The notes beneath the pieces are model-generated. The model was not told the DNA's origin. It was given only the letters and a program-made list of their open reading frames with translations, and did not search any database. DNA of 64,000 bases from Alphaproteobacteria bacterium. GTDB lineage: Bacteria; Pseudomonadota; Alphaproteobacteria; UBA828. The position numbers and the translations under genes are program-made. The stretch is from assembly GCA_963422645.2 (NCBI GenBank), contig CAXXVO010000007.1, positions 384,001-448,000 of the forward strand, in the 5' to 3' direction. This document shows positions 1-64,000 of this stretch, piece after piece (position 1 is the first letter of the stretch; each line of letters begins with the position of its first letter).

Positions 1-255
1 TGCCCGGTGGTGTTCGACGCCACCCATTCGGTGCAACAGCCGGGCGGGCAGGGCTCGTCAAGCGGCGGGCAGCGGGAGTTCGTGCCCGTGCTGGCGCGGG
101 CGGCGGTTGCGGTGGGCGTCGCCGCGGTGTTTATGGAGACCCACCCGGCGCCCGACGAGGCGCCCTCCGACGGCCCCAACATGGTGCCGCTGGACGCCCT
201 GCCGGCGCTGCTCGACCGGCTGCTCGCCTTCGACGCGCTGGCCAAGAATTCGTGA
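1..255 (+). CDS. kdsA: KDO 8-phosphate synthase, C-terminal part (5' end outside window)
   Basis: [15 protein letters not shown]...[20 protein letters not shown] are KdsA motifs. Confidence 0.93.
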
Positions 256-266
256 GGGAGAGAGCG

Positions 267-1166
267 ATGAGCGAGGGATGCGTGTTCATCGGTGGCGAAT
301 ACGTCGCGCCCGAGGACGCCAAGATGTCGATCTTCGACGCAGGCTTCGTCTGGAGCGATACCGTCTACGACGTGACCTCCACCTGGGCCGGCCGGTTCTT
401 CATGCTGGACGAGCATCTGGAGCGCTTCGAACGCTCCTGCGCGGGCTTCCGGCTGGAGAACCCATACGGCATCGACGAGATGCGCCAAATCCTCGCCGAG
501 TGCGTGGCGCGGACGGGGCTCGACAACTGCTACGTGAAGATCCAGCTCACCCGCGGTGTGATCCAGAGCCAGACCCGCGACCCCCGCCTCGGGGCCCCCG
601 AATTCGTGGCTTATGCCACGCCCTACGCCTGGATCTGGGGCGAGGAGAAGTGCCGCAACGGTGCTGCGCTCTATCTCAGCGGCATCGAGCGGGTCTCGTC
701 CAAGGCGATCGACGCCCGCTACAAGAACTATAACCGCGCAGACCTCGTGCAGGCCCGCTTCGAGGCCTACGACAAGGGCTGCGACGACGCGATCCTGGTG
801 GGCGCCGACGGCTCGCTCACCGAAGGGCCGGGCTACAACGTCTTCGTCGTGCGCGACGGGGCGGTGGCGACACCCGACAGCAACGTGCTGGAGGGGATCA
901 CGCGGCGCGCGGTCGCCGAGCTCTGCGAGGAGGAGGGCATTCCCTTCGCCCACCGAAGGGTGGAGCCGGAGGAGCTGGGCGCGGCCGACGAGCTCTTCGC
1001 GAGCACCACGGCCGGCGGTGTCATGCCGGTGGTGCGGCTCGGCGACAAGCCCATCGGCAACGGCCACGCCGGCCTCGTTACCAGCCGCATCCAGTCCCGC
1101 TACTGGCGGAAGCGCGAGGAGGGCTGGCACGGCACGCGGGTGGAGGACATTCGCGCCGCCGCCTAG
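267..1166 (+). CDS. Class IV PLP aminotransferase (branched-chain/D-amino acid aminotransferase-like)
   Basis: LDEHLERF, YKNYN (PLP lysine), LTEGPGYNVF, LEGITR, STTAGG; ATG 267 follows a GA-rich RBS. Confidence 0.88.
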   Translation: MSEGCVFIGGEYVAPEDAKMSIFDAGFVWSDTVYDVTSTWAGRFFMLDEHLERFERSCAGFRLENPYGIDEMRQILAECVARTGLDNCYVKIQLTRGVIQSQTRDPRLGAPEFVAYATPYAWIWGEEKCRNGAALYLSGIERVSSKAIDARYKNYNRADLVQARFEAYDKGCDDAILVGADGSLTEGPGYNVFVVRDGAVATPDSNVLEGITRRAVAELCEEEGIPFAHRRVEPEELGAADELFASTTAGGVMPVVRLGDKPIGNGHAGLVTSRIQSRYWRKREEGWHGTRVEDIRAAA

Positions 1167-1169
1167 GCG

Positions 1170-1191
1170 GGCCGGGGGGCGCCCGGCCTTT
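1170..1191 (+). terminator. Probable intrinsic terminator
   Basis: GGCCGGG-GGGCG-CCCGGCC-TTT just after the stop at 1166; U-tract is short. Confidence 0.5.
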
Positions 1192-1393
1192 CAGAGTCCC
1201 CGGACCATGGTGCGCTGCATGGCGCACGGCGACCGCGTCACCATTGCGCCATGCGGTACGCGAGCAATCAGGTCACGACACGCGGGACGGTCGAAGGAGC
1301 GGCATCCGATGCCGCGTCCGTGACCCTTCAGGCTGGCGCGATCCCGTCGCCGCGCGCGAGACCCTTCGGGCTCGCACGACTTGCGTGCGGGGT

Positions 1394-1466
1394 ATCCCGC
1401 TTATCCCACTTGAATCCCACTTATCCCGGCGAATCCCGCTTAGAATTTTGTGAATCCGTCCCGCTT
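1394..1466. repeat. Short imperfect tandem repeats ATCCCRCTT with ~10-bp period
   Basis: ATCCCGCTT 1394, ATCCCACTT 1403, ATCCCACTT 1414, ATCCCGGCG 1423, ATCCCGCTT 1433, TCCCGCTT 1459. Confidence 0.7.
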
Positions 1467-1533
1467 CGCCGCCACGCGGACACGACGAGAGACGGACGGC
1501 AGGCCCCGAGCGCGGCGGCACGAGAGGGGCGGG

Positions 1534-2523
1534 TCAGCGGTCCACGTAGTCCTCGATGTACTGGCGTACCACCTCGTCTAGCGGGGGGTTCAGGGGCAGG
1601 CCGAGGGTCGCCGCGCGGTCCGCCTTCGCGTAGGCCGGCCACGAGCCGACGAGCTGCTGCACCGCCTCATTGGGTGTGTCGATGACGGCGCCGAGGCTGC
1701 GGCCCGCGCCCACGCGCTCCAGCGCCGCCACCATCTCGCCGGCCGTCGCCGAGAAGGAGGGCAGGTTGATGGTGCGATCGTCGCCGAGGGCCGCGCTCGG
1801 CAGCTCGTGCAGGGCGAGGAGGCCATCCACGATGGTACGGTAGCCGCCGAGGACGATGCGCGTGTCCCGGCTGACCGGAAGCTCGTGGTCGATGCCGGCG
1901 AGCGGCTCGCGGAAGAGCCCGCTGGCGAAGCCGGAGGCCGCCTTGTTGGGCTTGCCCGGCCGCACGATTACGGTGGGCGGGCGCCCGCCGCGGCCATCGA
2001 GCCAGCCCTTGCGGGTGCAGTCGGCCACCAGGTGCTCGTTGATGACCTTGGTCACGCCATAGGTGCCTTGCGGCGTGATCTTGGTGACGTCGGAGATGGT
2101 CTCGGGCAGCGCGCTGCCGCCATAGACGGCGATGCTGCTGGTGAAGACGAGCCGCGGCAGCCCGGGTGCGGCGCGGCAGGCGTCGAGCACGTTGAGGCCG
2201 CCGGTCAGGTTCACGCTAAGAGCGAGGTCGAAGTCCTGCTCGGCGCCGGCGCTGACCACGGACGCGAAATGGAAGACCGAGAGCGATTCGCCCGCGATGA
2301 GCGCGCGGATTGTCTCGCCGTCGGAGACATCGCCCGCGACCGTCTCCACCCGCTCATCGTCGAGCCCCGCTGGCGCCTGCTCCGGCACTGCGGCGTCGAA
2401 GAGGATAAGCTCGTCGATCGGCTCTTGGTCTCCGGATGCGCCGGTCAGCGTCCCCCGGTCGAGCAGTGCCCGTGCGAGGCGCTGCCCGAGAAAGCCCAGT
2501 CCGCCCGTAATCACCACCTTCAT
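1534..2523 (-). CDS. denD: NAD-dependent epimerase/dehydratase, D-erythronate dehydrogenase-like
   Basis: MKVVITGGLGFLG Rossmann motif, FTSSIAVYG, YGVTK, VRPGKPNKAASGFASG; real start is ATG 2523 rather than 2682. Confidence 0.75.
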   Translation of the reverse strand: MKVVITGGLGFLGQRLARALLDRGTLTGASGDQEPIDELILFDAAVPEQAPAGLDDERVETVAGDVSDGETIRALIAGESLSVFHFASVVSAGAEQDFDLALSVNLTGGLNVLDACRAAPGLPRLVFTSSIAVYGGSALPETISDVTKITPQGTYGVTKVINEHLVADCTRKGWLDGRGGRPPTVIVRPGKPNKAASGFASGLFREPLAGIDHELPVSRDTRIVLGGYRTIVDGLLALHELPSAALGDDRTINLPSFSATAGEMVAALERVGAGRSLGAVIDTPNEAVQQLVGSWPAYAKADRAATLGLPLNPPLDEVVRQYIEDYVDR

Positions 2524-2672
2524 GCGTGCGCTCCCCCCTCTTGGTCTGGTTCGTGCCCAACATATCCTATTGGCAGGGCACGCCGGTATGCGGATGATAG
2601 CCGCCCGGACCATGCCGCCCGCCGCGAGACCGCGGCAGGGCAGGGAAGCATAGCGGGGCGAGGGGAGGCGGA

Positions 2673-3821
2673 ATGACCACAAGGGCGGCGCTTGGGCCGA
2701 ACGAATCTCTGATCGACGAGCGCGAATCGCGTGCCCGCCTGATTACGCCTGCGCTGGTGCTCGATCTCGACGCGATGGAGCGCAATATCGCAACCATGGC
2801 GGCTTACGCGGCGGAGCAGGGCGTCGCTCTCCGACCTCACGCGAAGACCCACAAGAGCGTGCAGATCGCGCGCCGCCAGCAGGAAGCCGGCGCGCTCGGC
2901 ATCTGTTGCGCCACGCTCGGCGAGGCCGAGGCGCTGGCGGCAGGAGGGATCGAGGGGCTGCTCATCACCTCGCCTATCGTGGCGCCCGCCAAGGTCAACC
3001 GCCTCATGGTGCTCCGCCGGGACCATGAATCGCTCATGGCGACGGCGGACGACATGGGCAATCTGCGCGCGCTGGAGAGTGCTGCGGCAGCGTCCGGGTT
3101 CGTGCTGGACGTGGTGATCGATGTCGATGTCGGGCTGCATCGCACCGGCGCCCGCGATGCGGAGACTGCGGTGGCGCTGGCGGAAGTCGCAGACGCGAGC
3201 GAGAGCCTGCGATTCTGCGGGCTTCAGGGCTATGCCGGTCATGTCCAGCACATCGAGGATTTCGGCGCCCGCCGCACGACCTCCCACGGCGACCTCGCGC
3301 CGCTGGGCGAGGCCCGCGACCGGCTGGTTGCACAGGGCATCGAGGTGCCGATCGTCAGCGGCGCCGGCACCGGGACCCACGATATCGACACGGAGATCGG
3401 GTTGATGACCGAGCTCCAGGTCGGCTCCTACGCGGTGATGGATGTCGAGTACCTCGACGTCCAGGCGCGGGAGGGCGGGGACTGGCGCTTCGAGCCCGCG
3501 CTCTTCGTCCGCTCGACCGTGGTCTCCGCCAGCCACGACGGCAGCGCGACCATGGATGCCGGCCTCAAGTGCTTCGCCACCGACGGGCCGCTGCCGCGCT
3601 TCCACACCGGCGTGCCCATCGGCGCGCACTACCAGCATTTCGGCGATGAGCACGGGCGCATCGTCTTCGCGAGCGCCAACGAGCGCTTGGCCATCGGTGC
3701 GGCGCTCGAATGCATCGTGCCGCACTGCGACCCCACCGTGAACCTCTATGACCACTACCACTGCGTGCGCGGCGAGACCCTGGTCGATATCTGGCCGATC
3801 GAAGCCCGCGGCCGCCATTAG
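2673..3821 (+). CDS. DSD1-family PLP enzyme (D-threonine aldolase / 3-hydroxy-D-aspartate aldolase-like)
   Basis: TPALVLDLD, LRPHAKTHK, GLQGYAGH, ELQVGSY, HCDPTVNLYD. Confidence 0.9.
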   Translation: MTTRAALGPNESLIDERESRARLITPALVLDLDAMERNIATMAAYAAEQGVALRPHAKTHKSVQIARRQQEAGALGICCATLGEAEALAAGGIEGLLITSPIVAPAKVNRLMVLRRDHESLMATADDMGNLRALESAAAASGFVLDVVIDVDVGLHRTGARDAETAVALAEVADASESLRFCGLQGYAGHVQHIEDFGARRTTSHGDLAPLGEARDRLVAQGIEVPIVSGAGTGTHDIDTEIGLMTELQVGSYAVMDVEYLDVQAREGGDWRFEPALFVRSTVVSASHDGSATMDAGLKCFATDGPLPRFHTGVPIGAHYQHFGDEHGRIVFASANERLAIGAALECIVPHCDPTVNLYDHYHCVRGETLVDIWPIEARGRH

Positions 3822-3894
3822 GGCGATGGAACCGACCTTCGCAATGATTCCACTTCGATCAAGTCATGCGCCCGGCGGGACTCTTCTCTCCCAC

Positions 3895-4005
3895 CGTCAT
3901 GGCCGGGCTTGTCCCGGCCATCCACGTGGCCATGCCATCCTCCCGGGGCGGCGAGACGGCAGCGTGGCTCTGCAGTGGATGCCCGGAACAAGTCCGGGCA
4001 TGACG
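3895..4005. repeat. Alphaproteobacterial palindromic intergenic repeat (REP/MITE-like)
   Basis: CGTCATGGCCGGGCTTGTCCCGGCCATCCAC ... GTGGATGCCCGGAACAAGTCCGGGCATGACG: long imperfect inverted arms. Confidence 0.8.
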
Positions 4006-4077
4006 AAGGGAGGGCGAGGCGCGATTGTCTCGTTCGTTACGATCCGCGCTGTAGTTCCTGGACACTAGGGGCGGGTC

Positions 4078-5181
4078 ATGGCGTCGATTTCGCTTGCCGG
4101 TTTGACCAAGCGCTTTGGCGATTTGACGGCCGTCGCCTCGCTTGATCTTGAGATTGGGGACAAGGAGTTCGTGGCGCTGCTGGGGCCGTCGGGCTGCGGC
4201 AAGACCACGACCATGAACATGATCGCGGGCATCGAGCCGCCGTCCGAGGGCCAGATCCTCTTCGACGGGCGCGACGTGCGCCAGGTGCCGCCCAACCAGC
4301 GCAAGGTCGGCTTCGTGTTCCAGAACTACGCCATCTTCACCCATATGTCTGTGCGGAAGAACCTGGCGTTCGGCCTGCAAGTGCGTGGCGTCCCGAAGGA
4401 CGAGGTCGAGCGCCGCGTCGCCGCCATGGCGGCGCTCATGCGCCTCGAAGACCGGCTCGACTGGCCCACCGCGAAGCTCAGCGTGAACGAGCTGCAGAAG
4501 GTGGCGATCGGGCGCTCGGCCATCACCGAGCCCGAGATCTTTCTGCTGGACGAGCCGCTGAGCAATCTGGACGCGGCCTTCCGCGCCTTCATGCGGACCG
4601 AGCTCAAGCACCTGCAGCACCAGTTCCAGCAGACCATGGTCTACGTCACCCACGACCAGATCGAGGCGATGAGCCTGGCGGACCGGATTGCGGTGATGGA
4701 CCTGGGCGTGCTGCAGCAGTACGGCTCGCCCATCGAGGTCTACAACGAGCCGCGCAACGTCTTCGTCGCCAACTTCATGGGCAGCCCCAGCATGAACCTG
4801 GTGCCGTGCGCATTGACGGGCGGGGACGGCAGCTATGCGCTCGACTTCGGCGAAGGCGGCAGCGCGGCGGTGGAAGACGGCGCGCTCAAGCGGCGCTGCG
4901 CTGCGGCGCGGGATGCTGCGCTGATCTTCGGCGCCCGGCCGGAGGACCTGGAGATCGAGCCGCCGGGCAACACTGCGCCTGGCATCGAGGCGACGGTGAC
5001 CTTCGTCGAGCCGATCGGCCCGCGCACGATCGTTCATCTTGCCGCAGGCGAGCGCCGGCTGAAGATCGCCAAGGGCAAGCACTACGGCATCGAGCTCGGA
5101 GCCCGGGTCAAGGCGATGCTGCCGCCGGGCAAGTGCCACCTCTTCGATGCGGAGACCGGCGAGGCGCTGGGCCTCGCCTAG
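4078..5181 (+). CDS. ABC transporter ATP-binding protein (MalK/UgpC type, TOBE domain)
   Basis: GPSGCGKT, FLLDEPLSNLD, YVTHDQ; signature motif degenerate (LSVNE). Confidence 0.9.
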   Translation: MASISLAGLTKRFGDLTAVASLDLEIGDKEFVALLGPSGCGKTTTMNMIAGIEPPSEGQILFDGRDVRQVPPNQRKVGFVFQNYAIFTHMSVRKNLAFGLQVRGVPKDEVERRVAAMAALMRLEDRLDWPTAKLSVNELQKVAIGRSAITEPEIFLLDEPLSNLDAAFRAFMRTELKHLQHQFQQTMVYVTHDQIEAMSLADRIAVMDLGVLQQYGSPIEVYNEPRNVFVANFMGSPSMNLVPCALTGGDGSYALDFGEGGSAAVEDGALKRRCAAARDAALIFGARPEDLEIEPPGNTAPGIEATVTFVEPIGPRTIVHLAAGERRLKIAKGKHYGIELGARVKAMLPPGKCHLFDAETGEALGLA

Positions 5182-5229
5182 CCCGGGCCGGTCACCGTCA
5201 CGCACCTGCGAGGAACCTGTACGGACGTC

Positions 5230-6309
5230 ATGGCACGGCTGGAACTGAGGAACGCGAGCAAGTCCTACGGCAAGACCGTTGCGGTGAAGGACATCGACCT
5301 GGATGTCGAGGACAACGAGTTCTTCTGCATCTTCGGTCCGCCGAGCTCGGGCAAGACGACGATCCTGCGCCTGCTGCTCGGGCTGGTGGCGCCGGACAAG
5401 GGCGAAATCGTCATCGGCGATAAGCCCGTCGTCGAACAGGGGCCGAAGGAGCGCAATCTGGCGATGGTGTTCCAGAACCTCGCGCTCTTTCCGCACATGA
5501 GCGCCGGACAGAACCTCGCCTTTCCGCTGGTTGAGCGGAAGATGGAGAAGGCCGCGATCATGGCGCGCGTCGCCGAGGTGGCGGAGACGCTTCACATCAC
5601 GCCGCTGTTGGACAAGCCGCCGGCGCACTTGAGCGGCGGCGAGCGCCAGCGCGTGGCCATCGGCCGGGCGCTGGTGCGGGACCCTGCGGCCTTCCTGATG
5701 GACGAGCCGATCGCGGCGCTCGATGCCAGGCTGCGCGAGGAGATGCGGGTCGAGCTCAAGCGGCTGCAGCGTGAGCTGCATCACACCATCGTCTACGTCA
5801 CCCACGACCAGGAGGAGGCGATGTCGATCGCGGATCGCATCGCCGTCATGGAGGCCGGCGAGATCCGCCAGGTGGGGACGCCGGCAGAGATCTACAACCT
5901 GCCGAACAGCCGCTACGTGGCCGAGCTGATCGGCGCGCCGCCGATGAACTTCGTGGACGGCGCGCTCGTGGACGGTGGCCGATTCGAGGGGCGCGACGTG
6001 CCGCTTGCGATCACGCTGGAGGGTGCGGAGGGGAGGGGGCCTGCGGCGCTTGCGGTGCGGCCCGAGGACCTGGAGATCGACACCTCCGGCGCCGTCGCGA
6101 AGGGCGGGGTCGAGGCTTCGATCTACGAGGTCGAGCCGCTGGGTGCGTTCACCATCGTCGATGTCAGCGCGGGCGAGCAGATCCTCAAGGTGCAGGCGCC
6201 GGGCCAACCTCACTTCACCCTCGGCGAGCGGGTGAGTCTCGTCCTTCATCCCGACCGCTGCCACCTCTTCCAAGGCGAAAGCGGCGACCTCATCCGATCC
6301 GCACGATAA
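5230..6309 (+). CDS. ABC transporter ATP-binding protein (MalK/UgpC type)
   Basis: GPPSSGKT, LSGGERQR, FLMDEP, YVTHDQEEA. Confidence 0.9.
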   Translation: MARLELRNASKSYGKTVAVKDIDLDVEDNEFFCIFGPPSSGKTTILRLLLGLVAPDKGEIVIGDKPVVEQGPKERNLAMVFQNLALFPHMSAGQNLAFPLVERKMEKAAIMARVAEVAETLHITPLLDKPPAHLSGGERQRVAIGRALVRDPAAFLMDEPIAALDARLREEMRVELKRLQRELHHTIVYVTHDQEEAMSIADRIAVMEAGEIRQVGTPAEIYNLPNSRYVAELIGAPPMNFVDGALVDGGRFEGRDVPLAITLEGAEGRGPAALAVRPEDLEIDTSGAVAKGGVEASIYEVEPLGAFTIVDVSAGEQILKVQAPGQPHFTLGERVSLVLHPDRCHLFQGESGDLIRSAR

Positions 6310-6390
6310 AGGACGCAAGCGCGTTGCCTGCGGCCAGCACGCCGCGTTAGGGTAGAAAGAGGAGAGTGGTTTCTACCCTGGTGGCCGACC

Positions 6391-6648
6391 ATGAGCCTCA
6401 ACATCAAGAATGACGAGACCTGCCGGCTGGCCCGCGAGCTCGCGCAGCTTACCGGCGAGAGCATGACCGGCGCCATCACGATAGCGCTCCGCGAGCGGCT
6501 GGAGCGCGAGACGCGTGCGCGCAGCGTGGAGGAACGCTTGAAGAAGATTCGCGCCATTGCCGAGCGCTGCGCAAAGGATCTCCAGCCAGGACCATCGGCT
6601 GTGGAGCACGGTGACCTGCTCTATGACGAGCGGGGCCTGCCCAAGTGA
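6391..6648 (+). CDS. vapB: Type II TA antitoxin VapB (Rv0623-like)
   Basis: MSLNIKNDET..LARELA..TGES.T.AI..AL; ends LYDERGLPK; GTGA overlap with the toxin gene. Confidence 0.88.
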   Translation: MSLNIKNDETCRLARELAQLTGESMTGAITIALRERLERETRARSVEERLKKIRAIAERCAKDLQPGPSAVEHGDLLYDERGLPK

Positions 6649-7031
6649 TCGTCGATAGTTCGGCCCTACTTGCCGTTCTATTCCGTGAGCCGGATGCCGA
6701 ACGCTACGAGACGGCGCTCGCCGCCGCTCCCTCGTGTCGGATGTCGCTCGGCAATGTTCTCGAGGCATCCATCGTGTGGGAAGGTCGCGGTGGCCCGGCG
6801 GCGAGTCAACGGCTAGATCTGTTCATGAATCAGGTCGGGATCGAAATGGTTCCGGTGACGGCGGAGCACGTTACGGCTGCCCGCCAAGCCTGGCGGCGCT
6901 TCGGCAAGGGCAGTCACCCGGCCTCGCTGAACTTCGGGGATTGCTTCGCCTACGCGCTGGCCGAGGTCACTGGCGAGCCGCTGCTGTTCAAAGGCGACGA
7001 CTTCGCTCTGACCGATATTGAGGCGGCGTAG
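6645..7031 (+). CDS. vapC: Type II TA toxin VapC (PIN domain)
   Basis: MIVDSSALLA, HPASLNFGDCFAYALA, LLFKGDDF. Confidence 0.92.
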   Translation: MIVDSSALLAVLFREPDAERYETALAAAPSCRMSLGNVLEASIVWEGRGGPAASQRLDLFMNQVGIEMVPVTAEHVTAARQAWRRFGKGSHPASLNFGDCFAYALAEVTGEPLLFKGDDFALTDIEAA

Positions 7032-7040
7032 GCGCGACGC

Positions 7041-7925
7041 CTACATGTTCTGCAGCAGGTGAACCAGGCTGGAGGTATCCCAGCGGTTGCCGCCGCGCTG
7101 CTGGACGTGGGCGTAGAACTGGTCCACCAGCATCGACATCGGCAGGAGCGCGCCGTTTTTCTTGCCCTCCTCGAAACAGAGGCCCAGGTCCTTACGCATC
7201 CAGTCCACGGCGAAGCCGAACTCGAACTCGCCTCTCAGCATGGTCGAGCCGCGGTTCTCCATCTGCCAGGACTGCGCTGCGCCCTTGGAGATGACTTCGA
7301 GCACGGTCTCGCCGTCGAGGCCGGCCCGCTGGGCGAAATTGAGGGCCTCGGCGAGTCCCTGAACCACGCCCGCGATGCAGATCTGGTTCACCATCTTGGT
7401 GAGCTGGCCGTTCCCCGCCGGCCCCATGTGGGTGACGTTGCGCGCGAACGCGTCGATGACCGGCTGAGCGCGGGCGAACTCGGCTTCGTCGCCACCCACC
7501 ATCACGGTCAGCATGCCGTTCTCGGCGCCCGCCTGCCCGCCCGAGACCGGCGCGTCGAGGAAGCCCACGCCCCGCTCCTTGGCTGCGGCATAGACCTCGC
7601 GGGCGACGACAGCGGAATCGGTGGTGTGGTCGATGAAGATGGTGCCTTCTGCCATGTCGGCAAGCGCGCCGTCCTCGCCGTAGACGACCGCGCGCAAGTC
7701 GTCATCGGCACCGACGCAGGCGAACACCATCTCCGCGCCTTGGGCGGCCGCTGCGGGGGTCGCAGCGGCACGGCCTTGGTAGGTCTCGGTCCACTGCGAG
7801 GCCTTGGCAGCGGTTCGGTTGTAAACGGTGACCTCATGGCCCGCGCTCGCGAGATGCCCCGCCATGGGGGACCCCATCACGCCGAGCCCGAGAAAGGCCA
7901 CCTTGGTGCCGCTGCCATCGCCCAT
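7041..7925 (-). CDS. NAD(P)-dependent oxidoreductase, 3-hydroxyisobutyrate/tartronate semialdehyde dehydrogenase family
   Basis: AFLGLGVMG, LDAPVSGG, GQLTKMVNQI, MRKDL; start taken at ATG 7925. Confidence 0.88.
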   Translation of the reverse strand: MGDGSGTKVAFLGLGVMGSPMAGHLASAGHEVTVYNRTAAKASQWTETYQGRAAATPAAAAQGAEMVFACVGADDDLRAVVYGEDGALADMAEGTIFIDHTTDSAVVAREVYAAAKERGVGFLDAPVSGGQAGAENGMLTVMVGGDEAEFARAQPVIDAFARNVTHMGPAGNGQLTKMVNQICIAGVVQGLAEALNFAQRAGLDGETVLEVISKGAAQSWQMENRGSTMLRGEFEFGFAVDWMRKDLGLCFEEGKKNGALLPMSMLVDQFYAHVQQRGGNRWDTSSLVHLLQNM

Positions 7926-8017
7926 ACTTCGTCCCTCCTCGCCGGCTTCTCGCGCCAACGCGCGGCATCCTAGCCACGCCGAAACAGCCGGGCAATGACG
8001 GCCCTGACGCCAATCTA

Positions 8018-8031
8018 TTGACGCAGATCAA
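8018..8031. promoter_or_regulatory. FNR/NnrR/DNR-type binding site
   Basis: TTGAC-GCAG-ATCAA vs consensus TTGAT-N4-ATCAA, about 95 bp upstream of the likely nosR ATG. Confidence 0.75.
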
Positions 8032-8125
8032 GGCGCAGGCGTGTGCGCGCTTCAGACTGGCTCCGAGGGCATCCGTCGCCGCACTTCTCGGGAAGCGATT
8101 GCCCAGTCGCCACAACGTGCATGCC

Positions 8126-10372
8126 ATGACAGCGGGTTCGTCTACCGTCGCAAGGCGCCGCAGAGCCGCGGCGCGCACGGTCCGCCTTGGGGCCGGCGTG
8201 GCGGTATCGATGCTCTTGCTGGCGCTCCTCGCTCACGTCGCCGGCGAAGCCCGCGCCGCCGTCGAGCTCAGCAGCGCTCTCGCCACGGTTGAGCCCGCCG
8301 ACCTTGTGCCGGGCGCCGACCGCTTCGGCCCGGTCGAGGGCGCCCCGCCCCGCGCACAGGCGCTCGAGGGTACGACCCCCCGTGGCTACGTGTTCCTCAA
8401 CACCGACGTTGCGGGTGCGGTGGGGTATTCGGGCAAGCCCATTCACCTTCTCGTCGGACTCGACACCGAAGGCACGATCACGGGCGTCGTATTGCACAAG
8501 CACCACGAGCCCATCGTCCTGATCGGGATACCGGAGCGCCGTATCAAGAGCTTCATCGCGGGCTACGTCGGGCGCAACGTCCGCGAGTTCCTGGAGGAAC
8601 GGGACGCCGGCGACCAGTCGCTCGACATCATCGCCGGCGCCACGGTCACCATCCTTGTGATCGACGACGCCATCCGCCGGTCGGCACTGCGGATGGCGCG
8701 CGCGCTGGGCCTCGCCGGGCTAGGTGAGGCGTCCGGCACGCCGACCCGGGGCGAGATCGACACCACCCAGGAGGGCGTGGACGACTGGATGACCCTGATC
8801 GGCGACGGCTCGGTGCGCCGGCTCAGCCTCAGCGTCGGCGAGGTGACCGCCGACTTCGCGGCAGCGGGCAAGGAGAAGGCCGCTGCGCGACCCGAGAGCG
8901 ACGACCCGGAAACGCGCTTCATCGACCTCTACGCGGCGGAGGTCAGCGTGCCGGTCATCGGCCGGAGCCTGCTCGGCGACGCCGAATACGGGAACCTCCG
9001 CGCGCGCCTGGAGCCCGGCCAGCATGCTTTGCTGATCGCCGCCAACGGCCTCTATTCGTTCAAGGGCTCGGGCTTCGTACGCGGCGGAATCTTCGATCGC
9101 GTCCAGCTGGTCCAGGGCGATGGCAGCATCCGCTTCCGCGACCGCCAGTACAAGCACCTCGGCGAGGTAGCGGCGGACCTGGCGCAGCCCTTCGCCGAAG
9201 TCGGCCTCTTCGTGGTGCCGGCCGACGCCGAGTTCGATCCGGCTGCGCCCTGGACCCTCCAGCTCCTGGTGCAGCGGGCGATCGGTGCGCTCGACAAGGA
9301 TTTCCTGCTCTACGAGCTCTCCTACACCCTGCCTGCGCGCTATCTGAAGCCGTTGCCCGGCCCCGCGCCGACTTCTGGCGACCCGGCTCTGTCCGAGCCG
9401 GAAGCGGCACCGGAACTCTGGCGGCGGATCTGGGAGGACCGGCTCGTCGACGTGGCAGTGCTCGGCGCGGCCATGATCGCGCTCACCCTGATCTTCTTCT
9501 TCCAGGACTGGTTCGCGCGACGGCCCAAGCTCGCGACCGGCGTGCGGGTGGGCTTCCTGCTCTTCATCGTCGCCTGGCTCGGTGGCTTCGCCCAGGCCCA
9601 GCTCTCGGTGGTCAACATACTGACCTTCGGTAACGCGCTGATTAGCGGGTTCCGCTGGTCTTACTTCCTGATGGACCCGCTGATTTTCCTGCTCTGGTGC
9701 GGCACCGCGATTGCGCTGATTTTTTGGGGCAGGGGCGTGTTCTGCGGCTGGCTCTGTCCCTTCGGTGCGCTGCAGGAGCTGCTCAACAAGGCGGCGCGGC
9801 TCGCACGGGTGCCGCAGTTGACCCTGCCCTGGGGCCTGCATGAGCGGATGTGGCCGGTCAAGTACGTGATCTTCATCGGCATCTTCGGGGTCTCCTTTCA
9901 CGACCTCGCTTTCGCCGAGCGCCTGGCGGAGGTCGAGCCCTTCAAGACCACGGTGATCTTGCACTTCGCCCACGACTGGCCCTTCGTGGCCTGGGCCGGC
10001 GTGCTGCTCGCCATCGGGCTCTTCATCGAGCGCTTCTTCTGCCGCTACATCTGTCCGCTGGGAGCGGCGCTCGCGATCCCCGGCAAGATCAGGATCATGG
10101 AGTGGCTCCGCCGCCACAAGGAATGCGGCGCGCCCTGCCACCGCTGCGCCCAGGAATGCATGGTGCAGGCGATCCATCCGGACGGGCACATCAACCCGAA
10201 CGAGTGCCTCTACTGCCTGCATTGCCAGCAGGTCTATCACGACGAGCACCGTTGCCCGCCGATGATTCAGCGCCGTCTCAGGCGCGAGCGTAGGCGTGCG
10301 CGGGCTTCCACCAACATCACCGTTCCGCCTGCCGCAACGGCAGGCTCAACCGGCACAGCTGCCAATCCCTGA
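8126..10372 (+). CDS. nosR: Nitrous oxide reductase regulatory/electron transfer protein NosR
   Basis: [27 protein letters not shown]-binding motif, [27 protein letters not shown]-terminal Fe-S cysteines; start uncertain (8126 or later). Confidence 0.95.
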
Positions 10373-10395
10373 TGCCGAGCAAAGAGGAGAAAGCC

Positions 10396-12327
10396 ATGCC
10401 CAAGAAGCCATCCGATGCACCGGAGAAAACCGGCGTCACCCGCCGCGATCTGATCGGCAGCACGGCGAAGATCGCCACCGTCGGCGGGGTGGTCGCCGCC
10501 GGAGTCGCCGGGGTGACGCCTGCCGACCCGCCGCGCAAGGCGCGGGCTGCGACCGAAGCAGGCTCGGCCCATGTGGGGCCCGGTCAGCTCGACGAATACT
10601 ACGGCTTCTGGTCGAGCGGCCAGGCCGGTGAGGTGCGCGTCTTCGGCGTGCCCTCCATGCGCGAGCTCCTCCGCATCCCGGTGTTCAACCGCTGCAGCGC
10701 CACTGGCTGGGGGGTCACCAACGAGAGCCGCAGGATCATGACCGAGGGGCTCACGGACGAGACCAAGAAGTTCCTCGAATCCCGCGGCGGCATCTACACC
10801 AACGGCGATGCGCACCACCCGCACATGTCGTTCACCGACGGCACCTATGACGGGCGTTACGTCTGGATCAACGACAAGGCGAACACTCGGGTCGCCCGCA
10901 TTCGCTGCGACGTGATGAAGGTCGACAAGATCGTGGAGATCCCCAACGCCAACGACATCCACGGCCTGCGGCCCCAGAAATATCCGCGCACGGGCTACGT
11001 ATTCTGCAACGGCGAGCACGAGATCCCGCTGCCCAACGACGGCTCCGTGCTCAATGACCCGTCGCAGTACATCGCGATCTTCACCGCGCTCGACGGGGAC
11101 ACCATGGAGGTCGCCTGGCAGGTGATCGTCGACGGCAACCTCGACAACGTGGATGCCGACTATCAGGGCAAGTACGCGGTTTCGACCTGCTACAATTCCG
11201 AGATGGGCATGAACCTGGAGGAGATGACCGCCGCAGAGCAGGACTGGGCTGTCGTCTTCAACATCGCCCGCATCGAGCAGGGGGTGAAGGACGGCGACTA
11301 CACCGTCCATCACGGGGTCAAGGTGCTCGACGGCCGCAAGGGCTCGCCCTACACCCGCTACATCCCGATCTCCACCAGCCCCCACGGGGTCAACGCGGCG
11401 CCCGACGGCAACCACATCGTCATCAACGGCAAGCTGTCGCCGACCGTCTCGGTCATCGACGTGCGCCGCCTCGATGACCTCTTCGACGACAAGATCGCGC
11501 CGCGCGACGTGATCGTTGCCGAGCCCCAGCTCGGCCTTGGGCCGCTCCACACCGCCTTCGATGGGCGTGGCAACTGCTTCACCACGCTCTTCCTCGACAG
11601 CCAGGTGTGCAAGTGGAGCATGGATGCCGCCATCCGCCAGTACAACGGCGAGGAGGTGGACCCGATCATCGAGAAGATCGACGTTCACTACCAGCCCGGG
11701 CACAACCACACCTCCATGGGCGAGACCAAGGAGGCCGACGGCAAGTGGCTGGTTTCGCTCAACAAGTTCTCGAAGGACCGGTTCATCAACGTGGGCCCGC
11801 TCAAGCCCGAATGCGAGCAGCTCATCGACATCTCGGGCGACAAGATGCAGCTGGTCCATGACGGCCCCGCCTTCTCTGAGCCCCACGACTGCATCATCGT
11901 TCATCGCTCCAAGGTGAACCCGGAGCAGATCTGGGACCGTGAAGACCCGACCTGGGAAGAGGCGCGCCAGCAGGCGGCGAAGGATGGCGTCGATCTCGAC
12001 TGGGGCGAGGACGTGATCCGCGACGGCAACAAGGTGCGGGTCTACATGTACTCGATCGCGCCCGCCTTCAGCCTCGAATCCTTCGAGGTGAACGAGGGCG
12101 ACGAGGTCACCGTCTACATCACCAACCAGGACGATGTTGACGACCTCAGCCATGGCTGGACCCTCTCCAACTACGGAGTGGCCATGGAGGTGGCGCCTCA
12201 GGCGACAGCGTCGGTGACCTTCACCGCCGACCGGCCCGGCGTCCACTGGTTCTATTGCCAGTGGTTCTGCCATGCGCTGCACATGGAGATGCGCGGGCGC
12301 TTGTTCGTGAAGCCGAAGACCGCCTGA
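10396..12327 (+). CDS. nosZ: Nitrous oxide reductase NosZ, clade I (Tat-exported)
   Basis: TRRDLI twin-Arg signal, [19 protein letters not shown], CuA motif [12 protein letters not shown]; RBS GAGGAG before ATG 10396. Confidence 0.98.
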
Positions 12328-13594
12328 TGTGCGTGCGGCGCGCGGCGCTCGCCCTCGGCGCGGCGGTGGCATTGTTTGCTACCGCCGCGGGGGAGGCGCG
12401 CGCCGCGCCCGCAGCGGTCATCGAAGTCTCGCCCGGCGAAGGAGCGCTACAGGCCGCACTGGATGGCGCCCCGCCCGGCGTGGTGCTGCGGCTTGCGCCG
12501 GGCCTTTACCCGGGGCCGATCGTCATTGACCGGGCGCTGACGCTGGAGGGAGCGCCCGGCGCCATTCTCGATGGCGGCGGCAAGGGCCGCGTGCTCAGCG
12601 TTGCCGCGCCCGGCGTGACGGTGCGCGGGCTCACGGTCCGCAACTCCGGCACGAGCCTCGCCGAAACCGACGCCGGCATCTTCCTCGACAAGCCGGCCAA
12701 GGGTGCGCTGATCGAGGGCAACCGGGTCGAGAACAACCTCTTCGGCATCTACCTGCACGGCGCCCGCAACGCGCTCGTGCGCGGCAACGAGATCATCGGC
12801 AACCGCGACTTGCGGATGAGCGAGCGCGGCAACGGCATCCATCTGTGGGCGGCCAAGGGCTCGGTGGTTGAGGGCAACACCGTGCGCTACGGCCGCGACG
12901 GCATCTTCGTCACCACCAGCCGCAAGAACGCGTTCCGCAACAACAGCTTCCGCGATCTCCGCTTCGCCATTCACTACATGTACACCCACGACAGCGAGGT
13001 GAGCGGCAACATCTCCCGCGACAACCACGTGGGTTTCGCGCTGATGTACTCCGATCGGCTGCGCGTGTTCGACAACCGCTCCACCGGCGACCGCGACCAT
13101 GGCTTCCTGTTCAACTTCACCAACAAGTCGCGCATTGAGCGCAATCTCGTGCGCGCGGGCCGCACCAAGTGCGTGTTTCTCTACAATGCGAACCGCAACG
13201 TGCTCAGCGGCAATCTCTTCGAGGGCTGCGCCATCGGCATCCACTTCACCGCAGGCTCCGAGGGCAATCGCATCGCGGGCAACGGCTTCGTCGGCAACGC
13301 GACGCAGGTGAAGTACGTCGGCACGCGCCATGTCGAGTGGTCCGATGAGGGCGTCGGCAACTACTGGAGCGACAATCCCGCCCTCGATCTCGACGGCGAC
13401 GGCATCGGCGACGTGCCCTACAGGCCCAACGACCTGGTCGATCAGGTGGTCTGGCGCCACCCGCTGGCCAAGCTGCTGCTCACCAGCCCGTCGGTGCGCA
13501 TCCTGCGCTGGGCTCACGACCGCTTCCCCTCCATCTATCCAGGCGGCGTGATCGATTCTGCCCCGCTCATGCGCCCGCCAGCGCTCGGAGCCGG

Positions 13595-13598
<4 letters not shown>
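12327..13598 (+). CDS. nosD: Nitrous oxide reductase maturation protein NosD
   Basis: RGNGIHLW, GRDGIF, LRFAIHYMY, GNYWSD..DLDGDGIGD.PYRPN; TGATG overlap with nosZ. Confidence 0.95.
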
Positions 13599-14529
<931 letters not shown>

Positions 14530-14533
<4 letters not shown>

Positions 14534-15357
14534 CCGCGGTCGCTGCCATCGCCGGGCACGAGGTCCTGGCCGGCATCCGCAACCGGTGGATGCTCGCCGC
14601 CTCCCTGCTGCTCGGCGTGCTGGCGCTGACTTTGGCGTTCATCGGCAGCACGCCGGCCGGGCCGGTCGCCGCCTCGCCGCTCGCGATTACTGTGGTGAGC
14701 CTCTCGAGCCTTTCGGTCTTCCTGATCCCGCTCATCGGGCTTCTGGTGAGCTACGACACGCTCGTTGGCGAGATAGAGCGGGGCACGATGCCGCTGCTGA
14801 TGACCTACCCGGTCACCCGCTGGCGCATCGTGCTCGGCAAGTTCGCCGGCCAGGTGGCGATCCTCGCCGTCGCCACGGTGATCGGCTTCGGTGTGGCCGC
14901 ACTGATCACTGGCCTCGGCGATGGCGGCGATGCCGAGGCCTGGGGCGCCTTCGGGGTGATGGTCGGCGGCTCGATCCTGCTCGGTGCCGCCTTCATCGCG
15001 CTCGGCACGCTCTTCAGCGCCGTGGTGGCGGAGCGCGGCACGGCGGCCGGGGTCTCTGCGGCAGCGTGGCTGATCTTCGTCGTGCTCTTCGACATGGCGC
15101 TGCTCGCCATCCTCGTCGCGGACGAAGGGCAGGTGGTCTCGGGCGAGCTCTTCCGCGTGCTCCTGCTGCTCAACCCGACCGACGTCTACCGCATGCTGAC
15201 GCTCGCGGGCTCGGAGACCGTGGGCGCGCTCTCCGGCATGGCAGGCGTGAGCGCCGAGGCCGCCTTCGGTCACGCGATCCTCTTCCCGGTCATGGTGCTC
15301 TGGATCGCGGTGCCGCTCGGCCTCGCGGGCCTCCTGTTCGGGAGGAGGGAGCTGTGA
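14530..15357 (+). CDS. nosY: ABC permease NosY
   Basis: RNRW, GEIERGT..LL.TYP, LLNPTDVYR. Confidence 0.92.
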
Positions 15358-15902
15358 GACGCGCGCTTGCCCTGGTGGCGATCGGCCTGCTCGCGCTCTC
15401 GGGCGTCGCCGGTTGCGGCGAGGATGACGATGTCGTGGCGAAGCCGCCGCCCGTGGAGCCCACACGCGAGGCCTCCGGCCACTACTGCGGCATGATCCTG
15501 GTGGATCACAGCGGGCCCAAGGCGCAGGTTCACCTGCCCGGTGCGCCCGAGCCGGTGTGGTTCTCCTCGGTGCGCGATGCCATCGCCTTCACCATGCTGT
15601 CGGAGGAGCCGCGCAACTACAGCGCGATCTACGTCAACGACATGGGCGTGGCGCAGTGGGAGGCGCCCGAGCCCGGCACCTGGATCGATGCGGCGGGCGC
15701 CTCCTACGTGATCGGGAGCGACCGGATGGGTGGCATGGGCGTGCCCGAGGCGGTGCCCTTCGCCACGCGCGAAGCGGCCGAGCGTTTTGTGGCGGAGCAC
15801 GGCGGGCGCGTCGTCGCGCTCACGGACGTGCCGGAGAGCTACATCCTCGCCTACGCCGACGAGGACGACACCGCGGCGCCGGCGCAGGGAGAGACCGAAT
15901 GA
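15354..15902 (+). CDS. nosL: Copper-binding lipoprotein NosL
   Basis: GTG 15354, lipobox VAGC, HYCGM, HSGPKAQ, MGGMG.PEAVPF. Confidence 0.92.
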   Translation: MRRALALVAIGLLALSGVAGCGEDDDVVAKPPPVEPTREASGHYCGMILVDHSGPKAQVHLPGAPEPVWFSSVRDAIAFTMLSEEPRNYSAIYVNDMGVAQWEAPEPGTWIDAAGASYVIGSDRMGGMGVPEAVPFATREAAERFVAEHGGRVVALTDVPESYILAYADEDDTAAPAQGETE

Positions 15903-16897
15903 CCCGGTGGTCCGGTGCCGCGCCCACCCGGCGGCGCTTCGTCGCCATCGCGGCGGCCGCCGCCGGCCTGCCCTTCGCGGCGCTCCGGGCGGGTGCGGAG
16001 ACGACGCATCTGCACCGCTGGTCCGGCATTGCGCTGGGGGCCGCGGCCGAGATCGTCCTCTACGACCCCGACGCCGCTCGCGCGCGCCGGCTGATCGCGC
16101 GCTGCGTCCAAGAGATCGACCGGCTGGAGGACGTGTTCAGTCTCTACCGGCCCGAGAGCGCAATCCACCGGCTCAACCGGGACGGCAATCTCACGGCGCC
16201 GCCTCTCGAACTCGTCGTGCTGCTGGCCGAGGCCCGCTCGTTTTCGGAACGGACGGAGGGCGCCTTCGATGTCACCGTGCAGCCGCTTTGGCGCCTCTAT
16301 GCCGCGCACTTCGCGCATCCCGCCGCGGACCCGCGCGGGCCGGCAGAGGCCGAGCACGCCAGGGCACAAGCGCTGGTGGACTACCGCGCCGTCGAAATCG
16401 AGCCGGCGGCGATCCGATTTTCCCGGCCGAGGATGGCGATCACCCTCAACGGCATCGCCCAGGGCTACATCACCGACAGGGTCGCGACTCTGCTGCACGA
16501 CGCCGGCATGGGCGACGTTCTCCTCGACATCGGAGAAGTCCGGGCGCTCGGCCGCCATCCCGACGGGCGGCCATGGCATGTGGGCATCCGCCGCGCAGCC
16601 GAGCCCGAGACGGTCGCGCGCACCGTCACGCTGGTTGATCGCGCCGTTGCCACTTCGGCCGGCATTGCGAGCGTCTTCGAGCCGAGCGGGCGCCACCACC
16701 ACCTGTTCGACCCCGCGACCGGTAGGCCCGCGCAGGCGATAGGACAGGTCTCGGTGATCGCACCCCGCGCCACCATGGCCGACGCGCTCTCCACCGCGCT
16801 CGCCGTCTCCTCGCCTGAGCGCGCCGGCGCGTATACCGCCCGCTTTCCCGAAATCGAGGTGGTGACCGACGGTCCTCAACCTGCAGCGAGGAGGTAG
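15899..16897 (+). CDS. nosX: FAD:protein FMN transferase NosX (ApbE family)
   Basis: TRRRF Tat motif, FSLYR..S, FDVTVQPLW, LNGIAQGY.TD, HLFDP.TG, ADALST. Confidence 0.9.
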   Translation: MTRWSGAAPTRRRFVAIAAAAAGLPFAALRAGAETTHLHRWSGIALGAAAEIVLYDPDAARARRLIARCVQEIDRLEDVFSLYRPESAIHRLNRDGNLTAPPLELVVLLAEARSFSERTEGAFDVTVQPLWRLYAAHFAHPAADPRGPAEAEHARAQALVDYRAVEIEPAAIRFSRPRMAITLNGIAQGYITDRVATLLHDAGMGDVLLDIGEVRALGRHPDGRPWHVGIRRAAEPETVARTVTLVDRAVATSAGIASVFEPSGRHHHLFDPATGRPAQAIGQVSVIAPRATMADALSTALAVSSPERAGAYTARFPEIEVVTDGPQPAARR

Positions 16898-17640
16898 ACG
16901 CCGGCGGCGACCATCGCGACGCCGCCCGCGCGCGCGACCCACTCGCCCTTGGGCATGAGCTTCTCGGCGACGACGAAGACCGTGATCGCCGCCACCCAGG
17001 CGAGATTCATCACGCCTCCGACGAAGAGCAGCCCCATCACGAAGCCGCAGCAGCCGAGGCAGAAGGCGCCGTGGCCGAGCCCCATGCGGAAGGCGCCCGA
17101 CCGGCCCGGCCGCCAGTGCCCCATGATGAAGGCCATGGGCGAGCGGCAATGCTTGAGGCAGGCGTACTTGAGCGGCGTCCACTGATAGACGCCGGCGACG
17201 ATGAACAGCACGCCGCCGAGGATCGTGCTGGTGGCGACCATCATCGGCGAGAGCAGCGCCGCATTCTGCAGGCCCCACTGCATCGCCGTCGCGGCCACGC
17301 TGAATGCCGCCCAGACCAGGATATAGCCGAGCGCGAAGAGCGTGGTCGCGGTGTAAGCGCGGCCTGTGCCCCGCGAGCGGTCCGCGCGGGCGAAGATCAG
17401 GATCATCGGCGCCGCGCTCGGCACCATCATGGCCACCATCATCACCGCCCACATGGCCCACATCAGCAGGCCGTCGTACACGCTCCAGGCCTGCATCTGC
17501 AACATGGCGCCGTCCGCGTGCGCCATGTCGCCGCCCATGTCGAGGGCCATGTCGATGAGGTAGAGCCAGGCGAGCGCGGCGGCGAGCGCGAGGCCGACCA
17601 GGACCACCAGCCGGTCGCGTCGCGCGATCCCCTCGATCAC
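16876..17640 (-). CDS. DUF2182 predicted metal-binding membrane protein
   Basis: MWAVMMVAMM.PS..PM, YQWTPLK..CL.HCRSP, CLGCC, GGVMNL; start (GTG 17640) uncertain. Confidence 0.85.
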   Translation of the reverse strand: MIEGIARRDRLVVLVGLALAAALAWLYLIDMALDMGGDMAHADGAMLQMQAWSVYDGLLMWAMWAVMMVAMMVPSAAPMILIFARADRSRGTGRAYTATTLFALGYILVWAAFSVAATAMQWGLQNAALLSPMMVATSTILGGVLFIVAGVYQWTPLKYACLKHCRSPMAFIMGHWRPGRSGAFRMGLGHGAFCLGCCGFVMGLLFVGGVMNLAWVAAITVFVVAEKLMPKGEWVARAGGVAMVAAGVYLLAAG

Positions 17641-17659
17641 GGTTGTTACCGGAGCGCCT

Positions 17660-18460
17660 TCAGTCGCACTTGGCCGTGAGGCCGCCGTCCACCACCAGAT
17701 CGGCCGCCGTGACGTACGCGGCATCGTCCGAGGCCAGATAGAGCGCCGCGTGGGCCACGTCCCAGCCCGAGCCCATGCGGCCCATGGGCACCTGGGCGTG
17801 GCGATTGGCGACCAGCGCTTCGAGGTCGCCCTCGCCGTATTGGGCGGCGAGTCGGGCCTCCACCAGGGGGGTGTGCATCAGGCCGACGGAGATGGAATTG
17901 CAGCGTACGCCGCGTGCGGCGTACTGCACGCCAACTGCCTTGGTGAACTGTACCAGCCCGGCCTTCGCCGCTGCGTAGGCCGCGTGGTGGTTGCCGATGA
18001 AGCGGAGCCCGGCCACCGAGGAGATGTTGACGATGGCGCCCGCGCCCTGCGCCTCCATGATGGGGAGCACGCAGCGGGTGGTGAGGAAGGCGCTGGTGAG
18101 ATTGAACTCGAGCTGCCCGGCCCAATCTTCCTCGCTGAGCTCGACCGGCCCGCCGGGCACCGAGCCCCCCACGTTGTTGACGAGCACGTGCAGCCCGCCC
18201 CAATGCTCGCAGACCGCGGCCATCACGCGCTCGATCTGAGCGCTGTCGGTCACGTCCGCGGTCTCGACGGCGCAGGCGTTGCCCTCGCTCTCGATGATCT
18301 GCCGCGTCGCCTCGGCGGCCCTCGTGTCGCGGTCGACCGCGACGACGCGCGCACCTTCACGGGCGAAGAGCACGGCGGTAGCGCGGCCGTTGCCCCAGCC
18401 GGGGCCGACCGAGCCAGCACCTGTGATTAGCGCGACCTTGCCGCCGAGACGTCCTGCCAT
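17660..18460 (-). CDS. SDR family oxidoreductase
   Basis: TGAGS..GWGNGRA, LVNNVG, NISS, YAAAK. Confidence 0.9.
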   Translation of the reverse strand: MAGRLGGKVALITGAGSVGPGWGNGRATAVLFAREGARVVAVDRDTRAAEATRQIIESEGNACAVETADVTDSAQIERVMAAVCEHWGGLHVLVNNVGGSVPGGPVELSEEDWAGQLEFNLTSAFLTTRCVLPIMEAQGAGAIVNISSVAGLRFIGNHHAAYAAAKAGLVQFTKAVGVQYAARGVRCNSISVGLMHTPLVEARLAAQYGEGDLEALVANRHAQVPMGRMGSGWDVAHAALYLASDDAAYVTAADLVVDGGLTAKCD

Positions 18461-18486
18461 GGCGTCACTCTATCATTCGACCGTTG

Positions 18487-19437
18487 TCAGCGCAGGCGAG
18501 ACGCCCGCTCCTCCATGAAGGCCCTTACCTCGGCGTGACTCGGCTGGGGTGCAATGGCGCCGACGCCGGTGGCGGTGAGCGCGCCCACCGCATTCGCGTA
18601 CCGTCCTGCCTCGTTGAGCCCTGCCTCGCGGAGCCGGGACAGGACGAACCCGGCGCTGAACGCATCGCCCGCGCCTGTGGCATCGACCGCGTCGATCCTC
18701 CAGGCTGGGATCTGCCAGCGCTCTCCCCTTTCGCTCTTGATCAGGCAACCGTCGGCCCCGAGCTTCGCCACCGCGAACCTCGGTCCCTCGCCCACGACGC
18801 GATCCAGAACGTCCTCCAGCGAGGTCTCGCCGAATAGATGGGCGGAGTCTTCCTCGCTCAGGAACACGACGTCGGCAAGCGCCAGGGCAGCCTCGAAATT
18901 GCGGCGCAGGATCTCACGGGTTCCGAGCGCCGGGCGCACATTGGCATCGTAGCTGACGGTGGTACCGGCCTTTCGCGCAATCTCCATCGCCACCCGCACC
19001 GCCTCCGCTGACGAGCGTGAGATCGCCTGGGAGATGCCGCTCGCGTGGAGGACGCGGGCGCCCGCCACATAGTCCTGATCGATATCCGAGCCTGCGAGAT
19101 GGCTCGCCGCCGAGCCGCGTCGGACATAGTCGAAGCGGTGCTTCCGATCCTCCGAATAGGTGACGAAATAGAGGCCGGTGTGATGTTCCTCGTCGCGTAT
19201 GACGCGGCTTGCGTCGACCCCGTGCGTGCCCAACATCGCGACGAAGGCGGCGCCGAACGCATCCCGCCCCACCCGCGTGACGTAGCCGCACGCGCCTCCC
19301 AGGCGCGCGGCAGCGAGCACGAAATTGGCCGTGTCTCCGCCCCAGCCGTAGCGGAAGCGATCGACATCGCCGAGCCGGCCAGGCGACTCCGCGGCCAACT
19401 CCACAAGCGGCTCTCCGATGGCGACGATGTCGGGCAC
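18487..19437 (-). CDS. PfkB-family sugar kinase (KDG kinase-like)
   Basis: GGDTAN, VG.DAFG, YDANVR, DATGAGDAF. Confidence 0.88.
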   Translation of the reverse strand: MPDIVAIGEPLVELAAESPGRLGDVDRFRYGWGGDTANFVLAAARLGGACGYVTRVGRDAFGAAFVAMLGTHGVDASRVIRDEEHHTGLYFVTYSEDRKHRFDYVRRGSAASHLAGSDIDQDYVAGARVLHASGISQAISRSSAEAVRVAMEIARKAGTTVSYDANVRPALGTREILRRNFEAALALADVVFLSEEDSAHLFGETSLEDVLDRVVGEGPRFAVAKLGADGCLIKSERGERWQIPAWRIDAVDATGAGDAFSAGFVLSRLREAGLNEAGRYANAVGALTATGVGAIAPQPSHAEVRAFMEERASRLR

Positions 19438-19603
19438 GGGGCGCCTCCTTGATACGGGTGCGGAATCATGGTGAGCGAAAGGGCCGCCGGGTCAACGGTG
19501 GAAGAAGACGTGGGTCGGCGCAGGCGTATCTGCCGCGGACCGCGCGTGCGTGATAGGGTGCGCGCGCCGCGCGGCGGGCGTCTAGTGCGGGAAGGGACGG
19601 GAC

Positions 19604-22033
19604 ATGAGGGATCAGGCGCGGGTGGTGGTGATCGGCGGCGGCATTGTCGGCTGCAGCGTGCTCTACCATCTGGCCAAGCTCGGCTGGTCCGATGTCATGC
19701 TGGTCGAGAAGACCGAGCTCACCGCAGGCTCCACCTGGCATGCGGCCGGGCTGCTGCCGCTCTTCAACATGAGCTACAGCGTCGGCCAGCTGCACAAGTA
19801 CTCGATCGACCTCTACCAGAAGCTTGAGGAAGAGACCGGGCAGGCGGTGAGCTTCCATCGCACCGGCAATCTCAGGCTCGCCACCAACCAGGAGCGGATG
19901 GACGAGTACCGCAACTATTGCGGCACCGCGAACACGATCGGCGTTCCCTTCGAGCTGATCGGCCCCAACGAGATCGGCGACCTCTGGCCGCTCTGTAATC
20001 TCGACGGGCTGGTGGGCGCGCTCTTCCATCCCCACGACGGCCACGTGGCGCCGGTGGACGTGACTCAGGCACTGGCCAAGGGCGCACGCGATCGGGGAGC
20101 GGAGATCAACCGCAACACCGAGGTGACGGGCATCGAGCGGACCCGCGCCGGCGAGTGGCTGGTCAAGACCACGCGGGGCGACATCACCTGCGAGATTGTG
20201 GTGACCGCTACCGGCTCCTGGGCCCGGCAGGTGGGCGCCATGGTGGGTCTCGACCTGCCGGCGATCCCGGTCGAGCACCAGTACATCGTCACCGACACGA
20301 TCCCGGAGCTGGAGGAGCGCAAGACGGCGGGCCTCCCCGAGATGCCGGTGCTCAGAGAGAGCGATGCCTCCTACTACATGCGGGAGGAGCGCCAGGGCCT
20401 GATCCTCGGCCCCTACGAGAAGGACGCGCCGGCCTGGGCGGTGGACGGCGTGCCCGAGGGCTTCGGGCAGGAGTTGCTGCCGCCGGACGTGGACCGCCTG
20501 GAGCCCCACATCGAGGCCGCGATCAATCGGGTGCCCATGTTCGGCCGCGCCGGGATCAAGGACTGCGTCAACGGCCCGATCTCCTACACGCCGGATGGCA
20601 ACCCGCTCATCGGGCCGGCCTATGGGCTGCCGAACTTCTGGCTGGCGGAGGGCTTCAGCTTCGGCATCACCGCCGCAGGCGGCGCCGGCTGGCAGCTCGC
20701 GGGCTGGATTGCCGAGGGCGAACCCTCCATCGACATGCTGGCAGTGGATCCCAGACGCTTCGGCGCCTACGCCAACAAGCACTACACCAAGGCCAAGAAC
20801 GAAGAGGCCTACGCCCACGTCTTCATCATCCACTACCCGGACGAGGAGCGGCCTGCGTCGCGGCCGGCCAAGACCAGCCCCTGCCACGAGCGGCTGGCGG
20901 CCCACGGCGCCGTCTGGGGCCAGCGCTATGGCTGGGAGCGCCCCAACTGGTTCGCGCCCGAGGGCACAGAGCCCAAAGACGACTGGAGCTTCCGCCGCAC
21001 CAACTATTTCGGGCCCGTGGGCGCCGAGTGCCAAGCCGTGCGCAAGCGCGCCGGCCTGATCGATATCACCAGCTTCTCCAAGTTCAGGGTGTCGGGGCCG
21101 AGCGCGGAAGCCGCTCTCGACCGGGTACTCGCCAACCGGCTGCCGAAGGCTGCGGGCCGTATCAAGCTCGCCCACGCGCTGACCGTCACCGGCGGTGTGC
21201 GCTCCGAGTTTACGGTGCTGCGCGAGGGCCCGGACTCCTTCTACCTGGTGAGCTCGGGTGCGGCCGAGCGCTACGACCACGATTTCCTGCTGCGCCACGT
21301 GGCGGGCGAGGGCGTGAGAATCGAGAACATCACCACCGCCCACGGCGTTCTCGTGCTGGCGGGGCCCCGCTCGCGCGACATCCTCCAGGCAGTGACGGAT
21401 GCGGATCTCTCCAATGAAGCCTTCCCCTGGCTTACGGCGCAGCCCATCTCCATCGGCTTGGCACCGGCCACAGCGATGCGGGTCAACTTCGTCGGCGAGC
21501 TCGGCTGGGAGCTGCACCACCCGATCGAGTACCAGAACCGCATCTTCGACGCGCTGGTCGAGGCAGGGGAGCAGCACGGGCTCGCCATGTGCGGGATGCG
21601 GGCGATGGATTCGCTCAGGATCGAGAAGTCCTACCGCATGTGGGGGCAGGATCTGACCATCGAGTATTCCGCCTTCGAGGCCGGCCTGGACCGCTTCATC
21701 GCGCTGGACAAGGGCGATTTCATCGGCCGCGAGGCGTTGGTGGCCCAGCGCGAGGCCGGCGTGCCGCAGGACTTCGTGACTCTCGAAGTCGACGCCGACG
21801 ACGCCGACCCCTGGGGCAACGAGCCGATCTACGACGGGGAGACCATGATCGGACGCGCGACCTCCGGCGCCTTCGGCCACACGGTGGGGCAAAGCCTGGC
21901 GCTCGGCTACGTCGCCCGCGACCACGCGGTACGCGGCCGCCGGCTCGTCGTCGAGATCCTGGGCGAGCGGCGCCCTGCGCGGATTGTCCCCAACTCGCCG
22001 CTGGACCCCGCCAACTCACGGCTCCGCGCGTAA
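19604..22033 (+). CDS. GcvT-family FAD oxidoreductase (dimethylglycine/sarcosine dehydrogenase-like)
   Basis: VIGGGIVG, GSTWHAAG, NGPISYTPDG, GWERPNWF, GELGWELH, DSLRIEK. Confidence 0.92.
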   Translation: MRDQARVVVIGGGIVGCSVLYHLAKLGWSDVMLVEKTELTAGSTWHAAGLLPLFNMSYSVGQLHKYSIDLYQKLEEETGQAVSFHRTGNLRLATNQERMDEYRNYCGTANTIGVPFELIGPNEIGDLWPLCNLDGLVGALFHPHDGHVAPVDVTQALAKGARDRGAEINRNTEVTGIERTRAGEWLVKTTRGDITCEIVVTATGSWARQVGAMVGLDLPAIPVEHQYIVTDTIPELEERKTAGLPEMPVLRESDASYYMREERQGLILGPYEKDAPAWAVDGVPEGFGQELLPPDVDRLEPHIEAAINRVPMFGRAGIKDCVNGPISYTPDGNPLIGPAYGLPNFWLAEGFSFGITAAGGAGWQLAGWIAEGEPSIDMLAVDPRRFGAYANKHYTKAKNEEAYAHVFIIHYPDEERPASRPAKTSPCHERLAAHGAVWGQRYGWERPNWFAPEGTEPKDDWSFRRTNYFGPVGAECQAVRKRAGLIDITSFSKFRVSGPSAEAALDRVLANRLPKAAGRIKLAHALTVTGGVRSEFTVLREGPDSFYLVSSGAAERYDHDFLLRHVAGEGVRIENITTAHGVLVLAGPRSRDILQAVTDADLSNEAFPWLTAQPISIGLAPATAMRVNFVGELGWELHHPIEYQNRIFDALVEAGEQHGLAMCGMRAMDSLRIEKSYRMWGQDLTIEYSAFEAGLDRFIALDKGDFIGREALVAQREAGVPQDFVTLEVDADDADPWGNEPIYDGETMIGRATSGAFGHTVGQSLALGYVARDHAVRGRRLVVEILGERRPARIVPNSPLDPANSRLRA

Positions 22034-22075
22034 ACAGCGCGCGGCGGACGCAACACAGAGCATAGAGGAGGCAGC

Positions 22076-22888
22076 ATGGCACTGACCGAGCGCGACATCA
22101 CCGTCGAAGGGCACCGGGTCCACCTCTGGGAAGGGGGCGAGGGCTTTCCCATCCTGATGTTGCATGGTTCCGGCCCCGGCGCCGGCACGGTCGGCAATTG
22201 GCGGCTGGTGCTGGAGCCGCTCGCCGCGCGCTACCGCATCGTCGCCACCGACCTGATCGGCTTCGGCGCCTCAGGCCGCAAGTCGGAGGAGCCCTATTTC
22301 GATCTGCCGCTCTGGCGGCGGCAGGCCCAGGCAGTGCTCGACCTGCTGCCCGCAGGCGAGGCCGGCGTGGTCGGCCATTCGCTCTCCGCCAGCCTCGCGC
22401 TTAGGCTCGCCATGGACAATCCGCGCGTCACCAGGGTGATGACCACCGGCGCCATGGGCGCGCCGGCGCGCGCCAACCGAGAGACCGAGACCTGCTGGCG
22501 TTTCCCCGAGACCCGCGAGGAGCTGCGCGAGGCGGCGGAAATCCTGGTCCACGACCCCTCGGTGATCACCGACGCCTTCCTCGACGCCCGCATGGCGATC
22601 CTCCACGACGGCGAGTACGGCCCCTACTTCCGCAGCATGTTCGCGGGCGACAAGCAGCGCTACATCGACGAGGCGGTGCTGCCGCCGGACCGGCTGTCGG
22701 CGCTCGCCTGCCAGGTGATGATGCTCCATGGCCGCGACGACCGGCCCTTCCCCTGCGAAGAGAACACCCGGGTCCTCGCCCGCCACCTCCACAAGGCCGA
22801 CACCTTCGTGATCGCGGAGTGCGGCCATTCGCCGGCTCTGGAACATCCTGATAAACTGCTGGCTGCGGCGCAGATGCTGTTCGGCTGA
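22076..22888 (+). CDS. Alpha/beta-fold hydrolase (C-C hydrolase-like)
   Basis: LHGSGPGA, DLIGFG, nucleophile elbow GHSLS, HGRDD, CGH...E. Confidence 0.85.
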   Translation: MALTERDITVEGHRVHLWEGGEGFPILMLHGSGPGAGTVGNWRLVLEPLAARYRIVATDLIGFGASGRKSEEPYFDLPLWRRQAQAVLDLLPAGEAGVVGHSLSASLALRLAMDNPRVTRVMTTGAMGAPARANRETETCWRFPETREELREAAEILVHDPSVITDAFLDARMAILHDGEYGPYFRSMFAGDKQRYIDEAVLPPDRLSALACQVMMLHGRDDRPFPCEENTRVLARHLHKADTFVIAECGHSPALEHPDKLLAAAQMLFG

Positions 22889-22946
22889 CACCGAGCCAGG
22901 CCGAAGCGCGCGCCGACACACGACTGGATACCGGGGGTGCGCGTGA

Positions 22947-24341
22947 ATGCGCACCGACGAGACGATGGAGTGGGCGATGCGTAGACACATTCGATGCGGA
23001 CAGCTCTTCACCGGCACAGGCGACGGCGCCGAGCGCGACCAGACGGTGGTGACGGAGGGCGAGCGGATCGCCTACGTCGGGCCGAGCGCGGGCGCGCCCG
23101 TGGCGGCGCCGGAAGACGAGGTGGTGGACCACTCCGGCCATTTCGTGCTGCCGGGCCTGATCGACGTCCACGTCCACCTCTCCTACGGCAATGCCAAGAC
23201 CGAGGAGGACATCGACCTCTACGCGCCGGTCGAGTTCCGCGCGCTGCGCGGGATGGAGGCGGCCCAGCGGGTGCTCGCGGCCGGCTTTACCTCGATGGCC
23301 GATCCCACCACCAGCGGCCGGGTGACGCCGTCGATCCGCGACGCCATCGACGCAGGCCTCTTCGTCGGCCCCCGCATCAGCTGCTCAGGGCGCCAGATCA
23401 CCAACCGCCAGGGGCTCTCCGACTGGTACCCCACCTGGATCGGCGTGCCCGAGACCTCCATCGGCGTGCTCGCCCGCGATGCCAACGAGGGCATCGCGGA
23501 GATCCGCACCATGGCCAAGGATGGCGTGGACTTCATCAAGATCGCCATGGACGGCGATTCGATGAACCCCATGACCAGCGTCCTCGTCGCCGGCTACAAC
23601 CAGGAAGAGACCACGGCGATGGTTACCGAGGCCCACCGGCTCGGCAAGAAGGTGGTGGTGCACGCGCGCGGTGCCGAGGCCGTGCTCTACTCCGCCCGTG
23701 CCGGAGTCGACGTGATCCTGCATGCCGCCTGGATGGACGACGAAGGCCTGGAGGCGGTGGTGGAGAAGGGCTGCATGATCTGCCCGACCTTCAGCCTGGT
23801 GGTGAACGACATCGACTTCACCCGGCCGGGCGACGGCTGCTATCCGGGCTTCCCCGACGCGCACAAGCGCGAGATCGAGGCTGCCCAGCGCTCGCTGGTG
23901 AAGGCGCGCGATGCGGGCGTCACCTTCCTCTCCGGCACCGATTCGGGCTTTGCGGTGACGCCCTACGGCGAGTGGCACGCCCGCGAGCTTGAGCACATGG
24001 TGACCTACCTCGGCATCTCGCCGGCCGAGGCGCTGCGCTGCGCCACGGTCAACAACGGCACCTTCGTGCGTGAGGAGGGCCAGGTGGGCGCGCTGGAGCA
24101 GGGCCGGCTGGCGGACATCCTGGTCTTCGACGGCGACCCGCTCGCCGACATCACCCAGCTGCAGGACCGCAGCCGCATCCGCGAGATCATCCTCGGCGGC
24201 GAGACGGTGAATCCGGCCATCAATCCGAAGGCGCAGCGCCTCCGCTCCGAGTTCTCCTACGAGATGTGGCACCAGGTCTACACGCAGGAGCGGATCGCCG
24301 AGATCGGCATGAACCGCCCGGTCGCCGAGGCCGCCGAGTAG
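22947..24341 (+). CDS. Amidohydrolase-family metal-dependent hydrolase
   Basis: PGLIDVHVH, VDFIK, VVVHARG, GTDSG, G.LADI; start may be ~22977. Confidence 0.88.
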   Translation: MRTDETMEWAMRRHIRCGQLFTGTGDGAERDQTVVTEGERIAYVGPSAGAPVAAPEDEVVDHSGHFVLPGLIDVHVHLSYGNAKTEEDIDLYAPVEFRALRGMEAAQRVLAAGFTSMADPTTSGRVTPSIRDAIDAGLFVGPRISCSGRQITNRQGLSDWYPTWIGVPETSIGVLARDANEGIAEIRTMAKDGVDFIKIAMDGDSMNPMTSVLVAGYNQEETTAMVTEAHRLGKKVVVHARGAEAVLYSARAGVDVILHAAWMDDEGLEAVVEKGCMICPTFSLVVNDIDFTRPGDGCYPGFPDAHKREIEAAQRSLVKARDAGVTFLSGTDSGFAVTPYGEWHARELEHMVTYLGISPAEALRCATVNNGTFVREEGQVGALEQGRLADILVFDGDPLADITQLQDRSRIREIILGGETVNPAINPKAQRLRSEFSYEMWHQVYTQERIAEIGMNRPVAEAAE

Positions 24342-24446
24342 CGGCCGCAGGCCGCTGCCGGGGAGCAATCGGGCGGCGCGTCGGCGCGTACCGGCGGGCC
24401 GCCCTCCGTGTTGAGCCGGACCATCTGAAAGGGGGAGCACACCGCC

Positions 24447-25619
24447 ATGCCCGTCATCAACCGCATCGCCGCCATCCACGACGACATGACGGCGTGGCGG
24501 CGCGACATCCACGCCCACCCTGAACTGGGATTCCAGGAGGAGCGCACGTCCGCCATCGTGGCCGAGAAGCTGGAATCCTTCGGCATCCAGGTGCACCGCG
24601 GGCTCGCGAAAACCGGCGTTGTCGGCATCCTCGAAGGCGCGCCGGGGGAGGGCGCCATCGCGCTCCGCGCCGACATGGACGCCCTGCCGATCCTTGAAGG
24701 GAACGACGTCAGCCATCGCTCCACCAACGACGGCACCATGCACGCCTGCGGCCACGACGGGCACACGACCATGCTGCTGGGCGCGGCCCGGTACCTCGCC
24801 GAGACCCGCAACTTCGCCGGCTCGGTCTACTTCGTGTTCCAGCCCGCCGAGGAAGGGCTCGGCGGCGGCGAGGCGATGGTGAAGGAAGGGCTGTTCGAGC
24901 GCTTCCCGGCCACCGCGGTCTACGGCATGCACAACTGGCCGGGCCTGCCGCCGGGCGAGATCGCCGTCCGCACCGGGCCGATGATGGCGGCCTGCGACGA
25001 GTTCACCATCACGGTCGAGGGCACCGGCGCACACGGCGCCATGCCCCACCTCGGCCACGATGCCGTGGTGGCGGCGGCGCAGATCGTCACCGGCCTGCAG
25101 TCCATCGTCGCCCGCAACGTCGACCCGCTGGAGGCGGGCGTCGTCAGCGTGACCATGATCCACGGCGGCGACGCCTTCAACGTCATCCCGCAAGCCGTCG
25201 AGCTCGCCGGCACCGTCCGCACCTTCAAGCCGGAGGTGAGGAACCTGATCGCCGCCAACATCGAGCGGATTGCGGAGAGCGCGGCTGTAGCCTTCGGCAC
25301 ACGCGCCACGGCGAACGTGGAGGCGCGCTTCCCCGCCACGGTCAACACGGCGGACGAGACCGACCGCGCCGAAGCCGCCGCCGCCGCCGTGGTGGGCAAG
25401 GAGCGCGTGCACTGCGACCTCGCCCCCTGCATGGGCTCCGAGGATTTCGCCTACATGCTGGAGGCCCGGCCCGGCAGCTACGTCTGGATCGGCAACGGCC
25501 TCGGCCCCGGCGGCTGCTTCCTCCACAACCCCGGCTACGACTTCAACGACGAGATCCTGCCCATCGGCGCGAGCTACTGGGCGACGCTGGTCGAGCGCGA
25601 ACTTGCAGCAGGCCGATAG
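24447..25619 (+). CDS. M20 aminoacylase/amidohydrolase (hippurate hydrolase-like)
   Basis: HAHPELGFQE, LRADMDALP, MHACGHDGH, FQPAEEG, GSEDF, LHNPGYDFND. Confidence 0.92.
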   Translation: MPVINRIAAIHDDMTAWRRDIHAHPELGFQEERTSAIVAEKLESFGIQVHRGLAKTGVVGILEGAPGEGAIALRADMDALPILEGNDVSHRSTNDGTMHACGHDGHTTMLLGAARYLAETRNFAGSVYFVFQPAEEGLGGGEAMVKEGLFERFPATAVYGMHNWPGLPPGEIAVRTGPMMAACDEFTITVEGTGAHGAMPHLGHDAVVAAAQIVTGLQSIVARNVDPLEAGVVSVTMIHGGDAFNVIPQAVELAGTVRTFKPEVRNLIAANIERIAESAAVAFGTRATANVEARFPATVNTADETDRAEAAAAAVVGKERVHCDLAPCMGSEDFAYMLEARPGSYVWIGNGLGPGGCFLHNPGYDFNDEILPIGASYWATLVERELAAGR

Positions 25620-25638
25620 GGTGAACGACGCCACCGAC

Positions 25639-26517
25639 ATGCGCCCGCCGGCGTGGGATGGCGAGGTGGCCCGGCGCCGGCTCAAAGCGGATGGCTTCTG
25701 CCACGTGCCGGGCGTGCTGGACCCCGCCGCGCTGCGGGCGACCAGGGAAGCGGCGGAGGCCGCGCTTGGCACCATCGATACCGGCCACCGCGCGCAGTGG
25801 CGCTCGCAGGGGAGCCTCGTTCCGGTCGCGGACCACTCGTTCTTCGCGCCGCTCATCGCCCATCCCGGCTTTCAGGAGATGTTCGGCCGCCTCGGCTTGC
25901 CGGGCACGCGCTTCTCCTCGGGCTACGTCATCAGCAAGCCGCCGGGCGGGCCTGCGCTCTTCTGGCATCAGGACTGGTGGGGCTGGCAGCACCCGATCTC
26001 GCGCGAGGGGCGCATCGCCCAGGTCGCGCTCTTTCTCTACATGACCGACACCGCGCGCCAGAACGGCTGCCTGCGCCTCATCCCCGGCTCCCACCGCAGG
26101 CCGCATGCGCTGCACGATCTGGTCGACGCCCACGACCCGACGCTCGCCGAGGTGCGCAACCCCGAGGACCCCGCCTTCGCCTCGCACCCGGACGAGGTCG
26201 ACGTGCCGGTGACGGCGGGCGATGTCGTCGTGGTCGACGCGCGGCTGATTCACGGCGCCCACCCCAACCGCTCGGGCCGCGAGCGCACCAACATCACGCT
26301 CTGGTGGCATCCGGGCTACGAGGCGCTGCCGGCCTCGCTCAGAGCCCGCATCTGGAAGCTCTACCGGCGCGAGGAGATCGACACGGACGCTGCCGCCAAC
26401 CGCGCGCTGCGCCCCGACATCTGGCCCGAGCCCGCGCGCAGCCAAGTCACGCCCTTCCTCGTCACCGACCCCGGCCCCGTCGAGCCCGAGCCCTGGGTCC
26501 GCACGCCCCGGTACTAG
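25639..26517 (+). CDS. Phytanoyl-CoA dioxygenase (PhyH)-family Fe(II)/2OG dioxygenase
   Basis: KPPGG..LFWHQD, NGCLRLIPGSH, LIHGAHPN.S...R; start uncertain (25621-25639). Confidence 0.85.
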   Translation: MRPPAWDGEVARRRLKADGFCHVPGVLDPAALRATREAAEAALGTIDTGHRAQWRSQGSLVPVADHSFFAPLIAHPGFQEMFGRLGLPGTRFSSGYVISKPPGGPALFWHQDWWGWQHPISREGRIAQVALFLYMTDTARQNGCLRLIPGSHRRPHALHDLVDAHDPTLAEVRNPEDPAFASHPDEVDVPVTAGDVVVVDARLIHGAHPNRSGRERTNITLWWHPGYEALPASLRARIWKLYRREEIDTDAAANRALRPDIWPEPARSQVTPFLVTDPGPVEPEPWVRTPRY

Positions 26518-26518
26518 A

Positions 26519-26541
26519 TGTTTCCGTTTCACACGGAAACA
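26519..26541. repeat. Perfect 9-bp inverted repeat at left edge of the mobile island
   Basis: TGTTTCCGT-TTCAC-ACGGAAACA starting 2 bp after the PhyH stop. Confidence 0.6.
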
Positions 26542-26659
26542 CGCACCTTCGGTGCTAAGTAGCTGATTCGATTGCGATGGTCTTCCGTTTCTATTGCCAC
26601 CGGGCGCGGAATTCAAGCCGATTCCGCACCCCGCTGCAACAGATCGGAGACCCGCAATC

Positions 26660-27026
26660 ATGCCGCCCATCCGACTCACCCAGCGCCGAGTCGACGCCCT
26701 TCGGCCCCGCCGCAAGGTGCGCGATATCCGGGACGCCGAGCTCAAGGGGTACGGCGTCCGGGTCTTGCCCTCCGGCGCCAGGCGCTACTTCATCCACAGC
26801 CAGCACAGGGGCAAACGGGTCTGGAAGATCATAGGCGACGCGGCGGCGATGGCCGAGCCCGAGGCGCGGGCCAGGGCCAGATCCATGCTCGCCGCGTTGC
26901 GCAACGGTCGGGAGCCCGCGGCGGCGGACCCCGGCGGCACCCTCTTCGAGACGGTCGCCGAGGAGGTCTTCGACCGCTACGGGCGCCGCTGGAAGCCGCG
27001 CACCATGGACGTGAACCGGGCCTACC
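26660..27026 (+). pseudogene. Tyrosine integrase N-terminal (arm-binding, DUF4102-like) fragment, cut by IS21
   Basis: LTQRRVDAL, IRDAELKGYGVRVLPSG, A.ARARA; sequence switches to the IS21 end at 27027. Confidence 0.82.
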
Positions 27027-27228
27027 TGTCAATCGGCTTTCAATACTGACCCCCGATCGGCGTGCAAAATTGACCCCCCTGAGTGGCACGGCGGAGGTTG
27101 TCCCGGTAGCCAATAGGGGGGACCCGCGCGGCTTCGTGTGGCGCCCTGCGCTACGCGGAGCGAAGCCGCGTGGGGGGTCCCTGTTGGCCCACCGGGGCAA
27201 CCGGGCCGCAAGGGAGGCCGGCGGCGGG

Positions 27229-27957
27229 TCAGGAGCGGTTCTTGAAGCGCCAGCTCTCGTTGCCGGTCTCGATGATCTCGCAATGATGGGTGAGGCGATC
27301 GAGCAGCGCTGTGGTCATCTTGGGGTCGCCGAAGACGGATGGCCATTCGCCGAAGGCGAGGTTTGTGGTGATGACGATCGAGGTGCGCTCGTAGAGCCGG
27401 CTCATCAGATGGAAGAGCAGCTGCCCACCGGCCTGGGCGAAGGGCAGGTAGCCGAGCTCGTCGAGGATGACGAAGTCGCGGCGGACGAGCTGGTCTGCAG
27501 TGCGGCCCTGGCGTCCGGCGCGAAGCTCGGCCTCGAGGAGGTTGACCAGGTCGACGACGTTGTAGCACCGGCCGCGCGCGCCCTTGCGGATGCAGGACCG
27601 CGCGATGGCGACGGCGAGATGGGTCTTGCCGGTACCGGTGCCGCCGACCAGCACGATGTTGCGTTTGCCCTCGAGGAAGCCGCCGCCGGCGAGCTCCTGG
27701 ATCAGGGGCTCGTTGACCGGCGAGGCGGCGAAGTCGAAGTCGGCCAGCTCCTTGACCGTCGGCAGCTTGGCGGAGGCCATCTGGTACTTGATCGAGCGGG
27801 CCCTCTTGTCGGCGATCTCGACCTGCAGCAGCGTACCGATGATCTGTTGCACCGGATGGCGGCGCTTGAGCCCGTCGGCAAGGATGTCGTCGTAAGCGGC
27901 GCGCATACCTGCGAGCTTCAGCTGGGTCATCATCTCCAGCACATCATGACGCTCCAT
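27229..27957 (-). CDS. istB: IS21 helper ATPase IstB
   Basis: [32 protein letters not shown]. Confidence 0.95.
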
Positions 27958-29470
27958 GACCGGCCTCCCTCAGGCTGTCGTAGCGCTGACAGTCGGCTAC
28001 CGGCTTGTGGCGAAGCTGCAGGCCCTCGGGCGTCGGGATGATTGCCGGCGGTGCCGGCTGGCGCTGCCGGGCGAGGATGTTGAGCACCACGTCGGCGCTG
28101 CAGGCACCGCAGTCGAGCGTCTCGGCACAGGCCGCCTCAACCGCCTCCAGTCCGTCCTCCAGCACCGCCGCGAGCACCTTGACGAACTGCCGGTCGCCGT
28201 CGTCGTGGCCCGCGAGCCGGGTTCGCAGGCGGCCGAGCGCGTTGGGCAACTGCCAGTCCTTGAAGGGCGCGCCATTGCGTAGCGCGCCGGGCTTCCGCGT
28301 CAGGATCGGCACGTAATGCCACGGATCGTAGACGAACCGGCCGCGCCCGAAGCTGCGGGGGTGCTCGGCAACGGTCTCGCCGTCCTGGCGGATGACGATC
28401 CGATCGGCATAGGCCCGCACGTCCACCGGCCGGCCGACGGCGCGGGCCGCGACGCTGTACTGGTTGTTGTCGAAGCGCACCAGACAGGTCTTCGAGACCG
28501 ACACCTCGCTGGCATGGAAGCCGTCGAAGGGGCCGCGATACGCCATCAGGAAGGGCTGCTCCTCCTCGAACACCTGCCACACCGTCTTGCCCGGGATTGT
28601 CGGATGCGGATGCTTCTTGGCGTCCTCGATGCACCGATCCATCAGCCACTCGTTGATCTCGGCGTAGGAGCGGCCCCGCGGGATGGGCACGAACAGGCGG
28701 CCGCGAAGGTCACCCACCTGCTTCTCGACCTGCCCCTTCTCCCAGCCAGCCCCTGGCGTGCACGCCACAGGCTCCACCAGATGGTGCGAGCACAGCTCCT
28801 GGAAGCGGCGGTTGTAGTCCCGCTTCTTGCCCACGAAGATCGTGCTCACCGCCGTCTTCATGTTGTCGTAGATGCCCCGCCGGCAGACCCCGCCGAAGAA
28901 GCGGAAGGCACGCTCGTGCGCCTCGAAGACCATCTCCTGGCTCTCGCGGGGAAAGATCTGGACCAGATACATCCGGCTGTGGCACAGCCGCATGTGCGCC
29001 GCCTTCACCCTGGTCGTCGCGCCCGACAGACGCGCGTACTCGTGGCTCCAGTCGAACTGGTAGGCCTCGCCGGGATCGAAGATCAGCGGCACATAGGCCT
29101 GCGCCGGCGACAACAGCCGCCACCGGCGCCGCCAGGCCCTGGCATAGCGGCGAACCGCGTCATAGCCGCCCTTGTAGCCCAGCGACACAAGGTCTTCATG
29201 AATCCGCAGAAGAGACAGCCGATCCTTGCGTGCCTTCTTCTCGTTGGCCTTCAGCTGGCGCTCAAGCTCCTCCACCCACAGCCCAAGCTTCGGCATCGGC
29301 TGGATCTTGCGCTCGTAGCTGTGCGAGGTCGCATCGCCCCGCACCACCTTGCGTATCGTGTTCTTGGAAACCCTCAAATCCCGGGCGAGCTTCTTGATCG
29401 GAACGCCCTTCACCAGATGATCCCGACGGATCTTCGCGATCGTTTCCACAACCAGCATCTCCCCCACCAC
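27944..29470 (-). CDS. istA: IS21 transposase IstA
   Basis: [33 protein letters not shown]. Confidence 0.95.
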
Positions 29471-29577
29471 CCCGTCCGTCCAAACGACGAGGTGTGTTCA
29501 TGGACACAAATCCAAGGGGGTCAATTTTGGACGCCGATCACCCCCAATAGGGGGTCACTTTTCCACGCTTAACAACA

Positions 29578-29681
29578 CGCCAGGCCTTCGAGCGCGAGCG
29601 CGGCGCCCTGATCGCGCTGCCCGGCGATCCCTTCCCGGCCCACGACCGGGTCGAGGTCGTCATCGGCAAGACCCCCTACGC
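29578..29681 (+). pseudogene. Short remnant of a different IS21-type transposase
   Basis: Translates RQAFERERGALIALPGDPFPAHDRVEVVIGKTPY, resembling the IstA segment preceding the 'RFD.N.YSVP' motif. Confidence 0.55.
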
Positions 29682-29780
29682 TGAGCGTGCGCCCAGCATT
29701 TGATGGTGCGGTTTTCGGATTATTTGATGTTCGTGATGCGGCGCTTGGTTGATCTGCGAGAGCGGTGAGTGGCCTGGCTT

Positions 29781-30650
29781 TCATCGAGACCGCAGGAGCA
29801 TCTCGTTCCAGTCCTTGGCGTGTCGTGGGCGCAACCTTTTCACCCTTGGATCGTTGAGCACGAGATGCTCGGCGGCAGTGTCGCCGGCGCTGTCTGCGTC
29901 GTAGGCACAGACGATGCGACGTGGCTTCCACTCCTTGATCCAGGGCGGGACCGAGCTGGCGATGCCGGCGGTTGAGGCGACGACGGCGCCGTTCTCGCGC
30001 GTCCCCTCGACGCGCAGGCTTCGTGCAGAGATGGCGTCGACGGCGCTCTCGGTGAGGATGACGAGGGCGGGCTGGTTTCGGTCGCAGTGGAGCCAGAAGC
30101 CGCCACGCGCCTTGCGCGATCCCGGGGCCATGCCCCTGAAGCGTTTTGTTCCGGGCTGCGGCGCGGTGCCGAGGATCTCGGCGCCGGTCGTGTGCCCGCT
30201 GGCGTTTCGGCAGATGAAGACGGCGTTGATCCTGTCATCGGCGTAGAGGAGGCCTCGGCCGTGGCAGGCTTCGAGCACGTCGGTGCCGATAGCGCGTTGG
30301 CGGATGAGGGCGTCCCGGACCCTGGGCCAGGCGCGGGGACTGGGCCTTGGCAGCCGCAGGCGTCGCGGGGCGGCTGGGATGGTGGTGATCTCCCTCCGCC
30401 CCTCATGGCTTCCGAGGAAGCGGAGGGCTTCCGGGAAGCGGCATCCCGTCGCATGGATGACGAGGTCGATGGCGCCACCCCCTCCCGTGCCGCGCAGGTG
30501 ATCGAAGAACTTCTCGCCGTTGATGCTGATGACCGAGCCCCCGCGCTTGAAGCGCGCCCGGTCGGTCGGGTCTCTGCGGTAGCCGAGGGCGGCGGCGACC
30601 CGGTCGAGGGGGATGTTGCGGCAGGTGGCCAGGGGATCGCCGCCGCTCAT
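29781..30650 (-). CDS. DUF3991/Toprim-domain primase-like protein
   Basis: FFDH..G.GGGAIDLV, ILTESAVDA.S, ASTAG, CAYDAD.AG, KDWNE.L. Confidence 0.8.
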   Translation of the reverse strand: MSGGDPLATCRNIPLDRVAAALGYRRDPTDRARFKRGGSVISINGEKFFDHLRGTGGGGAIDLVIHATGCRFPEALRFLGSHEGRREITTIPAAPRRLRLPRPSPRAWPRVRDALIRQRAIGTDVLEACHGRGLLYADDRINAVFICRNASGHTTGAEILGTAPQPGTKRFRGMAPGSRKARGGFWLHCDRNQPALVILTESAVDAISARSLRVEGTRENGAVVASTAGIASSVPPWIKEWKPRRIVCAYDADSAGDTAAEHLVLNDPRVKRLRPRHAKDWNEMLLRSR

Positions 30651-30752
30651 TGCCGGGTCCCGGCGAAGGTCTGCTTGGAAGGGAGGCTGACGGCGTTCCC
30701 GTTCCTGTACCCTTCAACGCTTAAGAGTTCCGGGAACGGGAACGGGAACGCC

Positions 30753-31751
30753 TCATCCCGCACTTCCGTTGATGGCGGCAGGGGATTGCGGCTCCCGGTG
30801 CGCCTCGGCGGCTGCGAGGCGATAGCCACCCCTGGGCGCCCGTTCGATGCGCCCCTCCCTGGTGAGGCTCTCGATGGCGGCAACGACGGTGGCGTTGCGG
30901 GCAGCGGCGCGTGAGCGGATCTGGGCTTTCGAGAGCGGCTTTTCGGCCTGCTCGATCGCCTTGAAGACGCGCTGCTCGACGGTGGCGGGCTCGTGCCTGT
31001 CTTCATCTGCCGCGTCCTGGTGCAGACGGAAGGCCGGCCCATGTCCGCCGTCGACGAGTTCCAGCTCGATGTCGTTGAGGCCCCGGGCGTCGCGCTGCTC
31101 GACCGTCATGACGATCTTCTTGTCGCGCCGGCGCAGGTACAGATTTGAGTCACCCCAAGCGTGCAGCTCGCTGCTCCCGCGCAGGGCCTGCCCCGGCCGG
31201 GTGCCGCCGCTCTTGCGGGCGTGGTGGACGAGGAGGACGGCGGTTTCGAAGCGGCGCTGCAGTTCGCGCAGGAAGCCGAGGATGGGGGCGATCTCTGCGA
31301 CGGCGTTCTCGTCGACGCTGTGCAGGCGGACCAGGGGATCGAGGATCAGGAGGCGCGGTTCGATGCGCTCCACGGTCTGCTGCAGGCGTTGACGGTCGCC
31401 GGGCCGGTCGAGACGCAGGGTGGGCACGTCGATGACGGCGATGTCGAGTTCGTCGAAGGGGGTGGCGGCGGCGCGGGCGATCCCCTGCAGACGCTTGCGC
31501 ACCCTGTGGCCGGCGTCCTCGGCGGCGAAGAGCAGCACGGTGCCGCTTGCGCTGGGGCGGTAGTGGCGCAGGCATGGGACGCCGGTGGCCACGGCGACGG
31601 CGAGATCGAGCGCGAGCAGGGATTTGCCGCACTTGGGCTCGCCGCCGACGATGCCCACGGCCTGCTCGGCCCACAGCGTGTCCACCATCCACTGTTGCGC
31701 CCGGGGGCGATCCTCGAGCTGCATCGGCGCCCGTGTCGGGAAGCCCTTCAC
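30753..31751 (-). CDS. AAA_25 / RecA-family ATPase (RepA helicase-like) with C-terminal HTH
   Basis: GGEPKCGKS, FAAED, LLILDPL...H..DEN, LLVHHARK, LRGSS; GTG 31751 overlaps the upstream stop. Confidence 0.8.
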   Translation of the reverse strand: MKGFPTRAPMQLEDRPRAQQWMVDTLWAEQAVGIVGGEPKCGKSLLALDLAVAVATGVPCLRHYRPSASGTVLLFAAEDAGHRVRKRLQGIARAAATPFDELDIAVIDVPTLRLDRPGDRQRLQQTVERIEPRLLILDPLVRLHSVDENAVAEIAPILGFLRELQRRFETAVLLVHHARKSGGTRPGQALRGSSELHAWGDSNLYLRRRDKKIVMTVEQRDARGLNDIELELVDGGHGPAFRLHQDAADEDRHEPATVEQRVFKAIEQAEKPLSKAQIRSRAAARNATVVAAIESLTREGRIERAPRGGYRLAAAEAHREPQSPAAINGSAG

Positions 31752-32581
31752 CGCCGTGCCCTCTTCGGCTTGGCGGGCTCGCCCAGGATCTCCATGAAGA
31801 GCTTCTCGTCGAGAACCTCGCGGTTCTTCTCGGCGCCGGCGGCGAGCAGCATGTCGCCCATGACGGTAAGCGCCCTGGGGTTGCCGCCGGCGTGGGTGAC
31901 CAGGGTGTCCTTGAGCTCTGCGCTCATGAGGCCCGGATTGCCGCCCTGCTCGACCAGATGGTCGAGCAGGGCCGCGAGGTCGCCGGCGTCTGCCTGGGTC
32001 ATGACCAGGCGCTGGCGCAGGCGCGAGGCGATGGGCTGCAAGTCGGGCTGGCGGAGCCTGTCGATCAGGCGGCTGTCGCCGGCGAAGACGACCGAGAGGA
32101 TGGCGCGCGAGTCGAAGTCGGTGGACGCCAGCAGGCGGATCTCGGAGATCACCGAGGGCAGCAGCTCCTGGGCCTCGTCGATGAGCACCACGGGCCGCAT
32201 GCGGGTGTCGTCGACATGGGTGAGCCATCGCTCGCGCAGGTTTTTGAAGCTGGCCCAGCGGTTGTTGTACATCAGGTCGACGCCGAACATCCCGCCGATC
32301 TCGCGGTAGAAGTCGGACAGCCTGGAAGAGGGGTGGGTGATGGCACAGACCCTGAGCCCGTCCGAGCGGCCGAGGCGGTCGGCGAGCACGCGCAACGCCA
32401 CGCTCTTTCCGGTGCCGGGCTCGCCGGCGATCAACGCGAAGCCGCCCTGGCGCACAAGATGATGCTCGATTCTGAGGCAGAAGCTGTCGACGGCGGGGCT
32501 CACCATGAGGCTGTCGACCGGAAGGTCGGTGGCGAAGGGGTTCCATTTGAGCCCGTAGAAGGTGAGCAGCTCGCGGTTCAT
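31748..32581 (-). CDS. ExeA-type AAA ATPase (transposition helper)
   Basis: YGLKWNPF, GEPGTGKS, VLIDEAQE, SRLRQR, GNPR. Confidence 0.85.
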   Translation of the reverse strand: MNRELLTFYGLKWNPFATDLPVDSLMVSPAVDSFCLRIEHHLVRQGGFALIAGEPGTGKSVALRVLADRLGRSDGLRVCAITHPSSRLSDFYREIGGMFGVDLMYNNRWASFKNLRERWLTHVDDTRMRPVVLIDEAQELLPSVISEIRLLASTDFDSRAILSVVFAGDSRLIDRLRQPDLQPIASRLRQRLVMTQADAGDLAALLDHLVEQGGNPGLMSAELKDTLVTHAGGNPRALTVMGDMLLAAGAEKNREVLDEKLFMEILGEPAKPKRARR

Positions 32582-33696
32582 GACGGATCTCCCTGATCGT
32601 CGTCCTCGCCCGGACCGGGCGTCTTGTTATGGGGTACCCAGGCCGGCGGCAGGCCTGTTGCGGCCTGGGCGTCGAGCACGCCCTTGAGCAGCGGCGGAAG
32701 TTCGCCGACGCCCGCGCTGGCGCCGCCATGGTCGCTGCCGGGTCTCGCAGGACGGCGGACGCCATCGGCGTTGCCGCGCTTGTCGAGGGGGTACAGCGTG
32801 CACAGCCGCTCGCCGCTTCGGCCTTCCACCAGATCGACGCCGCTGAGGTCCCAGCGCGCATAGCGGACCCAGAGCGTCCTCAGGTGGCGCCACGGCTGTG
32901 GCACCTGGTAGCGGATGCCCTCGACCGAGACGGTGCCGTCCGAGCGCCTGAGCGTGCGCTTCCTGGCGATGCGGAAGGCCGCCTTGAGCTCGTCCGAGGC
33001 GGGGCAGGGCCTCGATGCCTTGACGCTCCCGGCGAGGCGTTCATGCGGCGTCATGCCGAGCTCGCGGTGCACCCGCCGATGGTAGTCCTGCTCCAGCCAG
33101 GCTATGGTGGCGTCGTTGAGCATCTTCAGGGTGAGCGCGTCGACGCCTTCGAGCTGAGCCATCAGGCGGCCCTCGACCGTGCCCCAGAACGACTCGATTT
33201 TTCCATTTTGATGGGGGCTGTAAGCGAGTGTCGTGGCCCCCACGATGCCGATGAGGCGGTGCAAGCCCTCCTCGACCTCGCCCGCCGTCATCGGCCCGCC
33301 GTTGTCGGTCAGCAGGGACCTGGGCAAGTCCCTCTTCATGAAGGCCTGACAGAGCCCGTGGACGAAGACCTCGGCGGTCTCCTCCAGGTACCACTGCAGG
33401 TGGCAGCCAAGCCTGGAGTGGTCGTCGAGGAAGCCGAGCAGGATGGGCGTCTGCCATTCGCCCGACGCCGTCAGCACGCGGCGCTTGCCGTGGTGGAAGT
33501 CCCCGTGCCACAGCGCGTGACTGCGAGACACCTCGTAGCTAAGGACCTCGCGGGCTTCGACCGCCGGCTTGTCCTCACCCTCGTGCCACTTCCTGGGGCG
33601 CTCGCGCACCAGGCCGCGATTGCGCATCGCCCGCGTCAGCGTCGCGTAGGACGGCATCGGGCCGAGCTCGGGATGGGTCGCAACATGAGCCTTGAG
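32578..33696 (-). pseudogene. rve/Mu-type DDE transposase, N-terminus lost
   Basis: LWHGDFHH, LDDHSRL, LTDNG, QNGKIESFW, R.DGTVSVEG.RY; frame is interrupted upstream by the IS21 end at 33697. Confidence 0.82.
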
Positions 33697-33730
33697 TGTT
33701 GTTAAGCGTGGAAAAGTGACCCCCTATTGG
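33697..33730 (+). mobile_element. Orphan 34-bp IS21 left end (third copy, opposite orientation)
   Basis: TGTTGTTAAGCGTGGAAAAGTGACCCCCTATTGG = reverse complement of 29544-29577. Confidence 0.9.
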
Positions 33731-35358
33731 AGATGCCGTAATGGGGCTTGGCGCCGGCGTGCAGCGTCTCGGCCTGTCGCGATGACGGCGAATCGGTTGT
33801 CGTTGCCCTTACACGCGTAGCGTGTTCACGGGGTCTTGCCGCAAGGCGCGCCCCAATTCCTCTGGAGGAAAGGGCAACGACAATGGACGTCTGTATCGGG
33901 CTGGATGTATCGCTGGCAAGCACGGCGGTTTGCGTTCTCGACGAGAAGGGCAAGATCGCGACCGAGGCGCAGGTCGCCAGCACGCCTGAAGCGCTGGTTG
34001 GGTTCCTGCACAAGCTGCCGCACGAGATCACCGCGATCGGTCTCGAGGCCGGTCCCTTGTCCCACTGGTTGCACAAGGGAATGACCGACGCCGGCTTCGA
34101 GGCCGTGTTGATGGAGACCCGGCAGGTAAAGGGTGCGCTGAAGGCCATGCCGATCAAGACCGATCGCCGGGACGCCGAGGGCATCGCACGGCTGTTGCTG
34201 ATGGGGTGGTTTCGGCCGGTGCACTGCAAGTCGGTGTCATCGCAAGAGATGCGAGCCCTCCTGACCTCGCGCAAGTCCGTGCTGGACGCGATCATCCGCC
34301 TGGAGGTCTCGCTGCGCGGCGTCCTGCGTAACTTTGGCCTGAAGCTGGGCCTGATCTCGAAGGGCCGCTATGAGGCCCGAGTGCGGGAGTTGGTCGCCGG
34401 CAACGCGATGCTGGAAGCGGCAGCCGAACCGATCCTGGGCGCGCGGGCGGCCCTGCGCCGCGAGTTCGCCGAGCTGGAGAAGCTGGTCCGCACTCTGGCA
34501 AGGCAAGACAGGGCATGCCGCCTGTTGATGACCATGCCGGGCGTGGGGCATGTCATAGCCCTGACCTTCAAGTCCGCGATCGACGACCCGGAGCGGTTCC
34601 GAAGATCGAAGGATGTCGGCCCCTGGGTAGGGCTGACGCCGGCGCGGGAGCAGTCCGGGGAGAGGGATATTGTCGGCCGGATCACCAAGGCCGGCGATGC
34701 CGGTCTGCGCGCGGCTCTTTACCAAGCCGCAACGGTGATGCTGAACCGCACAGGGCCGAACTGGCTGAAGGCTTGGGCGCTACGTTTGGCGAAGCACAGG
34801 GGCAAGAAGCGCGCGACCGTTGCCTTGGCCCGGCGCATCGGTGTTGTGCTTCACCGAATGTGGCGGGATGGAACCGAGTTCCGCTTTACGCGCGAGGAAG
34901 CGATGGCGCTTCGGACGGCATAGGCGCGGCTGCATCCCATCGGCAGTCAGCGAGGAGAGGAGGAAAGAGCCGCGCCTGAAGGTGGGCGAGCCACCAACGT
35001 CCCCTCGCCGGGACGCGGTCCCCGATGATGCACGTGGGCCCACTTGTTTGCCGAACCGGCCTGTCGTGTTCGAGCACGCTGTGGAGATAGGCACTCGGGA
35101 ACCGATTTGGACTGGGCATGATGTTGGCAGCCGATGCGCTGACCACGGACAGAAGCGAGAACCCGGCGAAGGACACAAGACGTTGAGCAAGCGCGAGATC
35201 GATACGGTCGGCCCCATTGCACCTGACACCGGCAACCTCCTCCGCGCCTCACCCGGCGCCTCATAGCCAGGCCGAAGGAGCCCCTACACCACGCCAGGAA
35301 AACAACTGATTGGCGCGACAATGATCTATTGAAAATCGAGCTTGACGGGAAACGCCAA
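33731..35358 (+). mobile_element. IS110-family element with long 3' non-coding region
   Basis: Begins exactly where the IS21 end stops; TTGACG at 35342 near the right end and CGTAAT at 33737 near the left end; right boundary approximate. Confidence 0.75.
33883..34923 (+). CDS. IS110-family transposase (DEDD recombinase)
   Basis: IGLDVS, IGLEAG, KTDRRDA, MPGVG, GLTP..EQSGE, ITKAGD..LR. Confidence 0.95.
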   Translation: MDVCIGLDVSLASTAVCVLDEKGKIATEAQVASTPEALVGFLHKLPHEITAIGLEAGPLSHWLHKGMTDAGFEAVLMETRQVKGALKAMPIKTDRRDAEGIARLLLMGWFRPVHCKSVSSQEMRALLTSRKSVLDAIIRLEVSLRGVLRNFGLKLGLISKGRYEARVRELVAGNAMLEAAAEPILGARAALRREFAELEKLVRTLARQDRACRLLMTMPGVGHVIALTFKSAIDDPERFRRSKDVGPWVGLTPAREQSGERDIVGRITKAGDAGLRAALYQAATVMLNRTGPNWLKAWALRLAKHRGKKRATVALARRIGVVLHRMWRDGTEFRFTREEAMALRTA

Positions 35359-35640
35359 TCGACGGCTACCTCTCGGCCGACAAGGACGGCGATTGGCGCA
35401 CCATGACCGAGGCCGCGAAGGAGCTCGGGGTGACCAATCATGTGATCCGCCGTCTCAATCAAGGACGGCGAGTTGCCGGCCGAGCAACTCGTTCCTCGTG
35501 CGCCGTACCAGATCAAGGTTGTGGATCTGCATTCCGAGAAGGTCGCCAACGCCCTGGCCCGAAGCAAAGGCCCGTGTCGGGTCTCATGTCCAGACCAGAT
35601 GTCAATGTTTTCAGGAAGTTGACAAAGAGGTGCATAATGA
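35358..35640 (+). pseudogene. C-terminal remnant of a serine-recombinase-type element gene and its end
   Basis: IDGYLSADKDGDWRTMTEAAKELGVTNHVIRRL(frameshift)KDGELPAEQLVPRAPYQI...QMSMFSGS* followed by GAGGTGCATAATGA; resembles the HTH tail of such recombinases. Confidence 0.55.
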
Positions 35641-37947
35641 CCCCATCGTCACCGCCCCTCGGAGTTCGCGCTCCGCGACATTGTTGTCCATGGGGACCCG
35701 GGGATTGTCGACGAAGACGCTCAGTCCCTCGCGATGCTTGAGCAGCGATCGCAGCGGCTTGGTCCTGCGCGCCTTGTCCGTCAGCCCGGCCAGTTCCGCT
35801 TCGGCCTGCGCGAACAGCTCGTCGACCGCCTTCTTCAACTCGTCCTGCGCCGCGCCGAACGCTGGCGTCTGGCGTTCGAGAGCGGGGTCGTAATGCTTCA
35901 ACCGCTCCTTGTTCAGCCGGCAGACCGACGCGAACCGCTCGATCCATCCCTCGCACCATTGCCTCAGCTTCGGCTGGCCGGCCGCGCACTCGATGAAGTC
36001 GCGCCTCTGGTGGATCCAGCACCAGCACAGAATCACCTTGCCGTCGAGTTCGCGCGCCATCTTGGTGTAGGCGCCGTAGCGGTCGCAGACCACGAACACG
36101 GTGCAGGCGGTGTCGCCGAACAGCGTCTTCGCGACCTCGGCGCTGCGCGACGGGTCGATGTGGAAGTAGGCCGCGTCGCTGCTGACCGACGTCCACAGCC
36201 AGGCGCGGCTCGACCGGCCGCTGTCGCAGAACTCCTGCACCCGCCAGCCAGTCTCGTCGGCATGGCGCACCATCGTCCGGTTCTGGTGCGCGAGGATCGC
36301 CTTGGCGAGCGGCTCGAACAGCGGCACGAAGCGCTTCAGGCTGTTGGCCAGCGTACCCGGCGCGACCGGCAGGCCCTGGTCGGCATACCACGCCGCGACC
36401 CGGCTCAACGGGCGCAGGCAAGCACAGTGCTCGAACAGGAAGCGCGCCCAGAAGCTGGTGCCGTAGAGCGTTCCGTGGAACAGACGCGGCGTCGGCGGCG
36501 CCGTCACCTCCAGGGGCGAGGAGGCGCACTCGCAACCCCGGCGCCAGCGCGTCCGCTCGATCCTGCGGATATGGGCCTCGACCGCGACCTCGATGAGGGT
36601 CGTCGCATGCTCGCCGTTGGCGACATAGGACTTGCCGCAACAGGAACAGATGCGCGCATCCTTCGGCGGGTTGCGCCGTTCCGTCTTCTCTCCGAGCCCG
36701 GGCCGCTGAGTGCGGCCGTGGCCCGGCGCGCCGGGCTGCTGGCCGCGTTTGCGCCCCGTGTCCGCCTTCTTCCGCTTCTCGCTCCTGCTGCCGAACAGCG
36801 CCTTCGACAGGACCCTCCGGGTCGAACGCAGCTTCTCGACCTGGGCTTCCAGCGTCTCGACGCGCGATGCCAGCACCGCCCTCTCGGCCTTCAACGCCCG
36901 CGTCTCGGCCCGCAGTTCGGCGTTGCGCCGACGCAGCGATTCGATGATGTCCCTGGCCCGCACGATCGCCCTGCGAAGCTGGGCAAGCCGCTTGTGCAGC
37001 GGCCCGATGATGGCCTCCCGGACCTCCCAGCTCCGAGCACGGAACGAGCGCTCCCGGGCGATATCCCCGTTCAGCCGGTCTATCTCGTCGCGATGCCGGT
37101 TCTTGAGCTGCTCCTCGCGCTCGTGGGAGTTGCGCAGCGCCCAGCGCAGATCGGCGTTCTCGGTCTCGAGCCATTTGCACCGGCTCTCCGAGGCCCTCGT
37201 CGTCTTGTGCAGGGCGGCATTCTCCACGCGCAGCGCCTCGATCGCGTCCGCCAGGGCCGTCGACGCCGACGCTTCCTCGCCCAGCCCCGCGACCTCCACG
37301 CCGAGCTGCGCAATCTTCTTGTTCAGCCGCGCCGTTCCCTTGTGCGCCTCGCGCAGCTCCGTGCGCAGCGCCTCGATCGTGTCCTTCTGCCGGTCCGTGC
37401 GCTCCAGGGCTTTGCGCAACTTGGCGCTTTCCCTCGACAGAGACGCCTGAACCGCCCGTTCCGACTTCCGCAGCGCCGAGATCTCCCCGCGAAACGACGC
37501 GATCTCGTCTTTCTGTTCCCCCGCTCGCTCCAGCGCCCTGTGCAGCCGAGCGTTCTCCCTCCGCAGCCGCCCGGTCGCACCTTTTCTCGAATCGACGCCG
37601 GCTTCCGCAAGCAGCTTCTCCAGTCGCGCCACTTCCGCCTGATGGAAAAGCGCGTCCTTCGCCGCACGGCAAACCTCCGCCGTCTCCTCGACGGCCGCCT
37701 TCAGCTTGGTCCGGCTCCTGTCGAGTTGCCACTTCAGCGAGCCCGCCCGGGAGCGGGCATCCCTCTCCGCCTGGAGCAGCTCCTCGACACGCGCTTCCGC
37801 CGCCTCCGCCCGTGCACGCGCCTGTTCGCACAGAGACTGCCAGTCGCATGGCCCGCGTGGCAGCGCCGCCATCGGCGGCGACCAAAGTCCGTCCTCCGCC
37901 TCGACAGGCGTCAGCACCGCCCCAAAGTCTTCGTCGCGCACCGCCAT
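35641..37947 (-). pseudogene. IS66 transposase with very long N-terminal coiled coil, C-terminus truncated
   Basis: LFGSRSEK, GQQPGAPGHGR, CSCCG, HADETGWRV, CDRYGAY, CWIHQRRDF, DNNVAERELR then abrupt junction. Confidence 0.88.
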
Positions 37948-38136
37948 GGGGACGACGATATCCGATGGCCAGCGGCGTTACCAGAGGTTTATCCAATATG
38001 TTCAAGATGACGGCAGCACCCATATGAAGCGCGCCGAGCCGAGAAAGGACGTCTGGCTGAGGCCGCTGAGACGAGACTGGAAGCGAACACTCAATCGGTG
38101 AAATCTCCACCCATCACCAGACAACGGAAGAATTAC
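35641..38136 (-). mobile_element. IS66-family element (single-ORF type), 3'-truncated
   Basis: Minus-strand start GTAATTCTTCCG at 38136 (IS66 ends begin GTAA); transposase cut at ~35641. Confidence 0.75.
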
Positions 38137-38148
38137 GGGGAGACCGCC

Positions 38149-39321
38149 ATGGCCACCCACTTCAAGATCACCAAACGCGCCGTCGACCATCTTCAGGGCG
38201 ATGGCACCGAGAAGTTCTACTGGGACGACGACCTCCCCGGCTTCGGCGTTCGCATCCGAGCCTCGGGGCGCAAGTACTACGTCGCGCAGTTCCGCGCCGA
38301 TGGCCGAATGAGGCGCATCACCCTGGGCCGTCACGGCGCGGTGCCGACCGAGACGGCGCGGCGACGGGCCATGGCGGCGATCTCCGAAGCCAAGGGCGGC
38401 GGCGACCCGGCGGCCGCCCGGGACGCGCGCCGCAAGGCCCCGACCATGAAGCAGCTCGGCAAGCGGTTCCTCGAGGACTATGTGCCGGACCACTGCAAGC
38501 CCAGCACCGCCTACGAGTACGGACGCTCGGTAAAGCTCTTCATCGAGCCCCGGATTGGCAAGCGCAAGGTGAGGGACATCAAGCGCAGCGACATCGCGGA
38601 ACTGCACCACGCCTTGCGGGAGACGCCCTACCAGGCCAACCGGACGCTGGGGGTGCTTTCCAAGATGTTCTCCATGGCGGAGGTTTGGGGCTGGCGTCCG
38701 GACGGCTCCAACCCGTGCCTGCACATCAAGCGCTACAAGGAGGAGAAGCGGGAGCGGTTTCTGAACGCAGAGGAGTTCGCGCGGCTCGGGAAGGTGCTCG
38801 ACGAGATCTTGCGGGACGGCTCAGAGACCCGCTCCGCGGTGGTAGCGATCCGCTTGCTGATGCTGACCGGGTGCCGGCTATCGGAGATCCAGAAGCTGCG
38901 ATGGGAGCATGTCGACCTGGAGGCGGGCGAGCTGCGGCTACCGGATACCAAGACTGGCGGGCGGGCGGTGCCGCTGGCGCCTTCGGCGGTGCGACTGCTG
39001 GAGGGCCTAACCCGTGACGAGGACAACCCGTGGGTGATCGCCGGCCGTAAGCCGGGCAGCCATCTGACCGACCTTCAGCACCCCTGGCGCCGCATCCGAG
39101 CGCGGGCCGAGCTCGACGATGTGCGGATCCACGATCTTCGACACAGCTTTGCCTCGCGTGCGCTGGCGCTCGGCGAGGGTTTGCCGATGATCGGGAAGCT
39201 GCTGGGGCACACGCAGGTTCAGACGACAGCCCGCTACGCCCACCTCGCCCGCGACACCGTCAAGGCCTCCGCCGCCCGCATCGGCGACAGCATCGACGGC
39301 GATCTTGCGACAGCGGAATAG
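38149..39321 (+). CDS. Tyrosine recombinase/integrase with arm-binding domain, intact
   Basis: WDDDLPGFGVR, LTGCRLSEI, DTKTG, IHDLRHSFAS, LLGHTQVQTTARYAH (R-K-H-R-H-Y). Confidence 0.93.
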   Translation: MATHFKITKRAVDHLQGDGTEKFYWDDDLPGFGVRIRASGRKYYVAQFRADGRMRRITLGRHGAVPTETARRRAMAAISEAKGGGDPAAARDARRKAPTMKQLGKRFLEDYVPDHCKPSTAYEYGRSVKLFIEPRIGKRKVRDIKRSDIAELHHALRETPYQANRTLGVLSKMFSMAEVWGWRPDGSNPCLHIKRYKEEKRERFLNAEEFARLGKVLDEILRDGSETRSAVVAIRLLMLTGCRLSEIQKLRWEHVDLEAGELRLPDTKTGGRAVPLAPSAVRLLEGLTRDEDNPWVIAGRKPGSHLTDLQHPWRRIRARAELDDVRIHDLRHSFASRALALGEGLPMIGKLLGHTQVQTTARYAHLARDTVKASAARIGDSIDGDLATAE

Positions 39322-39492
39322 TGGGCGGACTCCCTAGGTGACGTATCGCGTGGCCGCGCGGGCCCTGACCTTCCAACGTGCATCTAAGGCGTTCTGCGGT
39401 CGACAGTAGCTCTGGTTGTCTTGGTCGAACCTTGAGGCTGTACCTGGTGACCGGCATCATATCCTCACAAAGTTCTATACCTCATTCGGGAT

Positions 39493-40545
39493 GTGATGTA
39501 TGTTCCCTTATTGATGATTATCCTCTCGGTGATTGACGTGACAAGGAGCAACACAACCCACCGTTCCGAGGCCGCAGTCGCGGCCGTGCTCCCTCCTTCG
39601 GTCCAGATTCGGCGCCGCCGCGAGGACGGTCATATGATCGACCTCGAACTTAACGGAGAGCCTATCACGGTCGAATGGCTGGGCGAGGGCGGATTGCGTC
39701 AGGCGCGCGAGTTACTCGCCGGCCGCAAGGAACGCCCGGACGTCGCGGCAGCTCGCCACATGTCTCCAGGCGCACGCGAGGCACTCTCGGCCGCGGGGGT
39801 CGGCTGGGTGGACGAGACCGGTGCGGCGGAGATTGTGCTGGAGTCCCTGATCATTTCCAGGAGTGGGCACCCCATCAAGGTGCCGCCGAAACCGCTTCGC
39901 TGGTCGCCCTCCGTCCTGGCTGTCTCCGAGGCGTTGCTCTGCGGCAGCCGGGCCACCGTCGGCGCCATGCAGGAGACCACGCGGCTTTCTGCCGGAAGCG
40001 CCACGAACGCCCTTAGAACTCTCACCGATCTCGGGCTCATAAGCGCCGCAACGCGTCGTGGGCGCAACTCCGCGCGCCGAATTCCCGATCAGAACCGACT
40101 GCTGGACGCGTACGCGACTGCGGCTGCCTCGATGATGCCAGAGACCGCTCTTACGGTCGGTGTGACGTGGCGCGACCCGGCGACGGCTCTGGCGGAAACC
40201 GGTCAGCGATGGAACAACACAGGTATCTCGTGGGCGGCCACGGGCACGGTGGCAGCATCGGTGTTCGCTCCCTATCTCACCACGGTTACGACCGGCGAGG
40301 TCTACGTCGACAGGAAGACGATTGCAGGGCTTGAGGAGGTGGCCGCGAAGGCGGACCTGCGACCGATTGAAGGTGGGCGCCTCACCCTTCGTCCATTCCC
40401 CACGGTTACAACGCGGTTGCTTGCCGAGGTGAAGAACGGCCTCAGCCTCGCACCGTGGCCTCGCGTATACGCCGACCTGCGTGTCGTCGGCGTGCGAGGC
40501 GAGGAAGCCGCCGAACATCTCCGGGACGTGATCCGTGGCCGATGA
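39493..40545 (+). CDS. Type IV TA (AbiEi-like) antitoxin / wHTH transcriptional regulator
   Basis: GVGWVDETGAA, wHTH region, LLDAY, WAATG..AA, RVYADL...GVRGEEAAEHL; start may be 39538. Confidence 0.7.
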   Translation: MMYVPLLMIILSVIDVTRSNTTHRSEAAVAAVLPPSVQIRRRREDGHMIDLELNGEPITVEWLGEGGLRQARELLAGRKERPDVAAARHMSPGAREALSAAGVGWVDETGAAEIVLESLIISRSGHPIKVPPKPLRWSPSVLAVSEALLCGSRATVGAMQETTRLSAGSATNALRTLTDLGLISAATRRGRNSARRIPDQNRLLDAYATAAASMMPETALTVGVTWRDPATALAETGQRWNNTGISWAATGTVAASVFAPYLTTVTTGEVYVDRKTIAGLEEVAAKADLRPIEGGRLTLRPFPTVTTRLLAEVKNGLSLAPWPRVYADLRVVGVRGEEAAEHLRDVIRGR

Positions 40546-41278
40546 TCCGCCTCCCCGCTCCCGTGCCGCACGTGAAGCGGCTGAGAGGGCGCTTGTACGC
40601 ATCATCCACCACTACGGGGCGCGACCGGAGTTCGTCGTGATCGGGGGGCTGGTGCCGGAATTACTCTGTGCCGGCAGCGAATTTCAACACGCCGGGACCA
40701 CTGACGTGGACGTGCAAGTCGATCTTGAGATCGCCTATGGCGCCGTGAATACCGCACGACTGGAGCAAGCGCTTCGCAATGCGGAGTTCGTCCCCCAGGA
40801 TGGCCGGATCTGGTGTTGGGTGGCCGACGGGGCTGCCGTGCGGACGGTTGTGAAGTTCGAGCTCTTGGCAGATCTACACGACAAACCGACGTCAGCGACA
40901 ATCAGATTCGACGAGTGCGAGAACCTCGGCGCGATCAATCTACGTGGTACGGGCTTCGCATCCCGCGACACCGAAGTGCGCGACCTTACCGCCCGGATCG
41001 GAGGCGTCACCTACAACACCCAAGTGAAGGTAGCGGGCTTGGCTGGGTTTCTGCTCGCCAAGGCAGCAGCCGCATACTCAAGGCGGGCGCCCAAAGACTG
41101 GTACGACGTGGCGTTCGTGCTCCTGCATAATGACGCCGGGGGACCGACAGTCGCAGCCACGCTGGTGCGGGAGCGGTTCGGTGACGACCTCCGCGCCGTC
41201 CACACGGCTCTCGAAGATTTGCGAGCCAATTTTGACAGTCCGGCTGCCCAGGGTTCCCGAGCCTATTCTGCACAAATG
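40535..41278 (+). pseudogene. Nucleotidyltransferase (AbiEii-like toxin), interrupted by IS21
   Basis: VVIGGLVP..L, GTTDVDV, FLLAKA.A, KDWYDV; IS21 end starts at 41279. Confidence 0.72.
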
Positions 41279-41480
41279 TGTCAATCGGCTTTCAATACTG
41301 ACCCCCGATCGGCGTGCAAAATTGACCCCCCTGAGTGGCACGGCGGAGGTTGTCCCGGTAGCCAATAGGGGGGACCCGCGCGGCTTCGTGTGGCGCCCTG
41401 CGCTACGCGGAGCGAAGCCGCGTGGGGGGTCCCTGTTGGCCCACCGGGGCAACCGGGCCGCAAGGGAGGCCGGCGGCGGG

Positions 41481-42209
41481 TCAGGAGCGGTTCTTGAAGC
41501 GCCAGCTCTCGTTGCCGGTCTCGATGATCTCGCAATGATGGGTGAGGCGATCGAGCAGCGCTGTGGTCATCTTGGGGTCGCCGAAGACGGATGGCCATTC
41601 GCCGAAGGCGAGGTTTGTGGTGATGACGATCGAGGTGCGCTCGTAGAGCCGGCTCATCAGATGGAAGAGCAGCTGCCCACCGGCCTGGGCGAAGGGCAGG
41701 TAGCCGAGCTCGTCGAGGATGACGAAGTCGCGGCGGACGAGCTGGTCTGCAGTGCGGCCCTGGCGTCCGGCGCGAAGCTCGGCCTCGAGGAGGTTGACCA
41801 GGTCGACGACGTTGTAGCACCGGCCGCGCGCGCCCTTGCGGATGCAGGACCGCGCGATGGCGACGGCGAGATGGGTCTTGCCGGTACCGGTGCCGCCGAC
41901 CAGCACGATGTTGCGTTTGCCCTCGAGGAAGCCGCCGCCGGCGAGCTCCTGGATCAGGGGCTCGTTGACCGGCGAGGCGGCGAAGTCGAAGTCGGCCAGC
42001 TCCTTGACCGTCGGCAGCTTGGCGGAGGCCATCTGGTACTTGATCGAGCGGGCCCTCTTGTCGGCGATCTCGACCTGCAGCAGCGTACCGATGATCTGTT
42101 GCACCGGATGGCGGCGCTTGAGCCCGTCGGCAAGGATGTCGTCGTAAGCGGCGCGCATACCTGCGAGCTTCAGCTGGGTCATCATCTCCAGCACATCATG
42201 ACGCTCCAT
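41481..42209 (-). CDS. istB: IS21 helper ATPase IstB
   Basis: Protein identical to 27229..27957. Confidence 0.95.
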
Positions 42210-43722
42210 GACCGGCCTCCCTCAGGCTGTCGTAGCGCTGACAGTCGGCTACCGGCTTGTGGCGAAGCTGCAGGCCCTCGGGCGTCGGGATGATTGCCGG
42301 CGGTGCCGGCTGGCGCTGCCGGGCGAGGATGTTGAGCACCACGTCGGCGCTGCAGGCACCGCAGTCGAGCGTCTCGGCACAGGCCGCCTCAACCGCCTCC
42401 AGTCCGTCCTCCAGCACCGCCGCGAGCACCTTGACGAACTGCCGGTCGCCGTCGTCGTGGCCCGCGAGCCGGGTTCGCAGGCGGCCGAGCGCGTTGGGCA
42501 ACTGCCAGTCCTTGAAGGGCGCGCCATTGCGTAGCGCGCCGGGCTTCCGCGTCAGGATCGGCACGTAATGCCACGGATCGTAGACGAACCGGCCGCGCCC
42601 GAAGCTGCGGGGGTGCTCGGCAACGGTCTTGCCGTCCTGGCGGATGACGATCCGATCGGCATAGGCCCGCACGTCCACCGGCCGGCCGACGGCGCGGGCC
42701 GCGACGCTGTACTGGTTGTTGTCGAAGCGCACCAGACAGGTCTTCGAGACCGACACCTCGCTGGCATGGAAGCCGTCGAAGGGGCCGCGATACGCCATCA
42801 GGAAGGGCTGCTCCTCCTCGAACACCTGCCACACCGTCTTGCCCGGGATTGTCGGATGCGGATGCTTCTTGGCGTCCTCGATGCACCGATCCATCAGCCA
42901 CTCGTTGATCTCGGCGTAGGAGCGGCCCCGCGGGATGGGCACGAACAGGCGGCCGCGAAGGTCACCCACCTGCTTCTCGACCTGCCCCTTCTCCCAGCCA
43001 GCCCCTGGCGTGCACGCCACAGGCTCCACCAGATGGTGCGAGCACAGCTCCTGGAAGCGGCGGTTGTAGTCCCGCTTCTTGCCCACGAAGATCGTGCTCA
43101 CCGCCGTCTTCATGTTGTCGTAGATGCCCCGCCGGCAGACCCCGCCGAAGAAGCGGAAGGCACGCTCGTGCGCCTCGAAGACCATCTCCTGGCTCTCGCG
43201 GGGAAAGATCTGGACCAGATACATCCGGCTGTGGCACAGCCGCATGTGCGCCGCCTTCACCCTGGTCGTCGCGCCCGACAGACGCGCGTACTCGTGGCTC
43301 CAGTCGAACTGGTAGGCCTCGCCGGGATCGAAGATCAGCGGCACATAGGCCTGCGCCGGCGACAACAGCCGCCACCGGCGCCGCCAGGCCCTGGCATAGC
43401 GGCGAACCGCGTCATAGCCGCCCTTGTAGCCCAGCGACACAAGGTCTTCATGAATCCGCAGAAGAGACAGCCGATCCTTGCGTGCCTTCTTCTCGTTGGC
43501 CTTCAGCTGGCGCTCAAGCTCCTCCACCCACAGCCCAAGCTTCGGCATCGGCTGGATCTTGCGCTCGTAGCTGTGCGAGGTCGCATCGCCCCGCACCACC
43601 TTGCGTATCGTGTTCTTGGAAACCCTCAAATCCCGGGCGAGCTTCTTGATCGGAACGCCCTTCACCAGATGATCCCGACGGATCTTCGCGATCGTTTCCA
43701 CAACCAGCATCTCCCCCACCAC
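42196..43722 (-). CDS. istA: IS21 transposase IstA
   Basis: One amino-acid difference seen from 27944..29470. Confidence 0.95.
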
Positions 43723-43829
43723 CCCGTCCGTCCAAACGACGAGGTGTGTTCATGGACACAAATCCAAGGGGGTCAATTTTGGACGCCGATCACCCCCAAT
43801 AGGGGGTCACTTTTCCACGCTTAACAACA

Positions 43830-44744
43830 CCACCACCGCGCAAGCGGGTCCGTCCGCAGGGTCGAGCATGGCGGCGAGATGCTGCATGCTCGAGCCGGCC
43901 GGCAGGGCGGCGAGGAAACGCGTCGGACGGCCCGCGGGGCGCGCCATCGGGTGGAAGCGGCCCCGCAGCCGGGTCTCGCGCAGGGCGGTATCCAGCAAGG
44001 GACGCGCGGAATCCGCCGGCATCCAGTTCCGGATGAGCGGCACGAGCGCCGGCAGGGCGGGCTCCATGGCGTGTCGCCCCGCACCCGGCCGGAGAGGCCG
44101 CTGGCGGCCGCCAGGCGAACCTCGGGCGAGCGGTCCAGCAGCCAGTAAAGGGCGGCGCGGCCGTACCGCTCCTCTTCGCGCCCCGAAACATGGTGGACGA
44201 AGGTCGGCCTGAACTCGGACGGAAGGACCGCCATCAGGTTGGCGAGGAGGTCGTGCAGCAGATGATCGTCGCCGCCCGCATGGCGCGCGAGACGGTCGAT
44301 CTCCCCGTCCAGCAGGCCGGGAAACGCGGCAAGCGCCTGGCCGGTGCCGGGTTCGCCGGCGAAGATCGGGAAGAGGCATTCCGGCGCATCCAGGCCTGCG
44401 CGGATGAAGGCGCGTGCCAGACCGAGCGCGGCGTGGTCCGGGAGGTCGCCGCGGGCGGCCAGGGTATCGATGGCGCCGCGCGCCTCGGCGAGGAAGGGCT
44501 CGCCGAAGCGGCGTCGGTTCTCGGCATCGCGTTGCGCCCGTTCGACCAGGACCCCGAACAGGTCGAGCGGAGCGTTGCGCTCCGGGTCCGCGGTCCGCGC
44601 GATGCGGGCGGCGAGCATGGAAGCGATGCCCGTCCTGCCGAGAAGCACCGGCGCGTGCTCCTCCGCCAGCTCCCTTCGGTCGAGGAAGTCGTCGAAGCCG
44701 TCGAGCTCGTCGAGGCAGGCTTGCAGAAGATCGGCTTCGGGCAT
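43830..44744 (-). pseudogene. Hypothetical helical protein, frameshifted (~44075) and truncated by IS21
   Basis: MPEADLLQACLDE...YWLLDRSPEVRLAAA continues in another frame as MEPALPALVPLIRNWMP until the IS end. Confidence 0.5.
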
Positions 44745-45629
44745 GGTCGTGTCCGGGATAGAGGGCTGATGCCGGGGATCGAGACGCATCGTGCCATGGC
44801 GAGCCCGGTCGTTGAAGACGGCAGGGAGAGACGAAGAGGCGGCGGGGCGCCCGCAGCGGACACCCCGCCGACGGTGGATCAGCGGCGCCGGGCGTCGACG
44901 AAAATGCCCGCCGCGTAGCTCCCCCACATTTGCATGCCCGAGTCCGTCAGGTTGACCCCGGTGCAGACGATGACCTCGTGGCGCTCGGGCCGCAGCCGCT
45001 GAACGGCCCGCAAGCTCATCGCCTTGCGCGCCTGCTTGCGTCCGCCCTTCGATCCCTTGCCGGGCCGCCAGGGCCGGATCTGGCCCTAGTAGTCGGACAG
45101 GTACCGCTCGACCACGTAGCGCTGGTCATCGAGCCCTTGCCCGAACAGGTGGGTGAGGTAGGTTCGGGCGTTTCCATGGAGTGTGCCGTTGATCTGCATG
45201 TGCCGCCTCCCGCTAGCCTGTGAGTGGAAGCGGCGAGGACGCCTCTCGCCGGACGCCGCACGCCGCGCCCCGCTTCAGGCCGGGCTCTCCCTCCTGCCGG
45301 CGTGAGGGCGCCGGCGCGGAGCAAGGATCGTGATGCGGGTTGCAGGCGGGGGGCCGCACGCCGCCGGGCCGGGCGGCCCTGCGGCGCCGCCGAGGCCCGG
45401 ATGGGCGACGGCATGGCTGGGCCGTGCGCGGCTGCGGAGGACGGGGCGGCGATCCCGCTGCCAGGGTTTCCGCGGGCTTTTGAGGTCAGGAGTGGTCTGG
45501 AGTTTACTTCGGGGTGGTTACTGGGTGATTATTTTCCTCGTTCCGGCGTCGGGCGCACGCTCGTGTCTTCTCCCAAGCTATTGAAATGAAATGGTTATGC
45601 GCGACGGCGCGCCCAACCGTGTTGGTGGT

Positions 45630-45645
45630 GAGAAATCCGGGCTAA
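45630..45645. repeat. IS/MITE-like end GAGAAATCCGGG abutting the aprA stop codon
   Basis: GAGAAATCCGGGCTAA is the exact reverse complement of 50457-50472. Confidence 0.6.
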
Positions 45646-47486
45646 TCCACGATGTGGTAGACGGGGGCCTTCTCCATGGCCCATTCCCCGGACTCCCGGT
45701 CGTAGCGGGACAGGGTGAAGCAGTGCCAATCGGTGTCGTCCAGCTTCGGATGGTCGCCCCGATAGTAGTATCCCGGCCACCGCGTCTCCGTCCTGAACAT
45801 CGTGTGGTGGGTCACCGCCTCCGAGGCCAGCACCCGGTGGTGCAGCTCCCACGCCCGCTGAAGCTGGTGCAGGTCCTCGGCCCCGAGATGGTCGAGGTCT
45901 TCCTTCAGCATGTCCAGCAGCTCCAGCCCGCGCGTGAGCATGGGCTCGTTCGTCGTGTAGTTGGCACCGATACCGCCGACGTACTCGTCCATGATCTTCT
46001 CGAGACGCTGGAGACCGTGAATCGGCAGCATGTAGCTGGGTGAGACAGTTCCCGCGACGATCTCGTTGCGGCCGATGCGGTAGGTCTCCAGGGGCTGGAA
46101 GATGACCGTCTTGAGGTCTTCGTACTCTTTCTCGCTGACTTGCGGTTGCTCGCTCTTCAGGTCGTTGACGTAGTTGACCGCCGCCTTCCCGGCGATCCGG
46201 CCTTCCGTGTAGGAGCCCGACGAGAACTTGTGGGCGGAGCCTCCGATGGTGTCGCCGGCGCCGAAGAGCCCGTCGACGGTCATCATCCGGTTGTATCCCC
46301 ACTGGTAGTCCGCCGGCGCGCAGTCTTCCGGGCCGCTAGCCCAGGCGCCCGAGCACGTGGCGTGCGAGCCCATGACGTAGGGCTCGGACGTGGTCAGCTC
46401 CGGATTGGTGTGCTTGGGATCGATGTTCTGGGAGGCCCAGACGACCGCCTGCCCGATCGTCATGCCCAGGAAATTCTCCCAGCCGACCTGCTCCTTGTGC
46501 GGATCGGCGAAGGCCTCCTTCGTCACCATGCGGATCGGGCCCCGGCCGGCCTTGACCTCCTCCAGGAAGGCATGGTTGCGCAGGCAGGTCGGCACCGGAT
46601 GCATGTCGATGTAGTCGCCGACCAGCGTCTTGGTTTGGTCGTACCACTTGGACTCGTACTCCTCCCCATAGGCGTTCTCGGTGTAGGTCTTGAGGTGGAG
46701 GAAATAGGCGCCGACCGGCCCGTAGCCGTCCTTGAAGCGGGTGAGGACGATCCGGTTCTCCATCTGGGTCATCTTGGCGCCGACGAGGATCGGCAGCGCA
46801 TAGGCCGACGCGCTGCTCCAGGGCGCATACCAGGTGCGTCCCATGCCCTCGCCCACCGCGCGGGGCTTGAAGATGTGCGACGCGCCGCCGGCGGAGACGA
46901 TCACGGCCTTGGCGCGAAAGACGTAGAATTCCCCGCTGCGGACGTTGAACCCGACTGCGCCCGCGACGCGGCTGGGCTTGGTCCGGTCCATCAGCAGGTG
47001 GGTCACCATGATCCGGTTGTAGACCTCGGTGGCGGCCTTGCGGGCGGCCTCGGCGACGATCGGCTTGTAGCTCTCGCCGTGGATCATGATCTGCCACTTG
47101 CCTTCCCGCTGATAGCGCCCGGTCTCCGGGTCCTTCATCATGGGAAGGCCCCACTCCTCGAACTTGTGCACCGTGGAGTCGACGTGGCGGGCGATGTCGT
47201 AGCCCAGATCCTCCCGCACCAGGCCCATGAGGTCGTTCCGGGCGTAGCGGACATGGTCCTCAGGCTGGTTCTCGTTCCACTGCATGCCCATGTAGCAGTT
47301 GATCGCATAGAGGCCCTGGGCCACGGCGCCGCTGCGCTCGATGTTCGCCTTCTCGACGCAGACCACCTTCAGGTCGCGCCCCCAGTATCGGGCCTCGTAG
47401 GTCGCCCCGCAGCCGGCCATGCCGCCGCCGATGACCAGGATGTCTGCATCCACGAAGACCGTCTTACGGCGCGAGAACAAAGCCAC
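45642..47486 (-). CDS. aprA: Adenylylsulfate reductase alpha subunit
   Basis: IGGGMAGCG, RSGAVAQGL.AINCY, WQIMIHGESYKP, RFKDGYGPVGA, HKFSSGS, ETRWPGYYYR; GTG overlaps the aprB stop. Confidence 0.97.
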   Translation of the reverse strand: MALFSRRKTVFVDADILVIGGGMAGCGATYEARYWGRDLKVVCVEKANIERSGAVAQGLYAINCYMGMQWNENQPEDHVRYARNDLMGLVREDLGYDIARHVDSTVHKFEEWGLPMMKDPETGRYQREGKWQIMIHGESYKPIVAEAARKAATEVYNRIMVTHLLMDRTKPSRVAGAVGFNVRSGEFYVFRAKAVIVSAGGASHIFKPRAVGEGMGRTWYAPWSSASAYALPILVGAKMTQMENRIVLTRFKDGYGPVGAYFLHLKTYTENAYGEEYESKWYDQTKTLVGDYIDMHPVPTCLRNHAFLEEVKAGRGPIRMVTKEAFADPHKEQVGWENFLGMTIGQAVVWASQNIDPKHTNPELTTSEPYVMGSHATCSGAWASGPEDCAPADYQWGYNRMMTVDGLFGAGDTIGGSAHKFSSGSYTEGRIAGKAAVNYVNDLKSEQPQVSEKEYEDLKTVIFQPLETYRIGRNEIVAGTVSPSYMLPIHGLQRLEKIMDEYVGGIGANYTTNEPMLTRGLELLDMLKEDLDHLGAEDLHQLQRAWELHHRVLASEAVTHHTMFRTETRWPGYYYRGDHPKLDDTDWHCFTLSRYDRESGEWAMEKAPVYHIVD

Positions 47487-47947
47487 TAGAGGCCTCCCTC
47501 CTTGAATCGCTCCGGCGCGAGCACAGGCAGCGCCTCGATGTTGAGCGCGTCCGGCTCGTGCGCGAGTTCCTGGGATTTCATCGCGTCCGCCGTGGGTGCC
47601 GCGTAGTCGGTCGGCGGCTTGATCGATCCCCACGGCGTGGTCCGGATCGGCGAAACGAAATCCTTTTCCCTGCCGTCCCGGAACTTGATCTTCCAGGAGA
47701 TCGTGCCTTTCGCCTCCTCCCGCAGCACCCGCACGCTGTGCCCCATGGGAGCGAAGTCGGCGTAGCCGCGGCAGTCGATGGCATTCTGCGGACACGCCTT
47801 CACGCAGGAGTAGCACTCCCAGCACATGTTGGGCTCGATGTTGTAGGCGCGCCGGTAGGTTTTATCGATATGCATGATGTCGGACGGGCAGATGTCGACG
47901 CAGTATCCGCAGCCGTCGCACCGGGTCATGTATACGAATGTCGGCAT
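47486..47947 (-). CDS. aprB: Adenylylsulfate reductase beta subunit
   Basis: MPTFVYMTRCDGCG.CVDICPSD, CWECYSCVKACPQ, RGYADFAP. Confidence 0.97.
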   Translation of the reverse strand: MPTFVYMTRCDGCGYCVDICPSDIMHIDKTYRRAYNIEPNMCWECYSCVKACPQNAIDCRGYADFAPMGHSVRVLREEAKGTISWKIKFRDGREKDFVSPIRTTPWGSIKPPTDYAAPTADAMKSQELAHEPDALNIEALPVLAPERFKEGGL

Positions 47948-47990
47948 GGGGCTCCGTTATCTCCTCTGTCGAAGACCGCTGGCGGGCCGA

Positions 47991-48767
47991 TCAGTAGTGG
48001 CGGGGCCGTTCGCGGGCACTGCCGAAAGTTTCGGGCTTGTCGGCGGGGGCCGGCAGGTTGCTTCTCGAGCCGGCTGCCTCCGATACCCGCTTTTCGAAGG
48101 CCGCCGCGGGCTTGAAGAACATGTGCGAGAACTTGGACCACGGAACGGCGCCGAAGAGCACCGTCGTGGCGATGAGGTAAAGGACGAGGACGATGTACGT
48201 TCCCCAGCTCTCGACCGACTGCAGGGCGGCCCAGATCAGCCCCAGCGACGTGGTGGCGAGAAGCGAGAGGACGAAGAGGTCGGCGCGCATGATCCGGAAG
48301 GGCGTATGGCCCTCGGCCGACACGTCGACCCGGATGAAGAACCAGAACCAGTAACCGCCGAGGCAGACCAGCAGGGCGCCTGCGATCCACAACTGGGGCA
48401 GGACGGCGGGCGTCGCCGTGGCGGGGCAGAACACCATGACGACGGTGGTCGCGACGTAGAGCAGGAAGCCGTACATCGTCAGCAGATGGGCAACGCGGCG
48501 GCGGCCCAGGCCGAATTCCGCGGAGGTCAGGACCTCCACCAAAGCAGTCTGGATCGCGAGCGACAGCATTTTCCCGCCGCCAACTTTCTGCGTGCCCTTG
48601 TCCCGTGAGTTCCGCCAGCTGCCGAAGAAGTAGGCGGCGCTCCCCTTGTGCCAGACATCGAAGAGGGTGCCGCCCACGACCAGCGCGATCATGACGCCGA
48701 CGTAGGCCTGTATCGCGGAGGGCGGTATGGACTCCGAAAGCACGGCGAAGGGATTATTGGTGAACAC
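47991..48767 (-). CDS. aprM: Adenylylsulfate reductase membrane anchor
   Basis: NPFA.LS, DVWHKGSA.YFF, RR.AHLLTMYG, WFWFFIRVDV, PWSKFSHMFFKP; directly upstream of aprB. Confidence 0.9.
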   Translation of the reverse strand: MFTNNPFAVLSESIPPSAIQAYVGVMIALVVGGTLFDVWHKGSAAYFFGSWRNSRDKGTQKVGGGKMLSLAIQTALVEVLTSAEFGLGRRRVAHLLTMYGFLLYVATTVVMVFCPATATPAVLPQLWIAGALLVCLGGYWFWFFIRVDVSAEGHTPFRIMRADLFVLSLLATTSLGLIWAALQSVESWGTYIVLVLYLIATTVLFGAVPWSKFSHMFFKPAAAFEKRVSEAAGSRSNLPAPADKPETFGSARERPRHY

Positions 48768-48992
48768 GCGACGACCCCCAATGTGAGCCTGTTCCATTCA
48801 ACGCGGGCAGCGACGTTATCAATGCATCCCCGCAAAGGGCATCAAATTCTTGTTGGAGTCGGATGGCGAGCGCTGGACCGGTGCACTCCGTCGCAGACGC
48901 GCGGTGAAACCGGTTACATCTCTCGCACGGGCGCAAGATCATGCGCAAGCATAATCGAGTTGCAGGCGCGGGAAAATCGGCCCGGGCGACGC

Positions 48993-50417
48993 TCAGTCCC
49001 CGCCGGCAAGCGCCGGCACAGGCAGGCCGCTCGGCACGCTCTCGGGCACGATGAGCGCGCGGCTGTCGGCCTGGGCGTCCTCCAGGCTCTGGAGGAAGGC
49101 GAGGAGGCTCGCGCGCCCGTCTTCGTCGAGCGTCACGCCCCTTCTCAGCATGGGCGCGAAACTCGCGCGCCGCAGCGCCTCGGCGGAGGGGTCGGCCGCG
49201 GCATCGGCCCCCGCCCCGCCGGTGGGCGGCGCGAGATGGAGCGCGATGGCGTCCTCCAGGCTCGCGACGGCCCCGCTGTGGAAATAGGGTGCGGTCAGCG
49301 TGACGTTGCGGAGCGGCGGCGTGCGGAACTGATAGCGGTGCCGGGGAATCCGCGTCGCCTCGTAGCGGCCGCGGTCGTCGCCGGTCTCGTCGATTCCCGG
49401 GCCGATCTGGGGCGCGGCGAGGGAGTGGAACTGGAAGTCGCTCAGGAGCGGGCCGCTGTGGCAGGCGACGCAGCGGCCCTTGCCGTAGAAGAGCAGTGCG
49501 CCCCGCTTCGCCGCGGTGTCGATGGCGTCCTTGTCGCCGGCGAGATAACGATCCCACGGCGTCTCGCGCGTGGCGAAGGCCAGCCCCTGGAAGTGGCCGA
49601 CGGCGTTGGCGAGATCGCCGATGGTGACCGCACCGAGCAGGGTCTCGGGAAAGGCCTGGGCGATGAGCCGGCGGTAGGCGATCTGCCAGTCGGCGAGCGG
49701 CGTGCCGGCCTGGCCGAGGAGCCGGCGCATCAGCGCGTCGTGGACCGCGACGAAGCGCTCGGGCTCATCCTCGTCCAGGCCCGCCGCCGCGAGGGCGATC
49801 TCGTTGGGCCGATCCCCATGACCGCCGGGCAGGTCGGGCGCCGAGCGGTCGCCGGGGAGGCCCAGCATCTCCTCCTCGCCGACGAGCGGGAAGAGCGCCT
49901 GCGCTGCCAGCACGCTCTCAATCCCGTCCGGCAGGTAATCCATCATCGGGGTCTGGAATCGGCTCACTGGCGCCTCGATCTCGCTCACCCGCCCGTCCCA
50001 GAACATGTTGCGCACGCTCGGGTGCCCGCGATTCCAGAGGTCCATGGTGTTGCGCGGGTGTACTCGCTCCGTGTCGAGCGCGCGGCGCTCCTCCGCGAGG
50101 CCGGCGGCACGCACGCCGAGCGAGAGCGCCACCCCGTCCGACGTGCCCCGCCCCAGCAGGTGGCAGGTGGCGCAGGCCACGTCGCGCGTGCCGCTGAGGA
50201 TGGGGTCGAAGAAGAGCATCTGGCCCAGGCGGAACTTGGGCGACGTCACCAGCGGCGGCATCTCCAGGGGCTCGAGCCCGCGCGCCCTGATGACGCGGTC
50301 GAGCGCCGCATCGAGGTCGTCGCCTGCCGCCAGCGCCGGCAACGCCGCTGCGCCGCAGGAAAGGCACAGCCAGGCACACAAGAAGAGCAGCGCTTTGACA
50401 GGCTGAAGCAGCCGCAT
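48993..50417 (-). CDS. Di-haem cytochrome c peroxidase / MauG-family protein
   Basis: Signal peptide, LGQMLFFDPILSG, CATCH, MFWDGR, CVACH, FRTPPLRNV..TAPYFH.G. Confidence 0.88.
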   Translation of the reverse strand: MRLLQPVKALLFLCAWLCLSCGAAALPALAAGDDLDAALDRVIRARGLEPLEMPPLVTSPKFRLGQMLFFDPILSGTRDVACATCHLLGRGTSDGVALSLGVRAAGLAEERRALDTERVHPRNTMDLWNRGHPSVRNMFWDGRVSEIEAPVSRFQTPMMDYLPDGIESVLAAQALFPLVGEEEMLGLPGDRSAPDLPGGHGDRPNEIALAAAGLDEDEPERFVAVHDALMRRLLGQAGTPLADWQIAYRRLIAQAFPETLLGAVTIGDLANAVGHFQGLAFATRETPWDRYLAGDKDAIDTAAKRGALLFYGKGRCVACHSGPLLSDFQFHSLAAPQIGPGIDETGDDRGRYEATRIPRHRYQFRTPPLRNVTLTAPYFHSGAVASLEDAIALHLAPPTGGAGADAAADPSAEALRRASFAPMLRRGVTLDEDGRASLLAFLQSLEDAQADSRALIVPESVPSGLPVPALAGGD

Positions 50418-50460
50418 GACGGCAGTTCCTCAACCCGTTCGATCCTGCCGGCGAGCTTAG

Positions 50461-50524
50461 CCCGGATTTCTCCGCAGGGTCATGGTCTGCGTCACCTGGA
50501 GCGCGGCGGCGCGAGAAATCCGAG
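50461..50524. repeat. 64-bp MITE-like palindromic element
   Basis: CCCGGATTTCTC (50461) ... GAGAAATCCGAG (50513-50524), preceded by TTAG. Confidence 0.6.
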
Positions 50525-50653
50525 CGATGCCTATCGGGGCATGTGAGACGGGTGTGATCCCGTCCCCTCTGCGCTACGATGCGGCCCCGCGGCGGTGCCG
50601 GACGTGTGCCGACACCCCGCGGGCGGCATTTCAACGGACGAAGGGGGACGTCC

Positions 50654-51469
50654 ATGCCAGAGTTGCTTCGGCCCGGCTCGATCGACGAAGCGGCCGATCT
50701 GATCGCCCGCCACGGCGCTGCGGCTGCGGTGCTCGCAGGCGGCACCAGCCTGATGCGCGAGACCTATCCGTCGGACGGGGGCTACCTGATCGGGGTGGAC
50801 CGCCTCGGCCTCGACAAGGTGGTGGCGCGCGATGGCGGGTGGTCGGTGGGGGCCGCAGTCTCGCTCAGCGTGCTACGCGAGGCCGTGCCGATTGCGGCGC
50901 TCCAGGCCGCGACCCGCGAGATCGGTGGGCCTGCGGTGCAGAACATGGCGACGGTCGGCGGCAACCTGTTCGCCCGGGCGCCCTTCGGCGACCTCGCCCC
51001 GGCGCTGCTCGCCCTCGGCGCGCAGCTGGTCTTCGCGACGGCCGACGGCGAGACGACTCAATCCATCGAGGATTTCTACGCCGGTTGGGCCGATGGCGCG
51101 CCGCCCGGCACCGGCCTGCTGACCCGGATCGAGCTCGACGCGCCAGCGGGCGCTTGCACCTACATGAAGTGCGCGCGGCGGCGCTATTCCACCCCGTCGG
51201 TGGTCACGGTTGCGGCCTGCGTACAGAAGGACGGAGACAGGGTGGCCGACGCCCGGATCGCGCTCAGCGGCGCGAACGCGCAGCCCACCCGCTGCGCACC
51301 GGCGGAGCAGGCGGTGATCGGCTCCGTCCTGGACGAGGGGGCCATAGCGGCGGCAGCTCAGGCGGCCGAGGGCGCAGTCGAGCCCCAGACCGACGCGATC
51401 GCAACCGACTGGTATCGCCGGCGCATGACCGGCGTCTTCGTCGGCCGGGTGCTGGCGGCGCTCGCCTGA
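50654..51469 (+). CDS. Molybdenum hydroxylase FAD-binding subunit (CoxM/XdhB-like)
   Basis: LAGGTSL, VQNMATVGGNL, DLAPALLALGA, TDWYRR. Confidence 0.88.
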   Translation: MPELLRPGSIDEAADLIARHGAAAAVLAGGTSLMRETYPSDGGYLIGVDRLGLDKVVARDGGWSVGAAVSLSVLREAVPIAALQAATREIGGPAVQNMATVGGNLFARAPFGDLAPALLALGAQLVFATADGETTQSIEDFYAGWADGAPPGTGLLTRIELDAPAGACTYMKCARRRYSTPSVVTVAACVQKDGDRVADARIALSGANAQPTRCAPAEQAVIGSVLDEGAIAAAAQAAEGAVEPQTDAIATDWYRRRMTGVFVGRVLAALA

Positions 51470-51491
51470 CGACGTTGAGCTGGAGGTAACG

Positions 51492-51983
51492 ATGGAAGAC
51501 AAGCTGATACGCCTCACGGTCAACGGCCGTGACGAGGCGGTGGTGATCCGGCCGTTGGCGACGCTGCAGGACGTGCTGCGGGACAATCTGGAGTTCAATG
51601 CAGTCAAGAGCGGCTGCGGCCAGGGCGGCTGCGGCAGCTGCTCGGTGCTGGTGGATGGGGAGCTTCACCTCTCCTGCCTGACACTCGCCGAGCGGGCGGA
51701 AGGGGCCGAGGTGACCACGCTCGAAGGTCTCAACGAGACCAACGCGATCGTGCCGCTGCAAGAGGCCTTCGTCGAGAACTACGCGGCGCAGTGCGGCTAC
51801 TGCACCGCCGGCATGGTCGTGGCGGCGAAGGCGCTGCTCGACCGCAACCCGACGCCAAGCCGCGACGAGATCGTGGAGGGGCTCTCGGGCAATCTCTGTC
51901 GCTGTACCGGGTTCGCGCCCATCGTCCGCGCGGTGCAGCAGGCCGCACAGGCGCTCTCGGATACCGAGGAGGAGGCGAGCTAA
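51492..51983 (+). CDS. Molybdenum hydroxylase [2Fe-2S] subunit (CoxS/XdhC-like)
   Basis: GCGQGGCGSC, SCL, QCGYCTAG, GNLCRCTG. Confidence 0.92.
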   Translation: MEDKLIRLTVNGRDEAVVIRPLATLQDVLRDNLEFNAVKSGCGQGGCGSCSVLVDGELHLSCLTLAERAEGAEVTTLEGLNETNAIVPLQEAFVENYAAQCGYCTAGMVVAAKALLDRNPTPSRDEIVEGLSGNLCRCTGFAPIVRAVQQAAQALSDTEEEAS

Positions 51984-53329
51984 TGTCGATGAAGGAACTC
52001 GGCGTCGTCGGCCGGAACGTCGGCCAGCGCGATCTCGAAAGCCACGCGCGCGGCCAGACCACCTATTACGAGGACGTCCATTACCCGCGCATGCTGCATC
52101 TCAAGATGCACCGGAGCGCGGAGCCCCACGCCCGCCTCGTGCGCGTAGACACCAGCGCGGCGGAGGCCAGTCCTGGCGTGGTCTGCGTCCTCACCCACGA
52201 AGACCTGCCCGGCAAGAAGGTGTGGAACGGCCTCGCCGCCGTCGGCGTTGGCCCTGAAGACGAGCCGATCCTCGCCTTCGACAAGGTGCGCTGGCGGGGC
52301 GAGCCGATCGTCGCCGTTTTGGGCGAGAGCGCCGAGGCCGCCCGCGTCGGCGCCGCCAAGGTGGAGGTCGAGTACGACCCGCTCCCCGGCGTGTTCGACG
52401 TGGAGGAAGCCATTTCCGGCGAGGCGCCGGTGCTGACCGCCCACTGGCCCAACAACCACTACATCTACCCCGACGACCACGCCGCCTCGCAGATCCGCTT
52501 TGGCGATGTCGATAAGGGCTTCGCCGAGGCCGACCACATCATCGAGGACCACTACCAGACCAGCCCCATCGAGCAGGCGCCGATGGAGACCAACGGCTGC
52601 ATCGCGAAGCCCGGCGGCGACGGGCGCATCACGGTGCACACCAACACGCAGGCCGTGCACTTCGCGCGCGACAACACCGCCGGCATCCTGGGGCTGGCGC
52701 CGGGCAAGCTGCGCTTCCTTGGCGGCACCGTGGGCGGCGGCTTCGGCGGCAAGGTGGACGTGGCGGTCGAGCCGATCTCGGTGCTGGCCGTCATGAGGAC
52801 CGGGCGGCCGGTCAAGTTCAAGTACACGCGGGAAGAGGAGATGCAGGTTTCCTCCACCCGATCCGCCTGGCGGCTTTTCATCAAGGATGGGGTGATGAAC
52901 GACGGGCGCATCGTCGCCCGCAAGATCACCTCCTATCAAGATTCCGGCGCCTACCTGCGCTTCAGCTCCTACGGCTCGATGAAGCACGCCGGCCACATGC
53001 CGGGGCCCTACACCATCCCCAACGTCTGGGTCGATGCGCGGGTGGTGTTCACCAACCGGCCGCCCTCGAGCGCGATGCGGGGCTTCGGCGTCATGGCCGC
53101 GTCCTTCGCCATCGAGTTGCAGATGGACAAGGTCGCCAAGACCATCGGCATGGACCCGTGGCAGCTCCGATTGCTCAACGCCTACCGCAACGGCGACATG
53201 CGGGCACACCGCAAGGTGAACGAGGACGCCGCGATGGTGGAGACCATCCAGGCAGCGGCCCGCCTTGCCGGCCAGGAGCTGCCGGCGGAGTACCAAGCGA
53301 TGACCTCCTGGGACAGAAAGGCAAGCTGA
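51983..53329 (+). CDS. Molybdenum hydroxylase molybdopterin subunit, N-terminal half (NdhL-like)
   Basis: DKVRWRGEP, QAPMETNG, GGGFGGK, DSGAY, GPYTIPN, SAMRGFG. Confidence 0.88.
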   Translation: MSMKELGVVGRNVGQRDLESHARGQTTYYEDVHYPRMLHLKMHRSAEPHARLVRVDTSAAEASPGVVCVLTHEDLPGKKVWNGLAAVGVGPEDEPILAFDKVRWRGEPIVAVLGESAEAARVGAAKVEVEYDPLPGVFDVEEAISGEAPVLTAHWPNNHYIYPDDHAASQIRFGDVDKGFAEADHIIEDHYQTSPIEQAPMETNGCIAKPGGDGRITVHTNTQAVHFARDNTAGILGLAPGKLRFLGGTVGGGFGGKVDVAVEPISVLAVMRTGRPVKFKYTREEEMQVSSTRSAWRLFIKDGVMNDGRIVARKITSYQDSGAYLRFSSYGSMKHAGHMPGPYTIPNVWVDARVVFTNRPPSSAMRGFGVMAASFAIELQMDKVAKTIGMDPWQLRLLNAYRNGDMRAHRKVNEDAAMVETIQAAARLAGQELPAEYQAMTSWDRKAS

Positions 53330-54372
53330 TGACCAAGCTAAGGGGCACCGGCTTCGCGGCCGTGAACTATCCGACCGGAATGCACCTCGGCGGCGATCCT
53401 ACCCAGTCGCTGATCCATATGACACCGGCGGGCGACATCGTCGTCACCATGGCGAGCGTCGATCTGGGGCAGGGGCTCAGGACCGTGCTCGCGCAAATCG
53501 CGGCGGAGACCCTGGGCGTCCCCTACGAGAGCATCGTGGTGGAGACCGCCGATACCGACACCGGCCCCCACTGCACCGGCACCTTCGCGAGCCGCACCAC
53601 GCATCGCGCCGGCAATGCGGTGGTGATGGCGGCGCAGGAGGCGCGCAAGGCGATGCTGGAGGTGGCGGGAGAGCTGCTGGAGGCGAGCCCGGACGATCTG
53701 GAGACCGACGGCGAGGGCAACATCCACATCAAGGGCGTGGCCGAGAAGTCGGTCTCGGTCGGCGAAGTCGCGGGCGCGGCTCACTTCGGCTACGGCAAGA
53801 CCATTGCCGGACGTGGCGCCTATCTCAAGCCGCCGAGCCCGATGGACCCGGAGACCGGAGAGTGCGACCCGGATTCGACCCAGGCCCACGCCTGCACGGT
53901 GGTCGAGGTCGAGGTCGATACCGAGACCGGGATGGTCGAGGTGCTCGACATGAAGAGCGTCTACGAGGTGGGCCAGCAGGTGAACCCCGACCTGGTGAAG
54001 GGCCAGATCGTCGGCGGCTCCTGGATGGGCATCGGCCACGCGCTCTACGAGACCACGGCGCCCGGCTACCCAGCTATCGACCCGGCGCCGGTCGATTTTC
54101 AGAACTACCTCCAACCCGGCGCGTCGGAGATGCCCGAGGTCACCTGCGAGGTGCTGGAGTATCCGGCGGAGAGCGGCCCCTACGGCGGCAAGGGCGTGGG
54201 CGAGATGGTGACGAATGGCCCGATCCCGGCCATCGTGAACGCCATCAACAACGCGCTCGACGTCCGCATCACCCAGATTCCGGTGACGCCCGAGGTCGTC
54301 CTCCGCGCCCTCGACGAGAAGAAGGCGCAAGTCGAAGGTTCAGACTTCCTGACCTCTGCTGATTTTAGGTGA
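53329..54372 (+). CDS. Molybdenum hydroxylase molybdopterin subunit, C-terminal half (NdhM-like); last residues supplied by the adjacent element
   Basis: DLGQG, GTFASRTT, EVEVD.ETG, GQIVGG, GPYGGKGVGE, PAIVNAI. Confidence 0.88.
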   Translation: MTKLRGTGFAAVNYPTGMHLGGDPTQSLIHMTPAGDIVVTMASVDLGQGLRTVLAQIAAETLGVPYESIVVETADTDTGPHCTGTFASRTTHRAGNAVVMAAQEARKAMLEVAGELLEASPDDLETDGEGNIHIKGVAEKSVSVGEVAGAAHFGYGKTIAGRGAYLKPPSPMDPETGECDPDSTQAHACTVVEVEVDTETGMVEVLDMKSVYEVGQQVNPDLVKGQIVGGSWMGIGHALYETTAPGYPAIDPAPVDFQNYLQPGASEMPEVTCEVLEYPAESGPYGGKGVGEMVTNGPIPAIVNAINNALDVRITQIPVTPEVVLRALDEKKAQVEGSDFLTSADFR

Positions 54373-56857
54373 CACGAGCCGCGCGGATTCCGAGGCCCCG
54401 TCGATGTCGTAGACTATGCGCAGACGGGTGCCGGGGAAGACCGTTTCGGTGGCGTTCAGGTCGCTCAGAACCGCATCGATCCAACGGTCGCAGGCGTCGT
54501 TTGCGAGGCCAAGAATGTGGACCCGCAGGAGGCCATTGCCAGGATCCGGCAGGATGTCGGCATCGGCGGTGAGCAGCGCTTGAAGCAGTTTCCGGGGATG
54601 GGGCTTGTGGCCCTGCGCCTGCATGACGGGAAGCATCATGCGGGTTTCGGCGCGGTAGGCGATCATCCGGATGACGTCGAGGAGGAGGCGCTCGCGCGCG
54701 GGCAAGGCATCGAGCTGCTCGGCTTCGTCGAGGTCGCCGGCCCGGCAGTGCTTGGGCGTCTCCCTGCGGCTGGCCCTGACGATGTCGCGGACATCCTGGA
54801 GGTCCCTGACTTCCCTCCTGAGTTCCGCCGTCGGCTGCTTCTTCCGGGCCGTGTCGGCGATGCGGTTGCGCAGGCGGCCAAGCTGGCGGTCGAGGCGATG
54901 GATTGCCTTGTCATAGGCCCGCCGCAGCGGGTTGACGACCATGGCGGCGGGATCGAGAGGCTCGAGCTCGTGGGTCGGCAGGGCGTCGAGATTGAACTCG
55001 TCACGCATGTACTTGAAGAAGTTCTCCTGCGACCAGCGCGAGAACATGGCGCCCGCAACCTCAGCCATCGGCTTGTGCGGATCGGTGGTGATCAGCGGCA
55101 CCTGACGGCCGTTGTCGAGCAGGCGGCGGATCTGGCGCACCCTGAAGCCGTTCGGCAACGTCACCGGCTTCTCAGCCAGCCGCATGGTGGCGCTGCCGTC
55201 CGCCGCCGGTCCGTGAATGGGAACGGTCATCGCGCCGAAGTCCTCGGCCGGCCAGTCCTCGCCCCTGAAGTTCTTGTGCCAGGTCAGGCAGGCGACGCCG
55301 CGCCTCGCCAGCCGGCGGAACAGATCCGGGCTCCAGCCCTCGCGGTCGAAGACCAGGGTGAGCGCCGGCTGGCCGGGATGCTCGGCGGTCAGGTCCGGCG
55401 CCCCGGCGCCAACGATCCCAAGCTCCTGCAGCGCCGGCACCACGTCGGCTTCGATGGCCGCGACCATCTTCGGGTCCAGCGGCTTGTGCAGACAGAGCAG
55501 CGGCTTGCCGCCCAGAGCGTTGATCCAGTAGCTGGCGCTCGCCGGCAGGCACAGCTTCTCGCGCGAGACGAAGTGCTTGGGCAAGCGCCCCTTGCGGCCG
55601 GAGTAGACCTTGACGTGCCCGTCGATGGCCAGCGTCGCCCAGAGCTCCGGCTCGTCGGCGCCTGCCAGCGCCTGGCAAGGGCGAGCTGCCACGCCCGCAC
55701 GCCGGCCTCGTCGTCGGCGATGAGAGCGATCTTGCGGCGCAGCGTCTTGACCTCGGGGCAGCGATCGAGGCCGAGAATGGCGCCCCATTCGCCCGGCGCC
55801 TGGTAGCGCAGGCTCTCGGGGTTGCGCACCCGCGCCAAGGTCATGAAGGCCAGGAAGAGCAGGATCGTAGGCAAGCCGTAATAGCCCTTCGGCAGCAATG
55901 GCAGGAGACCGGTCTCGGAGAGAAGACCTTCCTTCAGCAGGGCCGGCAGGGCGGCGAGCACGCCGCCGAAGCGGACACCGCGGGCGGCGGCGGCGAACTG
56001 CGGTTCGACCGGCCCCGCCTGTCCACAACTGGCCAGAACCCGAGCCGGAACATCGCAAGTCGCACGCCCCATCGGCGCCTGCCGGTCCCGCCGATCGCGC
56101 GCGCTGCGATCCGTTTGCGGCTGCGCTTCCAGCCCCGGCGCCGTCTCCGGCCCCGGGGCACCGGTACTCTCTTCATCGACACGGCCTTCAGGAGCCGCAC
56201 CCGCGTCAGGCGGCGCAGCCAGCGCTGAGCGTCCGGGCTCCCCATCCGCCTCCGTGTTGCCGATCAGTCCCTGACGGCGCCACTTGTTGACCGATGGCGC
56301 TGACACGCCGAGAACCCGGGCCGCCGCAGAGCCGCTCAGGCCCGATGCCAGCAACGCCGTCGCCTTCTCCGCCAACTCCGGAGTGAACACCGACGGCCCG
56401 CGACCGCGCCGGGGCTTCATGAACCCCGCTTCGCCCTCGGCCAGGTAGCGCCGTCGTGCGCGCTGCACCGTCGCGCGCGAGACAGCGAAAGCGTCAGCCA
56501 GTTCCTGCGGCGAGACCGCGCTGATCGCCGCGAGGCGGCCGATCCGCAAGAGCATGGCCGTGCGGTCATCGGCGGCGTGGCTGTCAAAGGGAATGAGGTT
56601 GGAAAAGTAGGTGAAGGTGTCGTCCGAGATCAGGACGGCGAAGCAGCTGTTGCCGATCGAGACCGCCTCTGGAGGGCACATTGGGAGGGTACTGGGCATG
56701 GTTGAGACCCCGTGCAATTGGTATCAAATTATACTATCAGACCTCGGGCGCGACACCCAGCGAAAAACCGCCTGAAACAACCGAAATGTATCAGAATTCA
56801 AGGAGTTCCCGGCACGCTGCCCAGAACAGCCAGCATCACGAGGTCAGGAAGTCTGAA
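54339..56857 (-). mobile_element. IS-like element with perfect 18-bp terminal inverted repeats
   Basis: TTCAGACTTCCTGACCTC (54339-54356) and GAGGTCAGGAAGTCTGAA (56840-56857). Confidence 0.85.
54340..56699 (-). pseudogene. Large putative transposase (HTH N-terminus, DDE-like core), frameshifted at ~55660
   Basis: Frame 1 MPSTLP...GEWGAILGLDRCPEVKTLRRK...RRWQ; frame 2 DEPELWATLAIDGHVKVY, FDREGWSP, RWSQENFFKYM...GQEV* with the stop inside the IR. Confidence 0.75.
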
Positions 56858-57166
56858 TCTATGGTCGAACCGAAAGTCGGAATTCCGGAAATGAGTGAAA
56901 CACTGACGAGGCTGAAATCAGCGTTCGACCTTGGCCTTTCCCGGTATGCACCTTCTATGAATCGCCCGTTGTCGTGGCCGGAAATTTTCTTTGTTCCCGC
57001 TCCGGGGGACGGCAATATATGACGATTTTCTGGCAGAATGGGCGGTCAACTCCCCTTAGTCGAAATGACCACTCTTGCCGCCGCTAGGCGTCGGGACGAT
57101 CTACAATGATGGTATCGATCAGCTGAGAAATTGGCTCTGTTGGCATACAGAAAAGCCCTTTGCCGT

Positions 57167-57270
57167 TCATCGCGTCAGCCTAGGCATTGCCGATATAGCG
57201 TTTGCCAGCTTTCCCCTCAGAAGATGACCGCCCTTGTACTCGACGACGAGAATGCGGCCATCTCTCTGCC
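57167..57270 (-). pseudogene. Possible remnant of a type III restriction (Res) subunit C-terminus
   Basis: DGRILVVEYKG, a PD-(D/E)xK-type motif; very short. Confidence 0.35.
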
Positions 57271-57321
57271 GTGCGCGGGATGGCGGGTGTCGGCATCCCG
57301 GTTGGGGTCTTCGGCCGGAAT

Positions 57322-57596
57322 CGGCGAGGTTCGAGGAACGAGGGGAAGTGGGAGCTCTTCCTGAGCTTCGGGATGCGAAGTTCGACGGTCCCCGCGCGGG
57401 TCTGCCGGTCCCGGTCGCGATAGCTGTCGCGCCGAGCCTGACGCAGCGGGTTCTTCTCGCCATAACCGGCGCCGGTAGCCGCGCCCACCTCCAGCTCCAT
57501 CAGCCGCTCGGCGGCAAACCCGATCATCTCTCGCAGCAGGTCCGCGTCCGGGGTCTTCTCCACGAACGTGCGCAGGCTCATCACATCTTCGGTCAC
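57322..57596 (-). pseudogene. IS256-family transposase N-terminal fragment
   Basis: EKTPDADLLREMIGFAAERLMELEV..TGA.YGE, TRAGTVELRIPKLRK.S.FP.FLEPRR. Confidence 0.85.
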
Positions 57597-58055
57597 CGGT
57601 GTTCTCTCCGGTCAAAGTTTGGTCTCGCAACCAGATCCTACCGGAGACCGCCGATGACCAACCCGCTCTCCAGGTACACGATCGCGCCTCTGACGCGACC
57701 CTATATTTCAAGATGCCGGCGATCCACCGTCTTTTCTGGGCACATAGGACGAACCGAACCCATCGCGCGCGGACCGGCGAAGGCCTCACTCGGAAAGCCG
57801 CGCGTCGCTCCCCGGAAACCGGTCTCCGATTAGGGATCGGGGGTGGTAAGTTCGTGGACGGTGGCAGGCTGGAAGCATTCGCATGCCGACATGCCGTCGT
57901 GGATCTGGCAGTTTCCAGGAGGGCAATTGCCGCATCTTCGCGTTGACCTCCAGGAGCGGGAGGGACATAATGTACTTCATTTGTTCTCCAGAATCCAGAT
58001 TGGGATTTCCCCGGAAGATAGCAGCAGGGGCTGCCCAAACGGATGGGCCCTTTGG

Positions 58056-58084
58056 TTGACCGACAATGTCGCTTATAACATGAT
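58056..58084 (+). promoter_or_regulatory. Putative sigma70 promoter with palindromic operator
   Basis: TTGACC (58056)-17 nt-CATGAT (58079); CGACA-A-TGTCG palindrome at 58061-58071; GGAGG RBS at 58095. Confidence 0.5.
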
Positions 58085-58107
58085 GGGCGAAATTGGAGGC
58101 AGTGGCG

Positions 58108-58323
58108 ATGAAGAATGTCGATTTTGCCTCGCTCGTGAGGCTCGTGCGCGAGACTCGGGGGCAAACACAGGAAGAGCTCGCTCATGAGCTTGATGTCACG
58201 GTTGGTACGATGAATGGCTGGGAGAATGGAAGGCACCGCCCTGTCAGAGCCCAGCGTCGCCGACTGATCGCACTAGCTGAAGGGATGGGGCTCGCCGTCC
58301 CTGAGGCGGATCGTGACTCCTAG
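58108..58323 (+). CDS. XRE/Cro-type HTH transcriptional regulator (controller-like)
   Basis: VRETRGQTQEELAHELDVTVGTMNGWENGRHRP. Confidence 0.88.
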   Translation: MKNVDFASLVRLVRETRGQTQEELAHELDVTVGTMNGWENGRHRPVRAQRRRLIALAEGMGLAVPEADRDS

Positions 58324-58388
58324 GCTAGGGGAGATGGGCCGGATGGTCGGGAGCGGGGTGTTGCTCTCAAAGACTGAGTCTTTCCAAA

Positions 58389-59768
58389 ATGGACGCGATT
58401 TCGCGGAGTGGGCCAGGGAGGCTGCCTGTGCGTCGCGATGATTCCCTAGTGGACATACATCTCCCCGTTGCGGAGGTCGCACCCACTTTCATCGATGTGT
58501 TTGCAGGGTGTGGTGGTCTCACACTCGGGCTCATGCGCGCCGGCTGGCGCGGGATTTTTGCCATAGAGAAGGATACCTTCGCGTTTGCCACGCTCGAAGC
58601 GAACTTCCTCCAGGCAACTGCACGTCATCAATTCGAATGGCCCGAATGGTTGCCGAAGAAGACCTGTGATATACGCGTGCTGCTTGAGACGCACGCTGAT
58701 GAACTAAGGAATCTGCGAGGTTCTGTAGATCTCTTGGCCGGAGGTCCACCGTGTCAAGGTTTTTCATCTGCTGGGCGCCGAAAGCCCCATGATCCCCGAA
58801 ACCAACTTTTCCGCGATTATGTCGCCCTCGTTGAACTCGTTCAGCCGCGACTGATCCTCCTCGAGAACGTAGAGGGTATCACATTCGCCTTCGGCGAGGA
58901 AGTAGTTCATGGAAGGATTACGAGACCAGGTTTGTGTGATAAACGCGAATCATACGCAGACTCTATTATAAGAACACTTGCGGCGAAGTATCACGTTTTC
59001 AGCTCAATTATCCGGTGCTCTGATTATGGAATTCCACAGAGCCGCCCAAGATTCATTCTTATAGGATACTCGAAAGAATGCTTCGATGAGGCAGATGTAG
59101 CCCAGCCGTTCGAACAAATCGAGTCGTGTCGTGCAGGTTTCCTTGCAGCGAGGGGATTAAAGTGTCGTACGACGGCAAAGCAAGCGCTTTCGGACTTGGC
59201 AATCAGACGAAATGGCCTCATAGATGGCGACGGGACGCCGCGCTTCAAGTCAATCGGTTATAGAGGACCGCTGTCTGCCTATCAAAAAGCAATGCGTGAT
59301 GGGTATACCGGAATACCGTCTGACACGCGCCTAGCGCGTCATCAACCGAACATTGTACGACGCTTTGCGCGCATCATTGCCGCAATGAAGAAGCGAAACC
59401 GGCTCGGCATCCAACTAAACGCAGAGCAACGGAAGGAATTCGGCGTGGCAAAGTCAACGCTGCGTGTGTTGAACCCGGAAGCTCCAGCACCAACGATCAC
59501 AAGTTTGCCCGACGACCTTCTTCACTATGAGGAACCTCGGACACTAACTGTCCGGGAGAATGCGCGTCTACAGACCTTCCCTGACTGGTTCGTGTTCAAG
59601 GGAAAGTACACGACGGGCGGCAACTTGCGCGCGCGCGAGGTGCCGAGATTTACGCAAGTGGCAAACGCTGTACCACCATTGCTAGCCGAGCTGTTAGGAA
59701 CGATACTCAGTAGAGCGATCACTCCGTGCAAGGATCGGGCCAAGGCGCAAAGAAGCGAGGCAGCGTAA
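58389..59768 (+). CDS. DNA (cytosine-5)-methyltransferase
   Basis: FAGCGG (I), GGPPCQGFS (IV), LENV (VI), YGIPQSRPR (VIII), RTLTVRENARLQTFPD (IX), QVANAVPP (X). Confidence 0.95.
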   Translation: MDAISRSGPGRLPVRRDDSLVDIHLPVAEVAPTFIDVFAGCGGLTLGLMRAGWRGIFAIEKDTFAFATLEANFLQATARHQFEWPEWLPKKTCDIRVLLETHADELRNLRGSVDLLAGGPPCQGFSSAGRRKPHDPRNQLFRDYVALVELVQPRLILLENVEGITFAFGEEVVHGRITRPGLCDKRESYADSIIRTLAAKYHVFSSIIRCSDYGIPQSRPRFILIGYSKECFDEADVAQPFEQIESCRAGFLAARGLKCRTTAKQALSDLAIRRNGLIDGDGTPRFKSIGYRGPLSAYQKAMRDGYTGIPSDTRLARHQPNIVRRFARIIAAMKKRNRLGIQLNAEQRKEFGVAKSTLRVLNPEAPAPTITSLPDDLLHYEEPRTLTVRENARLQTFPDWFVFKGKYTTGGNLRAREVPRFTQVANAVPPLLAELLGTILSRAITPCKDRAKAQRSEAA

Positions 59769-59769
59769 C

Positions 59770-62031
59770 GTGGCCTACTATACTAACCCGATAATAGATT
59801 ATTTGCTTCGGCACTCTTATGGACAGGGCGGTACGGTGGCGGTACCGACTCGGGAAGCTGCCACGCCTGTGGCATCATCGGTACGCGTGAAGGGCGGGTT
59901 ACCAGCAGGTGTTCAGGACGTGCTCAATCGGCTCGTTGACGTCTACGCGGCGTGGACACCGTCCGCGAATAGCGTGCCGCTAGAGTGGTGTTTCCTGGTC
60001 GGAGGTCCCGGAAACGGAAAGTCCGAGGCGTTGCGCGAGCTTGCAGGTGCCTTGCAGGTCGAGCTGCCACTGCGAGTTGGTGGTGAGCCCGCGCCGAGGA
60101 CCGTCCCCCAAAGTTGGCCAAGCCAAGGCGCATTCGTTGTTCCAGGGCTGGAGATCGCGTTCGTCAACGACGCATCGGTTCCGCGGCAGGATGCGTATGG
60201 TAATCGCCGCACCGGATCACTGTTTCTCGATCTCCGCGATGGGGTTCGCCAACTGCTCAGAGACGGCCCTGCGGTCGTGATGTTCGCTAATGTAAACCGC
60301 GGGATCCTCGTCGAAGAGCGTAGGGCTCTTGATAATCCAAGGACAGAGGAGCCGCCAACAGCGGCGGCGGCCGCAATCATTCAATGGCTCGCAGATCCGC
60401 GCTCACATCAGGGTGGCTCGCGCATTGGAGTGCAGGTGACCGTTCCTGTAACCTCGACCTCCCCATACTACGGGCAGCTAACGGTCAAACTGACGGATCA
60501 TGGAGCTCCGCACGACATTGTCGTGCACGCGGTTTTTCTCGACACGCTCTCACTGCTTGAACCAACTCCCGGGCGTGATAGTCGTGAATCAATAGATTTC
60601 TCTACGCTCCCCCCGAAGTCCGCGCACTACGAGCCACTTGGCGGCCTGGCCGAAGGCCCGTTGTCGAGATCGTGTACAATCGCAGGTGACGTAACAGGCC
60701 AAGTCGCGGACAAGGCGCACTGGGAAGTCGGAGGGTGTCGCGCCGAGGGAACCGCGTCAATTTGTGAAGCGCACGCGTCCTGTCCGTTCGCGCAGAACGC
60801 TCGCTGGCTCCATGATCGGCAGCTACGCGAGCGGTTTCTCGATACACTCAGGGCAGCGGAACTGGCCGGTGGGCGCCGATTGACGTACCGAGACCTGCTC
60901 GGGCACCTCGGACTGGCTGTTATTGGTACACCGGAGCGTAGTTGGCTCACGGACGAGCACCCTTGTCGATGGGTTGAGCGCACGGTTCGCGAGGCGCGCG
61001 ACGGGAATGCACAGAGCTTGGCGGAACTCGCGAGCCACCGAATCTACGCGAACCTTTTCCCCGTCACGGACACTGCTGCCTGGCCAAGAAGAAGGGCACT
61101 GGCAGAGCCGCGCGCATATCGCGTGGTCGCGTCGACTATGCGGGCCGTTCATGACGCACCTCGTGTACGAGCATTTGAGCAAGCATTTAACTTAATTGAT
61201 CCGGCACGAGACACGGATTCATGGGGTGGATTGCGAGCGACGATCTTGGACATGGTGGAAGCCATGAATGTGTCGCCACCTGCTTCGGAAATCAGGACCA
61301 TCGATGGTTGGAACGATGAAGCGAGCTGTGAAATCGAACGGCAACTCGATGCGGTGGTTGCAGGAGAGATAATGGGAGAGTTCGGGCGCGGCCGCGAAGC
61401 ATTGGCGCGCGCGCAGCTGCTCCGTAAATGGCGAGCAGTGTTGCTACTGCGTCAGGCTGGCCTCGCCCTTGGATGGCTGCCCTACAAGGGCGTCATACAG
61501 AGCTGGCTGGCCGAGCATCAAGCGGCGTTGGGAAAGAGGGCACCTGGCGCGCTCCGTCGCGGTCTAAATTTCCTTGTCTTTCCCGGAGGGGACGAGCTGA
61601 ATCTTGCACCGTTTCGCCCCCGCACCATGGAGCTTGGCAGCGTCTTGCCTTCGAGCTGTGTGGTGGTTTCGCTTCTTGAGCGAGACATTCGACTTGAAAT
61701 TGTAGCCGACGGCGACACGCTGTCAGCAGAACTGCGATTGACGACTGCCCAAGGGGGTGCTGCAGAAGTGGTTACCCGGCTCCCGATCGATCTGCGGGTA
61801 GCTCGCGAGGCACTGCTCAACGTCGACGGCCCGTCCGGGTCATTCACGGAGATCGGTGAGGCAGCATTTGCGCGAATTGAACGGGCGCGTGCTGTGCTTG
61901 TCAGCGAGCGCTATTTAGCTAGCGCGAGACTGCTGTTCTCAGACACTGCGGGGCAGGAGTGGGAGATCACGCCTCAGACGATGGGTTCGTCTGAGTTTCG
62001 AATCCGACGAGATATCGGCGGATTGCGATGA
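59770..62031 (+). CDS. P-loop ATPase, DptF/DndF-like
   Basis: GGPGNGKS Walker A, FVNDAS, ANVNRGIL, C..CPF.QN Cys cluster, TYRDLL; motif order recalls DptF (homology inferred). Confidence 0.6.
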   Translation: MAYYTNPIIDYLLRHSYGQGGTVAVPTREAATPVASSVRVKGGLPAGVQDVLNRLVDVYAAWTPSANSVPLEWCFLVGGPGNGKSEALRELAGALQVELPLRVGGEPAPRTVPQSWPSQGAFVVPGLEIAFVNDASVPRQDAYGNRRTGSLFLDLRDGVRQLLRDGPAVVMFANVNRGILVEERRALDNPRTEEPPTAAAAAIIQWLADPRSHQGGSRIGVQVTVPVTSTSPYYGQLTVKLTDHGAPHDIVVHAVFLDTLSLLEPTPGRDSRESIDFSTLPPKSAHYEPLGGLAEGPLSRSCTIAGDVTGQVADKAHWEVGGCRAEGTASICEAHASCPFAQNARWLHDRQLRERFLDTLRAAELAGGRRLTYRDLLGHLGLAVIGTPERSWLTDEHPCRWVERTVREARDGNAQSLAELASHRIYANLFPVTDTAAWPRRRALAEPRAYRVVASTMRAVHDAPRVRAFEQAFNLIDPARDTDSWGGLRATILDMVEAMNVSPPASEIRTIDGWNDEASCEIERQLDAVVAGEIMGEFGRGREALARAQLLRKWRAVLLLRQAGLALGWLPYKGVIQSWLAEHQAALGKRAPGALRRGLNFLVFPGGDELNLAPFRPRTMELGSVLPSSCVVVSLLERDIRLEIVADGDTLSAELRLTTAQGGAAEVVTRLPIDLRVAREALLNVDGPSGSFTEIGEAAFARIERARAVLVSERYLASARLLFSDTAGQEWEITPQTMGSSEFRIRRDIGGLR

Positions 62032-63569
62032 CAGGAAGTTGGCTAGTAAACTGCCTGCTCCCATTGCCGCGGCCAGAATATGCAAAGCAGACCGAAGCGC
62101 TGCTGACAGACCTGCTCTGGCGGTCTCGTGGCTCAAGCCTCGGTGGAAATACCGGGAACGGGGGATACTTCGAGGACCTTGCACGTATTAGGCACGGGAC
62201 GAAATCCCAGGACAAGCGCAGGCTCGTAGCGCGAAAGACGCAGGGGGGCTCCCCAAAGACATTGGAGACCTACCCTATTGCGCTAGAGACTTCGTTGGGC
62301 GAGTTGATTGATGGAGTGCCGCCCAGCCTAAACCCAATATCCGTAATTCTTGAATCCATTCTGGCGCCGCGGGCAAGGGGTGACAAGTCGCTCGCGTGCG
62401 CACCGATCACGCCTGATGTTGTGACCCTACAAACTCTACACGGCATGGTAAACAAGGACAGTCCGGCAAATCAGGCGCGCGCAATCGAGGCGGTCGGGTG
62501 GCTGGGAGGCTCGCCGGGAGAGGGCTACGTTGCTTCGGTCTTTCTGATCTCTCTCGTTGCTGAGCATTCCGGCGGCGCCTTGCACCGATTGATAACCGAT
62601 GCGCTCCGAACCATGGCTCAACATGTCTGGAGCGAGCTCGGCACAGGAGTTGAAGACTGGCGTGCCTGGCCGGCGGTGGGTCCTGTCGCGCTAGGGGATA
62701 GCCGGCCTCACGTGTTGGCCTCAGCTCGTTTTACCCCATTCAGATGGTTCTGGACTAAGTGGGCCACTCTTTGCGACCCCACGAGTGAATGGCGGGAGGC
62801 GCTTCCGGCCCGGCGTTTTACCGACTGGTCGCTCTGCCTGCTCCGGACCGCTCTGGCTTTCGCGTATCTTTGGGAAGCCGAGTTCTTCCGCCTCCTTCAT
62901 AGAGCTATCGTCGAAACGCGAGACGAGACGAGCCAAGCGGAGACTTCAGTCCTTGCGGTCACAAGTTTCATACAAAATGGAGAACGCCTAGCATCAATCG
63001 AACCCGTCGAAGTGCCTCCGTCCGAAAAGAATTCGTGGCCGGCACTGGAAGCTCTCTTGATGCAAGGCTACATGGCGCGAGAGGCAATTGAGAACGTGCT
63101 TGAGGAGCACCCGCTCCATCTCGATCTTTCGAACATTGAACCATGCAACTTAACCAATAGCATCGCCACTTGGATTACGGACTTTTCTCGTCTTGGTGGC
63201 AGAGCCCTGGAAGCGCGCTTGGAACCCGAGAGTAACACAGCGAAAAACACCCGAGAGTTCGTCCGATATCTGCTGGTCCCCAGGGTCTCAGACGATGACA
63301 CCGCAGATCAGGCGGACTTCTATTATCTCGCGCGCAGTAACCAGAAAAATTCTTGGTTTGAGCCAGGCCCGGAATGGCTGGCCGTCGTTTGTAGCCTTCT
63401 TTCGGGCCGGCCACGCGGACACTGCACTCTCGGCGAACTAGTGGATGATCTGGCGTCTCTCGGCATCCGCAATGAGCGGTCTGTCCTGGTAAATATGCTG
63501 GAAGAGGCGGGGCTGAGTACGGATAGTCCCGACGCCGACAACGCGCTTGTCATTCGATCGGCATTCTAG
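62028..63569 (+). CDS. Hypothetical protein, DptG/DndG-like
   Basis: ATGA overlap with the upstream ATPase; C-terminal winged-helix-like end TLGELVDDLASLGI...LEEAGLSTDSPDADNALVI. Confidence 0.5.
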   Translation: MTGSWLVNCLLPLPRPEYAKQTEALLTDLLWRSRGSSLGGNTGNGGYFEDLARIRHGTKSQDKRRLVARKTQGGSPKTLETYPIALETSLGELIDGVPPSLNPISVILESILAPRARGDKSLACAPITPDVVTLQTLHGMVNKDSPANQARAIEAVGWLGGSPGEGYVASVFLISLVAEHSGGALHRLITDALRTMAQHVWSELGTGVEDWRAWPAVGPVALGDSRPHVLASARFTPFRWFWTKWATLCDPTSEWREALPARRFTDWSLCLLRTALAFAYLWEAEFFRLLHRAIVETRDETSQAETSVLAVTSFIQNGERLASIEPVEVPPSEKNSWPALEALLMQGYMAREAIENVLEEHPLHLDLSNIEPCNLTNSIATWITDFSRLGGRALEARLEPESNTAKNTREFVRYLLVPRVSDDDTADQADFYYLARSNQKNSWFEPGPEWLAVVCSLLSGRPRGHCTLGELVDDLASLGIRNERSVLVNMLEEAGLSTDSPDADNALVIRSAF

Positions 63570-63586
63570 GATGGGGTTCCGCGAGA

Positions 63587-64000
63587 ATGAGATCGAATAG
63601 CATGGGATTCCTTGGACGAGCGATCGCAGCGCATCTTTCGAACCTCAAGGGACTGTACTCGGTTGAGCTACCGCTTTCCTTAGAGAAAGAGATGCTCGAC
63701 CTTGTTGCCGCGTGCAATTCGGTTGAGAGTACGCGGGCAGTCTTGGTCGGCGAGCGCGCGAACCTACCGGGCAATATCGTGCAAGTAAGTTGGCCCGACC
63801 TGCTCGGATGGCGGACGGCTGATGATCGAGTGTTCGTCTGGAGGCGGGGCGAGCGCGACCCGGATACGTCGTTCCGAGACGTAGTGCGTCCATTCATATC
63901 TGCTCGGTTTCCGGGAACTGGTGGAGGGGAATGCTCTAGCGACTTGCTCGCGAACCTCTGTGTAGACGAGCTGTGGCGGAGTCTCTCGCTTCCACTTGGC
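63587..64000 (+). CDS. Hypothetical protein, N-terminus only (predicted DptH-like partner)
   Basis: Frame from ATG 63587 (MRSNSMGFLGRAIAAHL...VDELWRSLSLPLG) is open to the window end; absent from the ORF track because it has no stop. Confidence 0.55.
   Translation, partial: MRSNSMGFLGRAIAAHLSNLKGLYSVELPLSLEKEMLDLVAACNSVESTRAVLVGERANLPGNIVQVSWPDLLGWRTADDRVFVWRRGERDPDTSFRDVVRPFISARFPGTGGGECSSDLLANLCVDELWRSLSLPLG

Follow-up and report, generated by a model that had tools for sequence, protein, structure and literature searches.

A candidate FGH-type defence cassette with a C5 cytosine methyltransferase and a T:G repair gene in an alphaproteobacterial genome

Results

At the end of the window (the whole 64,000-nucleotide stretch of DNA that was analysed) we found a gene cassette in which a C5 cytosine DNA methyltransferase (MTase) stands directly before three genes, here called F, G and H, whose products belong to the FGH superfamily (Dnd, Ssp and mad6-8) by profile-level matches for F and H and by a predicted fold for G. 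We consider it likely that this is a self-contained, horizontally mobile, restriction-modification (RM)-like defence cassette of the FGH type with 5-methylcytosine (5mC) as its mark. Every part has a recognisable homology or fold, the catalytic motifs are intact, and the same gene content recurs in tight linkage across widely separated genomes.

Gene content and genomic setting

ORF calling in the window gave five co-oriented plus-strand ORFs at 58093-64000, which are XRE, C5 MTase, F, G and the start of H, with a 1-nt gap between MTase and F, a 4-nt ATGA overlap between F and G, and a 17-nt gap between G and H. The operon described in the initial annotation was thus recovered in its ORFs, coordinates, strand, GTG start and ATGA overlap. 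On the contig beyond the window, H continues to its end and is followed by a gene for an HhH-GPD glycosylase. The features of the region are as follows.

54340-56717, minus strand: IS transposase (Transposase_29, PF21804) in two overlapping frames, flanking the low-GC island
57180-57596, minus strand: truncated IS256-type (Mutator family) transposase fragment (PF00872, 2.4e-14, covering profile positions 10-98 of 379 only)
58056-58084, plus strand: promoter-like site TTGACC-17-CATGAT just 5' of the XRE start, a consensus match only
58093-58323, plus strand: XRE-type HTH regulator, 76 aa (Pfam HTH_31, 2.3e-9; HTH_3, 4.7e-6)
58389-59768, plus strand: C5 cytosine DNA methyltransferase, 459 aa (PF00145, 8e-48), the predicted writer of the self mark
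59770 (GTG)-62031, plus strand: F, 753 aa, a predicted derived P-loop kinase of the DndF/SspF type with a Cys-rich lid insert (from motifs and profile-profile matches)
62028-63569, plus strand: G, 513 aa, a protein of predicted DndG fold and putative multi-winged-helix DNA binder (predicted model against 7exx)
63587-64000, plus strand: start of H (ATG 63587), which leaves the window; 1969 aa on the contig, to window-equivalent 69496 (L002:6588-12497)
69450-70193 (window-equivalent): MutY/Mig-like HhH-GPD glycosylase, 247 aa, which closes the cassette

Two promoter-like sites occur in 800 nt, where shuffled sequence would give 0.2, and a terminator-like hairpin lies 12 nt 3' of the glycosylase stop. 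From window position ~56500 to window-equivalent ~72000 the GC content falls from ~0.68-0.72 to 0.50-0.62, which delimits a low-GC island with the IS256-type fragment at its upstream edge. The PF21804 match further upstream is split, with a 442-aa ORF covering profile positions 10-134 and a 572-aa ORF covering 136-560.

The MTase had been called complete, and we agree with this assignment, since PF00145 scored above its cut-off and motifs I (FxGxG), IV (PCQ), VI (ENV), VIII (QxRxR) and X are all kept; the protein also matches PADLOC MTase_II (1.7e-77) and TIGR00675 (2.6e-36). The DruM and DrmMII models, of Druantia and DISARM respectively, match it as well, yet no other component of either system is present there, and for this reason we took these matches as generic C5 MTase similarity. 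The XRE protein is probably a controller of the C-protein-like kind. Its gene is a variable accessory that lies outside the core of the cassette: the two loci nearest to this one (L004 and L005) have an XRE homologue, and a small regulator of one sort or another (XRE, Cro/C1 HTH_26, HTH_17 or CopG RHH) was present in 10 of the 51 loci with candidate small ORFs upstream of the MTase.

F, G and H are related to the Dnd, Ssp and MADS proteins

Judged by its motifs, F is a P-loop kinase of the DndF type. The invariant positions of the family are GGPGNGKS at 78-85 (Walker A), N133-D134, N174/N176 and C323/C332/C338/C399; an Asn occupies the Walker B position and the four Cys are invariant or near-invariant. 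These agree with the features given for DndF in PMC10853773, which are a canonical Walker A, an ND at the end of strand 2, an Asn in Walker B, a large helical lid and sometimes a Zn insert. When the F-family HMM was used as a query, the top 10 matches were the F proteins of all 10 Dnd, Ssp and MADS reference loci (E 3.5e-12 to 0.012), and the next match had an E-value of 0.26. Profile-profile comparison with hhalign (all figures in local mode) gave 98.2% for F against SspF (E 3e-14) and 97.1% against the C-terminus of mad6, with all cross-controls (F against G, and F or G against H) at ≤1.4%. The resemblance of F to DptF that had been proposed at the outset stands in part: the match to SspF and the DndF-type motifs bear it out at the level of the family, whereas DptF itself was matched weakly (30.7%, E 5e-4). 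SspF against DptF was comparably weak at 53.9%.

Family databases gave little for this protein. There was no match for F in Pfam or NCBIfam, and in PADLOC the SspF model alone matched, weakly (7e-4) and over ~60 residues (330-393). Its homologues fall into 144 clusters, and 'hypothetical protein' was the only name given among the 120 listed. Sequence searches of the PDB with F, G, H and the F profile yielded nothing meaningful, the best being a shikimate kinase on the P-loop (E 0.32).

G had no family match in Pfam, PADLOC or NCBIfam, and the same was true of all 18 relatives (0/18). HMM search and hhalign likewise returned no significant match by sequence, with 0.7% for DndG, 4.7% for SspG and 36% for mad7. 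The AlphaFold2 model of G (pLDDT 88.1, pTM 0.92), by comparison, retrieved DndG (7exx) as the top Foldseek hit with probability 0.99, the next being 0.09, and VIA-align superposed it on the DndG crystal structure 7exx with Z 14.7 and an rmsd of 5.5 Å over 347 of 440 residues. The runners-up in VIA-align were SspB at Z 4.9 and 4.8, with all others ≤4.3. On this predicted model G has the DndG multi-winged-helix fold, and the earlier suggestion that it resembles DptG/DndG holds at the level of the fold and not at that of the sequence. The link between G and DndG came from one predicted model, and structure alone connected the two.

The ORF starting at 63587 had been flagged for a check on the extended contig, where it proved to encode the anticipated large HerA/FtsK ATPase together with a conserved nuclease motif. 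By sequence and modelling, H begins with a large N-terminal and middle region, which is followed by a PD-(D/E)xK nuclease and, at the C-terminus, by a HerA/FtsK ATPase. Profile matches were to PADLOC mad8 (5.4e-15) and to DUF87 (3.5e-4, residues 1588-1904). In a MAFFT alignment of 30 of the 58 H sequences, H of this locus included, P1258, D1260, D1279, E1300, K1302, Q1327, K1617 and R1822 were kept in ≥90% of members, a Walker A motif is conserved as well, and the D and ExK of the D..ExK nuclease signature (D1279, E1300, K1302) lie on consecutive strands in the predicted model. The modelled C-terminal domain gave Z 26.6 to HerA (4d2i) and Z 26.1 to the DndH C-domain (7es4). With hhalign, H matched DptH at 99.5% over the HerA domain and mad8 at 99.8% over 711 columns, the nuclease region included. 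The closest relative of H was mad8 (30-33% identity, E 1e-53 to 1e-54), and the match to SspH was marginal, in three collinear segments of ≤20%.

The DndH series used for comparison has an inactive SWI2/SNF2 C-domain, an HTH, two beta-sandwiches, TRDs and an inactive DAM. For the N-terminal ~1100 residues of H there was no confident match to DndH, with weak collinear hhalign segments of ≤10% only. A 1170-residue model of H, covering residues 800-1969, gave HerA-type matches only in Foldseek and VIA-align, and these filled both lists. The DndH models matched nothing but the HerA region, which they did in 7 of 10 relatives tested, and gave no match to H of this locus. The [DNS]PP[YFWH] motif is not conserved in H, since 7 of 58 sequences carry one, at scattered positions.

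The cassette is widespread and linked to a C5 methyltransferase

We retrieved 77 loci by F-derived patterns alone. In 57 of them F, G and H were all complete and in the same F-G-H layout, and a C5 MTase homologue lay within 1 kb of FGH in 71. In 60 of these 71 the MTase gene is upstream of FGH in the same orientation, in one it is upstream and reversed, and in 10 it is downstream. Four of the six loci without an MTase are short contigs (2.9-5.7 kb), a fifth is on a contig cut just after F, and one, L041, is a full exception, where F, G and H are complete and no C5 MTase occurs in the 9.4 kb before or the 3 kb after them. Because of this linkage the arrangement of the cassette is far beyond chance, and the co-occurrence of the homologues with an MTase that the initial annotation had called for is borne out. 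Among the 10 Dnd, Ssp and MADS reference loci, none had an MTase or glycosylase homologue. The cassette recurs in dozens of distant bacteria from many phyla and on three archaeal contigs. A search of a 400-genome phylum sample with a narrow A1 profile, which misses distant members, added one clear and two marginal further genomes.

The setting of the cassette could also suit a module that serves mainly for the addiction or stabilisation of mobile elements, acting by post-segregational killing and not against phages. Such a role would fit the low-GC island flanked by IS remnants, a member on a conjugative rhizobial plasmid, and the conjugative-element genes ArdC or DUF932 that adjoin some of the loci. 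Addiction is, however, a known side effect of RM systems and compatible with defence, and most loci are on chromosomal contigs of up to several Mb; in tblastn searches of plasmid records, F of this locus matched none and F of L055 matched 4 of 72,556. We regard addiction as the main function as very improbable, and a defence cassette remains our preferred reading.

Downstream of H, the cassette is usually closed by a gene for a MutY-like glycosylase or a Vsr protein. The glycosylase of this locus matches a MutY model (7.5e-42) and the PADLOC 'Type II nicking endonuclease' PDLC03398 (2.6e-32), and a homologue was present in 26 of the 77 loci. Of 30 ORFs after H that had no other label, 13 encode Vsr (E 1e-27 to 1e-33). 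Some loci showed no repair gene, and among 61 ORFs after H, 19 are of another or unassigned kind. Vsr and Mig-type glycosylases are known companions of 5mC MTases, and the positions of the MTase and of the glycosylase or Vsr in these loci place FGH between a putative 5mC writer and a gene for the repair of deaminated 5mC. The initial annotation had overlooked this T:G repair gene at the end of the cassette.

These positions bear on a different account of the locus, in which FGH would be a standalone sensor-effector of invaders, triggered by phage nucleotides or proteins, and the C5 MTase with its Vsr or glycosylase a separate Dcm-Vsr-type module that travels along, for instance by blunting other restriction systems or as a selfish pair. 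A 2024 study has argued that DndFGH acts alone as sensor and effector, with no modification module dedicated to it, and in its counts DndFGH occurs in 1798 taxa and all eight dnd genes in only 316 (PMC10853773). The exceptional locus L041 agrees with this, as do the extra effector-like N-terminal domains on some relatives of F (PDC-S36 in L021 and L041, HNH in L032). Nevertheless, the MTase keeps its close position across many phyla and archaea, often in overlapping or near-abutting frames, and it stands with the repair gene at opposite ends of FGH and not side by side, which makes an independent dcm-vsr pair a poor fit. Moreover, Dnd, Ssp and MADS loci each have modification genes of their own. 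On balance we think a standalone FGH unlikely, and we continue to favour a single cassette in which MTase, FGH and repair gene belong together.

The cassette differs from the named FGH systems

The likeness to DndFGH/DptFGH is seen in the F-G-H order, the three adjacent co-oriented genes and the size classes, although F and H are ~200-250 aa longer here (F/G/H of 753/513/1969 aa, against 530-538/433-434/1689-1712 aa in two verified DndFGH loci). It extends to the P-loop kinase motifs of F, the predicted fold of G and the order of nuclease and HerA/FtsK domain in H. The difference is that in place of dndABCDE, which are absent here, there is a C5 MTase with a T:G repair gene. The curated DptF model (TIGR03238) and the PADLOC DndF and DndG models did not match F or G here or in 18 relatives, whereas verified DndF, DndG and DndH scored 1e-139 to 0.

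With SspFGH the cassette shares the three-gene architecture, and SspF is the closest relative of F among the phosphorothioate (PT)-linked modules; weak PADLOC SspF matches occurred in F here and in 5 of 18 relatives. It differs in that SspB, SspC and a true SspD are absent, in that there were no PADLOC SspG or SspH matches, and in that G and H are marginally similar to their Ssp counterparts by hhalign. Without their mark, SspFGH and DndFGH are described as toxic or DNA-damaging (PMC8092258). A profile search of the organism's own genome (99.58% complete) found no DndC, DndD, DptF, SspB or SspC. The SspD model gave one generic 36.5-bit match outside the cassette, and the same model matched 6 of 14 control genomes. 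The absence of dnd or ssp modification genes, which had been noted for the window, thus extends downstream and to the rest of the genome.

A precedent in principle is MADS, which uses m6A together with mad6-8 (PMC13662399) and in which an FGH-type module is guarded by DNA methylation. We equate mad6, mad7 and mad8 with F, G and H, on the basis that DndG matches mad7 at 5.9e-35 and that the SspF model matches mad6-type proteins; hhalign bridges MADS to Ssp at 98-99.6% and MADS to Dpt at 90-96%. MADS is described with a Type I-like N6-adenine MTase (mad2), a specificity subunit (mad5), OLD-like mad3/mad4 and a kinase-fused F of ~1380 aa (PMC13662399). The present cassette instead has a single C5 MTase, with a T:G repair gene in addition, and we detected neither an S subunit nor mad3/4 nor a kinase domain. 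Membership in MADS was considered for the mad8 match and rejected: only mad8 matched, at the C-terminus of H, there is no mad2-7 in the operon, and the MTase is of the C5 type. The PADLOC mad6 and mad7 models gave no match to F or G here or in 18 relatives, and the detection model of the MADS authors, as set out in their preprint, makes mad6, mad7 and mad8 mandatory.

Type II RM systems whose C5 MTase is accompanied by a Vsr or Mig-type T:G repair enzyme resemble the cassette in the C5 MTase, the small HTH controller and the T:G repair gene. Their compact endonuclease is absent here, and the restriction side would instead be the three-protein, ~3200-residue, ATP-dependent FGH.

An FGH-type module is already combined with 6mA methylation in MADS, and the principle of a methylation-guarded FGH is therefore not new; the 5mC-linked variant is new and has no name. 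F and G are not recognised by PADLOC 2.0, Pfam or NCBIfam, RefSeq calls them hypothetical, and we found no description of a cassette of C5 MTase, FGH and Vsr or glycosylase in open-access papers and preprints. As the initial annotation had presumed, the system is thus unnamed by the models tried, and a candidate defence system has been missed by them.

Proposed function

Because a C5 MTase and a T:G repair enzyme are paired here with proteins related to DndFGH, SspFGH and MADS, the cassette probably destroys unmethylated foreign DNA. In the mechanism that we propose, the C5 MTase would mark host DNA with 5mC at its target motif, and F, G and H would act jointly as in DndFGH, scanning DNA and nicking or cleaving phage or plasmid DNA that is unmarked. 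F may serve as the nucleotide-binding P-loop kinase, G as the DNA binder, and H as nuclease and translocase. The MutY/Mig-like glycosylase, or Vsr in other members, would repair the T:G mismatches that arise from 5mC deamination, and the XRE protein probably governs when the genes are expressed, a role that controller proteins have in type II systems. We infer that FGH reads 5mC as its self mark, that the three proteins form an F-G-H complex, and that phages and plasmids are restricted. An effector of the FGH type guarded by cytosine methylation had been suggested from the window, and the relatedness of F, G and H, the linkage to the MTase and the absence of dnd and ssp genes support it.

Methylation might also be used otherwise than in classical RM, either in a BREX-like block of replication without cleavage, or in a type IV-like attack on foreign modified DNA with a regulatory or other role for the MTase. 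It is in keeping with this that a table in a 2026 review lists the restriction mechanisms of MADS and BREX as unknown (PMC12904381), and that the N-terminal region of H is large and uncharacterised. The strong conservation of the PD-(D/E)xK residues of H, on the other hand, indicates that cleavage is under selection, and protection is classically arranged in this way, with the MTase gene leading an operon that also encodes a nuclease. A type IV enzyme would turn on its own host if an MTase encoded beside it supplied the modified substrate. A non-classical use of the mark seems to us quite improbable, and cleavage of unmethylated DNA remains the reading that we favour.

This lineage bears on how DndFGH-type modules discriminate self from non-self, and its almost constant association with a C5 MTase and a deamination repair gene argues that reading a mark is the rule. 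It would also be a more tractable model, because genome-wide maps of 5mC are feasible and the mark can be made in vitro. We also raise, tentatively and at somewhat less than even odds, the possibility that these loci form a fourth lineage of the FGH superfamily, with 5mC as self mark, a deamination-repair gene of its own and an H motor exchanged between HerA/FtsK and RuvB-like AAA+. If so, FGH modules would in general sense that a mark is missing and would have been coupled anew to at least four chemistries (double-strand PT, single-strand PT, 6mA and 5mC), and many 'standalone' DndFGH loci may have an overlooked modification partner next door. The C-terminal motor was a RuvB-like AAA+ instead of HerA/FtsK in 14 of 21 relatives tested, and this exchange on the same scaffold bears on the role of the translocase.

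Gene layout and genomic setting

ORF calling recovered all the reading frames that the initial annotation had described, exactly as described and all on the + strand, and extension of the contig past the window completed the ORF from 63587 as a 1969-aa protein with a HerA-type C-terminus. The 753-, 513- and 1969-aa proteins are called F, G and H below.

Features of the cassette (window coordinates)
Upstream of the cassette: truncated IS256-type transposase fragment (family search of ORFs)
58056-58084: promoter-like site (consensus match only)
58093-58323, +: XRE regulator, 76 aa (Pfam HTH_31, 2.3e-9)
58389-59768, +: C5 methyltransferase (MTase), 459 aa (Pfam DNA_methylase, 8e-48)
From GTG at 59770, 1 base past the MTase stop, +: F, 753 aa (ORF; weak PADLOC SspF match, E 7e-4, residues 330-393)
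62028-63569, +: G, 513 aa (ORF; ATGA overlap with the F stop)
From 63587, exiting the window, +: H, 1969 aa (ORF, completed in the contig)
Next after H in the contig: HhH-GPD protein, 247 aa (MutY model, 7.5e-42; PADLOC 'Type II nicking endonuclease', 2.6e-32)
12 nt past the glycosylase stop: terminator-like hairpin (consensus match only)

Neither Pfam nor NCBIfam assigned a family to the three ORFs 3' of the MTase in the window, and the SspF match on F was the sole PADLOC match among them. In the 5.9-Mb assembly (99.58% complete), GC content at the cassette is 0.50-0.62 versus 0.68-0.72 around it, and the low-GC stretch runs from about 56500 to about 72000 when window numbering is carried into the contig. 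No tRNA gene was found near the cassette.

Upstream of the cassette, a Transposase_29 IS gene (54340-56717, -) occupies two overlapping reading frames, a 442-aa ORF covering profile positions 10-134 and a 572-aa ORF covering 136-560, and is either a frameshifted copy or a case of programmed frameshifting. Just upstream of this IS, a xanthine/aldehyde dehydrogenase-type molybdopterin-binding gene (51791-54372, +) is split over two overlapping ORFs (MoCoBD_1 in 51791-53329, MoCoBD_2 in 53158-54372), which may reflect a frameshift or an assembly error. On the 3' side, three ORFs of 228, 361 and 458 aa (13388-14074, -; 14921-16006, +; 16040-17416, - in L002, the extended locus; about 70387-74415 in window numbering) had no match in Pfam, PADLOC or NCBIfam; the first two lie within the low-GC stretch.

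Relationship of F, G and H to known FGH proteins

Homologues of F fell into 144 clusters at E <= 1e-3; among the 120 listed, 'hypothetical protein' was the sole name given by the sources, and none carried a precomputed Pfam domain. Ten reference loci were used: two PADLOC-verified DndFGH loci (L103, L104), five SspBCD-SspFGH loci (L105, L107 and L109 scanned with PADLOC, L106 and L108 typed by SspF match and layout) and three MADS loci (L110 and L111 scanned with PADLOC, L112 typed by layout). The scanned Ssp and MADS references carry SspB, SspC, SspD or mad2, mad5, as expected. When an F-family HMM of 69 sequences was run against all ORFs of these loci, the top ten matches were their F proteins (E 3.5e-12 to 0.012), followed by an eleventh at E 0.26. 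With hhalign, F matched SspF at 98.2% (E 3e-14), the mad6 C-terminus at 97.1% (E 4.8e-11) and DptF weakly, at 30.7% (E 5e-4); for scale, SspF against DptF gave 53.9% (E 1.3e-4). Invariant in the F alignment (A1, n=37) were the Walker A motif GGPGNGKS, N133-D134, N174 and N176 at the place of the Walker B aspartate, and Cys323, Cys332, Cys338 and Cys399. These positions correspond to the peculiarities listed for DndF by Rakesh, Aravind and Krishnan (PMC10853773): a canonical Walker A, ND ending strand 2, an Asn-bearing Walker B, and a lid that is large and in some members contains a Zn-chelating insert. The proposed relationship of F to the F proteins of the Dnd/Ssp family was supported.

Some F proteins reach 800-819 aa and have an extra N-terminal domain (L021:2637-5054, L041:9419-11875 and L032:9578-11977, all loci retrieved via F) that matched PADLOC PDC-S36 in L021 (3e-34) and L041 (1e-27) and an HNH nuclease in L032 (1.5e-8). 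Such domains agree with what has been described for DndF as 'back-up effector' fusions. Among the DndF variants in the text available of the 2024 NAR study (PMC10853773) are mad6-like ones fused to NERD and kinase domains. Separately, PADLOC model PDLC03556 ('REase_II, Type II restriction enzyme') matched verified DndF over its full length (L103:10003-11616, 4e-111; L104:9919-11508, 7e-101), and appears to be a DndF family under a restriction-enzyme label.

For G, hhalign detected no sequence relationship to DndG (0.7%), SspG (4.7%) or mad7 (36%), and none of 18 G relatives matched any PADLOC model. An AlphaFold2 model built from 49 sequences was confident (pLDDT 88.1, pTM 0.92), and its best Foldseek match was the DndG crystal structure 7exx (probability 0.99; second match 0.09). 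VIA-align with 7exx gave Z 14.7 over 347 aligned residues (rmsd 5.5 Å, 10% identity), with SspB as runner-up (Z 4.9 and 4.8) and all others at 4.3 or below; PMC10853773, in its section on DndG, gives SspB as the relative of that protein. The predicted fold therefore agrees with the initial likening of G to DptG/DndG.

The C-terminus of H matched two HerA-type models, PADLOC mad8 (5.4e-15) and DUF87 (3.5e-4). In structural alignment, the predicted C-terminal domain resembled HerA 4d2i (Z 26.6) and, over 312 aligned residues, the C-domain of DndH in 7es4 (Z 26.1). By hhalign, H matched DptH over the HerA domain (99.5%) and MADS mad8 over 711 columns including the nuclease region (99.8%, E 3.2e-29). 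Residues kept in at least 90% of 30 H members include P1258, D1260, D1279, E1300, K1302, Q1327, K1617 and R1822. In a model of residues 800-1969 (pLDDT 76.1), D1279 and E1300-x-K1302 follow a helix and sit on two successive beta strands, and we read them as a putative PD-(D/E)xK nuclease core. The first ~1100 residues gave weak collinear hits only, with HerA matches filling the structural hit lists. No conserved N6-methylase motif was found in H; the 7 of 58 H proteins that match [DNS]PP[YFWH] do so at scattered positions.

Among 21 H C-termini tested, 14 have, in place of HerA/FtsK, an AAA+ domain with a RuvB_C winged helix after it (PF00004, 1e-11 to 1e-14; PF05491, down to 4e-15), and the other seven gave HerA/DUF87/TrwB-type matches. 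The RuvB_C type was seen in the last 550 aa of H at L018, L020, L022, L025, L026, L027, L033, L042, L043, L050, L056, L057, L064 and L065. Judged from these domain matches, the hexameric DNA translocase has been swapped between clades on the same nuclease scaffold. According to the text available of PMC10853773, DndH has captured different HerA/FtsK domains repeatedly; a RuvB-like replacement is not described there.

Mismatched hhalign pairs (F against G; F or G against H) stayed at or below 1.4%. MADS proteins bridged the families: SspF-mad6 99.6%, SspG-mad7 98.0%, SspH-mad8 98.3%, DptF-mad6 96.4% and DptH-mad8 90.1%, and verified DndG matched the PADLOC mad7 model at 5.9e-35. Through these bridges, Dnd, Ssp, MADS mad6-8 and the present proteins form one superfamily, in which the present F, G and H are a separate lineage uncaptured by current models.

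Linkage to a C5 methyltransferase and a T:G repair gene

Two peptide patterns, both taken from F alone, retrieved 77 distinct loci. Three are on archaeal contigs, and the rest come from genomes that represent species in many bacterial phyla. F is at least 600 aa in 68 of them, G is present in 62 and H is at least 1600 aa in 57; most incomplete loci result from contig ends or broken frames. The cassette is rare: the patterns covered about 185,000 species-representative genomes, and a narrow profile, which misses distant members, gave one clear and two marginal further matches in a 400-genome phylum sample.

In 71 of the 77 loci, the FGH genes have a C5 MTase homologue no more than 1 kb away, as had been anticipated; its tblastn identity to the MTase of the window is 27-77%, mostly 42-56%.

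Position of the C5 MTase homologue at the 77 loci
Directly upstream, same strand: 60 loci
Upstream, opposite strand: 1 locus
Shortly after H or after the repair gene: 10 loci
None found: 6 loci

Four of the six MTase-less loci (L017, L031, L037, L058) are contigs of 2.9-5.7 kb, and in a fifth (L030) the contig is cut right after F. The only real exception is L041, a 21.8-kb Actinomycetes MAG contig: its F, G and H are complete, and neither the 9.4 kb upstream nor the 3 kb downstream contains a C5 MTase. About 2 kb downstream, where the contig ends, this locus has a restriction endonuclease of the MvaI/BcnI family.

A MutY-like glycosylase homologue is present at 26 of the 77 loci. The ORF after H, readable in 61, encodes the glycosylase in 22 and the MTase in 7; Vsr was found in 13 of 30 unlabelled post-H ORFs scanned (PF03852, 1e-27 to 1e-33), and 19 of the 61 are other or unknown, among them L009, which has a glycosylase in another frame. 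Thus the FGH genes stand between a gene for a 5mC writer and a gene for one of two T:G-mismatch repair enzymes that are unrelated to each other. Such an arrangement is difficult to account for unless 5mC is actually produced and selection acts on the whole unit. Neither MTase nor glycosylase homologues occur in the ten reference loci. A small regulator upstream of the MTase was found in 10 of 51 loci with candidate small ORFs there, and belonged to four unrelated types; the XRE gene does not belong to the core of the cassette.

Proposed mechanism and relation to known systems

The best explanation, which we consider fairly probable, is an FGH-type cassette with an MTase-made self mark, every functional step of which we infer. 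By analogy with related systems, the MTase would mark host DNA, and F, G and H would attack DNA without the mark. Repair by the glycosylase or Vsr would cover the mutagenic cost of 5mC, and the HTH protein would probably control the order of expression on entering a new host. For the relatives, the text available of PMC8092258 describes how, once the modification genes are missing, SspFGH and DndFGH damage host DNA that bears no modification. The mechanism is plausible from strong analogy and genomic linkage, and the initial reading of an FGH-type effector guarded by cytosine methylation is supported. Less probably, FGH could act as a standalone system with a Dcm-Vsr module as passenger; the main argument against this is the bracketing arrangement together with the 71 of 77 MTase linkage. 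The text available of PMC10853773 describes 'standalone' DndFGH cases, among which the present family may lie, and in its main text the links of cytosine methylases are with CxC-ABC/DndE modification cores alone and do not extend to DndFGH. Two further alternatives, less probable still, are that methylation is used in a non-classical way and that the cassette is an addiction module.

We rejected identity with three known systems: with DndFGH proper, because it lacks dnd genes and its F and G do not match the curated models; with SspFGH, because sspBCD is absent; and with MADS, because mad2-7 were not found and the MTase is of the C5 type. In the host genome, DndC, DndD, DptF, SspB and SspC were all absent. 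The search for dnd/ssp modification genes suggested at the outset gave nothing besides a generic SspD-model match of 36.5 bits on another contig; this model also matches 6 of 14 control genomes, and true SspD scores about 300-360 bits. In the text available of the MADS reports (10.1101/2023.03.30.534895; PMC13662399), the mark is m6A and resistance needs mad2-4 and mad6-8, so an FGH-type effector guarded by methylation is a principle already embodied in MADS; the words 'Dnd', 'DndF' and 'DndH' are absent from the available preprint text (10.1101/2023.03.30.534895). Full-text searches of open-access papers and preprints turned up no report of a cassette that combines a C5 MTase, FGH and Vsr or a glycosylase.

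Variation and mobile-element context

The MTase ORF of L040 is unusually long (647 aa), with a Vsr domain (7863-8048; 1.3e-22) on its 5' side, and that of L044 is likewise long (662 aa), which suggests that in this clade vsr is upstream of or fused to the MTase rather than after H. Two marine alphaproteobacterial loci have a PhdYeFM-type antitoxin gene immediately 5' of the MTase (L074:7568-7747, L077:762-941), probably part of a neighbouring toxin-antitoxin pair. Conjugative-element genes occur near several members, with ArdC anti-restriction/metallopeptidase or DUF932 directly after H (L067:18360-19253, -; L044:19405-20361, +), and in L113 the cassette lies on a MOBQ/MPF_T conjugative plasmid of S. 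fredii. RefSeq names the genes of the member on the conjugative plasmid pSfreGR64a (Sinorhizobium fredii GR64) 'DNA cytosine methyltransferase', 'hypothetical protein' (twice), 'ATP-binding protein' and 'DNA mismatch endonuclease Vsr'.
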